This document shows, piece after piece, positions 1-64,000 of a DNA stretch of 64,000 bases. Source of the stretch: Anaeramoeba ignava BMAN (lineage: Eukaryota > Protista > Anaeramoebae); the NCBI GenBank assembly GCA_028826165.1, contig JAPDFW010000095.1, forward strand, positions 62,001 through 126,000. Direction: 5' to 3'. The notes beneath the pieces were generated by a model. It saw only the letters and a program-made list of their open reading frames with translations, made no database searches and had not been told where the DNA came from. The number at the start of each line of letters is the position of its first letter. Position 1 is the first letter of the stretch. The translations under genes were made by a program, and so were the position numbers.

Positions 1-249
1 TAATAGTTCTAGCAAGAAGAAAAACAGTCATTAAAGCATAAAAAAGCTTTTAATTAAAAAAAATAAGTAAAATAAATAATAAATAAATAAAAAATTATAA
101 GCTTTTACATGCAAAACCCAAGAAGGAATTGTTGTATTTTCTTTTATTTTTTTAGTAATAATTCCATTTATCCAAAAAATTAAAATAAGTGCAAATAACA
201 TTAAATAAATTAATGCAGAAGCTACATCAATATAACTAGAACCATGCAT
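1..249 (-). CDS. N-terminal part of a multi-pass membrane protein (continues off the window start); intron 47-108
   Basis: Exon 1 MHGSSYIDVASALIYLMLFALILIFW...WVLH. A GTAAAA...AAAG phase-0 intron joins it to a second hydrophobic segment LFYALMTVFLLARTI. Confidence 0.6.
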
Positions 250-339
250 TGAATTATTATTTTTATAAAAAAATGGAAAAAAAAAATGAAAAACGGAAAA
301 TTATTTTTATTTTTGCTTTTTTTTTAAATCAAAAAAAAA

Positions 340-897
340 ATGGATTCAAATTCAATTATAAAAATCTGTACAAAAGGAAAAATTTCAAATTATGTTAAAT
401 ATGGAAACCAATTAATTGAAAATGGAAATAAAAAAATAACGATAGTTGGTGTTGGAAATGTGATGAATAAAGTTGTTTCTGTTGCAGAAATTCTTAAAAG
501 AAAAAATCCAAAATTTCATCAAATAAATTCGATTCAATTTGTTGAAATAGAAACTCCCTCGTAAACAATTATAAAAACACATAAAAAAATATTACATTCT
601 CAACAAATTAATCATTCCACTTTTTTTTACTGAAATCTAATTATTTTTTTTCTTCTTCAAAATTCCAAAAATCTTGATTAAATATTTTCAATTTTCAGGA
701 AAACTACAAAAAAAATACCTTCAATTTCTATTTTTCTATCATTAGAAAAACCCGAAAATACTGCGTTAGGTTATCAAGCACCTTTAGAAGAAGAGAAAAA
801 TGAAGAAATTCGAAGATTAGGTCCATTTATTGATATGAAAAAAGAACAAAAAAATTTTAATCAAATATCAAAAAAAAAATCTCAAGATTTTCAATAA
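340..897 (+). CDS. Alba-domain protein (Rpp25/Alba-like RNA-binding); intron 561-698
   Basis: Motif ITIVGVGNVMNKVVSVAEILKRK...HQINSI, then after a GT-AG intron KIPSISIFLS...GYQAP, typical of the Rpp25/Alba family. Stop TAA at 895-897. Confidence 0.8.
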
Positions 898-1126
898 TAT
901 AAACAAAAAAAATATCATTTCTAACATTGGATTATTTTTAAAATTTTGTCTATAATCATTTTTTAAAGAAGAAAAGATAATTTGAAATTGATTTTTATGA
1001 TTAAAATTTTTTCTATTTTGGAACAAATTATTACGTCATTCAAAAAAAAAAAATTTTTTTTTATTTTTTATTTTTTCATTTTTTTATTTTTTTTCTTTCA
1101 TTTTTAAAATAAAAAAAAAATAATAA

Positions 1127-4100
1127 ATGGATTCAAATCAAATTTTAAAAGAAGATTGGAAACAATTTTTAATTGAAGGTTGGAAATTTATTACAGCTAG
1201 TTCAGTTTTAAAAAGAAAGGAAATTATTTTAAATTTAATGAAATGTTTGTCAATGTCAGAAACAATGCCAATGCCAGATAAAACAATTTCTTTTTTTTCA
1301 AAATTAATATTTTCGACATTAGCAATTTATCATGAAAGAGAATCAAGATTAATTATTGAGAAATTAATTGAAGAATTAGTGAAAACTAAGTTTAAAACGA
1401 AAAGTTCAAAATTTTTTGTGTTATTTTTTTTGAATATGGTGTAAAATTCATTTTAAATATTAAATTTATTTTAATTTTATTTTAATTTCATTTTAATTCA
1501 TTTTAATTTATTTTAATTCATTTTAATTTATTTTAATTTATTTAATTCATTTTAATTTCATTTTAATTCATTTTAAATATTAAATTTATTTTAATTTCAT
1601 TTTAATTCATTTTAATTCATTTAATTCATTTTAATTCATTTTAATTCATTTTAATTCATTTTAATTCATTTTAAATATTAAATTTAATTCATTTTAATTC
1701 ATTTTAAATTTATTTTAAATATTAAATTTATTTTAAATATTAAATTTATTTTAATTTCATTTTAATTTCATTTTAATTTCATTTTAATTTCATTTTAATT
1801 CATTTTAATTCATTTTAAATATTTTAATTCATTTTAATTCATTTTAAATTTATTTTAATTCATTTTAATTTCATTTTAAATTCATTTTAATTTCATTTTA
1901 ATTCATTTTAATTCATTTTAATTCATTTTAAATCATTTTAAATCATTTTAAATTCATTTTAATTCATTTTAATTCATTTTAATTCATTTTAATTCATTTT
2001 AATTCATTTTAATTCATTTTAAATATTTTAATTCATTTTAATTTCATTTTAAATTCATTTTTAATTTATTTTAAATTTATTTTAATTTCATAAATTAAAT
2101 TCGTTTGTAAAAAAAAGAAACCCAAAAAATCCTATTCCAAAACAAAGATATATACAACTAAGATGGACTTGTATTGCTTTGGAAAAACTTCCTGAAGAAG
2201 AATTAAAATCTTTTAATGATAAAGAAAATGCATTCCTTCTTTCTTTATTTGGAAGTTTACTTACATCATTAATTTATCTCCCAAATAAAAAATTAGCAAC
2301 TTTATCATTCAATCTCGCAAAACATTGCTTTTATAATACAAAAATCCCTATTTTATTGATAAATGCTCTCAAAAATTTTGAAGATTATCGAATTATACAC
2401 CCTTTAATACAACTATTTTCATCGGTTCTTATTGAAAAAAACAAAGAAATTTTTATCAATGAACTCAAACCAAAATTACTAGAAATTTATACAAAAAATA
2501 TACTTCAAAGTAGAAGTCAATTTCAACACAAAGTTTTGGATTCATACTCCACTTTGCTTAAAAACATCACAGAAAAGGATTTCAGTGAAATATTACTTCC
2601 TGTTATCACTCGCATAATGAATCGAAATCCAGAAACTGCAATCCATCATTTACTTCCTTTATTCCAAACATTGGAGCTTGATTTAGATGCTCATTTCTCA
2701 GAAAATTTACTCCCAATAGTTATTGCTGAAATCAAATCAGAAAATCAACAACAAAAAAAACTTGCTTTTAGTATGTTCAGAGCAATTTTTAAAACAATGC
2801 AAAACAAAGAAGAAATGAAAAAAGGAATCAATGTTCTTCAAGAAATAATGAATCAGCCGAGTCATTGGGAAACAAGACACACAATTAGCAAATGTTTAAA
2901 AATAATCTTTAAATCACAACACGGTGCAGATTTATTTATTGATAAGATCGAATCACAACATCTCCAACAAATGAAAAAGGAAAAAGAACCAATAATCCTG
3001 GCTCAAATGATAAAATCAATTGCTTATGCAATTTTGAAAAAGGAAACAATTAGTGAAAATATTCAAAAGCAATTTATTCAGGGATTAAAAAGCAATGATG
3101 TGCAACAAAATAAAATTTATATTGATGGATTGTCTATCATTTCAGGCTCAAATTCCCAAAATTTCAACAAATTCTTTTTATCAGTAATCCCGTTTTTCAC
3201 CAAAATTCTAAAGAAAGATCTTTCTTTCGAAACATTTGTTGTTTCTCCGTTGATAATTTTCAAGATGGCGAAATATTCGGAAGAAATATCAGCAAAAATT
3301 AACAGTGAATCGATTTGGAAAATTATTCTGGATTCACACAAAACACGCAATAAAATAGAACAACTTAAATTGGATAGGAAACAAATTCTCAAGTATTCAA
3401 GCATGATTATCACGTTAGTGACGATATCCAATGAGAAAAGAAGCGCAAAGAATGCAGATGAAGATTTGGATTGTTGGAAAGATGAAAATTATCATGTTTT
3501 ATTTGAAAGAATTTTTGAAATGCTTATTGATCCAAATTGGGAAATTCGTAAGAATGTTCGCAATCAAGTTTTGAGATTGCAAAAAGACAATGAAGTCATC
3601 TCAAGTTCTCTTTTATCTTCGGGTGTGATGTTTCTAGAAAGGAAATTAACGGAAATGATCAAAAAAGAAACGGAAAAAGCAAAAGCAAAAATTTTAATAA
3701 AAATAGCAGCTAAAAAGGAAAAGAATAAGAAAGAAGAAGAACAAAAAACACAAAAAACACAAGAAAGTCAGGGTAAAATTCTGGCCAATCTTCTCGAATT
3801 GATTGCAACAGAAAAGGCAATTTCTGAACAAGATTCACGAGTGATTTCAGCACTAATATATGTTGCAAGTCATCCACGGGTTCAAGAACCAAGTTTGTGG
3901 TTCAAAATCAACAAAAAAAAAGTACTTGAAGAAAAAGTGCAAAAATTAAATGTTGAAGTCCACAAAAATATTCTAACGAAAATGAAAAAACTAATTGAGA
4001 TTTTGGAGCAAAATGACGAGTCGGCAATCAAAGAAACCTCTGAAGAACTTGAGGCGCTTGCTAATTCGTATGAGAGAATAAGCAAATTTTCATGGGAACA

Positions 4101-7100
4101 CTCAGTAAGACTTATTGTAAATGATATTACAGAACTTTTGAAGGAGCAATTACAGAAAATCAATTTGCTAAAGAAGGAAGATATTGATGTTTATAAAATG
4201 TCTTCAACAGATTTTGAGAATTTTTTGCAAAAAAGAACAGAAGAAACAAAGAATTTGAGAATAAAGGAGTTGAAGGAAAAACTCAACAATGAGAAGAAAA
4301 CGAAACAAAAAAGATCGAGAGGACAACGTGATCTGTATAAAGTGGAAGACGAGAAATGGGAGGAAGAACTTCGAAAGGAGCAACAAGTGAAAAAGATCAA
4401 AGAAGAAGAAAGCCAAATGGCGAAAGAAATATACACAGAATTAAGCGAGGAAATGAACAAAACTCGGCGCAAAATCAAAGGAATGGAAAATGCAATTAGA
4501 GTCTCTTTGTCTATTTTGCTTACTCCATGCAACATAAACAGTAAGAGATTCTATCTCGAGTTTGGACAAAGTGTTGCCAAAACTGTTTTTAATTTTATGA
4601 GCTCGATTGTATCTTATGAACAAAGCAATTTATTTATAAACAAAATGATGAGCGGAATTCCAAGTAATTATATCAAATATCGCAACCGAATTTTACGAGG
4701 ATTAAATGTTTTGTTTGCAAACGATTTATGCGAGAAAATTGAAGGAGAACCAAATATTCGGGAAATTATGCGGAGTTTGGTGTCTATGATTTATTCGGAA
4801 TGCTTCAATGAAATGACTCAAAAAGTGACTCCTTTGGATAGCACAACTTTTACTCTTGTTTATCCGTTTGCAAGATATATTTTGACGCTTCCTTATTTAT
4901 ACGAAGTTCATGAGAAATGCATTTCGTTGGTGTTTTTCCACACCGATCCAAAATTTGTAATTGCACGCAAAGAAATTTCAGGTCATCTTCTTCAAGTTCC
5001 TGAAAATACACCAAATCTTATTGAGCAAACACAGAAATGCATTGTTGGTTTGTTTGAGAAATGGAAAATAATAGAAGATCTAGAATATATTTTTGAAGGG
5101 CTTATCTCGACATCTTCTGTTATTCGTATAATCTGTTTGCAGACATTGCTGAAAAGCGAGGCGATGAATATTGAAATTGAGAAAATCAAAAACGAAATGG
5201 TGTTGCAGAACCAGATTATGAGCGAAAATAACGAAAACCAAATCCAAAATATCAAGGATACCTTCCAATATTTTGACAACAAAAAAGCTGCGAATATTGT
5301 CATATCAAGTTACGATATAGAAAGTGAAGAAAACAGAAAAACAGCGAAGATCATTTTGGAGAGATTGGGATTCTTGGAGTTTGCAGGATCAAAAAATATG
5401 AAGAAATTCGATGACATGATTGTGGAAATTTGCGCTCATTTGAGCTCAAAAGATTTGAATATTCGGGAAATGTCAGCACAAGCAATTGCAGAAGTTGTGA
5501 ATATGTCGAATTCGCTTGAGTTTTTAAAGTACATTTTCGATGGATTTACAAAAGTGTATATGGATTTAATGGAAAAGGAGACAGAAGATAGATCAACAGA
5601 TGATCTCGGAATTGAGGTTCATCTCGACAACGAAGATGAAGATGAAAAAAGCGGGGATGAAAACGAAAATCTCAGGAAATTTGGAGATATTGGGGAAAGA
5701 TATCTTGAATTGCGGCATGGAATAGCAGTTGCGCTCAAATACATGGCGCAGAGAGGATTATTTAGCACTGAGAATATGATATGCGATGCACTGGAATTCT
5801 TAATAACAAAAGACCATGCGCTTAGTGAGTCTATTGAGGAAATACAAAAGGAACTCCTGGATCTCGGGACAGAGCTTGTGGACAAGAATCCGAAAGAAAG
5901 TGTTTCTCAGGGAATGAAGATGATGCAGGATTTCCTGGCGCGAAAACCGGAAAATACAATTGAAGATGATAAAATGAGGGAAGGAGCGCTTATCATTCTT
6001 GGTGCGATGGCAAAATATGAAACGGACATGAAGAAATTGGAGCAAATTTTCAAACAACTTTTGGATGGATTGGTGATTCCCTCAGAAATTGTGCAATCAA
6101 CAATATCGCGTTGTGTGAGTTCATTAGTGCCTAAAATAACAAGTGAATTAGTTGATTCAAGCATGAATTTTCTGCTGCAATCTGCGATCCAAAACAAGAA
6201 ATATGGTATCCGAAGAGGAGCATCATATGGGATTGCAGGGATGGTTTTAGGACTGAAAATCACATCACTTACAAAATACGGGATTCTCGAGAAAATTGAA
6301 GAAGCAGGAAAATCTCCTAGCGGGATAAATAGACAAGGTGGATTGACTCTTATAGAGATTCTCTGTTTAGTATTAGGAAACAAATTCCAGCCCTATTTAT
6401 CCAAAATTTTGTCTCAGGTTTTGAACGCGTATGGCGACAGTGATTCTTCAGTGGCAAAACTTGCCGAACAAACATCGCGAGCAATGTTCACAATATTGCA
6501 AAAAGCAGGAGTGAAATCGATTCTTCCGCTTGTCATTTCAGGATTAGACAACGAGTCATGGAAAACCAAAATTGCCAGCATTGAGATGCTTGGAACAGTT
6601 GCGTTCTGTGCACCAAAGCAACTTTCACAAACAATGCCAATGGTTGTTCCGTTACTTGTGAATTTGATTCGTTCTCCACGACAGGAACTGCGTAAATCGG
6701 CAACGAAAAGCTTAAAATCAATCAGCGAAGTGATCCAAAACAAGGAAATAAAAGAACATGCACCTGCGCTTCTTTCTGCGCTCGAGGATCCGTCAAAACA
6801 CTTGAAAAATGCGCTTGATGCACTTCTTTACACAACATTTGTGAATTACATAGATGCGCCGAGTTTGGCGCTTGTATTCCCAACAGTTCTTTACGGACTA
6901 AATCAAGGACAAACAGAGATTAAAAAATCGGCTTCTCGAGTTGTTGGCAGTTTGTGTTCTTTGTCGCGACCCAAAGACATTCAGCCGTATATCTCAACAA
7001 TATTACCGAAACTCAAGCAATTACTTTCAGATCCAATTCCAGAAGTTCGAGGCGATTCCGCGCTTGCATTATCTAAATTAGTGCGTGGATTAGGAATGGA

Positions 7101-10100
7101 GCAATTCCCCAGTCTTCTTGAATGGCTCTTACAGCGTATTAAAACTACAGAAGGCCATATTGAGCGTAGTGGATCTGCACAAGCATTGGCGCATATTCTT
7201 GGTGTGATTGGAATCGAGAAATTGGATCAGCTTCTTCCGGGATTTGTCACATCAATAACATCACAAGAAGCGCCAATCGAAGAGCGAGATGGCAGTATGA
7301 GTTTGCTGCGTTTTTTGCCTATGGCATTCCGCGACGGTTTGCATGCACATGTAGACACTGTTCTGAGAGCAGCAATCAAGGGTTTGTCCGATGAAAGTGA
7401 ACTCGTAAGAGACACTGCCATGCGCACTGGAATTGCCATTATTGAACAATACTCTCAAAGCGGTCTTTCTAGTCTTCTTTCTCAATTTGAGGTCTCTGTT
7501 TTCGACCAAAATCCCCGCATAAGAATAAACTCTCTCGAGCTTGTTGGCCAGCTTCTTTATCGTGTCTCGTTTTCCACAATTGAAAAAAAAGAAGCAAATT
7601 ATTTTGGAGATGACATCTTTATCAAACCGATTATTGATTCTGAAAATACCAACGAATCAATTGAAAAAATCCCGAAAAACGAGAAGAAAAAGAGCAAAAA
7701 GAAAATCAAAATAACGCGATCAAAAGAAAAAGATGATTACACACAAGATGTGCTTCTGAATGCGCTTGGCGAGGAAAAATTCAAGCGTATTCTTGCGGTG
7801 ATCCACATCTCTCGTTGCGATGAAAATATGAATGTCAAACGCGCAGCATCTCTTTTATGGAACCGTTTTGTAACGAATCCCGCAAAAACATTGAGACAAA
7901 TCACGCCGACTGTTTTAAAAACCACTCTCGAGATGCTCCAAATCCAGGACATCTGGCTCAAGAAGCTTGCAGGAGCAACAATCGGGGATCTGATCCGCAA
8001 AATGGGATCGACTATTCTGACCTCTATTCTCCCGCTTTTTGACGAGAATCTCGAGTCTCCAGATCCTTCAATTCGCCAGGGTGCTTGCATAGGTCTCAGC
8101 GAAGTGATCTACTCCTCGGGAAAACCTGCTCTGTCAAAATTCATGGACAGAATCGTGAAATACGTGCGTATCGCGATATGCGATCTTGATGAATCTGTAT
8201 CCGACGAATCCGCAAATACCTTCGATGCTTTGTATTCTGTTTTCGGCAGTATGTCTGTCAATGCGGTTCTTCCAGAAATCATTTCCATGATTGCCGATCC
8301 AGAAAGTCGCGAGCGTGGATTAATGGGATTGCAGAAAATTCTTCTCAAAAGAGGATCTGTTGTTCTCTCGTATCTTGTGCCTCATCTTCTCTATCCCAAA
8401 GTTGATTTTTATAAAGCTTTGGCAATTGAAAAACTTGTTGGTGTCATCCAGGAAAACTTACCAGTATATATCGACAAGTTTATTCCTTCTCTTGTGGAAG
8501 CGATTGCGATTGAATCAATTGATGAGACAAAAGAGAATATCAAAGAAACCAAAAAGACAAAAAAATCAAAAAAGAATTTGAAGAAATCAAAAGACGAATT
8601 AACATTCGAGAGTCAAAAAATCGAAATTCCGAAGGAAATCATCTCCAAAGAGCAGCTTTCAACCCAAGCCACAAAGGCCGCAAATGCGCTTGTTGTTGCG
8701 GTTCCTTCTTCGGGAGCTACCAAGCTTCTTTCGGCACTTTTCAAATTATTTTCCCATAAAAATCAAGCCTACCAACTTGCAAGTATCCAACTTTTGTCCG
8801 AATTCTGCAAAAATCCAAACATCAAACTTGGGAATCATTTAGAGGTTATTTTCAAGGCAGTGTTCCCACTTTTCACAAACAAAAACGAGAAGGCAAGCAC
8901 TGCCGCATGGAACGTTATTTCGGTGATCACAAAAACCATTTCTGTGGAAACCATTTCGAATCATTTCCACCAAATCAAAGACACAATCACACAGCTTGTC
9001 ATGTCGTTCAACATCCGACTTCCGAACGAAGAGAAAATCCCAGGATTCTCAGTTCCAAATGCGTTTGTTCCACTTTCTGCGCCGATTATATGGGGAATCT
9101 CAGAAGGAATGAACGACATCAAAGAACAAGCAGCAATTCTTGTTGAGAAATTTGCAACTTATTCGCAAATCCAATACTCCAAAATGCTTTTGATGAAATT
9201 TCTTGGACCGTTAATCCGTATTGCTCCTGAGAAAATCACGTTGGATGTTAAAATATCAATTCTTTCCGCAATTCTTTGCATTCTGAAAAAATCAGGTCCG
9301 CTTTTAAAGCCCTATTTCGTTCCCATTCAGAGCACATTTATCCGCTCGATCAACTCATCTTCGATGAAAATACACTCGATTGTTCTTGACGGACTGACGA
9401 TTCTGAGCCAGCACCAGCAGCGGCCAGAGTCTCTTTTGATTGAATTCTACAAAGCAATCGAGCCTAATTCAGAGTATTTCTCATCCGACACAGTTGTTCT
9501 CCAGGATTCTATATTAATCATGCTGCGGAACATTATCCGAAATGCTGGCGCAAAAATCAAGGATGATATTCTCCTTAAATTTATGCAGTTCTTCATCAAA
9601 CACACAAGCTCCAGTGAATCAAGTTTCCGGAAGTCTCTTGCCAAAACTTATGGCGTTTTTTTCAAATTTATTAAGGATAAGAAAACAAAATTTGACCAAA
9701 TTAACGAGATCATTGAGAACGTGACAAATTTCTTCAGCAAAATTTCCAACCAACAACTTCCAAGTGATCTTGATACAGAACAAGGACTAATCGCTATTCT
9801 TTTCTTTATCACCAAATACAACGCCTCTTTTGTTCAATCTGACGATCTTCTTTCCAAAAAAATTGCTCATGTTGTTTTCCAATTATTACAAGCTGAAAAA
9901 ATTCCAAATCAACAATTCGGAACAAAAATTGCGTTCAAATTATTAAGTCGAAATAGCTCTGATTTGAAAAAGGAAATTTCGGAACAATTGATTTCATTGA
10001 TTACAAAAAATATTTCAAGTAAATCAAGTGAAGTTTCAACAACTTCAATGCAATTTTTCCGCAAAATTTCTGCGGAAAATGATTACTATTCCAATTTTGA

Positions 10101-10368
10101 ATTACCAAAAATTGCAGAACCAATTCTTACAATTGCCAAAAGTATCAATATTGATTCAAATTCAAGAATGATTGCTGCAAGAGCTTTAATTGCTATTTTC
10201 CGTTTTGATAAAGATCAACAAGTTATTGATTCTTATTGCAAAAATTTCCCCAAATTGAAAAAAAATAATTTGGTTGAATTTCTTGAGACTTTATTATTAA
10301 AATTAAAACAAAACAATTTTGAAACAAGTGATTCTGATGGAGAAAAATTAGAGAGTTTGGAAAAGTAG
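1127..10368 (+). CDS. GCN1: eIF2-alpha kinase activator GCN1 (HEAT-repeat protein); intron 1441-2117
   Basis: About 2850 aa after splicing. GCN1 motifs RRGASYGIAG, WKTKIASIEMLGTVAFCAPKQLS, FVNYIDAPSLAL, LSDPIPEVR, ERSGSAQAL, GLSDESELVRDTA, RQGACIGLSEVI. A phase-2 GT-AG intron joins exon 1 in frame. Confidence 0.93.
1445..2092 (+). repeat. Intronic tandem repeat, ~10-11 bp unit TTCATTTTAA(T)
   Basis: Dozens of near-perfect TTCATTTTAA copies fill the GCN1 intron. Confidence 0.9.
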
Positions 10369-10459
10369 AATTTTAATTTTAAACAACAAAAATTTAAAAT
10401 CAAATCAAAATTTAATAAAAGAAAAAAAAAACCAAATTTTTGTTCCACTTTTTTTTTAA

Positions 10460-10555
10460 GAAAGAATAAAGAAAGAATAAAGAAAGAATAAAGAAAGAAT
10501 AAATAAAGAATAAATAAAGAATAAAGAAAGAATAAAGAAAGAATAAATAAAGAAA
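10460..10555 (+). repeat. Intergenic 12-bp tandem repeat AAAGAAAGAATA
   Basis: Direct reading of the sequence. Confidence 0.8.
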
Positions 10556-10609
10556 ATAATTAGTAATTTTCAATTTTAAAAACGTTATTTACAAAAAAAA
10601 TTTTTTTAA

Positions 10610-10645
10610 TTTTTCATTTTTTTCATTTTTCATTTTTCATTTAAA
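10610..10645 (+). promoter_or_regulatory. Initiator-like TCATTTT cluster upstream of the CysRS ATG (example of a window-wide motif)
   Basis: TTTTCATTTT occurs within ~10-60 nt of most start codons, on the coding strand. Confidence 0.6.
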
Positions 10646-13600
10646 ATGCAAAAAGAAGAAACAAATTATTGGATTCAACCAAAAGGAGTTTCAAAAGGAT
10701 TAAAAGTTCTTAATAGTTTAACAAGAACAAAAGTTTGATTTTATTCAAAATACTTTTTAAAAACTTTAAAAACTTTAAAAACTTTAAAAATAAATTAATA
10801 AGCATTTAATAAATAAATTAATAAATAAATTAATAAATAAATTAATAAATAAATTAATAAATAAATTAATAAATAAATTAATAAATAAATTAATAAATAA
10901 ATTAATAAATAAATTAATAAATAAATTAATAAATAAATTAATAAATAAATTAATAAATAATTTAATAAATAATTTAATAAATAAATTAATAAATAAATTA
11001 ATAAATAAATTAATAAATAATTTAATAAATAATTTAATAAATAATTTAATAAATAATTTAATAAATAAATTAATAAATAAATTAATAAATAAATTAATAA
11101 ACAAATTAATAAAATAAAAATTAATAAATAATTTAATAAATAAATTAATAAATAAATTAATAAATAAATAAATAAATAAATAAATTAATAAATAAATTAA
11201 TAAATAAATTAATAAATAAATTAATAAATAATTTAATAAATAAATAAATAAATTAATAAATAAATTAATAAATAAATTAATAAATAAATTAATAAATAAT
11301 TTAATAAATAAATTAATAAATAAATTAATAAATAAATTAATAAATAAATTAATAAATAAATTAATAAATAAATTAATAAATAAATTAATAAATAAATTAA
11401 TAAATAAATTAATAATTTAATAAATAAATTAATAAATAAATTAATAAATAAATTAATAAATAAATTAATAAATAAATTAATAAATAAATTAATAAATAAA
11501 TTAATAAATAATTTTAATAAATAAATTAATAAATAAATTAATAAATAAATTAATAAACAAATTAATAAATAATTTAATAAATAATTTAAAGGTTGATTTT
11601 ATTCCAATAAAAGAAGAAGAAGTTGGATTTTATGTTTGTGGACCAACTGTTTATGATTCTTCACATTTAGGACATGCAAGGTAATTAAAATTAAAAATAA
11701 AAGAAAAATAATCAATTTTCAAATTAAAAAATTTTTATTAAAATAAACAAAATTTAGAACATATATTGCTTTTGATGTTATTAGAAGAATATTAACTGAT
11801 TATTTTGGTTATAAAGTTAATTTTGTTATGAATGTAACTGATATTGATGATAAGATAAGTTGAATCAAATTTAAAAATTAAAATTAAAATTAAATTAAAA
11901 TTAAAATCGGATAAAAAATTAAAATTAAAATTAAAATTAAAATCGGATAAAAAATTAAATTTAAAATTAAATTAAAATTAAAATTAAAATTAAATTTAAA
12001 TTTAAAATTAAAATTAAAATTAAAATTAAAATTAAAATTAAAATTAAAATCGGATAAAAAATTAAATTTAAAATTCATTTATAAAATTAAAATTGAATTA
12101 AAATTCATTTATAAAATTTAAAATTCATTTATAAAATTCATTTATAAAATTAAAATTAAAATTAAAATCAAAATCAAAATTAAAATTAAAATTAAAATTA
12201 AAATCAAAATTAAATTTAAATTTAAAATTCATTTATAAAATTAAATTTAAATTTAAATTTAAAATTAAAATTAAAATTAAAATTAAAATTGAAATTAAAA
12301 TTAAAATCGGATAAAAAATTAAAATTAAAAACAAAATTAAAATTAAAATTAAAATTAAAAATTAAAATTAAAAATAAAATTAAAATTAAAATTAAAATTA
12401 AAATTAAAATTAAAATTAAAATTAAAATTCATTTATAAAATTCATTTATAAAATTAAAAAAAATATTTAAAAAAACACATTATTTTACGATCTCGAGAAA
12501 ACAACCAACCATTCACTGAACTTGCCCGGAAATATGAAAAAGAATTTTTTGAGGACATGCAAGAACTGCACGTACTTTTCCCAACAGTTATAACCAGAGT
12601 CTCAGAATACATACCCGAAGTTCTCGACTTCATCCAAAAAATTATCGAGAACAAATACGGATATGAAAGTAACGGCAGCGTATATTTCGACACACACAAG
12701 TTCTGGCAAGACTACAAATACGCGCAGCTGGAGCCTTCTTCTATTAACGATATGGAAAAACGAAAGGAAGGAGAAGGTGTCTTATCACCAAATATTGAAG
12801 ATAAAAAAAATCCGGAAGATTTTGCGCTCTGGAAAAAGTCTAAAGAAGGAGAACCCAAATGGGACTCGCCATGGGGTCTTGGTCGCCCAGGATGGCATAT
12901 AGAATGTTCAGTAATGGCAAGTTATATTCTTGGTTCTTTGTTTGATTTCCATGGTGGTGGTGTCGATCTCAAGTTCCCCCATCACGACAACGAAATTGCA
13001 CAGTCTATTGTTAGTGCCTCCCCAATATAATCTTATTCATATCTATTATTGTCTTGTTTGTTCATGTTGTGGATTGCCTCAATTATGACTTTTGGATTGA
13101 GACATTTCATGACAAACAAAATTTTACTTCATCAAAATTTTCACCATTTGTTTTTTCATCACAAAAATCTTTTTTATACTCATTCGCAATTTCTCTTGTT
13201 TTCTGTTTCGTAGGCTCGTTTCGATTATCCGCAGTGGGTTAATTACTTTCTGCATTCTGGACATTTATTTATTGAAGGAAGAAAAATGTCAAAATCGGAG
13301 AAGAATTTTATCACGATTAAAGAATGCTTAAAAGAATACACTTGGGTGCAGATCCGCATTTTCTTTCTTCTCCACAAGTATGATTCCCCGATAGATTACT
13401 CGCAAGCCGGGATGAAACACGCGGTGGAAATCACGAGAATTTTTACGGAGTTCTTCAACAACGTGAAGATTTATTTGCGAGAAAAATCATGGACTGACAA
13501 CATGTACTTTGGAGAGACTGAAAGCAAACTAACGAGCACATTCACGACTCTTCGTAACCAAGTGCACGAGGCGCTGTGCGACAACTTCAACACGCAGGAA

Positions 13601-14275
13601 GTGATGAGGATTCTTGGAGAGCTTGTCAAAGTGACTAACGTCGGAATTAATGACAACGTTAAGCCTTATGTAGTTAAAAATATCGGCGATTTTATCACGA
13701 AAATTTTCGCCGTTTTCGGAATTACTTCAAGTGATGATATTGGGTTTATTCAACAGCAACAAGAACTTATTTCTCCAATTATGAATATTTTTTGCTCTTT
13801 TCGTGATGAAATTCGATCCAAAATTCGATCCAAAAATTTCAACACTTTACTCGATGTTTGTGACAAGGTTCGTGATGATGATCTTCCCCTCGTTGGTATC
13901 CGTTTGGAAGACAGGACAGACCAGCCTTCTGTATGGAAATTCGATGATAAAGATGTTCTTCAAAAAGAAAGAGAACAAAAATTAAAAATGAAAAAAATGA
14001 AAGAGGAAAACAAACAAAAACAACTTCAGAAACAGCGAGAGAGAATCATGAAAGGAAAGCTGAAACCACAAGAAATGTTCTTGCATTTGACTGATAAATA
14101 CTTGAAATTTGATGAATCTGGTTTCCCTATTCTTGATATCAATGGAAATCCCTTATCTAAAAAACAAATTAAAAATCTTCAAAAACAACAAAATCAACAA
14201 AAGAAACTTCATCAAGCTTATTTAAAATTTTTAGAAGAAGAAGAAAAGGAAAAAAATAATCAAAATCAAAATTAA
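10646..14275 (+). CDS. CARS1: Cysteinyl-tRNA synthetase, cytosolic; introns 10733-11591, 11681-11757, 11855-12478 (AT-AC), 13010-13213
   Basis: Spliced product contains [19 protein letters not shown] (HIGH motif), NVTDIDDK|[55 protein letters not shown] and KMSKS. Confidence 0.96.
10790..11588 (+). repeat. Intronic 12-bp tandem repeat ATAAATTAATAA (CysRS intron 1)
   Basis: Long, nearly perfect array. It produces the spurious INLF-repeat ORF on the minus strand. Confidence 0.9.
11855..12478 (+). other. AT-AC spliceosomal intron (ATAAGT...ACAC), 624 nt, filled with AAAATT repeats
   Basis: This junction restores the conserved CysRS DIDDK-IILRSRE in frame with ORF 12557. No AG was seen between 11860 and 12495. 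Confidence 0.85.
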
Positions 14276-14361
14276 ATTTAAAATCAAAATTAAATTTAAA
14301 ATCAAAATTAAAATTAAAATTAAAATTCAAAATTATTTTTTTCATTTTTTTCTTTTTTAAA

Positions 14362-16134
14362 ATGAATGAAATTTTATTTTTTGGTTCAAATAAAGAACCA
14401 ATTCTTATCGAAAATGAACCATATCAAATAACAAAACCAATTCAATTTAAATTTAAAAATGAAAATGAAAATGAAAATGAAAATGAAAATGAAAAACAAA
14501 TTAAACAAATTTCAACAGGTTATTTTTCAACAATTTTCCTTTTTGAAAATGGAAAAGCAATAGAATATTTAAATGAAAATGATTCAAATCAAAATCCTTC
14601 AAAAATCCAAATTGAAGAAAATATTCAAAAAGTAACTGTTGGTTTTCAAAATGAAGCTATTTTAACAATAGAAGGAAATGTATTTGCCAAAGGAAAAGAT
14701 ATTAATCCAAAAAATCCAAATCAATTTATCAATATTTCATCATTAATTGAAGATAAAAATGATAGAATAATTCAAGATATTGTTTCTGGAGGTGCTTCAA
14801 TTTACTTATTAACTTCAAATCATAATGCTTATGGAATTGGTTCAAATGAATTTTGTCAACTTGGTTTTGATTCTGAAACACTTTCAAAAACAGAAAAACC
14901 AATTTTAATGATGAAAAATGTTTCTAAAATATTTTCAGGAAATGGTTCACTTTTTGTTTTTCTTTTAAATTCAAATCAAGAATTATTTGGATCAGGATAT
15001 AACCAATTTGGTCAAGTTGGATTAGGAGAATCAAGAATAGAAGAAATAATCCAAAAATTAACCAAAATCCAAAATATTCCAAAAGGCAAAATAATTGATA
15101 TTAAATGTGGATACATTCATTCAATAATGTTGATTGAAAATGAAAATCCAAAAAGAAAACTTTATTCATGTGGAGATTATCTATTTAATGGACTTGGTCA
15201 AAGATATCAAAATACTTATGAATTTACTGAAATCAAATCATCTTTATTTGAAAATGATGATGATATTCTTGATTTTTCTGTTGGACATTTATATACTTTG
15301 ATTTTAACTTCAAAAGGGAAATTAATTATATTTGGTGATAATTCTTATGGTCAATTAGGAACTGGAGATACAAATAATCAATTAATTCCATTTCAAATTG
15401 AACTTCCTAAATTAAAATTTAATGAAAATATTTTCAATTATCATATTTCTTGTGGATATGAAAGTTCATTTCTTTATTATTCTCCTTCTTTTTCTAATCT
15501 TGAAGAAGATTTGATAAATTTATTTAGAAGAAAAGAATTTTGTGATATTTCATTTAAAACAGAAAATGGAGAAATAATCAAAGTTCATAAATTAATATTG
15601 AAATATAGATTAAATCAAAATGAAAATGAAATTGAAAAACTTCAAGAAATTATTTCAAATAAATCAATTAAAGAATCTAATCAAATATTTGAAATGATTT
15701 ATTCAAACAGAATAATAAATCCAAAATTATATTCTGAAATTAAAGAAATTATAAATTCAAATGAAAAAATTGAAGAAACAATGAAAAGAATTTATTTAAA
15801 TGAAAATGAAAATGAAAATGAAAAAGATTTTATAATTGAAAGAAAAGAAAAACAATATAAATTTCCAAAATTAATATTAATAATGAGAAGTGAATTATAT
15901 CGAGGAATGTTATCTGTAACTGAAGATAAATCTAATAAAGTTACAGATTATAGTGAATTAAGTAATAAATCATTTCAAATATTTGAATATTGGATTTATT
16001 CAAATCAAATCAAAGAAGGAATTCAAATTACACAAGAAATAATTAATGAACTAGAAACTGGAATTGATTATTTTCAATTAAATCAAACAAATCCAAATTT
16101 ATTTGATTTATTAATTAAGCAATTTAAAAATTAA
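14362..16134 (+). CDS. RCC1/BLIP-II beta-propeller + tandem BTB/POZ protein, copy A
   Basis: RCC1 repeats (GxNxxGQLG, CGxxHS, VGxxHTLILT). BTB-like FCDISFKTENGEIIKVHKLILKYR and a second BTB DFII...YKFPKLILIMRSELYRGM. Intronless. Confidence 0.85.
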   Translation: MNEILFFGSNKEPILIENEPYQITKPIQFKFKNENENENENENEKQIKQISTGYFSTIFLFENGKAIEYLNENDSNQNPSKIQIEENIQKVTVGFQNEAILTIEGNVFAKGKDINPKNPNQFINISSLIEDKNDRIIQDIVSGGASIYLLTSNHNAYGIGSNEFCQLGFDSETLSKTEKPILMMKNVSKIFSGNGSLFVFLLNSNQELFGSGYNQFGQVGLGESRIEEIIQKLTKIQNIPKGKIIDIKCGYIHSIMLIENENPKRKLYSCGDYLFNGLGQRYQNTYEFTEIKSSLFENDDDILDFSVGHLYTLILTSKGKLIIFGDNSYGQLGTGDTNNQLIPFQIELPKLKFNENIFNYHISCGYESSFLYYSPSFSNLEEDLINLFRRKEFCDISFKTENGEIIKVHKLILKYRLNQNENEIEKLQEIISNKSIKESNQIFEMIYSNRIINPKLYSEIKEIINSNEKIEETMKRIYLNENENENEKDFIIERKEKQYKFPKLILIMRSELYRGMLSVTEDKSNKVTDYSELSNKSFQIFEYWIYSNQIKEGIQITQEIINELETGIDYFQLNQTNPNLFDLLIKQFKN

Positions 16135-16672
16135 AATCAAAATTAAAATTAAAATTAAAATCAAAATTAAAATCAAAATTAAAATTAAAATTAAAATTAA
16201 AATTAAAATTAAAATTAAAATTAAAATTAAAATTAAAATTATAATTAAAATCAAAATTAAAATAAAAATCAAAAATTAAAATTAAAATTAAAATTAAAAA
16301 TTAAAATTAAAATTAAAATCAAAATCAAAATTAAAATTAAAATTAAAATTAAAATTAAAATTAAAATTAAAATTAAAATTTAAAATTAAAATTAAAATTA
16401 AAAATTAAAATTAAAATTAAAATTAAAATCAAAATTAATATTAAAATTCAAAATCAATATTAAAATCAAAATCAAAATTAAAATAAAAATTAAAATTAAA
16501 ATCAAAATCAAAATTAAAATCAAAAATTAAAATTAAAATTAAAATCAAAATCAAAATTAAAATTAAAATAAAATTAAAATTAAAATTAAAATTAAAATTA
16601 AAATTAAAATTAAAATTAAAATTAAAATTAAAATTAAAATTAAAATTAAAATTAAAATTAAAATTAAAATTA
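16135..16672 (+). repeat. (AAAATT/AAAATC)n hexamer microsatellite
   Basis: Direct reading. Starts at the stop codon of copy A. Confidence 0.9.
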
Positions 16673-16735
16673 ATAAATTAAAAAATCATTTTTCATTTTT
16701 CATTTTCTTTTGTTTTAAATTTCAAAAAAAAAAAA

Positions 16736-17857
16736 ATGGAGGATATTGAAACATTAGTAATTGACAATGGTTCAGGAATGATAAAAGCAGGATTTGCAGG
16801 AGATGATGCACCTCGAGCAGTTTTCCCAACGATAATAGGAAAACCAAAATATTTAGCAGTTATGGTTGGAATGGGACATAAATATTCATATATCGGAGAT
16901 GAAGCTCAAGCAAGAAGGGGATTATCAAATATATCATACCCAATCGAACATGGAATAGTGAGAAATTGGGAAGATATGGAAAAAATATGGCATCATACAT
17001 TTTATAATGAATTAAGAGTAGCTCCTGAAGAACATCCTCTTTTAATAACTGAACATCCGTTTAATCCAAAAAGAAACCGAGAGAAAATGACCCAAATCAT
17101 GTTTGAAACATTTAATATCCCTGCTTTTTATGTTGCTATTCCAGGAATATTATCCGCTTTTGCTTCAGGAAGAAATACTACAATCAACATTGAATTGGGT
17201 GATGGAGTTTTTTATGCCTTTCCAAATAGTAGTTCATTTGCTTCACTTCATTCAATCACAAGAATGAATTTCGGAGGAAGAGATATAACCGATTATCTTA
17301 TGGATTTGCTCACAGAAAACGGTTTATTTTTTGAAACAACTGGCGATCGAGAAACTGTCAGAGATATTAAAGAAAAACTTTGTTATGTTGCTTATGATTT
17401 TGACGAAGAAATCCAAATTTCGTCTGAAAATTCATCCATTGAAAAATCTTATGAATTGCAGGATGGTCAACTTATTACTCTTGGAGATCAAAGGTTTAGA
17501 TGTGCAGAGGCATTGTTTCAACCAAAATTAATCGGAAGAGAAAACAAAGGAATTCATCAAATGATTTTTGATACCATTTCAAAAACTGATATTGATCTCC
17601 AAAGTTTGCTTTTTAATAATATTTATTTGACTGGAGGAACTTCAATGTTTCCAGGTATTGCTGATAGAATCCAAAAGGAAATCTCTAAATTAGCTCCAAA
17701 TGTTAAGGTTAATGTTCTTGCTGTTCCTGAAAGAAAATATTCTGTTTGGATTGGTGGATCTATTTTGGGTTCTCTTTCCACTTTCCAAGATAAATGGATT
17801 TCAAAAGAAGAATATGAAGATGTTGGTCCAACTATTTCTCATTCAAAATGTTTATAA
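16736..17857 (+). CDS. Divergent actin
   Basis: 373 aa with [61 protein letters not shown]. Full-length and intronless, but residues ~137-180 are strongly diverged. Confidence 0.92.
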
Positions 17858-17913
17858 AAACTAAAATTCCAAAAATTATTTTTTTCATTTTTTCATTTTT
17901 TTACTTTTCAAAA

Positions 17914-19747
17914 ATGAATGAAATTATATTTTTTGGTTTAAATTATAAACCAATTCTTATCAAAAATGAACCAGATATAATAACAAAAACCAATTCAATT
18001 TAAATTTGAAAATGAAAATGAAAATGAAAATGAAAATGAAAATGAAAATGAAAATGAAAATGAAAATGAAAATGAAAAACAAATTAAACAAATTTCATCA
18101 GGAATATTTTCAACAATTTTCCTTTTTAAAAATGGAAAAGCAATAGAATATTTAAATGAAAATGATTCAAATAAAAATCCTGAAAAAATCCAAATTGAAA
18201 ATATTCAAAAAGTAACTGTTGGTAATCGAAATGAAGCTATTTTAACAATAGAAGGAAATGTATTTGCTAAAGGAAATGATATTAATCCAAAAAATCCAAA
18301 TAAATTTATCAATATTTCATCATTAATTGAAGATAAAAATGATAGAATAATCCAAGATATTGTTTCTGGAAATAGTTCAATTTACTTATTAACTTCAAAT
18401 CAAAATGTTTATGGAATTGGTTCAAATGATAACGGTCAACTTGGTTTTGATTCTGAAACACTTCCAAAAACAGAAAAACCAATTTTAATGATGAAAAATG
18501 TTTCTAAAATATTTTCAGGAAATTCTTCAATTCATGTTTTTCTTTTAAATTCAAATCAAGAATTATTTGGATGCGGATGGAATCGACATGGTCAACTTGG
18601 ATTAGGAGAATCAAGAAAAGAAGAAACAGAAATCCAAAAATTAACCAAAATCCAAAATATTCCAAAAGGTAAAATAATTGATATTCAATGTGGATACATT
18701 CATTCAATAATGTTGATTGAAAATGAAAATCAAAATCAAAATCAAAATCCAAAAAGAAAACTTTATTCATGTGGAGATTATCAATATAATGGACTTGGCA
18801 AATATGAAAATACTTATGAATTTACTGAAATCAAATCATCTTTATTTGAAAATGATGAAAATATTATTGATTTTTCTGTTGGATTCGATCATACTTTGAT
18901 TTTAACTTCCAAAAGAAAATTGATTGCATTTGGGCATAATTTTTATGGTGAATTAGGAACTGGAACTACTTCTTTAAATCAATATATTCCAATTCAAATT
19001 GAACTTCCTAAATTAAAATTTAATGAAAATATTTCTAATTATCATCTTTCTTGTGGATTTCGAAAATCATTTCTTTATTATTCTCCTTTTCTTTCTCCTT
19101 TTTCCAATCTTGAAGAAGATTTGATAAAATTATTTGAAAGAAAAGAATTTTGTGATATTTCATTTAAAACCAAAAATGGAGAAATAATTGAAGCTCATAA
19201 ATTAATATTGAAATATAGATTAAATCAAAATGAAAATCAAATTGAAAAACTTCAAGAAATTATTTCAAGTAAATCAATTAAAGAATCAAATCAAATATTT
19301 GAAATGATTTATTCAAACAGAATAATAAATCCAATATTATATTCTGAAATTAAAGAAATTATAAATTTAAATGAAAAAATTGAAGAAACAATGAAAAGAA
19401 TTTATTTAAATGAAAATGAAAATGAAAATGAAAAAGATTTTATTATTGAAAGAAAAGAAAAGAAATATAAATTTCCAAAATTAATATTAATAATGAGAAG
19501 TGAATTATATCGAGGAATGTTTTTATCTGTAACAGAAGATAAATCTAAATAAAGTTACAGATTATAGTGAATTAAGTAATAAATCATTTCAAATATTTGA
19601 ATATTGGATTTATTCAAATCAAATTAAAGAAGAAATTCAAATTACAAAAGAAATAATTAATGAACTGAAACTGGAATTGATTATTTTCAATTAAATCAAA
19701 CAAATCCAAATTTATTTGATTTATTAATTAATCAATTTAAAAATTAA
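17914..19747 (+). CDS. RCC1-BTB protein, copy B (frameshifts near 17985, 19545, 19668; assembly error or pseudogene)
   Basis: Colinear with copy A from MNEIIFFG to LFDLLINQFKN. Single-base indels in A/T runs. Confidence 0.75.
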
Positions 19748-19971
19748 AATCAAAATCAAATTTAAATTAAAATTAAAATTAAAATTAAAATTAAAATTAA
19801 AATAAAAATCAAAATCAAAATTAAAAATTAAAATTAAAATTAAAATTAAAATTAAAATTAAAATTAAAATTAAAATTAAAATTAAAATTAAAATTAAAAT
19901 CAAAATTAAAATTAAAATTAAAATTAAAATTAAAATCAAAAATTATTTTTTCATTTTTTTTCTTTTTAAAA

Positions 19972-21990
19972 ATGAATGAAATTTTATTTTTTGGTTTAAA
20001 TCAAAATCCAAAACTTTTAAAAAATGAATCAAATAAAATAACAAAACCAATTCAATTTAAATTTGAAAACGAAAATGAAAATGAAAATGAAAATGAAAAT
20101 GAAAATGAAAAACAAATTAAACAAATTTCATCAGAAGATTTTGGAACAATTTTCCTTTTTGAAAATGGAAAAGCAATAGAATATTTAAATGATTTAAATC
20201 CAAATCCTGAAAAAATTCAAATTGAAAATATTCAAAAAGTAACTGTTGGTAATCGAAATGAAGCTATTTTAACAATAGAAGGAAATGTATTTGCCAAAGG
20301 AGAAGATATTAATTCAAAAAATCCAAATGAATTTATCAATATTTCATCATTAATTGAAGATCCAAATGATAGAATAATTCAAGATATTGTTTCTGGAGCT
20401 GTTTCAATTTACTTATTAACTTCAAATCAAAATGTTTATGGAATTGATTCAAATGAATATGGTCAACTTGGTTTTGATTCTAAAACACTTCCAAAAACAG
20501 AAAAACCAATTTTAATGATGAAAAATGTTTCTAAAATATTTTCAGGAAATTCTTCAATTCATGTTTTTCTTTTAAATTCAAATCAAGAATTATTTGGATG
20601 CGGATATAACCAATTTGGACAAATTGGATTAGGAAAATCAAGAAAAGAAGAAACAAAAATCCAAAAATTAACTAAAATCCAAAATATTCCAAAAGGCAAA
20701 ATAATTGATATTAAATGTGGAAATCATCATTCAATAATGTTGATTGAAAATGAAAATGAAAATCCAAAAAGAAAACTTTATTCATGTGGAGATTATCTAT
20801 CTAATGGATTTGGCAAAAATGAAGATCAAAATACTTATGAATTTACTGAAATCAAATCATCTTTATTTGAAAATGATGAAAATATTATTGATTTTTCTGT
20901 TGGATGTTTTCATACTTTGATTTTAACTTCAAATTCAAAATTAATAGGGTTTGGAAACAATAGATATGGTGAATTAGGAACTGGAAATACAAAAGATCAA
21001 TTTATTCCAATTCAAATTGAACTTCCTAAATTAAGATTTAATGAAGAAATTTCTAATTATCATATTTATTGTGGATATGACAGATCATTTCTTTATTATT
21101 CTCCTCCTTCTTTTTCTAATCTTGAAGAAGATTTGATAAAACTATTTAGAAGAAAAGAATTTTGTGATATTTCATTTAAAACCAAAAATGGAGAAATAAT
21201 CAAAGCTCATAAATTAATATTAAAATACAGATTAAATCAAAATCAAAATGAAATTGAAAAACTTCAAGAAATTATTTCAAGTAAATCAATTAAAGAATCA
21301 AATCAAATATTTGAAATGATTTATTCAAACAATTCCAATATAAATCCAAAATTATATTCTGAAATTAAAGAAATTATAAATTCAAATGAAAAAATTGAAG
21401 AAACAATGAAAAAAATTTATTTAAATGAAAATGAAAATGAAAATGAAAAAGATTTTATAATTGAAAGAAAAGAAAAACAATATAAATTTCCAAAATTAAT
21501 ATTAATAATGAGAAGTGAATTATATCGAGGAATGTTTTTATCTGTAACAGAAGATAAATCTAATAAAGTTACAGATTATAGTGAATTAAGTAATAAATCA
21601 TTTCAAATATTTGAATATTGGATTTATTCAAATCAAATTAAAGAAGAAATTCAAATTACACAAGAAATTATTGATGAAATTCAAATTGGAATTGATTATT
21701 TTCAAATAAATCAAACAAATCCAAATTTATTTGATTTATTAATTAATAAAATTAAAATCAAAATTAAAATCAAAATTAAAATTAAAATTAAAATTAAAAT
21801 TAAAATTAAAATTAAAATTAAAATTAAAATTAAAATTAAAATTAAAATTAAAATTAAAATTAAAATTAAAATTAAAATTAAAATTAAAATTAAAATTAAA
21901 ATTAAAATTAAAATTAAAATTAAAATTAAAATTAAAATTAAAATTAAAATTAAAATTAAAATTAAAATTAAAATTAAAATAAAAAATTAA
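19972..21990 (+). CDS. RCC1-BTB protein, copy C (reading frame runs into the AAAATT repeat after ~21750)
   Basis: Colinear paralogue. The poly-IK tail is the microsatellite read in frame. Confidence 0.8.
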   Translation: MNEILFFGLNQNPKLLKNESNKITKPIQFKFENENENENENENENEKQIKQISSEDFGTIFLFENGKAIEYLNDLNPNPEKIQIENIQKVTVGNRNEAILTIEGNVFAKGEDINSKNPNEFINISSLIEDPNDRIIQDIVSGAVSIYLLTSNQNVYGIDSNEYGQLGFDSKTLPKTEKPILMMKNVSKIFSGNSSIHVFLLNSNQELFGCGYNQFGQIGLGKSRKEETKIQKLTKIQNIPKGKIIDIKCGNHHSIMLIENENENPKRKLYSCGDYLSNGFGKNEDQNTYEFTEIKSSLFENDENIIDFSVGCFHTLILTSNSKLIGFGNNRYGELGTGNTKDQFIPIQIELPKLRFNEEISNYHIYCGYDRSFLYYSPPSFSNLEEDLIKLFRRKEFCDISFKTKNGEIIKAHKLILKYRLNQNQNEIEKLQEIISSKSIKESNQIFEMIYSNNSNINPKLYSEIKEIINSNEKIEETMKKIYLNENENENEKDFIIERKEKQYKFPKLILIMRSELYRGMFLSVTEDKSNKVTDYSELSNKSFQIFEYWIYSNQIKEEIQITQEIIDEIQIGIDYFQINQTNPNLFDLLINKIKIKIKIKIKIKIKIKIKIKIKIKIKIKIKIKIKIKIKIKIKIKIKIKIKIKIKIKIKIKIKIKIKIKIKIKIKIKIKN

Positions 21991-22031
21991 TAAAAATTTT
22001 TTTCATTTTTTTCCTTTCTTAAAAATATTCA

Positions 22032-25000
22032 ATGTTCCAATTCTTAAACATAAAAAACATTTCTGAAATATCACCAACATCACCAAGAATACAATTCACA
22101 TCAGTAGCAATATCTAGCACAAGAATTGTAATAGGAACCAACACTGGAAGCGTATTTTATTATTCGAGAAAAAAACCACATCATTTAATAGGAATGTTTA
22201 CAGTTGAAAAAACTGGAGAAAAAATAAGATTACTAAACTTTAGCCCAGATGAACTAATGATTGCTTTCACTTCAGGAAAGCAAAATTTAAATGTTGTCAA
22301 GTTTATTTCTGAGGGAAAAAAGGAGCAGATTGTTCTGCATAATATCAACACAGAAAATGCTATTACATCCCTTGTTTGGAGCGATTCTTCACAGTATTTA
22401 TATTATGGGGATGAAAAAGGAGCTATTTATATTAGCAAAATTGCAGGCAAAAAAAGACTTGGGAATTTTAAAAAAAAAGCAAATAAAGATTTTGCCATTT
22501 TTCAAACAGACTCAAAAATTGTTCAAATGGATTTTTCTCAGGATAATCTGCTGGTTTCATCGCTTACAAAAGCAATACTAATACAAACACTTCCCATTCC
22601 AAAAAACAAAAACGACTTCCATTTAAACGAACCGATCCAAATTGGATCCAAACTTAGAGAAGGAGCATTTGGCGCTTGTTTTAGTGCAAATCCTAACGAG
22701 CTGCCTATTGTTATTGCAAGTCGACCCGGATATCGAGTCTGGGTCGCTGATAAAATCACAGGCAAAGTCTTGCAAACAATCAATTTCCGCAAGGCTTTTG
22801 AAAAAACCCAAGAATCAACTGTAGAATCAATTGAAAATCAAATAGAAATCGATCAAGATCTCCCCAACGATCTGTTTTTTAAATTCCAGGCTAAAAAATC
22901 TTCCCATTTTGGAAAGCTTTTTTTGATTGATAATTTTATCATTTCCTTTGGAAAGAAATCAGGAATCGCGATTCTTGATTTGACAAAGGCTTCCGTTCTT
23001 TTCCACTCTTCAAATACAACCATTTTGTCTTCAAGTTTCTTCAAAAATTCAGCCTTTATTTTATTCAGAAAGGACAAAACAACGCAACTCACACAATTTA
23101 AATTCCAATCAGCAAATAATTGGCTGAAGAAGCAAGAAAAACAAGTTTTTGATTTCAAATCATTTGATTTCGTTTCTCAAGAATTTTCCAACTCGCCAAA
23201 CTTCGAGGAAAAAGTGTTGCGTATTTTAAGCGTTATTGAGAAATACAAAATCAAGGAATTCACCTTGTTGATGAATTTCCACAAATTCTTGTCAAAGCAC
23301 GAGGATCTCAATGAATCCCTGTCTAAAAATCAGCAAATTATTCAATTTCAACATTTGGTTGAAAATTTGGAAAAGGAAAAGAAAAAAGAAGAAGAAGAAA
23401 GAATGAGAATTGAAAAGGAAAAGCAAGAAAAGAAAAGCAAGAACGCGAGGAAAGAGAGAGAAGAGAAAGAGAAGAGCGCCAAAAACAAGAAAAAGAAAGG
23501 CAGGAACGCGAGGAAAAGGAGAGACAAGAACGCGAAGAAAGGGAAAAGAAAGAAAGAGAGGAAAAAGAAAGAAAAGAAAAAGAAAAAAGAGAGAAAAAGG
23601 AGCAAAAACGAATTGAAAAGGAAAGAAAAAAGAAGGAAAAGAAGGAAAAGAAGGAAAGAGAAGCACTATTAAAAAAGGAAAAGGAAAAGGAAGAAAAATT
23701 GAAAAAAGAAGCACAAGCCAAAAAAACAACTCTCATTTCAATAGATTCTCCAACTCAATCACAACAACAACAAAGCACACTCTCAAAATCTAAATCAAAA
23801 TCAGAGTCAGAATCAGAACCAGAAACCCAACTTAAATCTCAATCCAAATTAGATTCAAAAATACAATCTCAATCACAACTCAAAACTCAGGAATTCATCC
23901 CTAATGATTTTTTACGCGAATTGGAAAATTCAATTCAACCCCAATTTATTGTTCAATCTGATGAACAGAAATCCAAATCAGATCTTGAAAAGTCGCAAAA
24001 TGAAAATTTACAACAAGATCAAACAGTTAACAATGAGGAAATTTCTGTTAAAAAAAACTCAATCAACGAAAAAGAATCCAATCAACTTTTGGAAAAGGAA
24101 AGTGAATCAATTCTTGCGAATCAATCTGACAAAAATACAAACACAACAACAATACAATTTGCAGAAAATCATCGTAAAACCAAGTCTCAAGAAGATATCC
24201 AAAAAATTCGGCCGCAAACTTCTTCAACTCCAAATATCAACGATTTATCCAAGAAATTAAAAGAACAAGAAGAAGAAAAAGAACGAGAAATGAAACGAAA
24301 AAAGCAAGAAATGATCACGCAATTCCAGCAACAAATGAACAAATATTCCAAGCAAATTTCAGATCTTTCACAAAGAATCATTCAAGGATGGAGAAATCAA
24401 TCAAATCAATTTGATTTCCGAGTTCCCGATCATGTTAATTTATCAAGCCAGTCAGATATCATGATCTGGATGGAAAAACTCGAAAGATTCCGCAAGTTTC
24501 TTTCCTCTCCACAAGTTCCGTTACCCCAAGAAATTAGCCTCACTGAGGCTCATGAACCCACAGATGACGATATCATCATATGCACTTTTCATTTCCAGAA
24601 ATATCTTTATTCGCTTGAAAACAATGAATCTTTGAAAACAAAAGGAAGACATCGACTCAAATATTATTGATTGGATCGCAAAATATTTGGATTTTGTTGA
24701 TTTTGATAAAGTGTTCCAAATTTGCAACTCAAAATTATTCTCCAAATCAATTGATTTTTTGATTAAACAGAAATTTGAGTCAACAAACACATCGATAACA
24801 ATAAACAACATGTTGAAACAGCAGAGCAAATCAATAGCTCCTGTTTTGAAAATCATTGATGATTCTGGGACTGCATATTATCTCTATCATTTCTTAGTCA
24901 CTTTGCTGAATTTAAATTGGAAAGAAACCGCCAAAAGATGCGCTTTATTTTATCCAATTATTCTGCCATTTAATATCAAAAAAACGTTGTTGAAAAATAG

Positions 25001-26171
25001 CGGCAATATAAAAAACGAGCATTATTATGAGGTGCTTATTTTTTATTATAATGCTCTTTTTTGTAATGACAAAAAAATCCATCTCAGAAAAAATCAAGTC
25101 TTGGTTCATTCTTTGATCAAATGCTTATTACTTCACAAACTTCCTGCAAAAGAGAAGATATTTGATTCAACAAACTCTTATCCTCAAAAGGATTCTCTGC
25201 TGATTAAATGGGTTCATGATCAAGAAATTGAGGATTTGGTTTTTAGTAATAAATATCATTTCAATTTCAACGGAAAATTGCATCATTTATTACTTCATTT
25301 TTCATTATCAAAAATCAGACAAATGTTCCAGAAATTTGGATATTTCAAAGGTTTAATTCGTCTGTATCTTTTTGAACACAATTATATTGAAGCTGAGAAA
25401 ATCTCACTTTTTTCAAATGATTTGGAAACTTTATCAAAAATTATTGGAAAGCATTATTTGCATAACAATTTCCAAGATATCCATAAATTACTTAATGATT
25501 TCCCGTTATTTTCAAGTAAAAATCCCGAATCACAAAATTTATCAAATTCTGTTGTTTTAGAGCTTATGAAACATGTTAGTTCTTTTATTATTTTGGATAT
25601 TCTCCAAGAATCACCTGATTTTACAAATAATCTTCAACCTATAATTTTCCAAAAAATTCTTTCACAAGCAAAATTATTATTTGAACAAAGAAAAGTTTTA
25701 TACAACTTGATTCAAATCTCTTCAGAACATATTTGGACAATCCAAACAAATACAATTTGCTCACAAATTTCACGAGTTAAAGATTTAGAATTAATGTTAT
25801 CAAAATCGAAAATTGACTATCAAAATCAAATTGAAAAAATGAAAACAGATTCAAATATAAATTCAAATGAAAATCAAAATCAAAATCAAAATCAAAATCA
25901 AAATCAAAAACAAGGAAAACAATTGATAGAATTACAACAAATGGTTGATGGTCATCAATTTCCTGTTAAAGAAAGTTTTTTAAGTTCAAGAGATCATTGG
26001 GGAAGAATTGTTAATGTTGGTTCAAGTGTTTTATGTCCTGTTTGTCAACTTCCTATTCTTCCAAAAAGTGGAACTGATATTATTGTTTTCAAATGTGGTC
26101 ATGTTTATCATAAAGGTTGTGTTCATGATTCTTGTGTTATTTGCTTTACTCAAAATTATTCTTTTTTTTAA
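22032..26171 (+). CDS. HPS5/TECPR2-like WD40 protein with charged linker, helical region and C-terminal RING-type zinc finger (frameshifted near 23400-23670 and ~24640)
   Basis: IGSKLREGAFGACF and ASRPGYRVWVAD resemble the HPS5/TECPR2 propeller motifs. C-terminal CPVC...FKCGHVYHKGC...CVIC. Three consecutive ORFs join across homopolymer indels. Confidence 0.7.
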
Positions 26172-26358
26172 TATTTGAAAGAAGATTTCAAAAAAAGTCA
26201 AAAATTTAATTCAATAAAAAAAAACAAAATTTTGAATTTTGAATTTTGAATTTTTTAATTTGAATTTGGATTAAAAAGAAAATAAAAGAAGAATTTGAAT
26301 TAAAAAAGAATTTGAATTAAAAAGAAAAAAGAAGAATTTGAATTAAAAAAGGGAAAAT

Positions 26359-28232
26359 TTAATCCCAATTTTTTAATATCTCTTTTGTTAATTTTTTGAT
26401 ATCTTTATCTTTATCATTTTGTTTTTGAATTTCATTCACTTTGTTTTTTAAATCTAATTTTCCTGCTTCTAAAATTTATTTTAAAAAAATTATTTTAAAA
26501 AAATTTAATTTAAAAATTTAATTTATAAAAAAATTTCAAACCTTCTTTTGAAACTTTGAAAATCTCAAACAACTTCAAAATTGCAACTTGGGTTGTATTC
26601 TGTTCTTCTGGTGATAAAGTTTTAGCACAAAAATCAATTAATTCTGTTCTTTTTTTTTGATCTAAATCTAAAAAGAATTTCAATCAAAACAAATATTTTT
26701 TTTATTATTATTAAATTTTAATTTAAACTTTAATTTAAATTTTTTTTTACTTGGATCTTTTGTAAAAATCTTAACTAAAGCTTCTAAACCAGGATCATAA
26801 ATTTCATTATTCTTTTCTGATTCTTTAATTGCTGTTAATATTCTGTCAATTCCCTTTTCTCCAATTTCCTTAATTTTATCTTTAAATTAAAATTTTGAAA
26901 ATTTTATTTTTAAATAGATTGAAAAATTTTTTTTGTTTTAAAAACCTTCTTGATTTGAATAAAAATTTAATAAGAAACATCCATTTTTTTGAATTGATAT
27001 AGTTTTTGGAAAAGATTCCATTGAATCTAAAATCTTGGAAATTGAAATATCTCTTTCTTCTTTTTCTAATAAAATTATTATTATAAATTTTTAAATTTTT
27101 AAATTTTCAAATTTTTAAATTTTCAAATCTACTTTCATCTTTGTTTTCCTTATTTAATCTAACTCCCTTCAAAAGCTTTTTTACTTCATTTTCTTCTCCT
27201 TTTTGAGGATCTTGATTATTTTCCAAATTTTCTTTTGGTTTTTCCATCGTTTTTTTATCATCTTTAATATTTTTAATTTCATTTTGGATCTTCTCAAGTT
27301 CAGTTTTCAATTTTTCTTCTTGTTGTTCAAGACCTGAAAGTTTCGTTGTCATCTCAGTAATCTTTTTTTCATTTTCCTTAATTTTTGTGTTTTTTTCATT
27401 CTCAAAAAATTCCATAACAACATTCATTGGAAAATAAGAAAGTCTTTTCAGTTCTTTAATTTGACTGTCTGAAATTGTTTTCAAATTCTTTAACTTGGTC
27501 CAAAATATCGAGGATTAATTTTCCATATGAAATTCGAATTTCTGGATTCATTGTTTGCTGTTGTTTTTTGTATTGCATTTCTTGACTTTTTTCATTTTTA
27601 CTCAACCATATTGTAATCATTTTAATCAAAGATTTTTCATATGTTTTTTCAGTGCTATATCCAAGTAATTCAATCAAAGAAATCAACTCTTCTTGAGTTA
27701 ATGTTGGGACTTTTTTTCCGAAATTTTCCCTGTCTTCATAAATTAATTTGGCACAAACTGGATCGAAGTCTCTTAAACTGATTGTTTTTAATTTCAAATA
27801 ATAATTGAATGCATTATCTTTATTTAAATTTTCTTGAATTTTCAATTCGATTTTTTCTTTAACAGTTTCCAATCCAAGTTGATCAGCAAAATCATACATT
27901 TTTTCGAAATTATTCATGTCAATATCAATGTGAAAATTGTAAAGGAATTGAATAATTGGTTCAACAATTTCTGGTTCAAAATCTCCAAATGAAATTTCAT
28001 TTACTCCTCTTTCTCTGATTTTGACGTATAATTTTGGAGCACGAGCATCAATGAAAATTTGATGGCATCGAATTGGTTTTTTTGATTTTCCACAATATAT
28101 TGTAAAATCTGCTCGTGATCTTTGTGTCAAATATATTGATCCAATTTGTTCTTTTGCTTCTTTTTCAATTTTTTTTTGAATTTTGGATTGTGAATTTGAT
28201 TGTACTTTTTTTCCTGCTAATGAAGGATCCAT
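26359..28232 (-). CDS. BTB/POZ-domain protein with coiled coil and spliced C-terminal helical region (4 GT-AG coding introns; frameshift near 27470)
   Basis: ADFTIYCG...IRCHQIFIDARAPKL...IIQFLY BTB motif. Canonical introns can be traced down to TAA at 26359-26361. Confidence 0.7.
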
Positions 28233-28239
28233 TTAAATT

Positions 28240-28481
28240 CTAATTTATATATTAATTTATATATTTATTTATATATTTATTTATATATTAATTTATATAT
28301 TAATTTATATATTTATTTATATATTAATTTATATATTTATATTAATTTATATATTTATATTATTTATATATTTAATTTATATATTTATTTATATATTTAT
28401 TTATATATTAATTTATATATTTATTTATATATTTATTTATATATTTATTTATTTATTTATTTATATATTTATTTATTATAT

Positions 28482-28528
<47 letters not shown>

Positions 28529-31030
28529 TTTTATATATTTATATATATTTTATTTATTTATTTTATTTTATTTATTTATATATATTTATTTATTTGTATA
28601 TTTATATTTATATTTATTTTTATTTTATTTATTTATTTATTTATATTTTATTTATATTTTATTTTTATATTTATTTATTTATTTTATTTTATTATTTATA
28701 TTTATATATTTATTTATTTATATTTTTATTTTATATATTTATTTTATTTATTTATTTATTTGTTTATTTATATATTTATTTTATATATTTATTTATATAT
28801 TTATTTATATATTTATTTATATATTTATTTTATAATTTATTTATTTATTTTTTTATATATATTTTATTTATTTATATATTTATTTTATTTCATTTATATA
28901 TTTTATTTTATATATTTATTTATTTATTTTTATATTTTTTTTATATTTATTTTTTTTTATTATATTTATTTTATTTATATATTTATTTTATTATTATTTA
29001 TATATTTTATTTTATTTTTTTTTATTTATTTTATATATTTTATTTATTTATTTATTTTATATTTATTTTTATTTTATTTATTTTGTTTATATTTTATTTT
29101 TTATTTATTTTATATTTATATATTTTTATGTTTTATTTTTATTTTTTATTTATTTATTTATTATATTTATTTTATATTTATTTATATATTTATTTTTATA
29201 TTTGTTTATTTATATTATTTTATTATTTATTTATTTATATTTATTTTTTTATTTATTTATTTTTTTATTTATTTATTTGTTTTTTTATTTATATGTTTTA
29301 TTTTTATTATATTTATATATTTTATTTTTTATTTGTTTATATTTTATTTGTTATTTATTTATTTATTTTTATTTATTTATTTATTTATTTATTTTATTTT
29401 ATTTATTTTTTTTTATTTATTTTTATTTATTTATTTATATTTTATATATTTATTTATTTATTTTTATTTATTTTATTTATTTATTTATATATTTTTTTTA
29501 TTTATTTATATTTTAATATATATATTTTATTTATTTATTTGTTATTTATTTATTTTATTTATTTATATATTTATTTTATATATTTATTTTATATTTTTTT
29601 TATTTATTTATATATTTTTTATTTTATTTATATATTTATTTTTTATTTATTTTATTTATTTTATTTATTTATTTTTTATATATTTATTTATTTTATTTTT
29701 TATTTTATTTATTTATTTATATTTATTTATTTATTTATATTTTATTTTATATATATATTTATATTATTTATTTTATATTTTTTTTATTATTTTATTTATT
29801 TATATATATATTTATTTTTTATTTTATTTATTTATATATTTATTTTATATATTTTTATTTTTATATATTTATTTATATATATTTTATTTATTTATTTATT
29901 TTTATTTATATATTTATTTTTATATTTTATTTTATTTATTTTATTTTATATTTATTTATTTATTTATTTATTATATATTTTATTATATTTATTTTATTTA
30001 TTTATTTTATTTTATTTTATTTTATATATTTATTTATTTATTTTTTTTTATTTGTTTATTTGTTTTATTTATTTATTTTTATATTTTATTTTTATTATTT
30101 ATTTATTTGTTTATTTGTATATATTTTTATTTTATTTTTTATTTATATATTTTTATTTTATTTTATTTTTTTATTTTTTATATTTTTTATTTATATATTT
30201 TTTATATTTTTCATTTATATTTTTTATTATTTATTTTTATTTTATTTATGTATATATTTTATTTTATATATTAATTTATATATTTATTTATATATATTTT
30301 TATTTATTTATTTATATTTTTATTTATTTTTATTTATTTATTATATATATTTTTATATTTTTATTTATATATTTATTTTATTTTTATTTTATTATTTTAT
30401 TTATTTATTTATTTTATTTATTTATTTATTTTTTATTTATTTATTTTTATTTATATTTATTTTTTTAATATATATATTTATTTTTATATATTTATTTATA
30501 TATTTATTTTATATATTAATTTATATATTTTATTTTTATATTTATTTTATATTTTATATTTTATTTATTTATTTTATTTATTTTATTTTATATATATATT
30601 TATTTATATATTTTTTATTTATTATATTTATTTTTATTTATTTATAATTTATATATTTTATTTATATTTATTTATATATTTTTTATTTATTTATTTTATA
30701 TTTATTTATATATTTATTTATATTTTATTTATTTTTTTATTATTTATTTATATATATTTTATATTTATATATTTATTTTATTTATTTTTTATTTATATAT
30801 TTATTTATATATATTTATTTTTATATATATTTATTTATTTTTATTTATATATTTATTTATATATTTATTTTTATATATTTATTTATATATATATTTAAAT
30901 TGTGTGTATTAAATTGTGTTTTAATTTATGTTATTAATTTTATTTTAAATCAGGAAAAAAAATTAAAAAAAAAAGGAAAAATATTTTTTTTTGCTTTTTT
31001 TTTTCTTTTTTTTATTTAAATAAAAATTAC
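28240..31030 (-). other. ~2.8 kb near-pure A/T low-complexity tract; probable GT-AG intron in the 5'UTR of the BTB gene
   Basis: Minus-strand GTAATT at 31030 and ATTAG ending at 28240, 7 nt before the ATG. TCATTTT motifs on the minus strand at ~31120-31140. Confidence 0.55.
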
Positions 31031-31192
31031 ACTTTTGTTTTGTTTTAATTTTTGTTGTTTTGTTTTGTTTTGTTGTTTTGTTTTGTTTTGTTTTAATTTG
31101 GATTTTTAAAAAAGAAAAGAAATGAAAGAAAAAAATGAAAAAAAAAAAAAACAATTTTTCATTTTTTTTTTCTTTTTTTTTAAAAAATAAAA

Positions 31193-33358
31193 ATGTTTGG
31201 ATTAATAGAAGAAAATAATCAATTTGATAGTTATTCTGATTCATCAACATCTTCTAACGAAACTTCACAAGAAACTTCTAAAGAATCTCTTGAAGAAGAT
31301 TTAAATAAAAATAAAAATAAAAATAAAAATAAAAATAAAAATAATTTAAATAAAAATAATCAAAAAATAAGTGAAATTAATTATAAAAATGGTTACATTG
31401 ACAATTATATTGATTCAAAAAGTCCAAAACAAACAAAAAACAAATTAATTAACAAAAATGAACATATAAATCAAAATCAAAATCAAAATCAAAATCAAAA
31501 TCAAAATCAAAATCAAAATCAAAATCAAAATCAAAATCAAAATCAAAATCAAAATCAAAATCAAAATCAAAATATAAATCAAAATCAAAAACAAAATCAA
31601 AATCAAAATCAAAATCAAAATCAAAATCAAAATATAAAATAAAATCAAAATATAAATCAAAATCAAAATCAAAATCAAAATCAAAATCAAAATATAAATC
31701 AAAATCAAAATATAAATCAAAATATAAATCAAAATCAAAAGAAAAGATTAACCAAGAAAAAATCAATAAGACCTCTTCCTAAACCAATTCCTAATATAAA
31801 TTCCCAAATTAAAGCTGAAAAAATTGATCAAAATAATCAAAATTCAAACCAAAATCCAAAATCTTCCAAAATCAATATAAACTCAAAACAAAAACAAATA
31901 TCAAAATCACCACAAATTACCAAAGAATCAAAACCACCAAATATTCAAAGACAAAATTCTGAAATTGAAAATGAATCAACAAATAAGAAAAAAAGTAAAA
32001 AAAAACCAATAAGAAAAGAAGAAGAAAAAAAGAAAAAAAAAATATTGAAAAAATCATCATCAGAAAACGAGGAAACCAAAACAAATCAATTGCGGAATAA
32101 AACAAAAAAAGCAAACAAAAAGGAATCAGAAAGCAAAAAGAAAAAAAAGGAAACAGAAACAATAGAAAAGGAAGGAATTTACGCTGGAATATCAATTGAA
32201 AAAGCGCAATGGATTAAAAAGGAAAAAAAGGAGAGAATTGTATTTGATATCAAGTATCGAAATCAAGAGACAATGGAGGACAAGCTTATAGCAAGGGAAT
32301 ATCAAGATTTTGTTTGGTTAATGCATATTTTAAGGAGCGAAACACCGGAATTTATCATCCCAACAATTCCGGAAAAAATAAATCGCAAACAATTAAAGGA
32401 CGAGGCGCCAGATTCTTTAAGAGTATTTTTGGAACGCTTCCTCATTCGCGTTGCAACTCATCCTGTTCTCGCTTTTACTTCTAGTCTGCAAACATTTTTT
32501 GGAGTTTCCGATTCTTCTGCTCTGCAAAAGCAAAAAATCGGAAAAGGAAAGTTGCAAAAATCACAACAAGAACAAGCTTTTCTGGATTCCAAGATCAAAG
32601 AATACGAGGCAAAAAACCCTCAAATGGATGCTTCATTTATAAGCACAAAACAAAAGGAATTTATGAATATCAGTAAATCAACAGAAAAATTAATTAAAAT
32701 GTTAGAAGAATTGACGGGAATCAAAAACGGATTTAGCTCGATTTACCAACAAATCCCAGAATATTTGAACGAGCTTCTCCCGCCAATTGCTCCTGAAAGA
32801 AAACCCAATGTTTTTTGGGATCGTTTGACAGAAACCCTCAATTGGATTTCCTCTTTATTAAGTGAACGTTCTGAACAAGAACGTCAATTTATTGATGAAC
32901 AATTTAAAGATTTCAGAAGACAAACTGAAGGATGCTTTTTCGCTTTAAATTACTATGAAAAACAACTTTCCCAATATGTTAAACTTGCAAAGGATTTTGA
33001 GGCAAAAAGAATCAAGTATCAAAAACTTTTTGGTCAAGGTGTTAAAGAGGAAAAAGCTCAAGATGATTTATTGAAAACTGAAAAAACTTTGGAAATTGAA
33101 AGAGATAAATATCATCGTATTTGCAGAATTTTAACTGCTGAATTGAAAAGATTTGATGTTCAACATCGTCAAGATTTTCGTAATTTATTTCTTGATTATT
33201 CCATGTCTCAATTTGCTTTTCAAAGAGGAATTTTAATTCTTTGGAAGAAATTTGTTGAAACTTATCATCAATCATTTGAAAATGATGAAAATGATGAAAA
33301 TGAAAATGAAAATGAAATTGAAAATGAAAATTCAAATGAAAATTCAGATTCAGATTAA
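31193..33358 (+). CDS. Sorting nexin, PX-BAR type, with N-terminal NQ-rich low-complexity region (frameshifts near 31640 and 32030)
   Basis: PX motifs REYQDFVWL, IIPTIPEK, LERFLIRVATHPVL. BAR helix ELKRFDVQHRQDFRNLF...WKKF. Confidence 0.85.
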
Positions 33359-33439
33359 TTAATTGATAAAATATAATTATGTTTTATTTCTTTATTTTGA
33401 TTTAATTATAAATTCTCGGAATGTCTCTTGAGAATTTTT

Positions 33440-33720
33440 TATCAAATTTTTGATTAAATTTTTTATCAAATCTTAATTTCAAATTTTGATTAAATTTTTT
33501 ATCAATTCTTTATCAAATTTTTGATTAAATTTTTGATTAAATTTTTTATTAAATTTTTGATTAAATTTTTGATTAAATTTTTGATTAAATTTTTGATTAA
33601 ATTTTTGATTAAATTTTTGATTAAATTTTTGATTAAATTTTTGATTAAATTTTTTATTAAATTTTTGATTAAATTTTTGATTAAATTTTTGATCAAATCT
33701 TTTATCAAATCTTAATTAAA
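33440..33720. repeat. 12-bp tandem repeat TTGATTAAATTT between convergent genes
   Basis: Direct reading. Produces the spurious IKNL/IKFL ORFs. Confidence 0.9.
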
Positions 33721-33751
33721 TTCTTTCTAAATTTTTTATTAAATTGTTTTA

Positions 33752-36700
33752 TTAAATTCTTCTTATTAATTTCTCAATTTCTTCTTGTGAACTTAATTCT
33801 GATGCAAGAAAAAGTAAATTTTGAAAATCTTTTTCTTGGAAAAAATTTTGAAACTTGGAAATAATTGAAATCATTCTTTCTTCAATTTCATCATCAATTA
33901 ATTGAGTTTCAATAACTTGAGCAATAATTGAAATAATTTTAGGAAGATTTTTGAAATTTTCACCAATAAAAACTTCATCTTCTTCCTCAATAAACTTGCA
34001 AAAAAGATCATATGTTTTTGGAGATTCTTCCTCATCAAATGAAACAGGAAGATAAGAAAGCCAAGCTTGTAAACTTTGTTGATATTGAATATTTTCTCTT
34101 TGAAAATAACAAATTTTTCCAAGTGCACAAATAGCATTATCAGTTGGTGAAGCATTTGATTCTTCACGTGAATCCTTCTGCAGAATAATTGAGTTTAATT
34201 TTTGTGTAATTTCTTGGCAATACGGCCCAAATATTTTGCCTAATTTCTCAGCACAAACGCCAAGACAATAAACAGTTGCTTGTCTTAAACCTTGATCTTG
34301 ACTCAACATAAACTTCATACTTGGTTCATAAAAAAAATCATTCCAATATTTCAAAAACTCATTTTCTCCTCCATATTCCACAATATCCACAAATACACAC
34401 ATTGCCATTTGCTTATCATAATCGCGTGTATTCGGCTCCAAAAACGAAAGATAATATTGCAAAATGTTATTATGGAAAAAATCCAGAAACACTTTTTTGT
34501 GGAATTTCCAAAATTGTGTCATTGTTTCGACAACTAAATATGAAATTTCATCTTCTGTTGATAATTTATCTGACATTTTCTTCTCCAAAGATTCGTGATA
34601 ATGATCTTCGTCCAAATAAATTGTTTGTAACTTCGATTTTCTTTTGATTGAAGACTCAATTACTAAAGGAATGATTGGAAGCAATTTCTCTGCAAATTCA
34701 TCACTTATTGTTGTTTTAACATATCCAAGAATTTCTCCAATACTTTGTATCAAAACTGAGATAACATCAGGAATTTTTTCCTTTTCAAGACATTTGCACA
34801 ATTCAATAAGAAATTGATGAACAAATTCCTCTCGAACTTGAGATAATTCCGAGTAAATGAGCTGATTGTTATTATCATTATTAATTTCAATTTTCAATTT
34901 TGAATCCAAATTTGAATTTTCTTTTTGTGAATTTTCTTTTTGTGAATTTTCTTCCTCATAATTTTCCATCATTACTTTCACTAACTCTGTCCCACACATT
35001 GATGCAAAAGTGCGTGTTGATTCATCATAATAGTAATTTAACAACGGCATAATTGAATCAACTATCATTCTTGAATAGGGAAGAATATTTGATTTGAGTT
35101 GCTCAATTAATTCGTTAATAACTGAAACTGCAACTTGTTTTTCTTCAATTTCTGCAGTTTTAATTTGTATTTTCTGATTCCGATATAAAAGAATTCCATG
35201 AACAGTATTTCCTTGAATTTCTAAATTTTGTTGAGTGGGATTAATTTCATCCTCAGATATAACATGTATTTGAGGTTGTTGAGTTGCTTTTTCCAAAATG
35301 AACGGGATGATTGAAGGTAAAAATGTCCCAAAATGATTGGGAATTGCTGATGCAAGTCTTGCCCATCCTCTTAAAAGATGCAATAGTTGTGGATCATCAT
35401 CTTCCAAATTACTTGATTGAATTTTAAGTAGTTCTTCAATAACTACATCTGAATCTTTAACGAAAATTTCTTCACCAACAGCTTCAGCAATAATTGTGAT
35501 GCATTCGATAAGTTTTGCTCTTAAATTTCTGTAATTTTTATCAGTAGCATTTGAGAATACTTGGGTTAAAAACGGGAATATTGAATCATAAAACTTTTTT
35601 TTATGGAATTTTAAAAATAATTTCTATAAATGAATTTTTGAATTTAAATTCCTTTTTCAAAAATTACTTGAGAAAATGATTCTTTTGAAACAGAAGCAAA
35701 TGAAGAAATTGCAGAAACAATTTGTTCTTGCAATTTAACAGACTCTTGTTGAATCATTTCAACAAACTTTGGCATAAACAATTCTAAATAAGGAGTAATA
35801 ATTTCTTGAGAAATTTCTTGACAAAAAAAAACTAAAGAAAGAAGTGTATGAAATCTAATAACTTCATAAGAATCACTCAATAAATTTAAAAGTTTTGGTA
35901 AATAATCTTCATAATAATTATTCTGAAATGTTTGCACAAAATCCGAACAAAGTCTTTGTGTTGCAATACATGCTGAAAGACGTACTCGAGGATGAGAATC
36001 CTCAAGAGAAAACGAAATCATATTTGCAATCTCATCCAAAAATTCAAGCATTATATCATGACAACCTTCCCCAATTGCTGATAATGCTATTGCAATTCCT
36101 GACCGTTTTTTCCAATCGTCAAGATTTTGTATTTTTTGAAACTGATTTTTTAATATTTCAAAGACTGGATCTCCAAAAGAAAGAGACATTCTTTCAAGAA
36201 CATTTTCTCCAACATTAAATTCTGTTATTATTGATGATTCAAGATCCTTGAGTTTTGAAACGTTATTTGGATTCAATGAGAGAATTACATGATTTTTTAA
36301 TGAGTATAATTGAAATTATCTTATTTTTTGATTTTTTATTTACAAAATTATTTTCCCAATCTTCATTTTCTTCATCAATATTAAAAATCATTTCAAGTGA
36401 TGTATTAAATAATGATTCAATAAAATTTTCTATTCTTTCTGCAATTCCTGTTGCATTTTCAGCAAAGGTAACAAGAAATTCTAATGAAAGAAATCTAATT
36501 TGTATTTTATTGAAAATAATTTTTAATTTTTAAATTAATTTTTAATTTTAATTTTTAATTTTAATTTTAATTTTAATTTTAAATTTAATATTAATTTTAA
36601 AATGAATTTTGATTTTAATTTTAAAATGAATTTTAATTTTAATTTTAAAATGAATTTTAATTTTAATTTTAAATTTAATTTTAATTTTAAATTTAATTTT

Positions 36701-37881
36701 AATAATTAATTTGAATTTTGATTTTAATTTTAATTTTAAAATGAATTTTAATTTTAATTTTAATTTTAAATTTAATTTTAAATTTAATTTTAATTTGAAT
36801 TTTAAAATGAATTTTGATTTTAATTGGAACAATAAATATCTTGAGGAAATTCATTAGAAACTGAAATTTTAAAGAAAATTTGACAAAAAGAATTATAATA
36901 TTGTCGATAAAATTGTGGAAGAATTGAAACAATATCAGTTAATTCTTGAATAATTTCTTCAATTAAATCCATCTTTTGTTGATTTGTTAATTCAAAAAAT
37001 AATTGTAATATTGAAGGAATAAAAACAGTAAATGATTCTCTTTTTTGTTTGTTTAAAATCAATATATATTTGTTAAAAGCTTTTGTTGCAAAAAATCGAA
37101 TTTGAAGAGAATTTTTTTCTGAAAAACTTTGTTTAAATATTTCAAAAATTTCATTTGGAATTGATTTAATCATTTCTGGTATTTGTAAAGAGAGTTGTTG
37201 AATTAAATATAATATATCAACTTGAAGTTGTTCATTTGAATCATTTACATTTTTAATAATAAATTGTATTAAATCATCCCATTTTTCTAAATAATTTTAA
37301 TTTTAATTTTAATTTGAATTTTATAAATAATTTTAATTTTATAAATAATTTTAATTTTAATTTTAATTTTGGTTTTAATTTTAATTTTGGTTTTAAAATG
37401 AATTTTTTTAATAGATACCAGAATCATAAGAAGTAGAAGCTAAAACAGAAATTGCATCACAAACTCTTTTTCTTAAAAAATTATTTGGTTGAATTTGAAA
37501 TGTAATTAAAAGTTGATTTTGAATTTGAATTTGATTTTCTCTATTAATATTTTTCCAATAAATTTGAGTTGGTGAAATTGCTTGTCTAAAAAGAATAGCT
37601 GATAATAATCTATTCTATTTTTAATAAAATTATAAAAAATTTTAAATTTAATTTTTTTAACGTTTTTTTTTCTTTTTTTTCTTTTTTTCTTTTTAATAAA
37701 GAATAAAAAATACTTGTTGAGAATTTGATTCTTGTAAAACTTTTAATAAAAATTCTAAACATTGAATTGAATTATTTTGTAAAAATTCTGTATAAATTTT
37801 TTCAGCTTCATTTCTTTTAAAATTATTTGTTTCTAAAAGTTGTGTTAATAATTCTTCAAATTCTTTAATTTGTTTTTCCAT
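33752..37881 (-). CDS. IPO5: Importin-5 / karyopherin beta-3 (Pse1/Kap121 family); 5 introns, one AT-AC
   Basis: Spliced motifs NFKRNEAE, IRFLSLEFLVTFAE, ALSAIGEGC, DSHPRVR, LRAKLIECITIIAEAVGEEIF, DDDPQ, IKTAEIEEK, LRQATVYCLGVCAE, PTDNAICALGKI, WLSYLPVSFDEEE. Confidence 0.9.
36502..36839 (-). other. AT-AC spliceosomal intron (ATATTT...AATAC), 338 nt, filled with AAAATT repeats
   Basis: CAA G|ATATTT...TAC|AA ATT AGA gives NEFPQ-E-IRFLSLEFL. The nearby GT combined with either nearby AG gives a frameshift or a TAA. Confidence 0.8.
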
Positions 37882-37989
37882 TTAAAAAAAAAAATAATTA
37901 GAAAAAAATGAAAAAAAAATTAATTTGGAAATAAATTTCTTTTAATAAAAAAATTGGAAAAAAAAAATAAATCAAAAATAATCTTTCTT

Positions 37990-38240
37990 TTTCTTTTTTT
38001 TTTTCTTTCTTGTTAATTAATTTGTTCTCTTTCTCTTTTTTGTTAATTAATTTGTTTTCTTTTTCTTTTTCTTGTTAATTAATTTGTTCTCTTTCTCTTT
38101 TTTGTTAATTAATTTTCTTTTTCTTTTTTGTTGATTAATTTGTTTTCTTTCTCTTTTTTGTTGATTAATTTGTTCTCTTTTTCTTTTTTGTTAATTAATT
38201 TGTTTTCTTTTTCTTTCTTGTTGATTAATTTGTTTTCTTT
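37990..38240 (-). repeat. ~30-bp tandem repeat containing the last codons and stop of the upstream membrane-protein gene
   Basis: Unit AAAGA(A/G)AACAAATTAAT(C/T)AAC matches the gene's KKTN-stop sequence. Confidence 0.7.
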
Positions 38241-41200
38241 GATTGATTTAAAGATAAATTCTGTTTGAAAAATTTATTCGTAAGTCTTTTTGATTTTTTA
38301 ATATCTTTTGGAGTGAAATTTGTATTTGAATTCAAATATAAAAGTCCTTCAAATCTAATTTTTGTTAAAAGATTTGTAAATTGAATTTTTTCTTGTAAAG
38401 AAGCTTGAATAAACCAAGCTTTAATAATAAGATAAAAAGAATCTTTCCATTTGGGTAAAATTGTTTTCCAAAATTGATCAATTTTCAATTTTTGTTTTTC
38501 AGTTTCTTTTGAATTATAATAATCTTTGATTTGTTGAAAAAATTCTCTATGAGATTTGTTTTTATGATCCGAACTTTCAAGAATCCAATCCCAAATCAAA
38601 AAAAAGGAAGGTTTTGAAGCTAAAAATTTCAGAATAGTTTGTCCACTTGCAATTTCAATAGATTTTTGAACCTCATCAACATCTTTTCCTTTGTGAACTC
38701 TTACTCTGTGTCGAATTTCAAAAAGAATCATAATAATAAGAGTTGAAAATGAAACCCAAATTAACACTACAATAACTGTTGCTAAAATCCCTTTTGCACT
38801 TGTTTCTTCTAAATCATTTGAAACGAAAACCATTCCTGAAAAGAGAATAATTTCGGAAAAGCAAATCAACACAAATTCAAGTGTGTTGTGTCGATCTGAA
38901 ATGAAAGGCTTTGCATGAATTTGTAAAACAAGAGCAAAAAGAAGAACAATAACGCAAATGACTGGCTGAATAACTGAATCAAATGAAAGAAATAATTGAG
39001 CAATAGTCAAAAATAATTTGCGAATCATCACAAATATTTCCCAAAAAAACCATTCTTTTGTGTATCTTGCACATAGCAATCCAAATCTTAAATCAAATGT
39101 TTCTTCATCAAGTTTTTTAGAAGAAACAAAAAAAAGAATCATAAGAATAAAAGGGATTCCAAAAACATAAAGAACCAGAAAAAGTATTGCCCACGGAAGT
39201 ATATCTTTCCACCATTTATCATAACAGAAAAGTGCTGGATCTCCTCCAAATGTATATGTTCCTTCTGATTGCTTTTTGCAATCAAATATTTGGAGAACTT
39301 TGTAAGAAAGAAATAAATACACAAAGGACAGAATTGTTGTGTATGAATTGATCAAATTGTTATGGAGAGATTTCCTCTGTTCTTTGCCAAATCCATGTGT
39401 AAAAAATTGACTAATTTTGAATCTTAACCAGGGAAAGATATAAATGTATTTGTTTGTTGTTTTTCTACTTGGTTTTGAACAAAATCTTGGGAATTTTCTC
39501 ATGAATCCTGCTCCACATTTTTCAACAATTTTGGAATGAATGAAAACAAGAAAATAAACAAACAACAACACAAAGAAAAGAATGAAAGGGAAAACCATGC
39601 AAAGGATCCATTTTTGGGTATAAGTTAAAGGTAAACTGCATTCAACTGCAAGAAAATCAATATTGAAATTGAATATCGAAATTGATCTCCATGTTGATTC
39701 AATCGAACTTGGCCAATTTAATTTAAGTCCTGATATGACTGCAAGAACTTGAAGAAAAGAGAACATAATACTAAAAGACGCGAAATAATTTTTAATTTTT
39801 CTTGCAATAATGAAAAGAAACAAACAAAGGAAAACAATCAAAAAACCAACAAGAATCAATCGATTTTTTTGATTATTAGGGCATTTCATGCATTGCTCTC
39901 CGAATTTGTAAAATCCTTTCAAACAAGCTGCACATAAATTACCACTATATCCAAGTTCACTGTTACATTTATTAGTTCCTCCTCCTGGACATGCCTCTTT
40001 CACTGAGCATTCAAGAAATGTTGCTGGATCTGAATCTGAATGCCAAAATCCTTCTTCTGCAGAAGGGAAAAGAATTCCAACATCATTGCACACAGTTCCT
40101 TTCGGACAAAGTTTGCATACCTCACTTGCAATCCCATAATATCCTACTGAACAAAGACAATCATCAATATCTGATGCTCCATAAACATTTGTTTCTGAAT
40201 TTGCTGGGCATGATTTGCATATTTCTTTTCCCATTTCATCTTGATAAGTATCTCTTCCGCATGCAATACAGAATCTTTGTCCTAATAGATCGTTATATGT
40301 CCCACTAAAACAAGGATAGCAAGTTGCAGATCCTTCTTGTGGATTGAATGTTCCTTTTGGACAATATTCACATTTTGTTGGATTATCACTGAAGTTTCCA
40401 GTTCCACAAAGTTGGCAACCTGTAGAACGATTGTCAGTATTGTATTGGCCTGGTGAGCATTCTTCGCAATTAGCTGAGCCATTTTTGGATGAAAATGTTC
40501 CTGGCAAACATTCAAAACATTCTGTTTGTTCTTGAGCTGATTGATAATATCCTAAACCGCAAGGTGTGCATTCTGCTTGCGCTGTATCGTTTGCAACATA
40601 TCCTGGTTTGCAAGGAATACAAGAAAATGCACCGTATTCATTATTATATGTTCCATTAGCGCAATCAATACATTTTTGATCAAAACCTCTACTATATTGT
40701 CCTTTCGGACATCCTTTTACTTTTGCTTTTATCCAATTCCCATCTTGTGAAAATTCAATATATTGTTCATCTTGTGATTGAAGTTTTTCTACATTAAATG
40801 GATAGAATGCAATTAAATAAATTGCATTATATGGATAATATCTTGGACTTCCTTCTGATTCTGGAAGTAAATCAAACCATATTTGTCCATCTATTTCCAG
40901 TACTTGATCAATTGACAAATAACTCAAATCATTTTTCAATTTGAAAGTAATATTTGTATTCGAACTTAAATTAAAATCCCCTGATAATATAATTCCTTCT
41001 TGAATTATGAAACTTCCATTAAAAGTTACTGTTTTAAAATTTACAACATTAATCGTTGAATTAGTTAAATATGTTATTGCAGAAATATTATTTTTAACAT
41101 TAGTATTATCCAAAATGGATGCTGCTGCAACGTTTAAAGTGGAATTATTTAATTCAAAATGTTCATGACTGTATAAACTGTGCAATATGATTTGAGAGTC

Positions 41201-44200
41201 ATATGCTGAAAAATTTCCATAATTATAATAATTAGTGGAACCTAAAGAAAAAATTGATGATTCAATAAGAAAAACTCCTTGATTATCAAATTCTATAAAC
41301 GCAGTATCATGAATCAATGAAACTGAATTATCATATTCTAAAATGCCAAATATTGGAGGAATTTGGAAAACTGAATCAAAGAAAGAAATTTTAGTGCCAT
41401 TTTCAGTATTAAAACTATTTCCTTCCAAGGTTGAATTTGAAATGGTTATGAAATATTCAGAATCAAAAAAATTTATTTGTCCAGATACAATAATATGAAC
41501 AAAATCAATTTGAACTTCATCATAAATATTCAAATCTGCTGCAATATTAATTTGTTGCTGGAAACTTCCCATTCCTTTAATTTTTGCTGATTTACTTAAA
41601 TTTAATCCTTTTTGAAAAGTTACATTATTGTATACTTCAATAATTCCTGAAGAAGATACTTCTTGATCGAAAAAAGTAACAAGAGGAGAATTAACATTTA
41701 TATTCCCTCGATTATCAACAGAAAAATTAAAATAAACTTGAGTAGGTGATCCAACAAAAAATTTTTCTTCTTCTTCTTTGTTTTCATTGCTTAAGGTTGT
41801 ATAATTTGGATTTATTATCATATTTCCTTCATTCACAATTTCTGATAAATAATCGATGTTTGTGAGACTATATGTTTTGATTATCAAATTAGATGTATTT
41901 TTGATATCGAATTTAATATTATTGAAAATAGCACCTCCATTGATTTCAACAATTCCTGATGATGAAATTAATGATTGGTCAGTTCGGTTTTCGTTAACAA
42001 AAGATTCTGGTGTGCCATCTCCAAAAATTAATTTTGAATAACTGAAATTTGTTGTAATTTTTGTGAAATTGAGTTTTCCTTTGATCAAATTGAGATAATT
42101 AAGAAAAATATCAGTTTCTAAATGAGCTTCTGCACTGGAATCATGAATTTCTAATCTTCCAATACTACCATAATAATAATTATATATTCGTAAAATAGAT
42201 CCATAAAGTGAAATTCCCCCGCTCAAATCACTTATTACATCTCCATTAATTTCCAAATCAACATTTTGTAATTCAAGTGTTGATCCATATATAACAGAAA
42301 AATTTAAATTATCTTGTCCTTGATTATTAGTGAAATCCAAAAATGTATGATTTATTGAAAAAATTGTGAGATTTGAATTTGAATTTAGATCTAATCCTGA
42401 ATAAGATCCGAAAAAAATATTTGATGAATTTAGATTAAGGGTTGATTGGATATTTTCTTTTGCTTGAATTTTCCCATATTCTATTGTTATATACGAATTA
42501 CTGAAATAATTAGTGCCTTCAATTAAAACATTTTGTAAAATTGAATTAAACCCAGTTATGTTTGAACTTCTTATTTTGAGTGAAGGAAGATTGGGTTGGA
42601 TGTTAGAAAAAGTCAAATTTACTTGATTAAGAGTCAATGGATATTCATTTTCTGAATTACAATTTAAAATCATAAAAGGATCAGCAAGTTCTGAATTTTC
42701 AATCTTTAAAAATCCATTTAATATGATGTTTGTATTCTTAAAGATACTTGTGTTTAGATATGAAAGTACCAAATTTCCAGTTTCGTTGATTTGAATAATT
42801 TCTCCTTCTAATACTGAGCTAATACTCAAATTTCCTCCAACACTTAATTGTTGTATCGAAAATATTCCATTTCCATAAATTTGATAATTTGAACCATCTT
42901 CAAAGTTTGTAATTGGTGAATTTAAAGAAGAGTTTTGAAAATAAAGTGATCCTATTCCATTAAATGTTGTGAATGGTGATGAAATATTGATATAATTGAT
43001 TGATGAGAAGTTTGAATCAAATCTCGTTCTATTTTCAACAAATAAAAGAATACTATTATTTGCTGAAATTGAACCTCCATTGATTGAGATGATTGGAATT
43101 GTATAATTTGTGTTTGGTTGGTTAGAATATAATTCCAGATTGGCATTAAAATTTTCCAAACTAATATTAGGAAGATGAACTAAATTCAGATAAGTGTTGA
43201 TAGAAAAATTATTGTATAATTTAATGTAGTTATCAAATTCAGAATAAGTATCGGAATTTCCCAAACTCAAGATTTGTAAAGAAGAATTAATTATTTTGAC
43301 TCCTGTTTCATTGAAAAAAAGATTATTTGTAATTTGGAGAGTTCCTAAACCATTTAATGAAGTTACTCCAATAAAGTCAAGTCTTTTGATTGTAAGATTT
43401 TGATTGATTTCTAAATTTGAATTGTTAAGTATCAAAGATAATCCGCTTGTTTCAAAAGAACAATTTGAAGAAAGAATAAAACAATCTTTTTGGATTTTAA
43501 TTTGAGTTTCATCCGTTGTAAAATTTGTACCAGTAAAAATAAGAGAAGAATCAATAATTTGAGAATTTAAAGGATATCCATGAAAATCGAGGGAAGTGTT
43601 CACATTTAAAACATCACCTGTAATTGAAGAATTTCCCCAAATCGATAAAGTAGAAGTAGTTAAATTTGATATTTCAATTGAAGAATTTTTCAAAGTCAAA
43701 TATCGAAGTTCTACCTCAGTAGTGTTAAATGTTAAATTTATGTTTTCGATCCAAAATTCTGCTGGGTTACAGTTAATTAAATTAATTGGAATCCGATTAA
43801 TTGAGAAAAAAAAATTTCCTTCACATCCATTCATTGTTAGAGATGCTCCTGATTTATCTAGTGCATCAAAAAAAAATTTTTGCATATAAACGGGATTTTC
43901 ATCAATCAAAGACTCAACCAAAAAATTTGAATTAGTGGAAAAGATAAAAGAACCTTGATCAGAAAGTTCAGTTATATTACAATTCAATAATTCAACATAT
44001 GAATCTGTCACTAGCATGTGAGATGTTAAACCAAAAGAGATACTATCAAAAATGAAACTACTTCCTACTCGAATTATCATTTGAGGTCTGAAAGTAAAAT
44101 TAGTTCCACAATTTGATCCATTGAAAACAATATTTGTACAATTTTCAAACTATTTCAAAACAAAACAAAACAAATTTAAATTTAATATAAAAAAGGAATG

Positions 44201-44520
44201 AATCTTTTTTTTTTGTTAGAATTATTAATTACAGTAACATCCCCATAAATTGATGTTGATTCGTTAAGTTCTTCAAGACAAAAAATTGTTATCTATTAAA
44301 CCAGAAAAGGAAATTAAAAAACAAACTAAATAAAAAACAATTTAAAATTTTTTGGATAGTTTTTTGTTACATCTGAAAAATTAGAAACAGTGTTGTTGAT
44401 GTAATAACTTTCATTTGGTTGAAGATAATAATTTTTTCCGCTGTATAATTCCGACATATTAGTAGGAAAGGGATCAAAATCACAACAAATCATTTCTAAA
44501 AAAAAAATAACAGAAATCAA
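38225..44520 (-). CDS. Large surface membrane protein: Asn/Ser/Ile-rich beta-helix-like ectodomain, GCC2/GCC3 (ephrin-receptor-like) Cys repeats, multi-TM C-terminus; two 5' GT-AG introns; start uncertain
   Basis: 1951-aa ORF with CxxCxxGxY repeats, many hydrophobic segments and the RFGLLCARY...FFWEIFVMIRKL motif. Short 5' exons at ~44370-44520 and ~44233-44293. Confidence 0.8.
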
Positions 44521-44718
44521 AAAAAAAAAATTTTTTTTTTAATTTGAAAAGGCAAATATTTAATAAATTTTTTTTTTTGAGTGTTTTTTTTTTTTGTATT
44601 GATTACTAAAATTTAAAATGAGAATAAAAAAAGAAATTGAAATGAAAGTGGCAAAAGAGTTCATAAATCTTTGTAAAAAAAAATGAAAAGAAAAAAAATG
44701 AAAAAAAAAGTTTTGGGA

Positions 44719-46509
44719 TTATTTTTTTCTTTTTTGGTTATTAAATTTCTTAATTAATAAATCAAATAAATTTGGATTTGTTTGATTTAATTGAAAATAA
44801 TCAATTCCAATTTGAATTTCATTAATCATTTCTTTTGTAATTTGAATTCCATCTTTAATTTGATTTGAATAAATCCAATATTCTAATATTTGAAATGATT
44901 TATTACTTAATTCACTATAATCTGTAACTTTATTTGAAGTATCATTTGTTACAGATAAAAACATTCCTCGATATAATTCACTTCTCATTATTAATATTAA
45001 TTTAGGAAATTTATATTGTTTTTCTTTTCTTTCAATTATAAAATCTTTTTCATTTTCATTTTCATTTTCATTTAAATAAATTTTTTTCATTGTTTCTTCA
45101 ATTTTTTCATTTGAATTTATAATTTCTTTAATTTCATAATATAATTTTGGATTTGTATCTTTATTTGAATAAATCATTTCAAATATTTGATTTGATTCTT
45201 TAATTGATTTATTTTGAAATAATTTCTTGAAGTTTTTCAATTTGATTTTTTCATCTTTTAATCTATATTTCAATATTAATTTATGAGCTTCAATTATTTC
45301 TCCATTTTCGGTTTTAAATGAAATATTGCAAAATTCTTTTCTTCTAAATAATTTTATCAAATCTTCTTCAAGATTGGAAAAATAAGGAGGAGAATAATAA
45401 AGAAATGAATTCCGAAATCCACAAGAAATATGATAATTGGAAATATCTTCATTAAATCTTAATTTAGGAAGTTCAATTTGAATTGGTTTTGTTTGATATT
45501 TTATATCTCCAGTTCCTAATTGACCAAAATCATTATCTCCAAATCCAATCATCTTTTTCTTGGAAGTTAAAATCAAAGTATGAGAATAACCAACAGAAAA
45601 ATCAATAATATTATCATTTTCAAATAAAGATTTTTTGATTTCAGTAAATTCATAAGTATCTTCATTTTTGCCAAGTCCATTAAATTTATGATCTCCACAT
45701 GAATAAAGTTTTCTTTTTTGTTTGTTTTTCCTTTTTTGATTTTCATTTTCAATCAACATTATTGAAAAAGATTCTCCAGATTGAATATCAATTATTTTGC
45801 CTTTTGGAATATTTTGGATTTTGGTTAATTTTTTGATTTGCCAATCTTTTCTTGATTCTCCTAATCCAAGTTGACCGTATTGATTATAACCGCATCCAAA
45901 TAATTCTTGATTTGAATTTAAAAGAAAAACATGATTTGAAGTATTTCCTGAAAATATTTTAGAAACATTTTTCATCATTAAAATTGGTTTTTCTGCTATT
46001 TCAAGTGTTTCAGAATCAAAACCAAGTTGACCAGATTGATTAAAGCCAATTCCATAAACATTATGATTTGAAGTTAATAAGTAAATTGAATAAGCACCAC
46101 AAACAATATCTTCAATTATTCTATCATTTTTATCTTCAATTAATGATGAAATATTGATAAATTCTTTTTTATTATTTGGATTTATATCTTCTCCTTTTGC
46201 AAATACATTTCCTTCTATTGTTAAAATAGCTTCATTTTCAATATCAACAGTTACTTTTTGAATATTTTCAATTTGGATTTTTTGAGGATTTTGTTTTGAA
46301 TCATTCCCTTTTAAATATTTAATTACTTCTCCATTTTCGAAAAGGAACACTGCTGAAAATCCTGATGATGAAATTTGTTTAATTTGTTTTTCATTTTCAT
46401 TTTCATTTTCAAATTTAATTTGAATTGGTTTTGTTATTTTTCTTGATTCGGTTTTTAAAAGAATTGGTAATTGATTTAAACCAAAAAATAAACTTTCATT
46501 CATTTTCAA
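44719..46509 (-). CDS. RCC1-BTB protein, copy D
   Basis: Colinear paralogue, 596-aa ORF. Confidence 0.85.
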   Translation of the reverse strand: MKMNESLFFGLNQLPILLKTESRKITKPIQIKFENENENEKQIKQISSSGFSAVFLFENGEVIKYLKGNDSKQNPQKIQIENIQKVTVDIENEAILTIEGNVFAKGEDINPNNKKEFINISSLIEDKNDRIIEDIVCGAYSIYLLTSNHNVYGIGFNQSGQLGFDSETLEIAEKPILMMKNVSKIFSGNTSNHVFLLNSNQELFGCGYNQYGQLGLGESRKDWQIKKLTKIQNIPKGKIIDIQSGESFSIMLIENENQKRKNKQKRKLYSCGDHKFNGLGKNEDTYEFTEIKKSLFENDNIIDFSVGYSHTLILTSKKKMIGFGDNDFGQLGTGDIKYQTKPIQIELPKLRFNEDISNYHISCGFRNSFLYYSPPYFSNLEEDLIKLFRRKEFCNISFKTENGEIIEAHKLILKYRLKDEKIKLKNFKKLFQNKSIKESNQIFEMIYSNKDTNPKLYYEIKEIINSNEKIEETMKKIYLNENENENEKDFIIERKEKQYKFPKLILIMRSELYRGMFLSVTNDTSNKVTDYSELSNKSFQILEYWIYSNQIKDGIQITKEMINEIQIGIDYFQLNQTNPNLFDLLIKKFNNQKRKK

Positions 46510-46606
46510 AAAGAAAAAAAAATGAAAAAAATGAAAATGAAAAGAAAAAATAATGAAAAAATGAAAAAACGTGTTTTTAATTTTATTTTTAATTTTAATT
46601 TTAATT

Positions 46607-48382
46607 TTAATTTTTTCTTTTTTGATTTTTAAATTTGTTAATTAATAAATCAAATAAATTTGGATTTGTTTGATTTAATTGAAAATAATCAATTCCTCTT
46701 TCTAATTCTTCAATTATTTCTTGTGTAATTTGAATTCCATCTTTAATTTGATTTGAATAAATCCAATATTCAAATATTTGAAATGATTTATTACTTAATT
46801 CACTATAATCTGTAACTTTATTTGATTTATCTTCTGTTACAGATAAAAACATTCCTCGATATAATTCACTTCTCATTATTAATATTAATTTAGGAAATTT
46901 ATATTGTTTTTCTTTTCTTTCAATTATAAAATCTTTTTCATTTTCATTTAAATAAATTCTTTTCATTGTTTCTTCAATTTTTTCATTTGAATTTATAATT
47001 TCTTTAATTTCAAAATATAATTTTGGATTTATTATTCTGTTTGAATAAATCATTTCAAATATTTGATTTGATTCTTTAATTGATTTTTTTGAAATAATTT
47101 CTTGAAGTTTTTCAATTTCATTTTGATTTTGATTTAATCTATATTTCAATATTAATTTATGAGCTTTAATTATTTCTCCATTTTCTGTTTTAAATGAAAT
47201 ATCACAAAATTCTTTTCTTCTAAATAATTTTATCAAATCTTCTTCAAGATTAGAAAAAGAAGAAAGAAAAGGAGAATAATAAAGAAATGAATTATAAAAA
47301 TCACCACAAAGAACATGATAATTGGGAATTTCTTCATTAAATCTTAATTCAGGAAGTTCAATTTGAATTGGAATTAATTTATCTTTTGTATCTCCAGTTC
47401 CTAATTGACCATAAGCATTATATCCAAATGTAATCAATTTTCCTTTGGAAGTTAAAATCAAATTATGTTTATATCCAACAGAAATTTCAAGAATATCATC
47501 ATTTTCAAATAAAGATGATTTGATTTCACTAAATTCATAAGTATCGTTATTTTGGCCAAGTCCATTCCAATGAAGATCTCCACATGAATAAAGTTTTCTT
47601 TTTGGATTTTGATTTTCATTTTCAATCAACATTATTGAATGATAATTTGCAATTTGAATATCAATTATTTTGCCTTTTGGAATATTTTGGATTTTGGTTA
47701 ATTCTTCAATCTTTTTTTCAATTTTTAATTCTCCTAATCCAAGTCTACCTTTTAGATTACCACCACATCCAAATAATTCTTGATTTGAATTTAAAAGAAA
47801 AACTGAAGTTGAACAATTTCCTGAAAATATTTTAGAAACATTTTTCATCATTAAAATTGGTTTTTCTGTTTTTTCAAGTGTTATATAATTAGAACCAAGT
47901 TGACCATAATAATTTGAACCAATTCCATAAACATTATGATTTGAAGTTAATAAGTAAATTGAATTAGCTCCAGAAACAATATCTTGAATTATTCTATCAT
48001 TTGTATCTTCAATTAATGATGAAATATTGATAAATTCATTTAGATTTTTTGGATTTATATCTTTTCCTTTTGCAAATACATTTCCTTCTATTGTTAAAAT
48101 AGCTTCATTTCGAACACCAACAGTTACTTTTTGAATATTTTCTTCAATTTGGATTTTTGAAGGATTTTGATTTGAATCATTTTCATTTAAATATTCTATT
48201 GCTTTTCCATTTTCAAAAAGGAAAATTGTTGCAAAATGACCTGATGAAATTTGTTTAATTTGTTTTTCATTTTCATTTTCATTTTCAAATTTAAATTGAA
48301 TTGGTTTTATTATTATTTCATTTGGTTTATTTTTTATAAGTTTTGGATTTTTATTTCAAACCAAAAATAAAATTTCATTCAT
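46607..48382 (-). CDS. RCC1-BTB protein, copy E (frameshift near the 5' end)
   Basis: ATGAATGAAATT at 48382, colinear with other copies. Long stretches identical to copy F. Confidence 0.78.
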
Positions 48383-48448
48383 TTTTGAAAAGAAAAAAAT
48401 GAAAAATTAATTTTAATTTTAATTTTAATTTTAATTTTAATTTTAATT

Positions 48449-50263
48449 TTAATTTTGATTTTTAAATTTGATAATTAATAAATCAAATAAATTTGGATTT
48501 GTTTGATTTAATTGAAAATAATCAATTCCAATTTCAATTTCATTAATTATTTCTTGTGTAATTTGAATTCCTTCTTTAATTTGATTTGAATAAATCCAAT
48601 ATTCAAATATTTGAAATGATTTATTACTTAATTCACTATAATCTGTAACTTTATTTGATTTATCTTCAGTTACAGATAAAAACATTCCTCGATATAATTC
48701 ACTTCTCATTATTAATATTAATTTAGGAAATTTATATTGTTTTTCTTTTCTTTCAATTATAAAATCTTTTTCATTTTCATTTAAATAAATTTTTTTAATT
48801 GTTTCTTCTATTTTTTCATTGGAATTTATAATTTCTTTAATTTCAGAATATAATTTTGGATTTATTATTCTGTTTGAATAAATCATTTCAAATATTTGAT
48901 TTGATTCTTTAATTGATTTTTTTGAAATAATTTCTTGAAGTTTTTCAATTTGATTTTCATTTTGATTTAATCTATATTTTAATATTAATTTATGAGCTTC
49001 AATTATTTCTCCATTTTCGGTTTTAAATGAGATATTGCAAAATTCTTTTCTTCTAAATAATTTTATCAAATCTTCTTCAAGATTAGAAAAAGGAGAAAGA
49101 AAAGGAGAATAATAAAGAAATGAATTATAAAAATCACCACAAAGAACATGATAATTGGAAATTTCTTCATTAAATCTTAATTTAGGAAGTTTAATTTGAA
49201 TTGGAATTAATTTATCTTTTATATCTCCAGTTCCTAATTGACCATAAGCATTATATCCAAATGTAATCAATTTTCCTTTGGAAGTTAAAATCAAATTATG
49301 TTTATATCCAACAGAAATTTCAAGAATATTATCATCATTTTCAAATAAAGATGATTTGATTTCAGTAAATTCATAAGTATTTTCATCTTTGCCAAGTCCA
49401 TTCCAATGAAGATCTCCACATGAATAAAGTTTTCTTTTTGGATTTTCATTTTCATTTTCATTTTCAATCAACATTATTGAATGATAATTTGCAATTTGAA
49501 TATCAATTATTTTGCCTTTTGGAATATTTTGGATTTTGGTTAATTCTTCAATCTTTTTTTCAATTTTTAATTCTCCTAATCCAAGTCTACCTTTTAGATT
49601 ACCACCACATCCAAATAATTCTTGATTTGAATTTAAAAGAAAAACTGAAGTTGAACAATTTCCTGAAAATATTTTAGAAACATTTTTCATCATTAAAATT
49701 GGTTCTTCTGTTTTTTCAAGTGTTATATAATCAAAACCAAGTTGACCATAATAATTTGAACCAATTCCATAAACATTATGATTTGAAGTTAATAAGTAAA
49801 TTGAATTAGCTCCAGAAACAATATCTTGAATTATTCTATCATTTGTATCTTCAATTAATGATGAAATATTGATAAATTCATTTAGATTATTTGGATTAAT
49901 ATCTCTTCCTTTTGCAAATACATTTCCTTCTATTGTTAAAATAGCTTCATTTCCCCAACCAACAGTTACTTTTTGAATATTTTCAATTTGGATTTTTGAA
50001 GGATTTTGATTTGAATCATTTCTATTTGAATATTCTATTGCTTTTCCATTTTTAAAAAGGAAAATTGTTGCAAATTGACTTGATGAAATTTGTTTAATTT
50101 GTTTTTCATTTTCATTTTCATTTTCATTTTCATTTTCATTTTCATTTTCATTTTCATTTTCATTTTCAAATTTAAATTGAATTGGTTTTGTTATTATTTC
50201 ATTTGGTTCATTTTTTATAAGTTTTGGATCTTGATTTCTTCCAAAAAATAAAATTTCATTCAT
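48449..50263 (-). CDS. RCC1-BTB protein, copy F
   Basis: Intact 604-aa paralogue. Confidence 0.85.
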   Translation of the reverse strand: MNEILFFGRNQDPKLIKNEPNEIITKPIQFKFENENENENENENENENENENEKQIKQISSSQFATIFLFKNGKAIEYSNRNDSNQNPSKIQIENIQKVTVGWGNEAILTIEGNVFAKGRDINPNNLNEFINISSLIEDTNDRIIQDIVSGANSIYLLTSNHNVYGIGSNYYGQLGFDYITLEKTEEPILMMKNVSKIFSGNCSTSVFLLNSNQELFGCGGNLKGRLGLGELKIEKKIEELTKIQNIPKGKIIDIQIANYHSIMLIENENENENPKRKLYSCGDLHWNGLGKDENTYEFTEIKSSLFENDDNILEISVGYKHNLILTSKGKLITFGYNAYGQLGTGDIKDKLIPIQIKLPKLRFNEEISNYHVLCGDFYNSFLYYSPFLSPFSNLEEDLIKLFRRKEFCNISFKTENGEIIEAHKLILKYRLNQNENQIEKLQEIISKKSIKESNQIFEMIYSNRIINPKLYSEIKEIINSNEKIEETIKKIYLNENEKDFIIERKEKQYKFPKLILIMRSELYRGMFLSVTEDKSNKVTDYSELSNKSFQIFEYWIYSNQIKEGIQITQEIINEIEIGIDYFQLNQTNPNLFDLLIIKFKNQN

Positions 50264-50329
50264 TTTTGGAAAAGAAAAAAATGAATTTTCATTTTTTCAT
50301 TTTTTCATTTTTTTATTTTCTAAAATAAA

Positions 50330-51975
50330 ATGGTTTCTCAAATAGTTATTATTTTAGATTTAGTTGGAGCTTTTCTTGGAATTTTTGGTTCACTTTCTTT
50401 TATTCTTTCTTTTATTCTTTTAAAAGAAATTAGAACACAATCTCGAATATTTATTTTGACTCTTTCAATATATAATTTCCTAATTGGGGTTTTTGCACTT
50501 TTGCCTGGATATAAAAACCAAACAATTTGCAAAATTCAATGTTTCCTTTTGGATTCCACTTTTCCAGCTGCTTGTTTTTGGATTTTTCAAATTTCTTTTG
50601 CTTATTATTTGCAAATTTGTAGAGGTTTTGATATGGAAAATTCTAAATTATTTTTTTGGATTTCATTTGTTACTATTCAATTAATTTGTTTTTTTTTGGG
50701 TGCTTTATCTTTATCAATTGGAACAATTTTTCATGGAAGAAGTTATTGGTAAAATAATATAAATAATTTAAATCAAATATTCAAATAATTAAATCAAATA
50801 TTTAAAATAATTTAAAATCAAATATTCAAAATAATTAAATCAAATATTCAAATAATTAAATCAAATATTCAAATAATTTAAATCAATTATTAAATTAAAT
50901 ATTTAAATCAAATATTCAAATAATTAAATATTTAAATCAAATATTCAAATAATTAAATAATTAAATATTTAAATCAAATATTCAAAAATTAATTAAATAT
51001 TTAAATCAAATATTCAAATAATTAAATATTTAAATCAAATATTCAAATAATTAAATATTTAAATCAAATATTCAAATATTCAAATAATTAAATCAAATAT
51101 TTAAATAATTAAATCAAATATTTAAAATAAATTAAATTCAAATATTTAAAATAATTTAAATTCAAATATTTAAAATCAAATATTCAAATATTCAAATAAT
51201 TTAAATCAATTATTAAATCATTTAAATCAAATATTTAAAATAAATCAAAATCAAATATTTAAATATTCAAAATAATTAAATCAAATATTCAAATATTCAA
51301 AATAATTTAAATCAAATATTTAAATTTAAAAAATAATTTTAAAATTCAAATATTTAAATATTTAAATCAAATATTCAAATAATTAAATAATTAAATCAAA
51401 TATTCAAATAATTAAATCAAATATTTAAATATTCAAATAATTTAAATCAATTATTAAATCAAATATTTAAATAATTAAAATCAAATATTTAAAATCAAAT
51501 ATTCAAATATTCAAATAATTTAAATCAATTATTAAATCAAATAATTTAAATCAAATAATTAAATAAAATAATTTAAAATAATTTAAAATGTTATAGGTGT
51601 TTTCTTTCAAATCGTAAACTTCACTCAATTCATTATGCCCTTATTTGGGTTTTTTTAGCTGCAACACCAATATTTTACACATTAGTAATTTGTAAAATAA
51701 GAAAGAAGGAAACAAATTATCCAAAATCATTTCAGATCAAAATGTTTTTTCTTGCTTTTGTTTATGTTTTCACAGAATTTTGGTTAACAATCAATAGAGC
51801 AACTCAAGATCAAGAAGAAAATAAACATGAAGAATCCTTTTTAGATTCAGCTCAAGCTTTTTTTTCTCCTCTTCTTGGTTTTTGGGATTTTGTTTTTTTT
51901 GTTTGGGGTGATAATTTTGTTTGGGCTCTTATTGTTTCTCAATGTTGTGGACATAAGTATACCCCTTTCAAATGA
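50330..51975 (+). CDS. 7-TM GPCR, cAMP-receptor-like (Dictyostelium cAR/Crl, GCR1 type); intron 50749-51596
   Basis: GSLSFILSF in TM1, CKIQ before TM3, a spliced SYW|CF extracellular-loop motif and QAFFSPLLGFWDFVFF in TM7. Confidence 0.75.
50755..51588 (+). repeat. Intronic degenerate ~20-bp repeat AAATCAAATATTCAAATAATT
   Basis: Direct reading. Confidence 0.85.
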
Positions 51976-52065
51976 AATTTAGTTTATTTGTGTTTTCATG
52001 ACTTAAATGTTATGAAAGATCAAATTTTTGGAATTTCAATTTCAATTTTAATTTCAATTTTAATT

Positions 52066-53858
52066 TTAATTTTGATTATTAAATTTATTAATTAATAAAT
52101 CAAATAAATTTGGATTTGTTTGATTTAATTGAAAATAATCAATTCCTCTTTCCATTTCATTAATTATTTCTTTGTAATTGCAATTCTTTCTTTAATTTGA
52201 TTTGAATAAATCCAATATTCAAATATTTGAAATGATTTATTACTTAATTCGCTATAATCTGTAACTTTATTAGATTTATCTTCTGTTACAGATAAAAACA
52301 TTCCTCGATATAATTCACTTCTCATTATTAATATTAATTTAGGAAATTTATATTGTTTTTCTTTTCTTTCAATAATAAAATCATTTTCATTTTCATTTTC
52401 ATTTAAATAAATTCTTTTCATTGTTTCTTCAATTTTTTCATTTGAATTTATAATTTCTTTAATTTCAGAATATAATTTTGGATTTGTATCTTTATTTGAA
52501 TAAATCATTTCAAATATTTGATTTGATTCTTTAATTGATTTTTTTGAAATAATTTCTTGAAGTTTTTCGATTTGATTTTGATTTTGATTTAATCTATATT
52601 TCAATATTAATTTATGAGCTTCAATTATTTCTCCATTTTTGGTTTTAAATGAAATATCACAAAATTCTTTTCTTCTAAATAGTTTTATCAAATCTTCTTC
52701 AAGATTAGAAAAAGAAGGAGAATAATAAATAAATGTTTTATTAAATCCACAAGAAATATGATAATTGGAAATATCTTCATTAAATCTTAATTTAGGAAGT
52801 TCAATTTGAATTGGAATTAATTGATAAAAATATGTATCTCCAGTTCCTAATTGACCATAATAATTATATCCAAATACTATTAATTTTGAATTGGATGTTA
52901 AAATCAAAGTATCAATAAACCCAACAGAAAAATCAAGAATATTATCATTATTTTCAAATAAAGATGATTTAATTTCAGTAAATTCATAAGTATTTTCATC
53001 TTGGTCAAGTCCATTATATTGATAACTTCCACACGAATAAAGTTTTCTTTTTGGATTTTGATTTTGATTTTCAATTTCAATCAACATTATTGAATGATAA
53101 TATCCACATTGAATATCAATTATTTTGCCTTTTGGAATATTTTGGATTTTGGTTAATTTATCGATTTTTGTTTCATCTTTTCTTGGTTCTCCTAATCCAA
53201 GTTGACCATATCGATTATCACCGCATCCAAATAATTCTTGATTTGAATTTAAAAGAAAAACTGAAGTTGAACAATTTCCTGAAAATATTTTAGAAACATT
53301 TTTCATCATTAAAATTGGTTCTTCTTTTTGTTTAAGTGTTATATAATTAGAAACAAGTTGGTTAGATTCATTTGAACCAATTCCATAAACATTTTGATTT
53401 GAAGTTAATAAATAAATTGAACGAGTTACAGAAACAATATCTTGAATTATTCTATCATTTGTATCTTCAATTAATGATGAAATATTGATAAATTCTTTTG
53501 GATTTTTTGGATTAATATTTCTTTCTTTGGCAAATACATTTCCTTCTTTTGTTAAAATAGCTTCATTTCCCCAACCAACAGTTACTTTTTCAATATTTTC
53601 AATTTGGATTTTTGAAGGATTTTGATTTGAATCTTTTTCTCTTGGGTATTCTATTGCTTTTCCATTTTTAAAAAGGAAAATTGTTGAATAATTTCCTGAT
53701 GAAATTTGTTTAATTTGTTTTTCATTTTCATTTTCATTTTCATTTTCATTTTCATTTTCATTTTCAAATTTAAATTGAATTGGTTTTGTTATTTCAGTTG
53801 GTTTATTTTTGATAAATTTTGGAAATTGATTTGAACCAAAAAATAAACAATCATTCAT
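52066..53858 (-). CDS. RCC1-BTB protein, copy G (frameshift near 52185)
   Basis: Colinear paralogue. The C-terminal IDYFQLNQTNPNLFDLLI is present in another frame. Confidence 0.8.
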
Positions 53859-53904
53859 TTTTGAAAAGAAAAAAAATGAAAAAATGAAAAAAATAATTTT
53901 TGGA

Positions 53905-54225
53905 ATTTTGATTTTAATTTTAATTTTGATTTTAATTTTAATTTTAATTTTAATTTTAATTTTAATTTTAATTTTAATTTTAATTTTAATTTTAATTTTA
54001 ATTTTAATTTTAATTTTAATTTTGATTTTAATTTTAATTTTAATTTTAATTTTAATTTTAATTTTGATTTTAATTTTTAATTTTGATTTTTAATTTTGAT
54101 TTTAATTTTAATTTTAATTTTAATTTTAATTTTAATTTTAATTTTAATTTTAATTTTAATTTTGATTTTGATTTTAATTTTAATTTTAATTTTAATTTTA
54201 ATTTTAATTTTAATTTTAATTTTAA
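53905..54225 (-). repeat. (AAAATT)n microsatellite downstream of copy H
   Basis: Direct reading. Confidence 0.9.
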
Positions 54226-56232
54226 TTTTGATTTTTAAATTTGTTAATTAATAAATCAAATAAATTTGGATTTGTTTGATTTAATTGAAAATAATCAATT
54301 CCTGTTTCTAGTTCATCAATAATTTCTTGTGTAATTTCAATTTCATCTTTAATTTGATTTGAATAAATCCAATATTCAAATAATTGAAATGATTTATTAC
54401 TTAATTCACTATAATCTGTAACTTTATTAGATTTATCTTCAGTTACAGATAAAAACATTCCTCGATATAATTCACTTCTCATTATTAATATTAATTTTGG
54501 AAATTTATATTGTTTTTCTTTTCTTTCAATTATAAAATCTTTTTCATTTTCATTTTCATTTAAATAAATTTTTTTCATTGTTTCTTCAATTTTTTCATTT
54601 GAATTTATAATTTCTTTAATTTCAGAATATAATTTTGGATTTATTTTGGAATTATTTGAATAAATCATTTCAAATATTTGATTTGATTCTTTAATTGATT
54701 TACTTGAAATAATTTCTTGAAGTTTTTCAATTTCATTTTGATTTTGATTTTGATTTTCATTTTGATTTAATCTATATTTCAATATTAATTTATGAGCTTC
54801 AATTATTTCTCCATTTTCTGTTTTAAATGAAATATCACAAAATTCTTTTCTTTTAAATAATTTTATCAAATCTTCTTCAAGATTAGAAAAAGGAGGAGAA
54901 TAATAAATAAATGATTTATTAAATCCACAAGAAAAATGATAATTGGAAATATCTTCATTAAATCTTAATTTAGGAAGTTTGATTTGAATTGGAATTGATT
55001 GATCATTTGTATCTCCAGTTCCTAATTGACCATAATAATTGTATCCAAATCCTATTAATTTTGAATTGGATGTTAAAATCAAAGTATGATTAATCCCAAC
55101 AGAAAAATCAAGAATATTATCATCATTTTCAAATAAAGATTTTTTGATTTCAGTAAATTCATAAGTATCTTCATCTTCATCTTTGCCAAGTCCATTATCT
55201 TCCCAGCCTCCACATGAATAAAGTTTTCTTTTTGGATTTTGATTTTCATTTTCAACCAACATTATTGAAAAAGCAGCTCCACATTGAATATCAATTATTT
55301 TACCTTTTGGAATATTTTGGATTTTAGTTAATTTTTTGATTTTTAGTTTTTTTCTTTTTGATTTTCCTAATCCAAGTTTCCCATATTGATTATTACCACA
55401 TCCAAATAATTCTTGATTTGAATTTAAAAGGAAAAACTACATAAGAACAAATTCCTGAAAATATTTTAGAAACATTTTTCATCATTAAAATTGGTTTTTG
55501 TGTTTGTTTAAGTACTATATAATTAGAACCAAGTTGACTAGATTCATTTGAACCAATTCCATAAACATTATTATTTGAAGTTAATAAGTAAATTGAAAAT
55601 CTTGAACAAACAATATCTTGAATTATTCTATCATTTTTATCTTCAATTAATGATGAAATATTGATAAATTCTTTTGGATTTTTTGGATTAATATCTCTTC
55701 CTTTGGCAAATACATTTCCTTCTTTTGTTAAAATAGCTTCATTTTCAAAACCAACAGTTACTTTTTGAATATTTTCAATTTGGATTTTTGAAGGATTTTG
55801 TTTTGAATCATTTAAATATTCTATTGCTTTTCCATTTTTAAAAAGGAAAATTGTTGAAAAAAAACTTGTTGAAATTTGTTTAATTTGTTTTTCATTTTCA
55901 TTTTCATTTTCATTTTCATTTTCAATTTCATTTTCATTTTCATTTTCATTTTGTTTTATTATTTGAATTTCTTTTTCTTTTTCTTTTTGTTTTATTATTT
56001 GAATTTCTTTTTCTTTTTCTTTTTCTTTTTCAAATTTCATTTTTATTGGTTTTAGTATTCCATTTTCAATTTGATTTTGATTTTGATTTTGATTTTGATT
56101 TTGATTTTGATTTTGATTTTTGTTTTGGTTTTTGAATTGAATTTTAATTTGAATTGGTTTTATTATTGAATCTTGTTCATTTTCAATATGTTTTGGGTAT
56201 TTATTCCAACCAAAAAATAAACAATCATTCAT
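54222..56232 (-). CDS. RCC1-BTB protein, copy H (frameshift near 55430; expanded N-terminal low-complexity insert)
   Basis: ORFs 55393-56232 and 54222-55262 are the two halves of one colinear paralogue. Confidence 0.78.
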
Positions 56233-56487
56233 TTTTCTTTATTTATAATTTATAATTTATAATTTATAATTTATAATTTGAAAATAATTTTTTATTTTTT
56301 TTTTTGAAAAGAAAAAAAATGAAAAATTAAAAGAGAAAAAATAAAAAAAAAAATAAATAAAAAGGAGAAAAAAAAAGATTTAATTCAGTTCTCAATTTAA
56401 ATTATTTTTTTTTATTTCATTTTTCTATTTTATTCTTTTTATTTAAATTTCCAAAAACAAAAACAAAAAAAAGCAAAAAATTTTAAA

Positions 56488-59400
56488 ATGGTTTTACCAG
56501 TAAGAAAATGTGTTTTGTTTAGACATGGAATAGGTTATTTTGAAAGAGAAGAAAAAATACAAGGAGATCAAAATTTGGTTTTAACTTTTAAAGAAGATGT
56601 AATGAATGATATTTTAAAAAGTTTAACAACTTATGATAATGGAGGTGGTTATGTTAGTGGGATAAGTTATGAAGGAATGGGAAGCAAACAACCAAATATT
56701 CTTATTGATTTGGAAAGTGAAAAATCAATGAGTAAATTATTAGCTGAAATTCAAGGTGCAAAAATAGCTGTCAATTATGCAGGCAAAACTTATGAAGGTC
56801 TTGTAATTGGAATTGAGGAAAAGAAAAAACGTGAAATTGAAGATGGAATTCCTGGTTATCTTGATTTGGATTATCTTACTTTGCTACTTAATGAGAATGA
56901 AATTAAAACTTTTAGTTTGATTGAAATTGATGATGTTGAATTTTTGGATGAAGAAATCAAAAGGGATTTGCAACATCTTCTTGACGTTTTGATTTCATCA
57001 AAGAAAAAAAGTATTAAAAATGTTACAGTGTTTTGTAAAGGGAAAAAGAAACGTACTTTTAGAGCAACTTATATCATTCCATTACCGGTTTGGAAAACTT
57101 CTTATAGGGTTATGTTGGGGGCACAAGAACCTATTCTTCAAGGTTGGGCTATTGTTGATAATACTACTGAAGAAGACTGGAAAAATATTCAGTTGGAACT
57201 TGTTAGTGGTCTTCCTATTTCTTTTATTCATGATTTATATTCTCCAAGATTTCAGGTTAGACCAAGAATAGAAGTTCAAGATGAAGCTGCTTTCGCTCCT
57301 CCTGTTTTGGAAAAAGCTCTTGAAAGAGAAGAAAGTGAAGATTATGAAGATTATGAAAATGAAAATGAAGATGAATGTGAATATGAAGAGAAAAAATACA
57401 AAGAGGAAATGTGTGACGAAATATCATTTTCTTTAAGTTCTATTTCTAACTTGCAAGCAAAACGAAAAAGTAAATTTTCCAAAAATATCCAAAATATTAA
57501 AATATCCAAAATATTAAAATATCCAAAATATAAAAATATTAAAAATATTAAAATATCCAAAATATAAAAATATAAAAATATTAAAATATTAAAATATAAA
57601 AATATTAAAATATTAAAATATTAAAATATTAAAATAACCAAAATATTAAAATATTAAAATATAAAAATATTAAAAATATTAAAATATCCAAAATATCAAA
57701 ATATTAAAATATTAAAAATATCCAAAATATTAAAATATCCAAAATATCAAAATATTAAAATATCCAAAAATATTAAAAATATATCCAAAAAATATTAAAA
57801 ATATCCAAAATATAAAAATATTAAAAATATTAAAATATCCAAAATATCTAAAATATAAAAATATTAAAATATAAAAATAAAAAAATATCAAAAATATCCA
57901 AAATATTAAAAATATATAAAATATTAAAATATTAAAATATTAAAATAAAATATAAAAATATCCAAAATATCAAAAAAAATATCCAAAATATAAAAATATT
58001 AAAATATCCAAAATATTAAAATATCCAAAAATATTAAAATATTAAAATATTAAAATATCCAAAATATCAAAAATATTAAAAATATAAAAATATTAAAAAT
58101 ATAAAAATATTAAAATATAAAAATATCCAAAATATTAAAATATCCAAAATATTAAAATATTAAAATATAAAAATATTAAAATATTAAAATATCCAAAATA
58201 TCCAAAATATCCAAAATATCCAAAATATTAAAATATTAAAATATTAAAATATAAAAATATTAAAATATAAAAATATCCAAAATATTAAAATATTAAAATA
58301 TTAAAATATCCAAAATATTAAAATATCCAAAATATTAAAATATCCAAAATATAAAAATATTAAAATATTAAAATATTCAAAATATTAAAATATCCAAAAT
58401 ATCCAAAATATTAAAAATATAAAAATATTAAAATAAAAAAGTGGTTTCAAAAGAAGATAAAATGAAAGCCTTCTCAAATTCAGTAAAACCAGATGTGCAA
58501 ACAAGAAAATCTGAAGCAGTTGATCTTTGTCATTATATTATCTCTGTTCCAGTTTCAGTGAAAAGAGATCAATCAGCATTAGTACCAATATTTCAAGGAA
58601 ATTTCTCAGGAGAACAAGTTTGTGTATACAATCAATCAGTTCGAGATAAAAATCCAATGTCATCAATTTTATTCAAAAACACAACAGGTTTGATTTTAGA
58701 AGGAGGACCAATTACAATGTATGAAAAAGGAGAATACATTGGAGAAGGAATGCTTGACACAATTCAACCAAATGATACAAAGACCATTCCATATGCAGTT
58801 GAACTTGGATGTGTTGTTGAAAGTGATTATGGTTCAACTTCACAAAGCTTTTTCCACTCAGCCATTTTGAATGGAGTTTTAACAACTGAAAGATATTATT
58901 ATTATTGGAGAAAATACAAAATCAATAATAAATCAACCAAGAAACTTGATTTCATTTTGGAGCATAAAATCACATCAAATACTGAATTGGTTTATACAAT
59001 CGATCCATTTGAAAAAACAGAAAATTATTATCGTTTCAGATTCAATGTTCCAGCTAAAGAACACATCACATTTGTTGTTGTTGAAAGATCCCGACAACCA
59101 GATACTTATTATCTTGAAAGTGTTAGCCAAAGTAGTGTTGATAGTTGGCTTTATAGTAATCTTATCAACAAGGAAATCAAGGAGACTCTTTATCAAATTG
59201 TTCAAAAATTACAATCCAAAAATGATCTTAACAGACAACTTTCAACGTTGAAAACAGAATTAAATGATCACATTCGAAATCAAAGAAGAATTTGTGAGAA
59301 CATGAAAACCTTAAAGGATTCCCAAGATCAACGTGAGTTGCGTGATCGTTATGTTCAAGAACTCACAACAAGTGAAGATGAAATTGAATCATTGAGAGAA

Positions 59401-60126
59401 AAGATCAAAGTTCTTGAAAAAGAATTACAAGAAATGGCAAAAGTTATTCGACAAATTGTTCATGAAATCAAGTATGATGCAACAATTGATGTTCCAAAAC
59501 CTTCACTTCCAGAATCACAAGTTAAGGCTCACGCATCAATAAACAACAAAAAACTTCCTTACTTTCCTGAAAAGTTGGATGAAAATTTACCTTCTGGTTT
59601 TGATATGGATATGGTTAAAGTAGGTATTTCTTGCAATTCTCAAGATTTCACAATTCATGATCAAAGATCAACAACTGAACCAATCACAATTCGTTCAAAT
59701 TTCCCAATTCCTGATAAGACTAAGATTTACTACTTCGAAATCACTATTGAAGATCCAGGAACAAAATCAACTGTTGTTATTGGTGCTGTTCTTGATAGTC
59801 ACAATCTTGTTGGTTTACCTGGTTGGGATGATTCTATTGGTTTTCATGGTGATGATGGAAAACTTTATTTCTGTGAATCTAAAAAAGGAAGAAAACTTGG
59901 TTCAAAATTTTCTAAAAATGATACAATTGGTTTTGGAATTGATTTTTCAACTAAAAATTTCTTCTTTACTTTTAATGGAAAATTAATCAAAACTATTCGT
60001 GATAAGAAATCTGTTCTTATTGGAAAAACTTTATATCCTTCTATTGGTTTAAATTCTCCTAATGCAAAAGTTTCAGTTAATTTTGGTTCAATTCCTTTTA
60101 TTCATCAATTAAAATCAAAATACTAA
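56488..60126 (+). CDS. Bacterial-type DUF4139-family protein fused to a C-terminal SPRY domain; intron 57470-58441
   Basis: LPVRKCVLFRHGIGYFER, MNDILKSLT, PVWKTSYR, LQGWAIVDNTTEEDW...LVSGLPISF, PVSVKRDQSALVP resemble bacterial DUF4139 proteins. RanBPM-type SPRY YYFEITI...LPGWD...GFHGDDG...DTIGFG...LYPSIGL...VNFG. Confidence 0.75.
57478..58435 (+). repeat. Intronic 8-9 bp repeat AAAATATT/AAAATATCC
   Basis: Direct reading. Confidence 0.9.
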
Positions 60127-60234
60127 GAAATTTTTCAAAACAAATCAAATCAAATCAAAACAAAATAATTTTCTTTTTTAATTTTCATTTTCATTTTCAT
60201 TTTCATTTTCAATCAAACAAAAAAATTATTTTCA

Positions 60235-62467
60235 TCATTTCCAAAATGATTTTTTCTTTTTTTGTTTTTTTGATTCTTCATAATTTTCAAAAATTTTTAT
60301 TGAAAGTTCAATTAATTGTTTTGTATCAATCATTTTAAATTTTTGAAGAAGTTCCATTGTTCCATATTCATTTTCTTTTAATAAAAAATCTCTTATCATT
60401 CTATTTATTAATTTATTAATTTATTAATTTATAAATTTATTTATTAAATTTATTTATTAAATTAAATTTTAATTACATTGGAATTGAAGCACAAATAAAT
60501 GGAAGAAATTTAAATCTTTCTTCTTTTCCAAAAAAAATTTCCCAAATTCTAAATACAGTTGAAATTTTAAATGTTCCTGTAAAAAGTAATGAAATCCAAC
60601 CAAGAGAATATATTTGAGGAGTAATTGATAATTTTCTCTATTTAAAATCAATAAATCAATAAATCAATCAACTTTAAAAATTCTTTTCTAAAATAAAATT
60701 TTACAAAATGATTTGATAATTCTAAATCATAAAATCTAATTAATCGATCAACATTAAAAAGAATTGGATTTTTTTCAATTTTGATTTTTTTTTGAAATAA
60801 TTTTAAATCTTTTTTAATTTCATTAATTAAATTTGAGAAACAAAAAAAAGAATCTTGAGTTGCATTTCCTAAATAAAATCAATTCCAAAAAATTATAAAT
60901 TAAACTAAATTAAAAATTAAATAAATCATAAAATACTTTTGAAATCTAAATCTGGATCTGTTGAAAATAAATGATAAATTGGAATTAAAATTTGACTCAT
61001 TGCTATTTTTTTTTTCAATTATAATTTTTAATATTGATTTCAAAATTCAATCCAAATAAAATAAAATGGAATTTTCTATTAAAAACCTTGATAATATCCA
61101 ATTTCAGGATTTGTTTTTGCAAATAAATATAAAATTTCACATATTTCTTGTTTTTTTTCTTTATTTGTAAGATTCAAAAAATCCATTGTTTCTTTTAGTT
61201 GACTTTCATCAATTTCTTCCCAATTTGAAACATGAATTATTTTCCAACCACAAGAAGTTCCACAATCATAATCATAAATATTTCCACAAGAATAACTTCT
61301 ACTCATTTGAATTTTATTTTGAATTTGATTTTGATTTTGATTTATATTTTGATTTTGATTTTGATTTTGATTTTGATTTTGATTTTGATTTTGATTTTGA
61401 TTTTGATTTTGATTTTGATTTTGATTTTGATTTTGATTTTGATTTTGATTTTGATTTTGATTTTTATTTTGATTTTGATTTTGATTTTGATTTTGATTTT
61501 GATTTTGATTTTGATTTTGATTTTGATTTTGATTTTGATTTTGATTTTGATTTTGATTTTGATTTTGATTTTCATTTTGATTTTCATTTTGATTTTAGAT
61601 TTATATTTTGATTTTATTTTGATTTTTTTCTTTGATTTTTCAGGGATTTTAAATCTATTTTTGATTTTATTTTGAATTTTGAATTTTTGATTTAATTTTG
61701 ATTTTAATTTTGAAATCATTTTGTTTTTTTTCTTTCAACTCATTCTTTTTAAATATCTTGAATAATTTGTAATTGAAATTTTAAATCATTTTCTTCAACT
61801 CCATCTTCCTTTTTTAAATTAAAAGAAAAAATTAGGAATTTTTGTTCTTAAATTGTTTTAAAAAAATTTTGATATTTCATACTTGATTATAAGATCTTAA
61901 ATCATTAAGAGAAATACAATCCTAATTTAATTTATAAATTAATTTAAATATTAATTCAAATATTAATTTACAAATTAATTTAAATATTGTTTTGTTTACT
62001 TCATCCAAAAAATCAGAACAAATTTTGTGAAAATTTGATGAAAGAATATTGAACTGATAAACTTTATAATGATATCTTTTTGATAAAAGTGTTTTTTTCC
62101 ATTTACTTTTTCTTAAAGGAAGATAATCTAAAAGAATCTATTTTTAAAAAAAATTTTGTAAATAAGATTTAATTAAATTAATTGTATCAATTCTAAATTG
62201 ATTTTAAAATATGTTTTGATATACTTTCCAACATAAAGGTCTATATAAATCAGGTATTCCTCCTAATTAATTTAAATTTATTTATTTCATCAAAAAAAAA
62301 TTTTTTTTAAATTTTGAATAAAAAATTTAATAATAAATTTAAAAGGAAAAAAATTGAAAAATTATTTCAAAACCTTCAAAAGATAAATTTTTAATTTGAT
62401 TCAAATCAATTTTTTTTGATAAAGCTTTTTTAAAGTTATCAATTCTTTTTGGAGAATTTCTTTCCAT
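60235..62467 (-). CDS. TBC-domain Rab GAP (TBC1D13-like), at least 8 introns, NQ-repeat insert, several frameshifts
   Basis: Spliced motifs FEGGIPDLYRPLCWKILLDYLP, EILYLFAKTNPEIGYYQAMSQILIPIY, QDSFFCFSNL, PQIYSLGWISLLF, VFRIWE. Confidence 0.75.
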
Positions 62468-62590
62468 TTAAAAAAAGAAAAAAAAAGAAAAAAGAAAAAG
62501 AAAAAAAATGAAAATTTTTAAAAATAATTTTTTCATTTTTTTTCATTTTTTTAATTCATTTTTTAAATTCATTCCAATTTATAAAATTTC

Positions 62591-63534
62591 ATGGAAGAAA
62601 CTAATCTAGAAAAAATACCGCCTCTTCCTTATCCAAAAGTTATTTCTTATGTGAATAATTTTATAATTAATACAGTTGAATTTTTAAACAAATTTTCTGG
62701 GATTTGTGAAGAGAAATTATCAAATGTTTCCCAATCAATTCAACACCTTGAAATACGTTTATCAATTCTGGAAGATAAGCTCTCATCAATTCCTATTGTT
62801 GGAGGTGAATTTTTTGATCTAAACATATTCACTTTTCAATTTATTTCTCAATGAATTAAAATGAATAATAATAATTTTTTTTAATTTTGTTTGGAAAATT
62901 TTTACAGAATTTACTCCACCTCCAAATATTACTGATGAACTTATACCGCCAAACCCCGAGGAGAAGATAGAAGGTGAAATTGAACCACCACAAAATGGTA
63001 ATTTTATTAATAAAAACCAATTGAAAAATTAAATTGAAAAATTAAATTGAAAAATCATTTAAAAAATTCGTTTTATTTTCTAAAAGCCAATCCAGTTAAA
63101 AATGATTCTCGATATAAACATTATTTTGATATGGTTCGTTATGGAGTTCCACCTGATGGAGTTAAAGATAAAATGAGAGCATTAGGATTAAATCCTGATC
63201 TTCTTGAGTAAATTAAAATTAAAATTAAAACTAAAATTAAAACTAAAATTAAAAATTAAAACTAAAATTAAAATTATAATTATAATTAAAATTCATTTAT
63301 AAAATTAAAATTAATATTAAAACTAAAATTAAAATTAAAATTAAAATTAATATTAAAACTAAAACTAAAATTAAAATTAAAATTAAAATTAAAATTAAAA
63401 TTAAAATTCATTTATGAAATTAAAATTAAAATTAATAATTAAAATTAAAATTAAAATCAAAATTAAAATTAAATTTAAAATTAAAATTAAAAAGTAATCC
63501 AGATGCTCCTGCTCCTCCTCCTGATTCTAATTGA
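62591..63534 (+). CDS. WASHC3: WASH complex subunit 3 (CCDC53); introns 62805-62907, 62998-63086, 63208-63494
   Basis: VNNFIINTVEFLNKFSGICEEKL...LSILEDKLSSIP and VKNDSRYKHYFDMVRYGVP...VKDKMRALGLNPDLLDNPDAP. Confidence 0.9.
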
Positions 63535-64000
63535 TCTTTTCTTTGCATTTATTCTTATTTTGATTTTCTTTTAAAATTCTTTTAAAATTCTTTTAAAATT
63601 CTTTTCTTTTAATAATTCAAATTTAAATGAAATTTTTTTTTCCGATTTTGAATTTTTAATTTTGAATTTTGAATTTTGTTTTTGTTAATTTTTTATTTAG
63701 TTTTTTGTTTTTCTTGTTAGAAAATTTGAAAAGAAAATTTGAAAAAAGAAAATTTGAAAAGAAAAATTTGAAAAAAAAAAATTTGAAAAAAAAAAATTTG
63801 TTTTAAAAGTTGATTGTTTTGAGCTTTTGTTCCAAAAGAAAAAGAAAAGGAAAAGAAAAACAAAAACAATCAAAAAATTGAAATTATTTTTGAATCATCA
63901 TTTTCACAAATTCTAAAAAAAGCAAAACAAAAAGAAAAAAAAAATTTTTTTTTTGAGAATTTTTTTGAGAATTATTTTTTTTTTTGAGAATTTAAAAAAT

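Follow-up and report, generated by a model that had tools for sequence, protein, structure and literature searches.

The third intron of the cytosolic cysteinyl-tRNA synthetase (CysRS) gene of Anaeramoeba ignava BMAN begins with AT and ends with AC, and these borders are confirmed by an assembled transcript in which the flanking exons are joined. Intron 3 is very probably a genuine spliceosomal intron of a single-copy gene, one that the major (U2-dependent) spliceosome would remove, which would make it an AT-AC intron of type II. The gene lies in a 64-kb stretch of DNA, the whole of which was analyzed and is called here the window. Its sequence is that of a eukaryote, with an extreme A+T content. 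According to the published description of the species, A+T makes up 80.65% of the whole BMAN genome and 91.86% of its introns; the A. flamelloides genome is about six times larger, and proteins of the two species have a mean identity of 37% (PMC11550330).

Gene structure and borders of intron 3

The plus strand of the window encodes at 10646-14275 a CysRS of 621 residues in five exons, a gene model that was compared with the databases exon by exon. Exon 1 (10646-10732, from the ATG to ...TRTK), whose 3' end appears in the transcript contig as a loose end ahead of 11588, is followed by intron 1 (10733-11591), a GT..AG intron that consists of a (TTAATAAATAAA)n array, across which the contig runs from exon 1 to 11592. 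Exon 2 (11592-11680; VDFIP...HLGHA-R) is defined by the sequence and the transcript contig, and intron 2 (11681-11757; GTAATT..TTTAG) by a GT..AG contig joint that skips its 77 nt. Exon 3 (11758-11854; TYIAFD...NVTDIDDK) precedes intron 3 (11855-12478), which is 624 nt long, lies in phase 0, and is delimited by the contig pieces together with protein continuity. Exon 4 (12479-13009; IILRSRE...) is followed by the non-repetitive intron 4 (13010-13213; GTTAGT..CGTAG), also a GT..AG joint in the contig, with 204 nt skipped. Exon 5 (13214-14275) includes the TAA stop and finds its best match in the CysRS of A. flamelloides (46% identity). Both motifs of a class I CysRS (PF01406) are present, since exon 2 contains HLGHAR and exon 5 contains KMSKS, and the catalytic domain is homologous to PDB 9yru with an E-value of 6e-67. 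Exon 4 has a copy number of one in the 42.8-Mb assembly, so the contig does not derive from a processed copy within the assembly.

The GC content of the gene changes from 16-21% in exons 1-3 to 35-47% in exons 4-5, with the step exactly at intron 3; an upstream open reading frame of 2729 codons (2179-10368) has a comparable GC hump in mid-gene. Because both the N- and the C-terminal sequences of the protein are clearly orthologous to those of A. flamelloides, the step does not represent a foreign graft.

Exon 3 ends with ...GAT ATT GAT GAT AAG at 11854, and the first six bases of the intron (11855-11860) are ATAAGT. The last six (12473-12478) are AAACAC, after which the sequence continues from 12479 with ATT ATT TTA CGA TCT CGA GAA (IILRSRE). 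The intron thus opens with ATAAGTTGAATC and closes with AAAAAAACAC. A direct repeat of 2 nt marks its borders, the AT at 11855-11856 recurring just past the intron at 12479-12480, so that the same mRNA would also be compatible with TA..CA or AA..AT borders; AT..AC is the sole reading that agrees with a known border type.

Evidence from RNA comes from the one public run found to contain the gene, in which 83% of sampled words from exons 4 and 5 were present. Among the contigs covering 11560-13400, a transcript contig of 1889 nt matches the window in four pieces (11588-11678, 11756-11854, 12479-13009 and 13214-13400), across which its own coordinates run unbroken from 1808 to 901. Position 11854 therefore adjoins 12479; this joint was read from the adjoining contig pieces, and those of introns 2 and 4 were tabulated as GT..AG. 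The depth of the contig, 171.6, is a single mean over its whole length and cannot reveal a local shortage at the junction, and the RNA basis amounts to a single assembled contig of a single run, in which minor isoforms are invisible. Depth over the non-repetitive intron 4 was zero, which indicates that the run behaves as a transcriptome, and no contig on 11560-13400 carried an unjoined form at either boundary of intron 3. At 12955 the contig has C and the genome T, a synonymous change (GGT to GGC) that may distinguish strains or alleles or may stem from an error in the assembly.

The protein is equally continuous across the junction, exon 3 aligning with residues 79-110 of PDB 9yru_A and exon 4, from its first residue on, with residues 111-289. 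The residues II directly follow the DxDDK motif in 50 of the 51 homologues that have it, as they do here (DIDDK|IILRSRE). We enumerated all frame-preserving GT-AG, GC-AG and AT-AC pairs around the intron. The only nearby in-frame GT-AG pair joins a donor at 11859-11860 to an acceptor at 12496-12497 (both plus strand), giving the product DIDDKIKNNQPF from which the six residues ILRSRE are lost. Both sites are unused in the transcript contig, and this candidate junction was rejected. The 624-nt AT-AC intron and the damage that its GT-AG competitor would do had both been described in an earlier note, made from the sequence before any comparison with RNA; the site enumeration and the protein alignment bear these statements out, and the contig carries the predicted junction and not the canonical one.

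The body of intron 3 (11874-12455) is a microsatellite in which (AAAATT)n is repeated about 92 times and which carries seven copies of the variant AAAATTCATTTATAAAATT, and the 3' end of the intron (12456-12478, TAAAAAAAATATTTAAAAAAACAC) is A-rich, has no pyrimidine tract and ends in CAC. The variant was found within (AAAATT)n arrays at 12070-12455 and 63288-63421 of the window and at G000:C112:169500-171800. It recurs in introns of unrelated genes, among them a proteasome gene in which the intron concerned is an ordinary GT-AG one, and in intergenic DNA; it is a genome-wide satellite family that is not confined to AT-AC introns.

Splice-site type and competing explanations

The donor of intron 3 was set against 51 GT-AG introns of the same genome, eight from the window and 43 from elsewhere. 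The latter belong to CCT, HSP70 and proteasome genes located by Pfam searches of the genome and were resolved by continuity of profile coordinates together with manual checks; eight junctions of CCT, HSP60 and HSP70 genes with missing exons were left out of the sample. These introns define a donor consensus MAR|GTAAKT (M=A/C, R=A/G, K=G/T) and A/T-rich acceptor regions that end in WAG (W=A/T) and are devoid of pyrimidine tracts. The 5' splice site of intron 3, AAG|ATAAGTTG (11852-11862, plus strand), departs from the U2-type consensus only in having A where G is usual at +1. Its score without +1 and +2 is 4.49 bits, which is the 100th percentile and above all 51 GT-AG donors, a pattern of compensation on record for non-canonical sites of the U2 type (PMC1557818). 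When compared with the U12 donor ATATCCTT, the same site ATAAGTTG agrees at four of eight positions and does not qualify as a U12 donor. No box resembling TCCTTAAC occurs 10-20 nt before the 3' end of the intron, within the last 23 nt, and the nearest TTCATTTAT motif belongs to the satellite and stands about 30 nt from that end. The same sequence criteria, a strong U2-type donor despite AT-AC borders, define AT-AC type II introns in the work of Sheth et al. 2006 (PMC1557818). Two further statements of the earlier note hold, that ATAAGT is a U2-type donor in all but its first base and that the intron has neither a U12 donor nor a U12 branch site. Its proposal that the major spliceosome removes the intron is supported by these sequence criteria and remains a prediction.

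Removal by the minor (U12-type) spliceosome through a degenerate 5' splice site is the alternative that survives best, and we regard it as unlikely. AT-AC borders are classically U12-type, and a U6atac-like gene with a AAGGAGAGA box is present in the genome (G000:C71:58882-58994). However, the donor has no TCC core for pairing with U6atac and U11, the branch box is missing from its expected place 10-20 nt before the intron ends, and no donor in the whole 51-intron sample matches the U2 type better once +1 and +2 are masked. U12-type introns moreover tend to avoid phase 0, the phase in which intron 3 lies.

The genome itself probably encodes a minor spliceosome, given the U6atac-like gene, which has the boxes AAGGAGAGA and GGUUAGCA and scores 29.9 bits against an Rfam gathering score of 33. 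The presence of minor-spliceosome snRNAs was a point on which the earlier note had looked to the genome for a check, and the outcome was divided: the U6atac-like gene was found, and U11 and U12 were not, in searches whose controls were also silent. Rfam models for U12, U11 and U1 gave no match in the whole genome, the search controls being equally silent, and naive patterns for the box with which U12 binds the branch site, and for the 5' end of U1, matched only coding or unrelated DNA. A pattern of ATATCCTT and TCCTTAAC separated by 70-100 nt matched once, in a coding-like sequence. The donor motif RTATCCTTT is six-fold commoner in the genome than its reversed control (1550 against 259 occurrences). 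This excess was rejected as a count of U12 introns, as 20 sampled sites resemble the antisense of coding AAAGGATAT; it is codon bias. The metamonad Monocercomonoides has been reported to be without a minor spliceosome (PMC6759080), and the U6atac-like gene hints at the existence of one in a metamonad.

A different explanation would preserve GT-AG borders at the same positions and attribute A11855 and C12478 to assembly errors. The window does contain several frame breaks, perhaps indel errors of a long-read assembly. Yet the suspected errors elsewhere are indels and not substitutions, and two independent substitutions would be needed exactly at +1 and -1, yielding the one pair of borders known for mutual compensation. 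GT and AG are intact in all 51 other introns, which makes paired errors at +1 and -1 very unlikely, and a second AT-AC candidate lies within the same window. We consider this explanation highly improbable.

The frame breaks, none of which involves an intron, lie at about 23672-23699 and 24670-24687 and, on the minus strand, at about 27456-27484 and 55262-55393. They affect an HPS5/Vps-like gene, a BTB gene and a copy of RCC1-BTB, which either are pseudogenes or have been assembled with indel errors in homopolymers.

Just as improbable is an origin of the joined form outside splicing, from an allele or subpopulation devoid of the microsatellite block or from template switching by reverse transcriptase. 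The AT repeat at 11855-11856 and 12479-12480 and the unstable (AAAATT)n array that forms the intron body would favor such events, but a homology of 2 nt is too short for typical template switching, and a deletion would have had to fall exactly in frame while re-creating the conserved DIDDK|II junction. Exon 4 is present only once in the assembly, and unjoined contigs are absent from both boundaries of the intron. Weakest of all, and scarcely credible, is the proposition that the canonical, in-frame GT11859/AG12497 pair makes the main mRNA and that little of the product has the AT-AC form, since the AT-AC junction is in the only transcript contig over the region, the GT-AG product would lose six residues whose spacing is conserved in all homologues, and its donor TAA|GTTGAA is weak.

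Known AT-AC introns and a possible mechanism

The CysRS locus of A. flamelloides, onto which the protein of that species was mapped, has four GT-AG introns, two of which share their positions with introns 2 and 4 of A. ignava. Segment DIDDKII lies there inside one exon. Intron 3 is absent from the orthologue and is consequently lineage-specific, having been either gained in A. ignava or lost in A. flamelloides.

AT-AC introns of the U2 type ("type II") have been on record since 1997 and make up about 0.008% of human introns (PMC1557818). Intron 3 shares with the U2-dependent examples in human SCN4A/SCN5A and TAF2 (PMC1557818) its AT-AC termini, a U2-type 5' splice site that is stronger than average (here ATAAGT), and the absence of a U12 donor and branch box; its host is a conserved housekeeping gene. 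It differs from them in coming from a metamonad protist with introns of 92% A+T and in having a 580-nt microsatellite as its body. Like all introns of its genome, and unlike the human ones, it has no pyrimidine tract. The sister species has no intron at this position, and the U2 dependence of intron 3 is a prediction from its sequence. With U12-type AT-AC introns it shares the AT and AC termini and a genome that seems to encode U6atac, whereas it has no ATATCCTT and no TCCTTAAC 10-20 nt from the 3' end and stands in phase 0.

The closest parallel to its sequence is experimental. In engineered yeast and human mutants (PMC1557818), G1>A and a last-base change of G>C constitute the same pair of changes that separates intron 3 from GTAAGT...CAG, and this identity explains why both of its ends deviate jointly. 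In contrast to these mutants, intron 3 is a natural, fixed allele of an essential gene and is apparently spliced efficiently. In U2-type pre-mRNAs of yeast and human, the block caused by G1>A is rescued by the last-base G>C (PMC1557818 and references there), and the first and last intron bases touch during the second splicing step (work cited in PMC1557818). Contact between the terminal bases and rescue by G>C together make AT-AC the one non-canonical pair that the major spliceosome accepts.

On the basis of established knowledge, U1 would pair with AAG|AUAAGU everywhere except at +1, and the near-perfect match at the remaining donor positions would offset that mismatch. At the intron termini, an A-C contact between the first and last bases would then replace the non-Watson-Crick G-G contact of GT-AG introns.

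A full-text search of the literature found no mention of Anaeramoeba together with AT-AC or U12 introns. U2-type AT-AC splicing in Anaeramoeba is thus apparently previously unreported; the intron class itself is known and rare.

Frequency of AT-AC introns and implications

The window contains about 9-10 introns: four in the CysRS gene (three GT-AG and the AT-AC intron) and five in a gene for importin-5 (four GT-AG and a candidate AT-AC intron), the remaining genes being single open reading frames or showing frame breaks without introns. The importin-5 candidate (36502-36839, minus strand) has the borders AAG|ATATTTAT...AATAAAATAC|AA and is supported by homology. Exon 3 extends to position 272 and exon 4 resumes at 273-274 of a profile built from 40 homologues, which were taken from a search of 1.84 billion representative proteins among which the organism's own importin is absent. 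Only the AT..AC borders give a sensible product (NEFPQ-E-IRFLSLEFLVT), and enumeration of the pairs found no GT-AG pair that preserves the conserved LSLEFLVT block. Donor AAG|ATATTTAT falls at the 88th percentile of U2-type donors. The intron may alternatively be an AT-AG variant with donor ATTTCCTC and a product from which six residues would be deleted.

Elsewhere in the genome, all 43 sampled introns were GT-AG, with zero AT-AC and zero GC-AG, which sets a 95% upper bound of about 7% and indicates that AT-AC is not a common class here. Several junctions that had seemed to offer no GT-AG pair, in a CCT gene (C84) and in proteasome genes (C137, C112), were rejected as AT-AC candidates, being products of profile overrun or missed mini-exons; all are GT-AG.

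The genes surveyed yielded some observations of their own. Two proteasome-subunit genes contain introns of 3674 and 5598 nt, very long by the standards of this genome and both GT-AG (G000:C89:112500-117900 and G000:C65:78100-85300, respectively). A CCT subunit gene (G000:C100:69600-74800, minus strand) is for the most part one open frame of 1045 codons, interrupted between profile positions 370 and 367 by about 800 nt of in-frame sequence that is a possible intein; Anaeramoeba has been reported to be rich in inteins (PMC10710043). Two tandem HSP70 paralogues (G000:C60:574500-580000, minus strand) have two intron positions in common, and the near-identical intron ends at these positions point to a recent tandem duplication.

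The two AT-AC introns of the 64-kb window, one confirmed by RNA and one supported by homology, lie 24 kb apart, a coincidence hardly to be expected if the rate were that of human, 0.008% (PMC1557818), at which it would be close to impossible. AT-AC introns may therefore be moderately enriched in this genome. A frequency of U2-type AT-AC introns of about 0.1-2%, one to two orders of magnitude above that of animals, is an appreciable possibility that we put at somewhat less than even chances, and a rate of 0.1-1% is compatible with two such introns once the selection of the window is allowed for. A candidate ATAAGCTT AT-AC donor elsewhere in the genome may be a further pointer in this direction. 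If the raised rate is true, the major spliceosome of this organism would be unusually tolerant of A at the first and C at the last intron position, and introns may also have been gained recently out of AAAATT satellite DNA. A genome-wide elevation would moreover make the organism a useful natural system for studies of terminal-nucleotide proofreading. Should the rate not be raised throughout the genome, the intron would be a curiosity that reveals no new mechanism. Its main practical effect is on gene annotation.

In this genus, GT-AG borders alone served as the published criterion for calling eukaryotic contigs (PMC11550330). Pipelines that admit GT-AG introns alone would mis-model the essential CysRS gene, by truncation or by loss of six conserved residues. 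Intron 3 adds a natural and apparently efficiently spliced U2-type AT-AC case from a deep-branching anaerobic protist, and it supports the view that pairing of A at the first with C at the last intron position is tolerated by major spliceosomes across eukaryotes.

What the first reader, a model, noticed from the sequence alone, without database searches (positions are those of the whole stretch)
36502..36839. Second, independent AT-AC intron (importin-5): AT-AC may be a common intron class in this genome
Seen: on the minus strand CAA G|ATATTT...AAAATAC|AA ATT AGA yields NEFPQEIRFLSLEFLVTFAE, matching the importin-5 R.LALE.L.T.AE helix. The only nearby GT gives a frameshift with the first AG and a TAA with the second. 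ATATTT and ATAC mirror the GTATTT and ATAG sites used by canonical introns of the same gene. Two AT-AC introns among roughly 32 introns traced by hand is far more than expected for U2-type AT-AC introns, which are very rare in studied eukaryotes. Paired changes at both ends in two genes argue against sequencing error. Inference: a spliceosome with relaxed terminal-nucleotide recognition that accepts G-G or A-C end pairing, likely missed by gene predictors.
Basis: partly seen in the sequence, partly recalled or inferred. Interest (0 to 1): 0.85.

Follow-up and report, generated by a model that had tools for sequence, protein, structure and literature searches.

The report
Worn-down minor-type AT-AC intron in importin
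One importin gene of the anaerobic protist Anaeramoeba ignava really has an intron that starts with AT and ends with AC, but it is a worn-down copy of an ordinary minor-spliceosome intron found at the same spot in all five sister genes, so it shows an intron changing class, not a new kind of splicing machinery.

Summary
On the minus strand, 36839-36502 is a 338-nt intron of an importin-5/Kap121-like gene. No GT-AG or GC-AG junction keeps the protein. The AT-AC junction restores exactly the one residue that 40 orthologues require.

The genome is Anaeramoeba ignava (a published protein maps at 100% identity). It has six importin-beta-3 paralogues. In all five others the intron at this position and phase is AT-AC with a perfect U12 donor, ATATCCTT. 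One of those junctions is backed by an identical transcriptome ORF. The genome also has U6atac and U11 candidates.

So this intron is not an independent invention by a relaxed spliceosome. It descends from a minor-type intron and has lost its U12 donor (now ATATTTAT) and branch box.

It now scores like this genome's U2-type donors with A in place of G. I think it is most likely removed by the major spliceosome, which would make it a minor-to-major conversion that kept AT-AC ends. That step is inferred, because no read evidence could be obtained.

Other readers of this scan had already noted canonical U12 AT-AC introns elsewhere in this genome. The window's other AT-AC intron lies in the single-copy CysRS gene and has a U2-like donor.

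The parts
33752..37881 (-). Importin-5/Kap121-like (importin beta-3) gene with six exons. It is the contig C96 paralogue of a six-member family in Anaeramoeba ignava.
   Evidence: ORFs and manual splice mapping. PDB importin-5 hit at E 7e-32. Best library relatives are A. ignava karyopherin beta-3 proteins at 33-35% identity. Paralogue map.
36840..37286 (-). Exon 3. In-frame part 37284-36841 = 148 aa, ending NEFPQ, plus the first base G of a split codon.
   Evidence: Matches Kap121 residues 126-256. Last residue falls at alignment column 422.
36502..36839 (-). AT-AC intron, 338 nt, phase 1.
   Evidence: It is the only junction that restores the one missing residue and keeps the conserved Arg. 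It is the positional homologue of U12-type AT-AC introns in five paralogues.
36832..36839 (-). Donor ATATTTAT. The paralogues have ATATCCTT, so this copy differs at +5, +6 and +7.
   Evidence: Read. PWM log2 odds U12/U2 = -6.0, against +6.5 to +8.2 for six U12 donors of this genome.
36502..36515 (-). 3' end of the intron: a weak branch-like TTTCAAT whose branch A lies 8 nt before the terminal AC.
   Evidence: Strict match to TCCTTRAY is 5 of 8. That is within the range of this genome's U2-type introns (4-7) and at or below that of its U12 introns (5-8, five of six at 6 or more).
36529..36825 (-). Tandem repeat filling the intron body (24-nt unit, about 12 copies). It contains almost no G.
   Evidence: Tandem Repeats Finder. 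Similar A/T repeats fill other introns of this gene family.
36344..36501 (-). Exon 4. Two bases AA complete the split codon GAA, followed by 52 aa starting IRFLSLEFLVTF.
   Evidence: Aligns to importin-5 residues 275-322. First residue falls at alignment column 424.

Best explanation
This is a real AT-AC intron of a functional importin beta-3 paralogue of Anaeramoeba ignava. It descends from a canonical minor-type (U12-type) AT-AC intron that predates the duplication of the six paralogues. In this copy alone the U12 donor box has decayed from ATATCCTT to ATATTTAT, and the U12 branch box is no longer recognisable. The AT and AC ends have stayed.

What remains reads like this genome's ordinary U2-type donor (GTA followed by A/T) with A in place of G. 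I therefore think it is now most likely removed by the major spliceosome. The known non-Watson-Crick pairing of the first and last intron bases tolerates A with C in place of G with G. That would make this a minor-to-major conversion that kept its AT-AC termini, probably driven by the extreme A+T pressure on introns in this genome.

Shown: the junction, by homology; descent from a U12-type intron; loss of the U12 signals. Inferred: which spliceosome acts today, and the role of A+T pressure.
For: Junction: exactly one residue is missing between exons 3 and 4 in a 40-orthologue alignment, and no viable GT-AG or GC-AG solution exists.

Genome identity: P0002 (NCBI KAJ5074794, A. ignava) maps at 100% identity to contig C69 of this assembly.

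Descent: mapping the annotated proteins back onto their genes gives AT-AC with donor ATATCCTT at the homologous phase-1 position in C69, C64 and C115. Every other intron of those genes is GT-AG. The same donor and position are seen in C24 and C35, whose 3' context AAATAC|AAATTAGA equals ours.

cDNA support: the C69 protein is identical to an independent Trinity transcriptome ORF from EukProt.

Minor spliceosome: a U6atac candidate carries the AAGGAGAGA...GGUUAGCA box (29.9 bits). A U11 candidate has a 5' AAAGGA complementary to UCCUUU. A further canonical U12 AT-AC intron lies in SRP68.

Loss of signals: donor log2 odds are -6.0 against +6.5 to +8.2, and the branch-box match is no better than in U2-type introns.

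Major-spliceosome capacity: the single-copy CysRS gene in the same window has an AT-AC intron with donor ATAAGT. That donor cannot pair with U11 or U6atac but matches the U2 consensus after +1.

A+T pressure: introns are 91.9% A+T in this species (PMC11550330).
Against: No product of this gene is present in the protein collections I could search, although three paralogues are. Expression is therefore unproven.

The two C-to-T changes at +5 and +6 would still allow G.U wobble pairs with U11 and U6atac. TTTCAAT sits at a U12-like distance from the 3' end. Residual minor-spliceosome use therefore cannot be excluded.

U12 and U4atac snRNAs were not found. The U2 and U12 weight matrices rest on only 17 and 6 sites.
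Confidence: 0.55

Rival explanations
1. The intron is still a minor-spliceosome (U12-dependent) intron with an unusually degenerate donor. It would be recognised through A1-U2-A3, G.U wobble pairs at +5 and +6, and a weak branch site 8 nt from the AC.
For: It is the positional homologue of five canonical U12 introns. The AT-AC ends are retained. C-to-T changes keep wobble pairing with the GG of the U11 and U6atac candidates. One confirmed U12 paralogue intron (C69) also has an all-T branch box, TTTTTAAT. Branch-like TTTCAAT lies at a U12-like distance.
Against: Three of the most conserved U12 donor positions (+5, +6, +7) are changed, while all six verified U12 donors of this genome are perfect. 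The A at +7 is a mismatch. The branch-box match is no better than in U2-type introns. The U11 and U6atac candidates keep GG, so there is no sign of co-evolution towards T-rich donors.
Confidence: 0.27
2. This is an independent U2-type AT-AC intron that arose from a GT-AG intron by paired end changes and is tolerated by a spliceosome with relaxed terminal-nucleotide recognition. AT-AC would then be a common class that gene predictors miss.
For: The donor mirrors the gene's GTATTT donors. A second AT-AC intron with a U2-like donor lies in CysRS in the same 64 kb. Another reader noted a hybrid ATAAGCTT donor elsewhere (unchecked).
Against: All five paralogues have AT-AC with a U12 donor at this exact site, so the ends were inherited and not newly paired. 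A minor spliceosome is present. U2-type AT-AC splicing is known from ordinary spliceosomes, for example the major AT-AC introns cited in PMC8280824. First-stage notes list only about eight AT-AC introns in 289 windows.
Confidence: 0.06
3. The intron is not spliced as modelled. The paralogue would be a recently disabled or silent gene whose U12 donor has decayed. Alternatively, the two end bases are assembly errors.
For: No product of this gene appears in the protein or transcriptome-derived collections searched. The assembly is Nanopore-based (PMC11550330). Frame changes without introns occur elsewhere in the window.
Against: The six exons give about 1128 codons with no stop or frameshift, in a genome where random frames close after about 10 codons. 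Family motifs are kept. The AT and AC ends match the paralogues and so are not errors. The assembly was polished with Illumina reads (PMC11550330). Proteins encoded by the window may simply be withheld from the collections (notice).
Confidence: 0.1

Closest known systems
U12-type (minor-spliceosome) AT-AC introns, for example human IPO5 intron 21 (PMC8280824) and the five A. ignava importin paralogue introns found here
   Same: AT-AC termini, no polypyrimidine tract, and a minor spliceosome in the genome. It shares position and phase with canonical U12 introns in the paralogues.
   Different: The donor is ATATTTAT, not ATATCCTT, and there is no convincing TCCTTRAY branch box. The human IPO5 minor intron is intron 21, far downstream of this position (about residue 270), so it is not the same intron.
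U2-type AT-AC introns of the major spliceosome. They are rare in studied eukaryotes; examples named in PMC8280824 are SYCP2 intron 5 and TAF2 intron 1.
   Same: AT-AC ends combined with a donor that follows the species' U2 consensus after +1, and no U12 box.
   Different: Here the ancestry can be traced to a U12-type intron through a paralogue series. Dependence on the major spliceosome is inferred, not shown.
Minor-to-major intron conversion, as surveyed in PMC10639083 (Larue and Roy 2023)
   Same: An ancestral minor intron loses its high-information motifs and comes to look like a major intron at the same position.
   Different: This one has kept AT-AC. It is seen among paralogues within one genome rather than between species.

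Membership tests
U12-type (minor) intron | Donor box RTATCCTT at +1 to +8 | tested here: not met
   The donor is ATATTTAT. Log2 odds U12/U2 = -6.0, against +6.5 to +8.2 for six U12 donors of this genome.
U12-type (minor) intron | Branch box TCCTTRAY about 10-20 nt before the 3' end | tested here: inconclusive
   The best match is TTTTCAAT: 5 of 8 strict, 7 of 8 allowing C-to-T, 8 nt from the end. This is within the range of U2-type introns of the same genes.
U12-type (minor) intron | Minor spliceosome present in the genome | tested here: met
   U6atac candidate at 29.9 bits with the diagnostic box, and a U11 candidate at 26 bits; both score below Rfam cut-offs. Canonical ATATCCTT...AC introns occur in six genes, one confirmed by cDNA. 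U12 snRNA was not found.
U12-type (minor) intron | Homology to known U12-type introns (same position and phase) | tested here: met
   Five of five paralogues have a U12-type AT-AC intron at this site.
U12-type (minor) intron | Splicing depends on U11/U12/U4atac/U6atac | not testable with these tools
   This needs RNA-seq combined with perturbation of the minor spliceosome.
U2-type AT-AC intron | AT and AC termini at the true junction | tested here: met
   Shown by homology and paralogue phase only. No cDNA was available for this copy.
U2-type AT-AC intron | Donor follows the species' U2 consensus after +1 and lacks the U12 box | tested here: met
   ATATTT compares with GTATTT and GTAAAT in the same gene. 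The score lies inside the U2 range.
U2-type AT-AC intron | Removed by the major spliceosome | not testable with these tools
   Inferred only. Indirect support comes from the CysRS AT-AC intron with donor ATAAGT in a single-copy gene.

The most novel reading that the evidence does not exclude
Extreme A+T pressure in Anaeramoeba ignava (introns about 92% A+T) erodes the CC of U12 donors. AT-AC minor introns would then convert in place into AT-AC major introns. That would make U2-type AT-AC introns far more frequent here than in any studied eukaryote (two in one 64-kb window) and would leave a living series of minor-to-major conversion intermediates.
Probability: 0.3. Interest if true: 0.7.

Novelty: new member of a known kind. 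Interest (0 to 1): 0.5.

Why it matters
The finding replaces a claim of unusual splicing machinery with a documented history. The six paralogues form a natural series: five keep a textbook minor-type AT-AC intron, and one has lost the minor-type signals but kept the AT-AC ends.

That makes this locus a clean test case for how minor introns become major introns, and for whether U2-type AT-AC introns are leftovers of that process.

Canonical U12 donors, one cDNA-confirmed junction and U6atac/U11 candidates together indicate a working minor spliceosome in Anaeramoeba, which the genus's literature treats as a metamonad. As far as I know none has been described for that group, and I found no paper on it.

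In practice, gene predictors that allow only GT-AG, or AT-AC with a U12 box, will break this gene and CysRS.

Tried and rejected

2. I first read the genome count of ATATCCTT (2682, against 455 for the reversed word) as a massive expansion of minor introns. I rejected this: 17-18 of 20 sampled sites lie inside long ORFs on one strand or the other, so the excess is coding bias.

3. U12 snRNA was not found with RF00007, a 24-mer allowing 3 mismatches, or a gapped pattern.

4. A search with exon 6 alone found nothing in its length range. Two further searches aimed at this gene's own product (a region of P0001, and an alignment holding the exons as separate rows) returned only paralogues.

5. The look-up of encoding contigs has no record for the three paralogue proteins.

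6. An ORF-bridging census of AT-AC against decoy end pairs in the window was uninformative. Thousands of chance solutions appear for every A/T-rich pair.

7. The ATG9 and NELF-B loci I fetched did not show the AT-AC introns reported by other readers. Those introns probably lie outside the fetched stretches.

8. The human IPO5 minor intron is intron 21, not this position.

Full report
**What is there.**
The window is extremely A+T-rich. On the minus strand, 37881-33752 holds a six-exon gene. Exon 5 matches solved importin-5 at E 7e-32 and yeast Kap121 at 2e-20. Exon 4 matches importin-5 residues 275-322, and exon 3 matches Kap121 residues 126-256. Four of its introns are ordinary GT-AG introns with donors such as GTATTT and GTAAAT. 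Its body is a 24-nt tandem repeat with almost no G.

**Is the junction real?**
- I added the exon translations as separate fragments to a MAFFT alignment of 40 full-length relatives taken from the representative search.
- Exon 3 ends at column 422 and exon 4 begins at column 424, so one residue is missing. That residue is the split codon G|AA.
- The conserved Arg of the R.LALEFL helix is encoded immediately after the AC and upstream of any AG.
- I enumerated all junctions over the whole of exons 3 and 4. This gave eight in-frame GT-AG solutions and no GC-AG solution. Every one removes about 100 residues or the conserved helix.
- It is not confirmed by cDNA. No RNA run was listed.
Exons were searched one by one by reference.

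**Whose genome, and what do the sister genes show?**
- The best relatives were three karyopherin beta-3 proteins of Anaeramoeba ignava.
- One of them, P0002, maps to contig C69 of this same assembly at 100% identity. The contig lengths recorded for all three proteins equal contigs of this assembly.
- The genome is therefore A. ignava. It carries six importin beta-3 paralogues, on contigs C69, C64, C115, C24, C35 and C96 (this window). They are only 22-32% identical to the window gene over the large last exon.
- I mapped the three annotated proteins exactly onto their genes. All their introns are GT-AG except one each.
- That exception lies at the position homologous to our intron and in the same phase 1. 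It is AT-AC with donor ATATCCTT.
- The unannotated C24 and C35 copies have the same donor at the same place.
- C35 even shares the 3' context AAATAC followed by AAATTAGA.
- The P0002 sequence is also identical to an independent Trinity transcriptome ORF, so AT-AC splicing at this site has cDNA support in a paralogue.

**Is there a minor spliceosome?**
- A U6atac candidate (C71:58882-58994, 29.9 bits) carries the diagnostic AAGGAGAGA and GGUUAGCA boxes.
- A U11 candidate (C1:50977-51083, 26 bits) begins with AAAGGA, which is complementary to UCCUUU of the donor. Both score below Rfam's cut-offs.
- I confirmed one further canonical U12 AT-AC intron in SRP68 (L009:1355-1462). It had been noted by another reader of this scan.
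- U12 itself was not found.

**What has happened to this copy?**
- By parsimony the ancestral intron was a U12-type AT-AC intron.
- In the C96 copy, positions +5 to +7 changed from CCT to TTA.
- I built weight matrices from 17 U2-type and 6 U12-type donors of this genome. A few of the U2 coordinates were off by one to three bases, which blurs that matrix slightly.
- The donor scores -6.0 log2 units, well inside the U2 range. The six U12 donors score +6.5 to +8.2.
- Its best branch-box match is 5 of 8. The U12 introns score 5-8, five of the six at 6 or more. The U2-type introns score 4-7.
- Both U12 signals are therefore gone, while the AT and AC ends remain.

**Which spliceosome acts now?**
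This is inference.
- For the major spliceosome:
  - The donor pairs with a canonical U1 5' end (assumed, since U1 was not located here) about as well as its GT neighbours, apart from +1.
  - A-C terminal pairs are known to substitute for G-G. This is established knowledge of AT-AC U2-type introns; natural examples are cited in PMC8280824.
  - The single-copy CysRS gene in this window has an AT-AC intron whose donor ATAAGT has no complementarity to U11 or U6atac.
- For the minor spliceosome: the two C-to-T changes keep G.U wobble pairs, and a branch-like TTTCAAT lies at a U12-like distance from the 3' end.
- My estimates are:

| Reading | Probability |
|---|---|
| Major spliceosome (converted) | about 0.55 |
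| Still minor spliceosome | about 0.27 |
| Not spliced, or an artefact | about 0.1 |

**Is AT-AC a common class?**
- I first took a six-fold genome excess of ATATCCTT over its reversed word as a sign of expansion. Sampling showed that most sites lie inside ORFs, so I withdrew that reading.
- First-stage notes list about eight AT-AC introns in 289 windows (unchecked).
- Two AT-AC introns without a U12 box in one window is still notable. It fits the idea that A+T pressure (introns 91.9% A+T, PMC11550330) erodes U12 donors. A census needs the RNA-seq data.

**Comparison with known systems.**
- The intron is best filed as a new member of known kinds. It is an AT-AC intron of U12 ancestry that now looks U2-type, which fits minor-to-major conversion (PMC10639083).
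- Human IPO5 also has a minor AT-AC intron, but it is intron 21 and not this site.

Noticed in passing
window 11855-12478 (+): This is the window's other AT-AC intron. It lies in the cysteinyl-tRNA synthetase gene and joins DIDDK to IILRSREN in phase 0, with donor ATAAGT and 3' end ...AACAC. The donor is U2-like (log2 odds -6.1) and the gene is single-copy in the genome.
   Followed up: partly
window 55396-55436 (-), 27459-27514 (-), 24636-24667 (+): The reading frame changes inside continuous coding sequence with no A/T-rich insert. One case lies at a T-run in an RCC1-BTB family gene. These may be residual homopolymer indel errors of the Nanopore-based assembly, or pseudogenes.
   Followed up: no
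L039:317-380 (G000 contig C115, importin paralogue P0001, first intron): A 64-nt GT-AG intron with donor GTAGCCTT and TACTTAAT 9 nt before the AG. It scores +6.1 on the U12/U2 donor matrix. It may be a GT-AG minor-type or hybrid intron.
   Followed up: no
G000:C71:58882-58994 (+) and G000:C1:50977-51083 (+): Candidate U6atac and U11 snRNA genes. Both score below Rfam's gathering scores, but both have the diagnostic pairing boxes. Together with the canonical U12 donors, they point to a working minor spliceosome in Anaeramoeba, which the genus's literature treats as a metamonad.
   Followed up: partly
whole genome G000: The 8-mer ATATCCTT is about six times more frequent than its reversed word (2682 against 455). 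Most sampled sites are inside ORFs, so word counts against a reversed control mislead in this genome.
   Followed up: yes
window 14362-21990 (+) and 44722-56238 (-): Arrays of closely related RCC1-repeat plus BTB genes. The window also holds GCN1 (2179-10365), actin (16736-17854), an HPS5/Vps8-like gene (22032-26168), a PX/Vps5 sorting nexin (32045-33355) and a 1951-aa cysteine-rich membrane protein (38225-44080).
   Followed up: partly
window 33752-37881 (-): No product of this importin paralogue appears in the protein collections searched, although three paralogues of the same genome are annotated there. Either the window's own proteins are withheld, or the gene model was missed or broken at the AT-AC intron.
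   Followed up: partly
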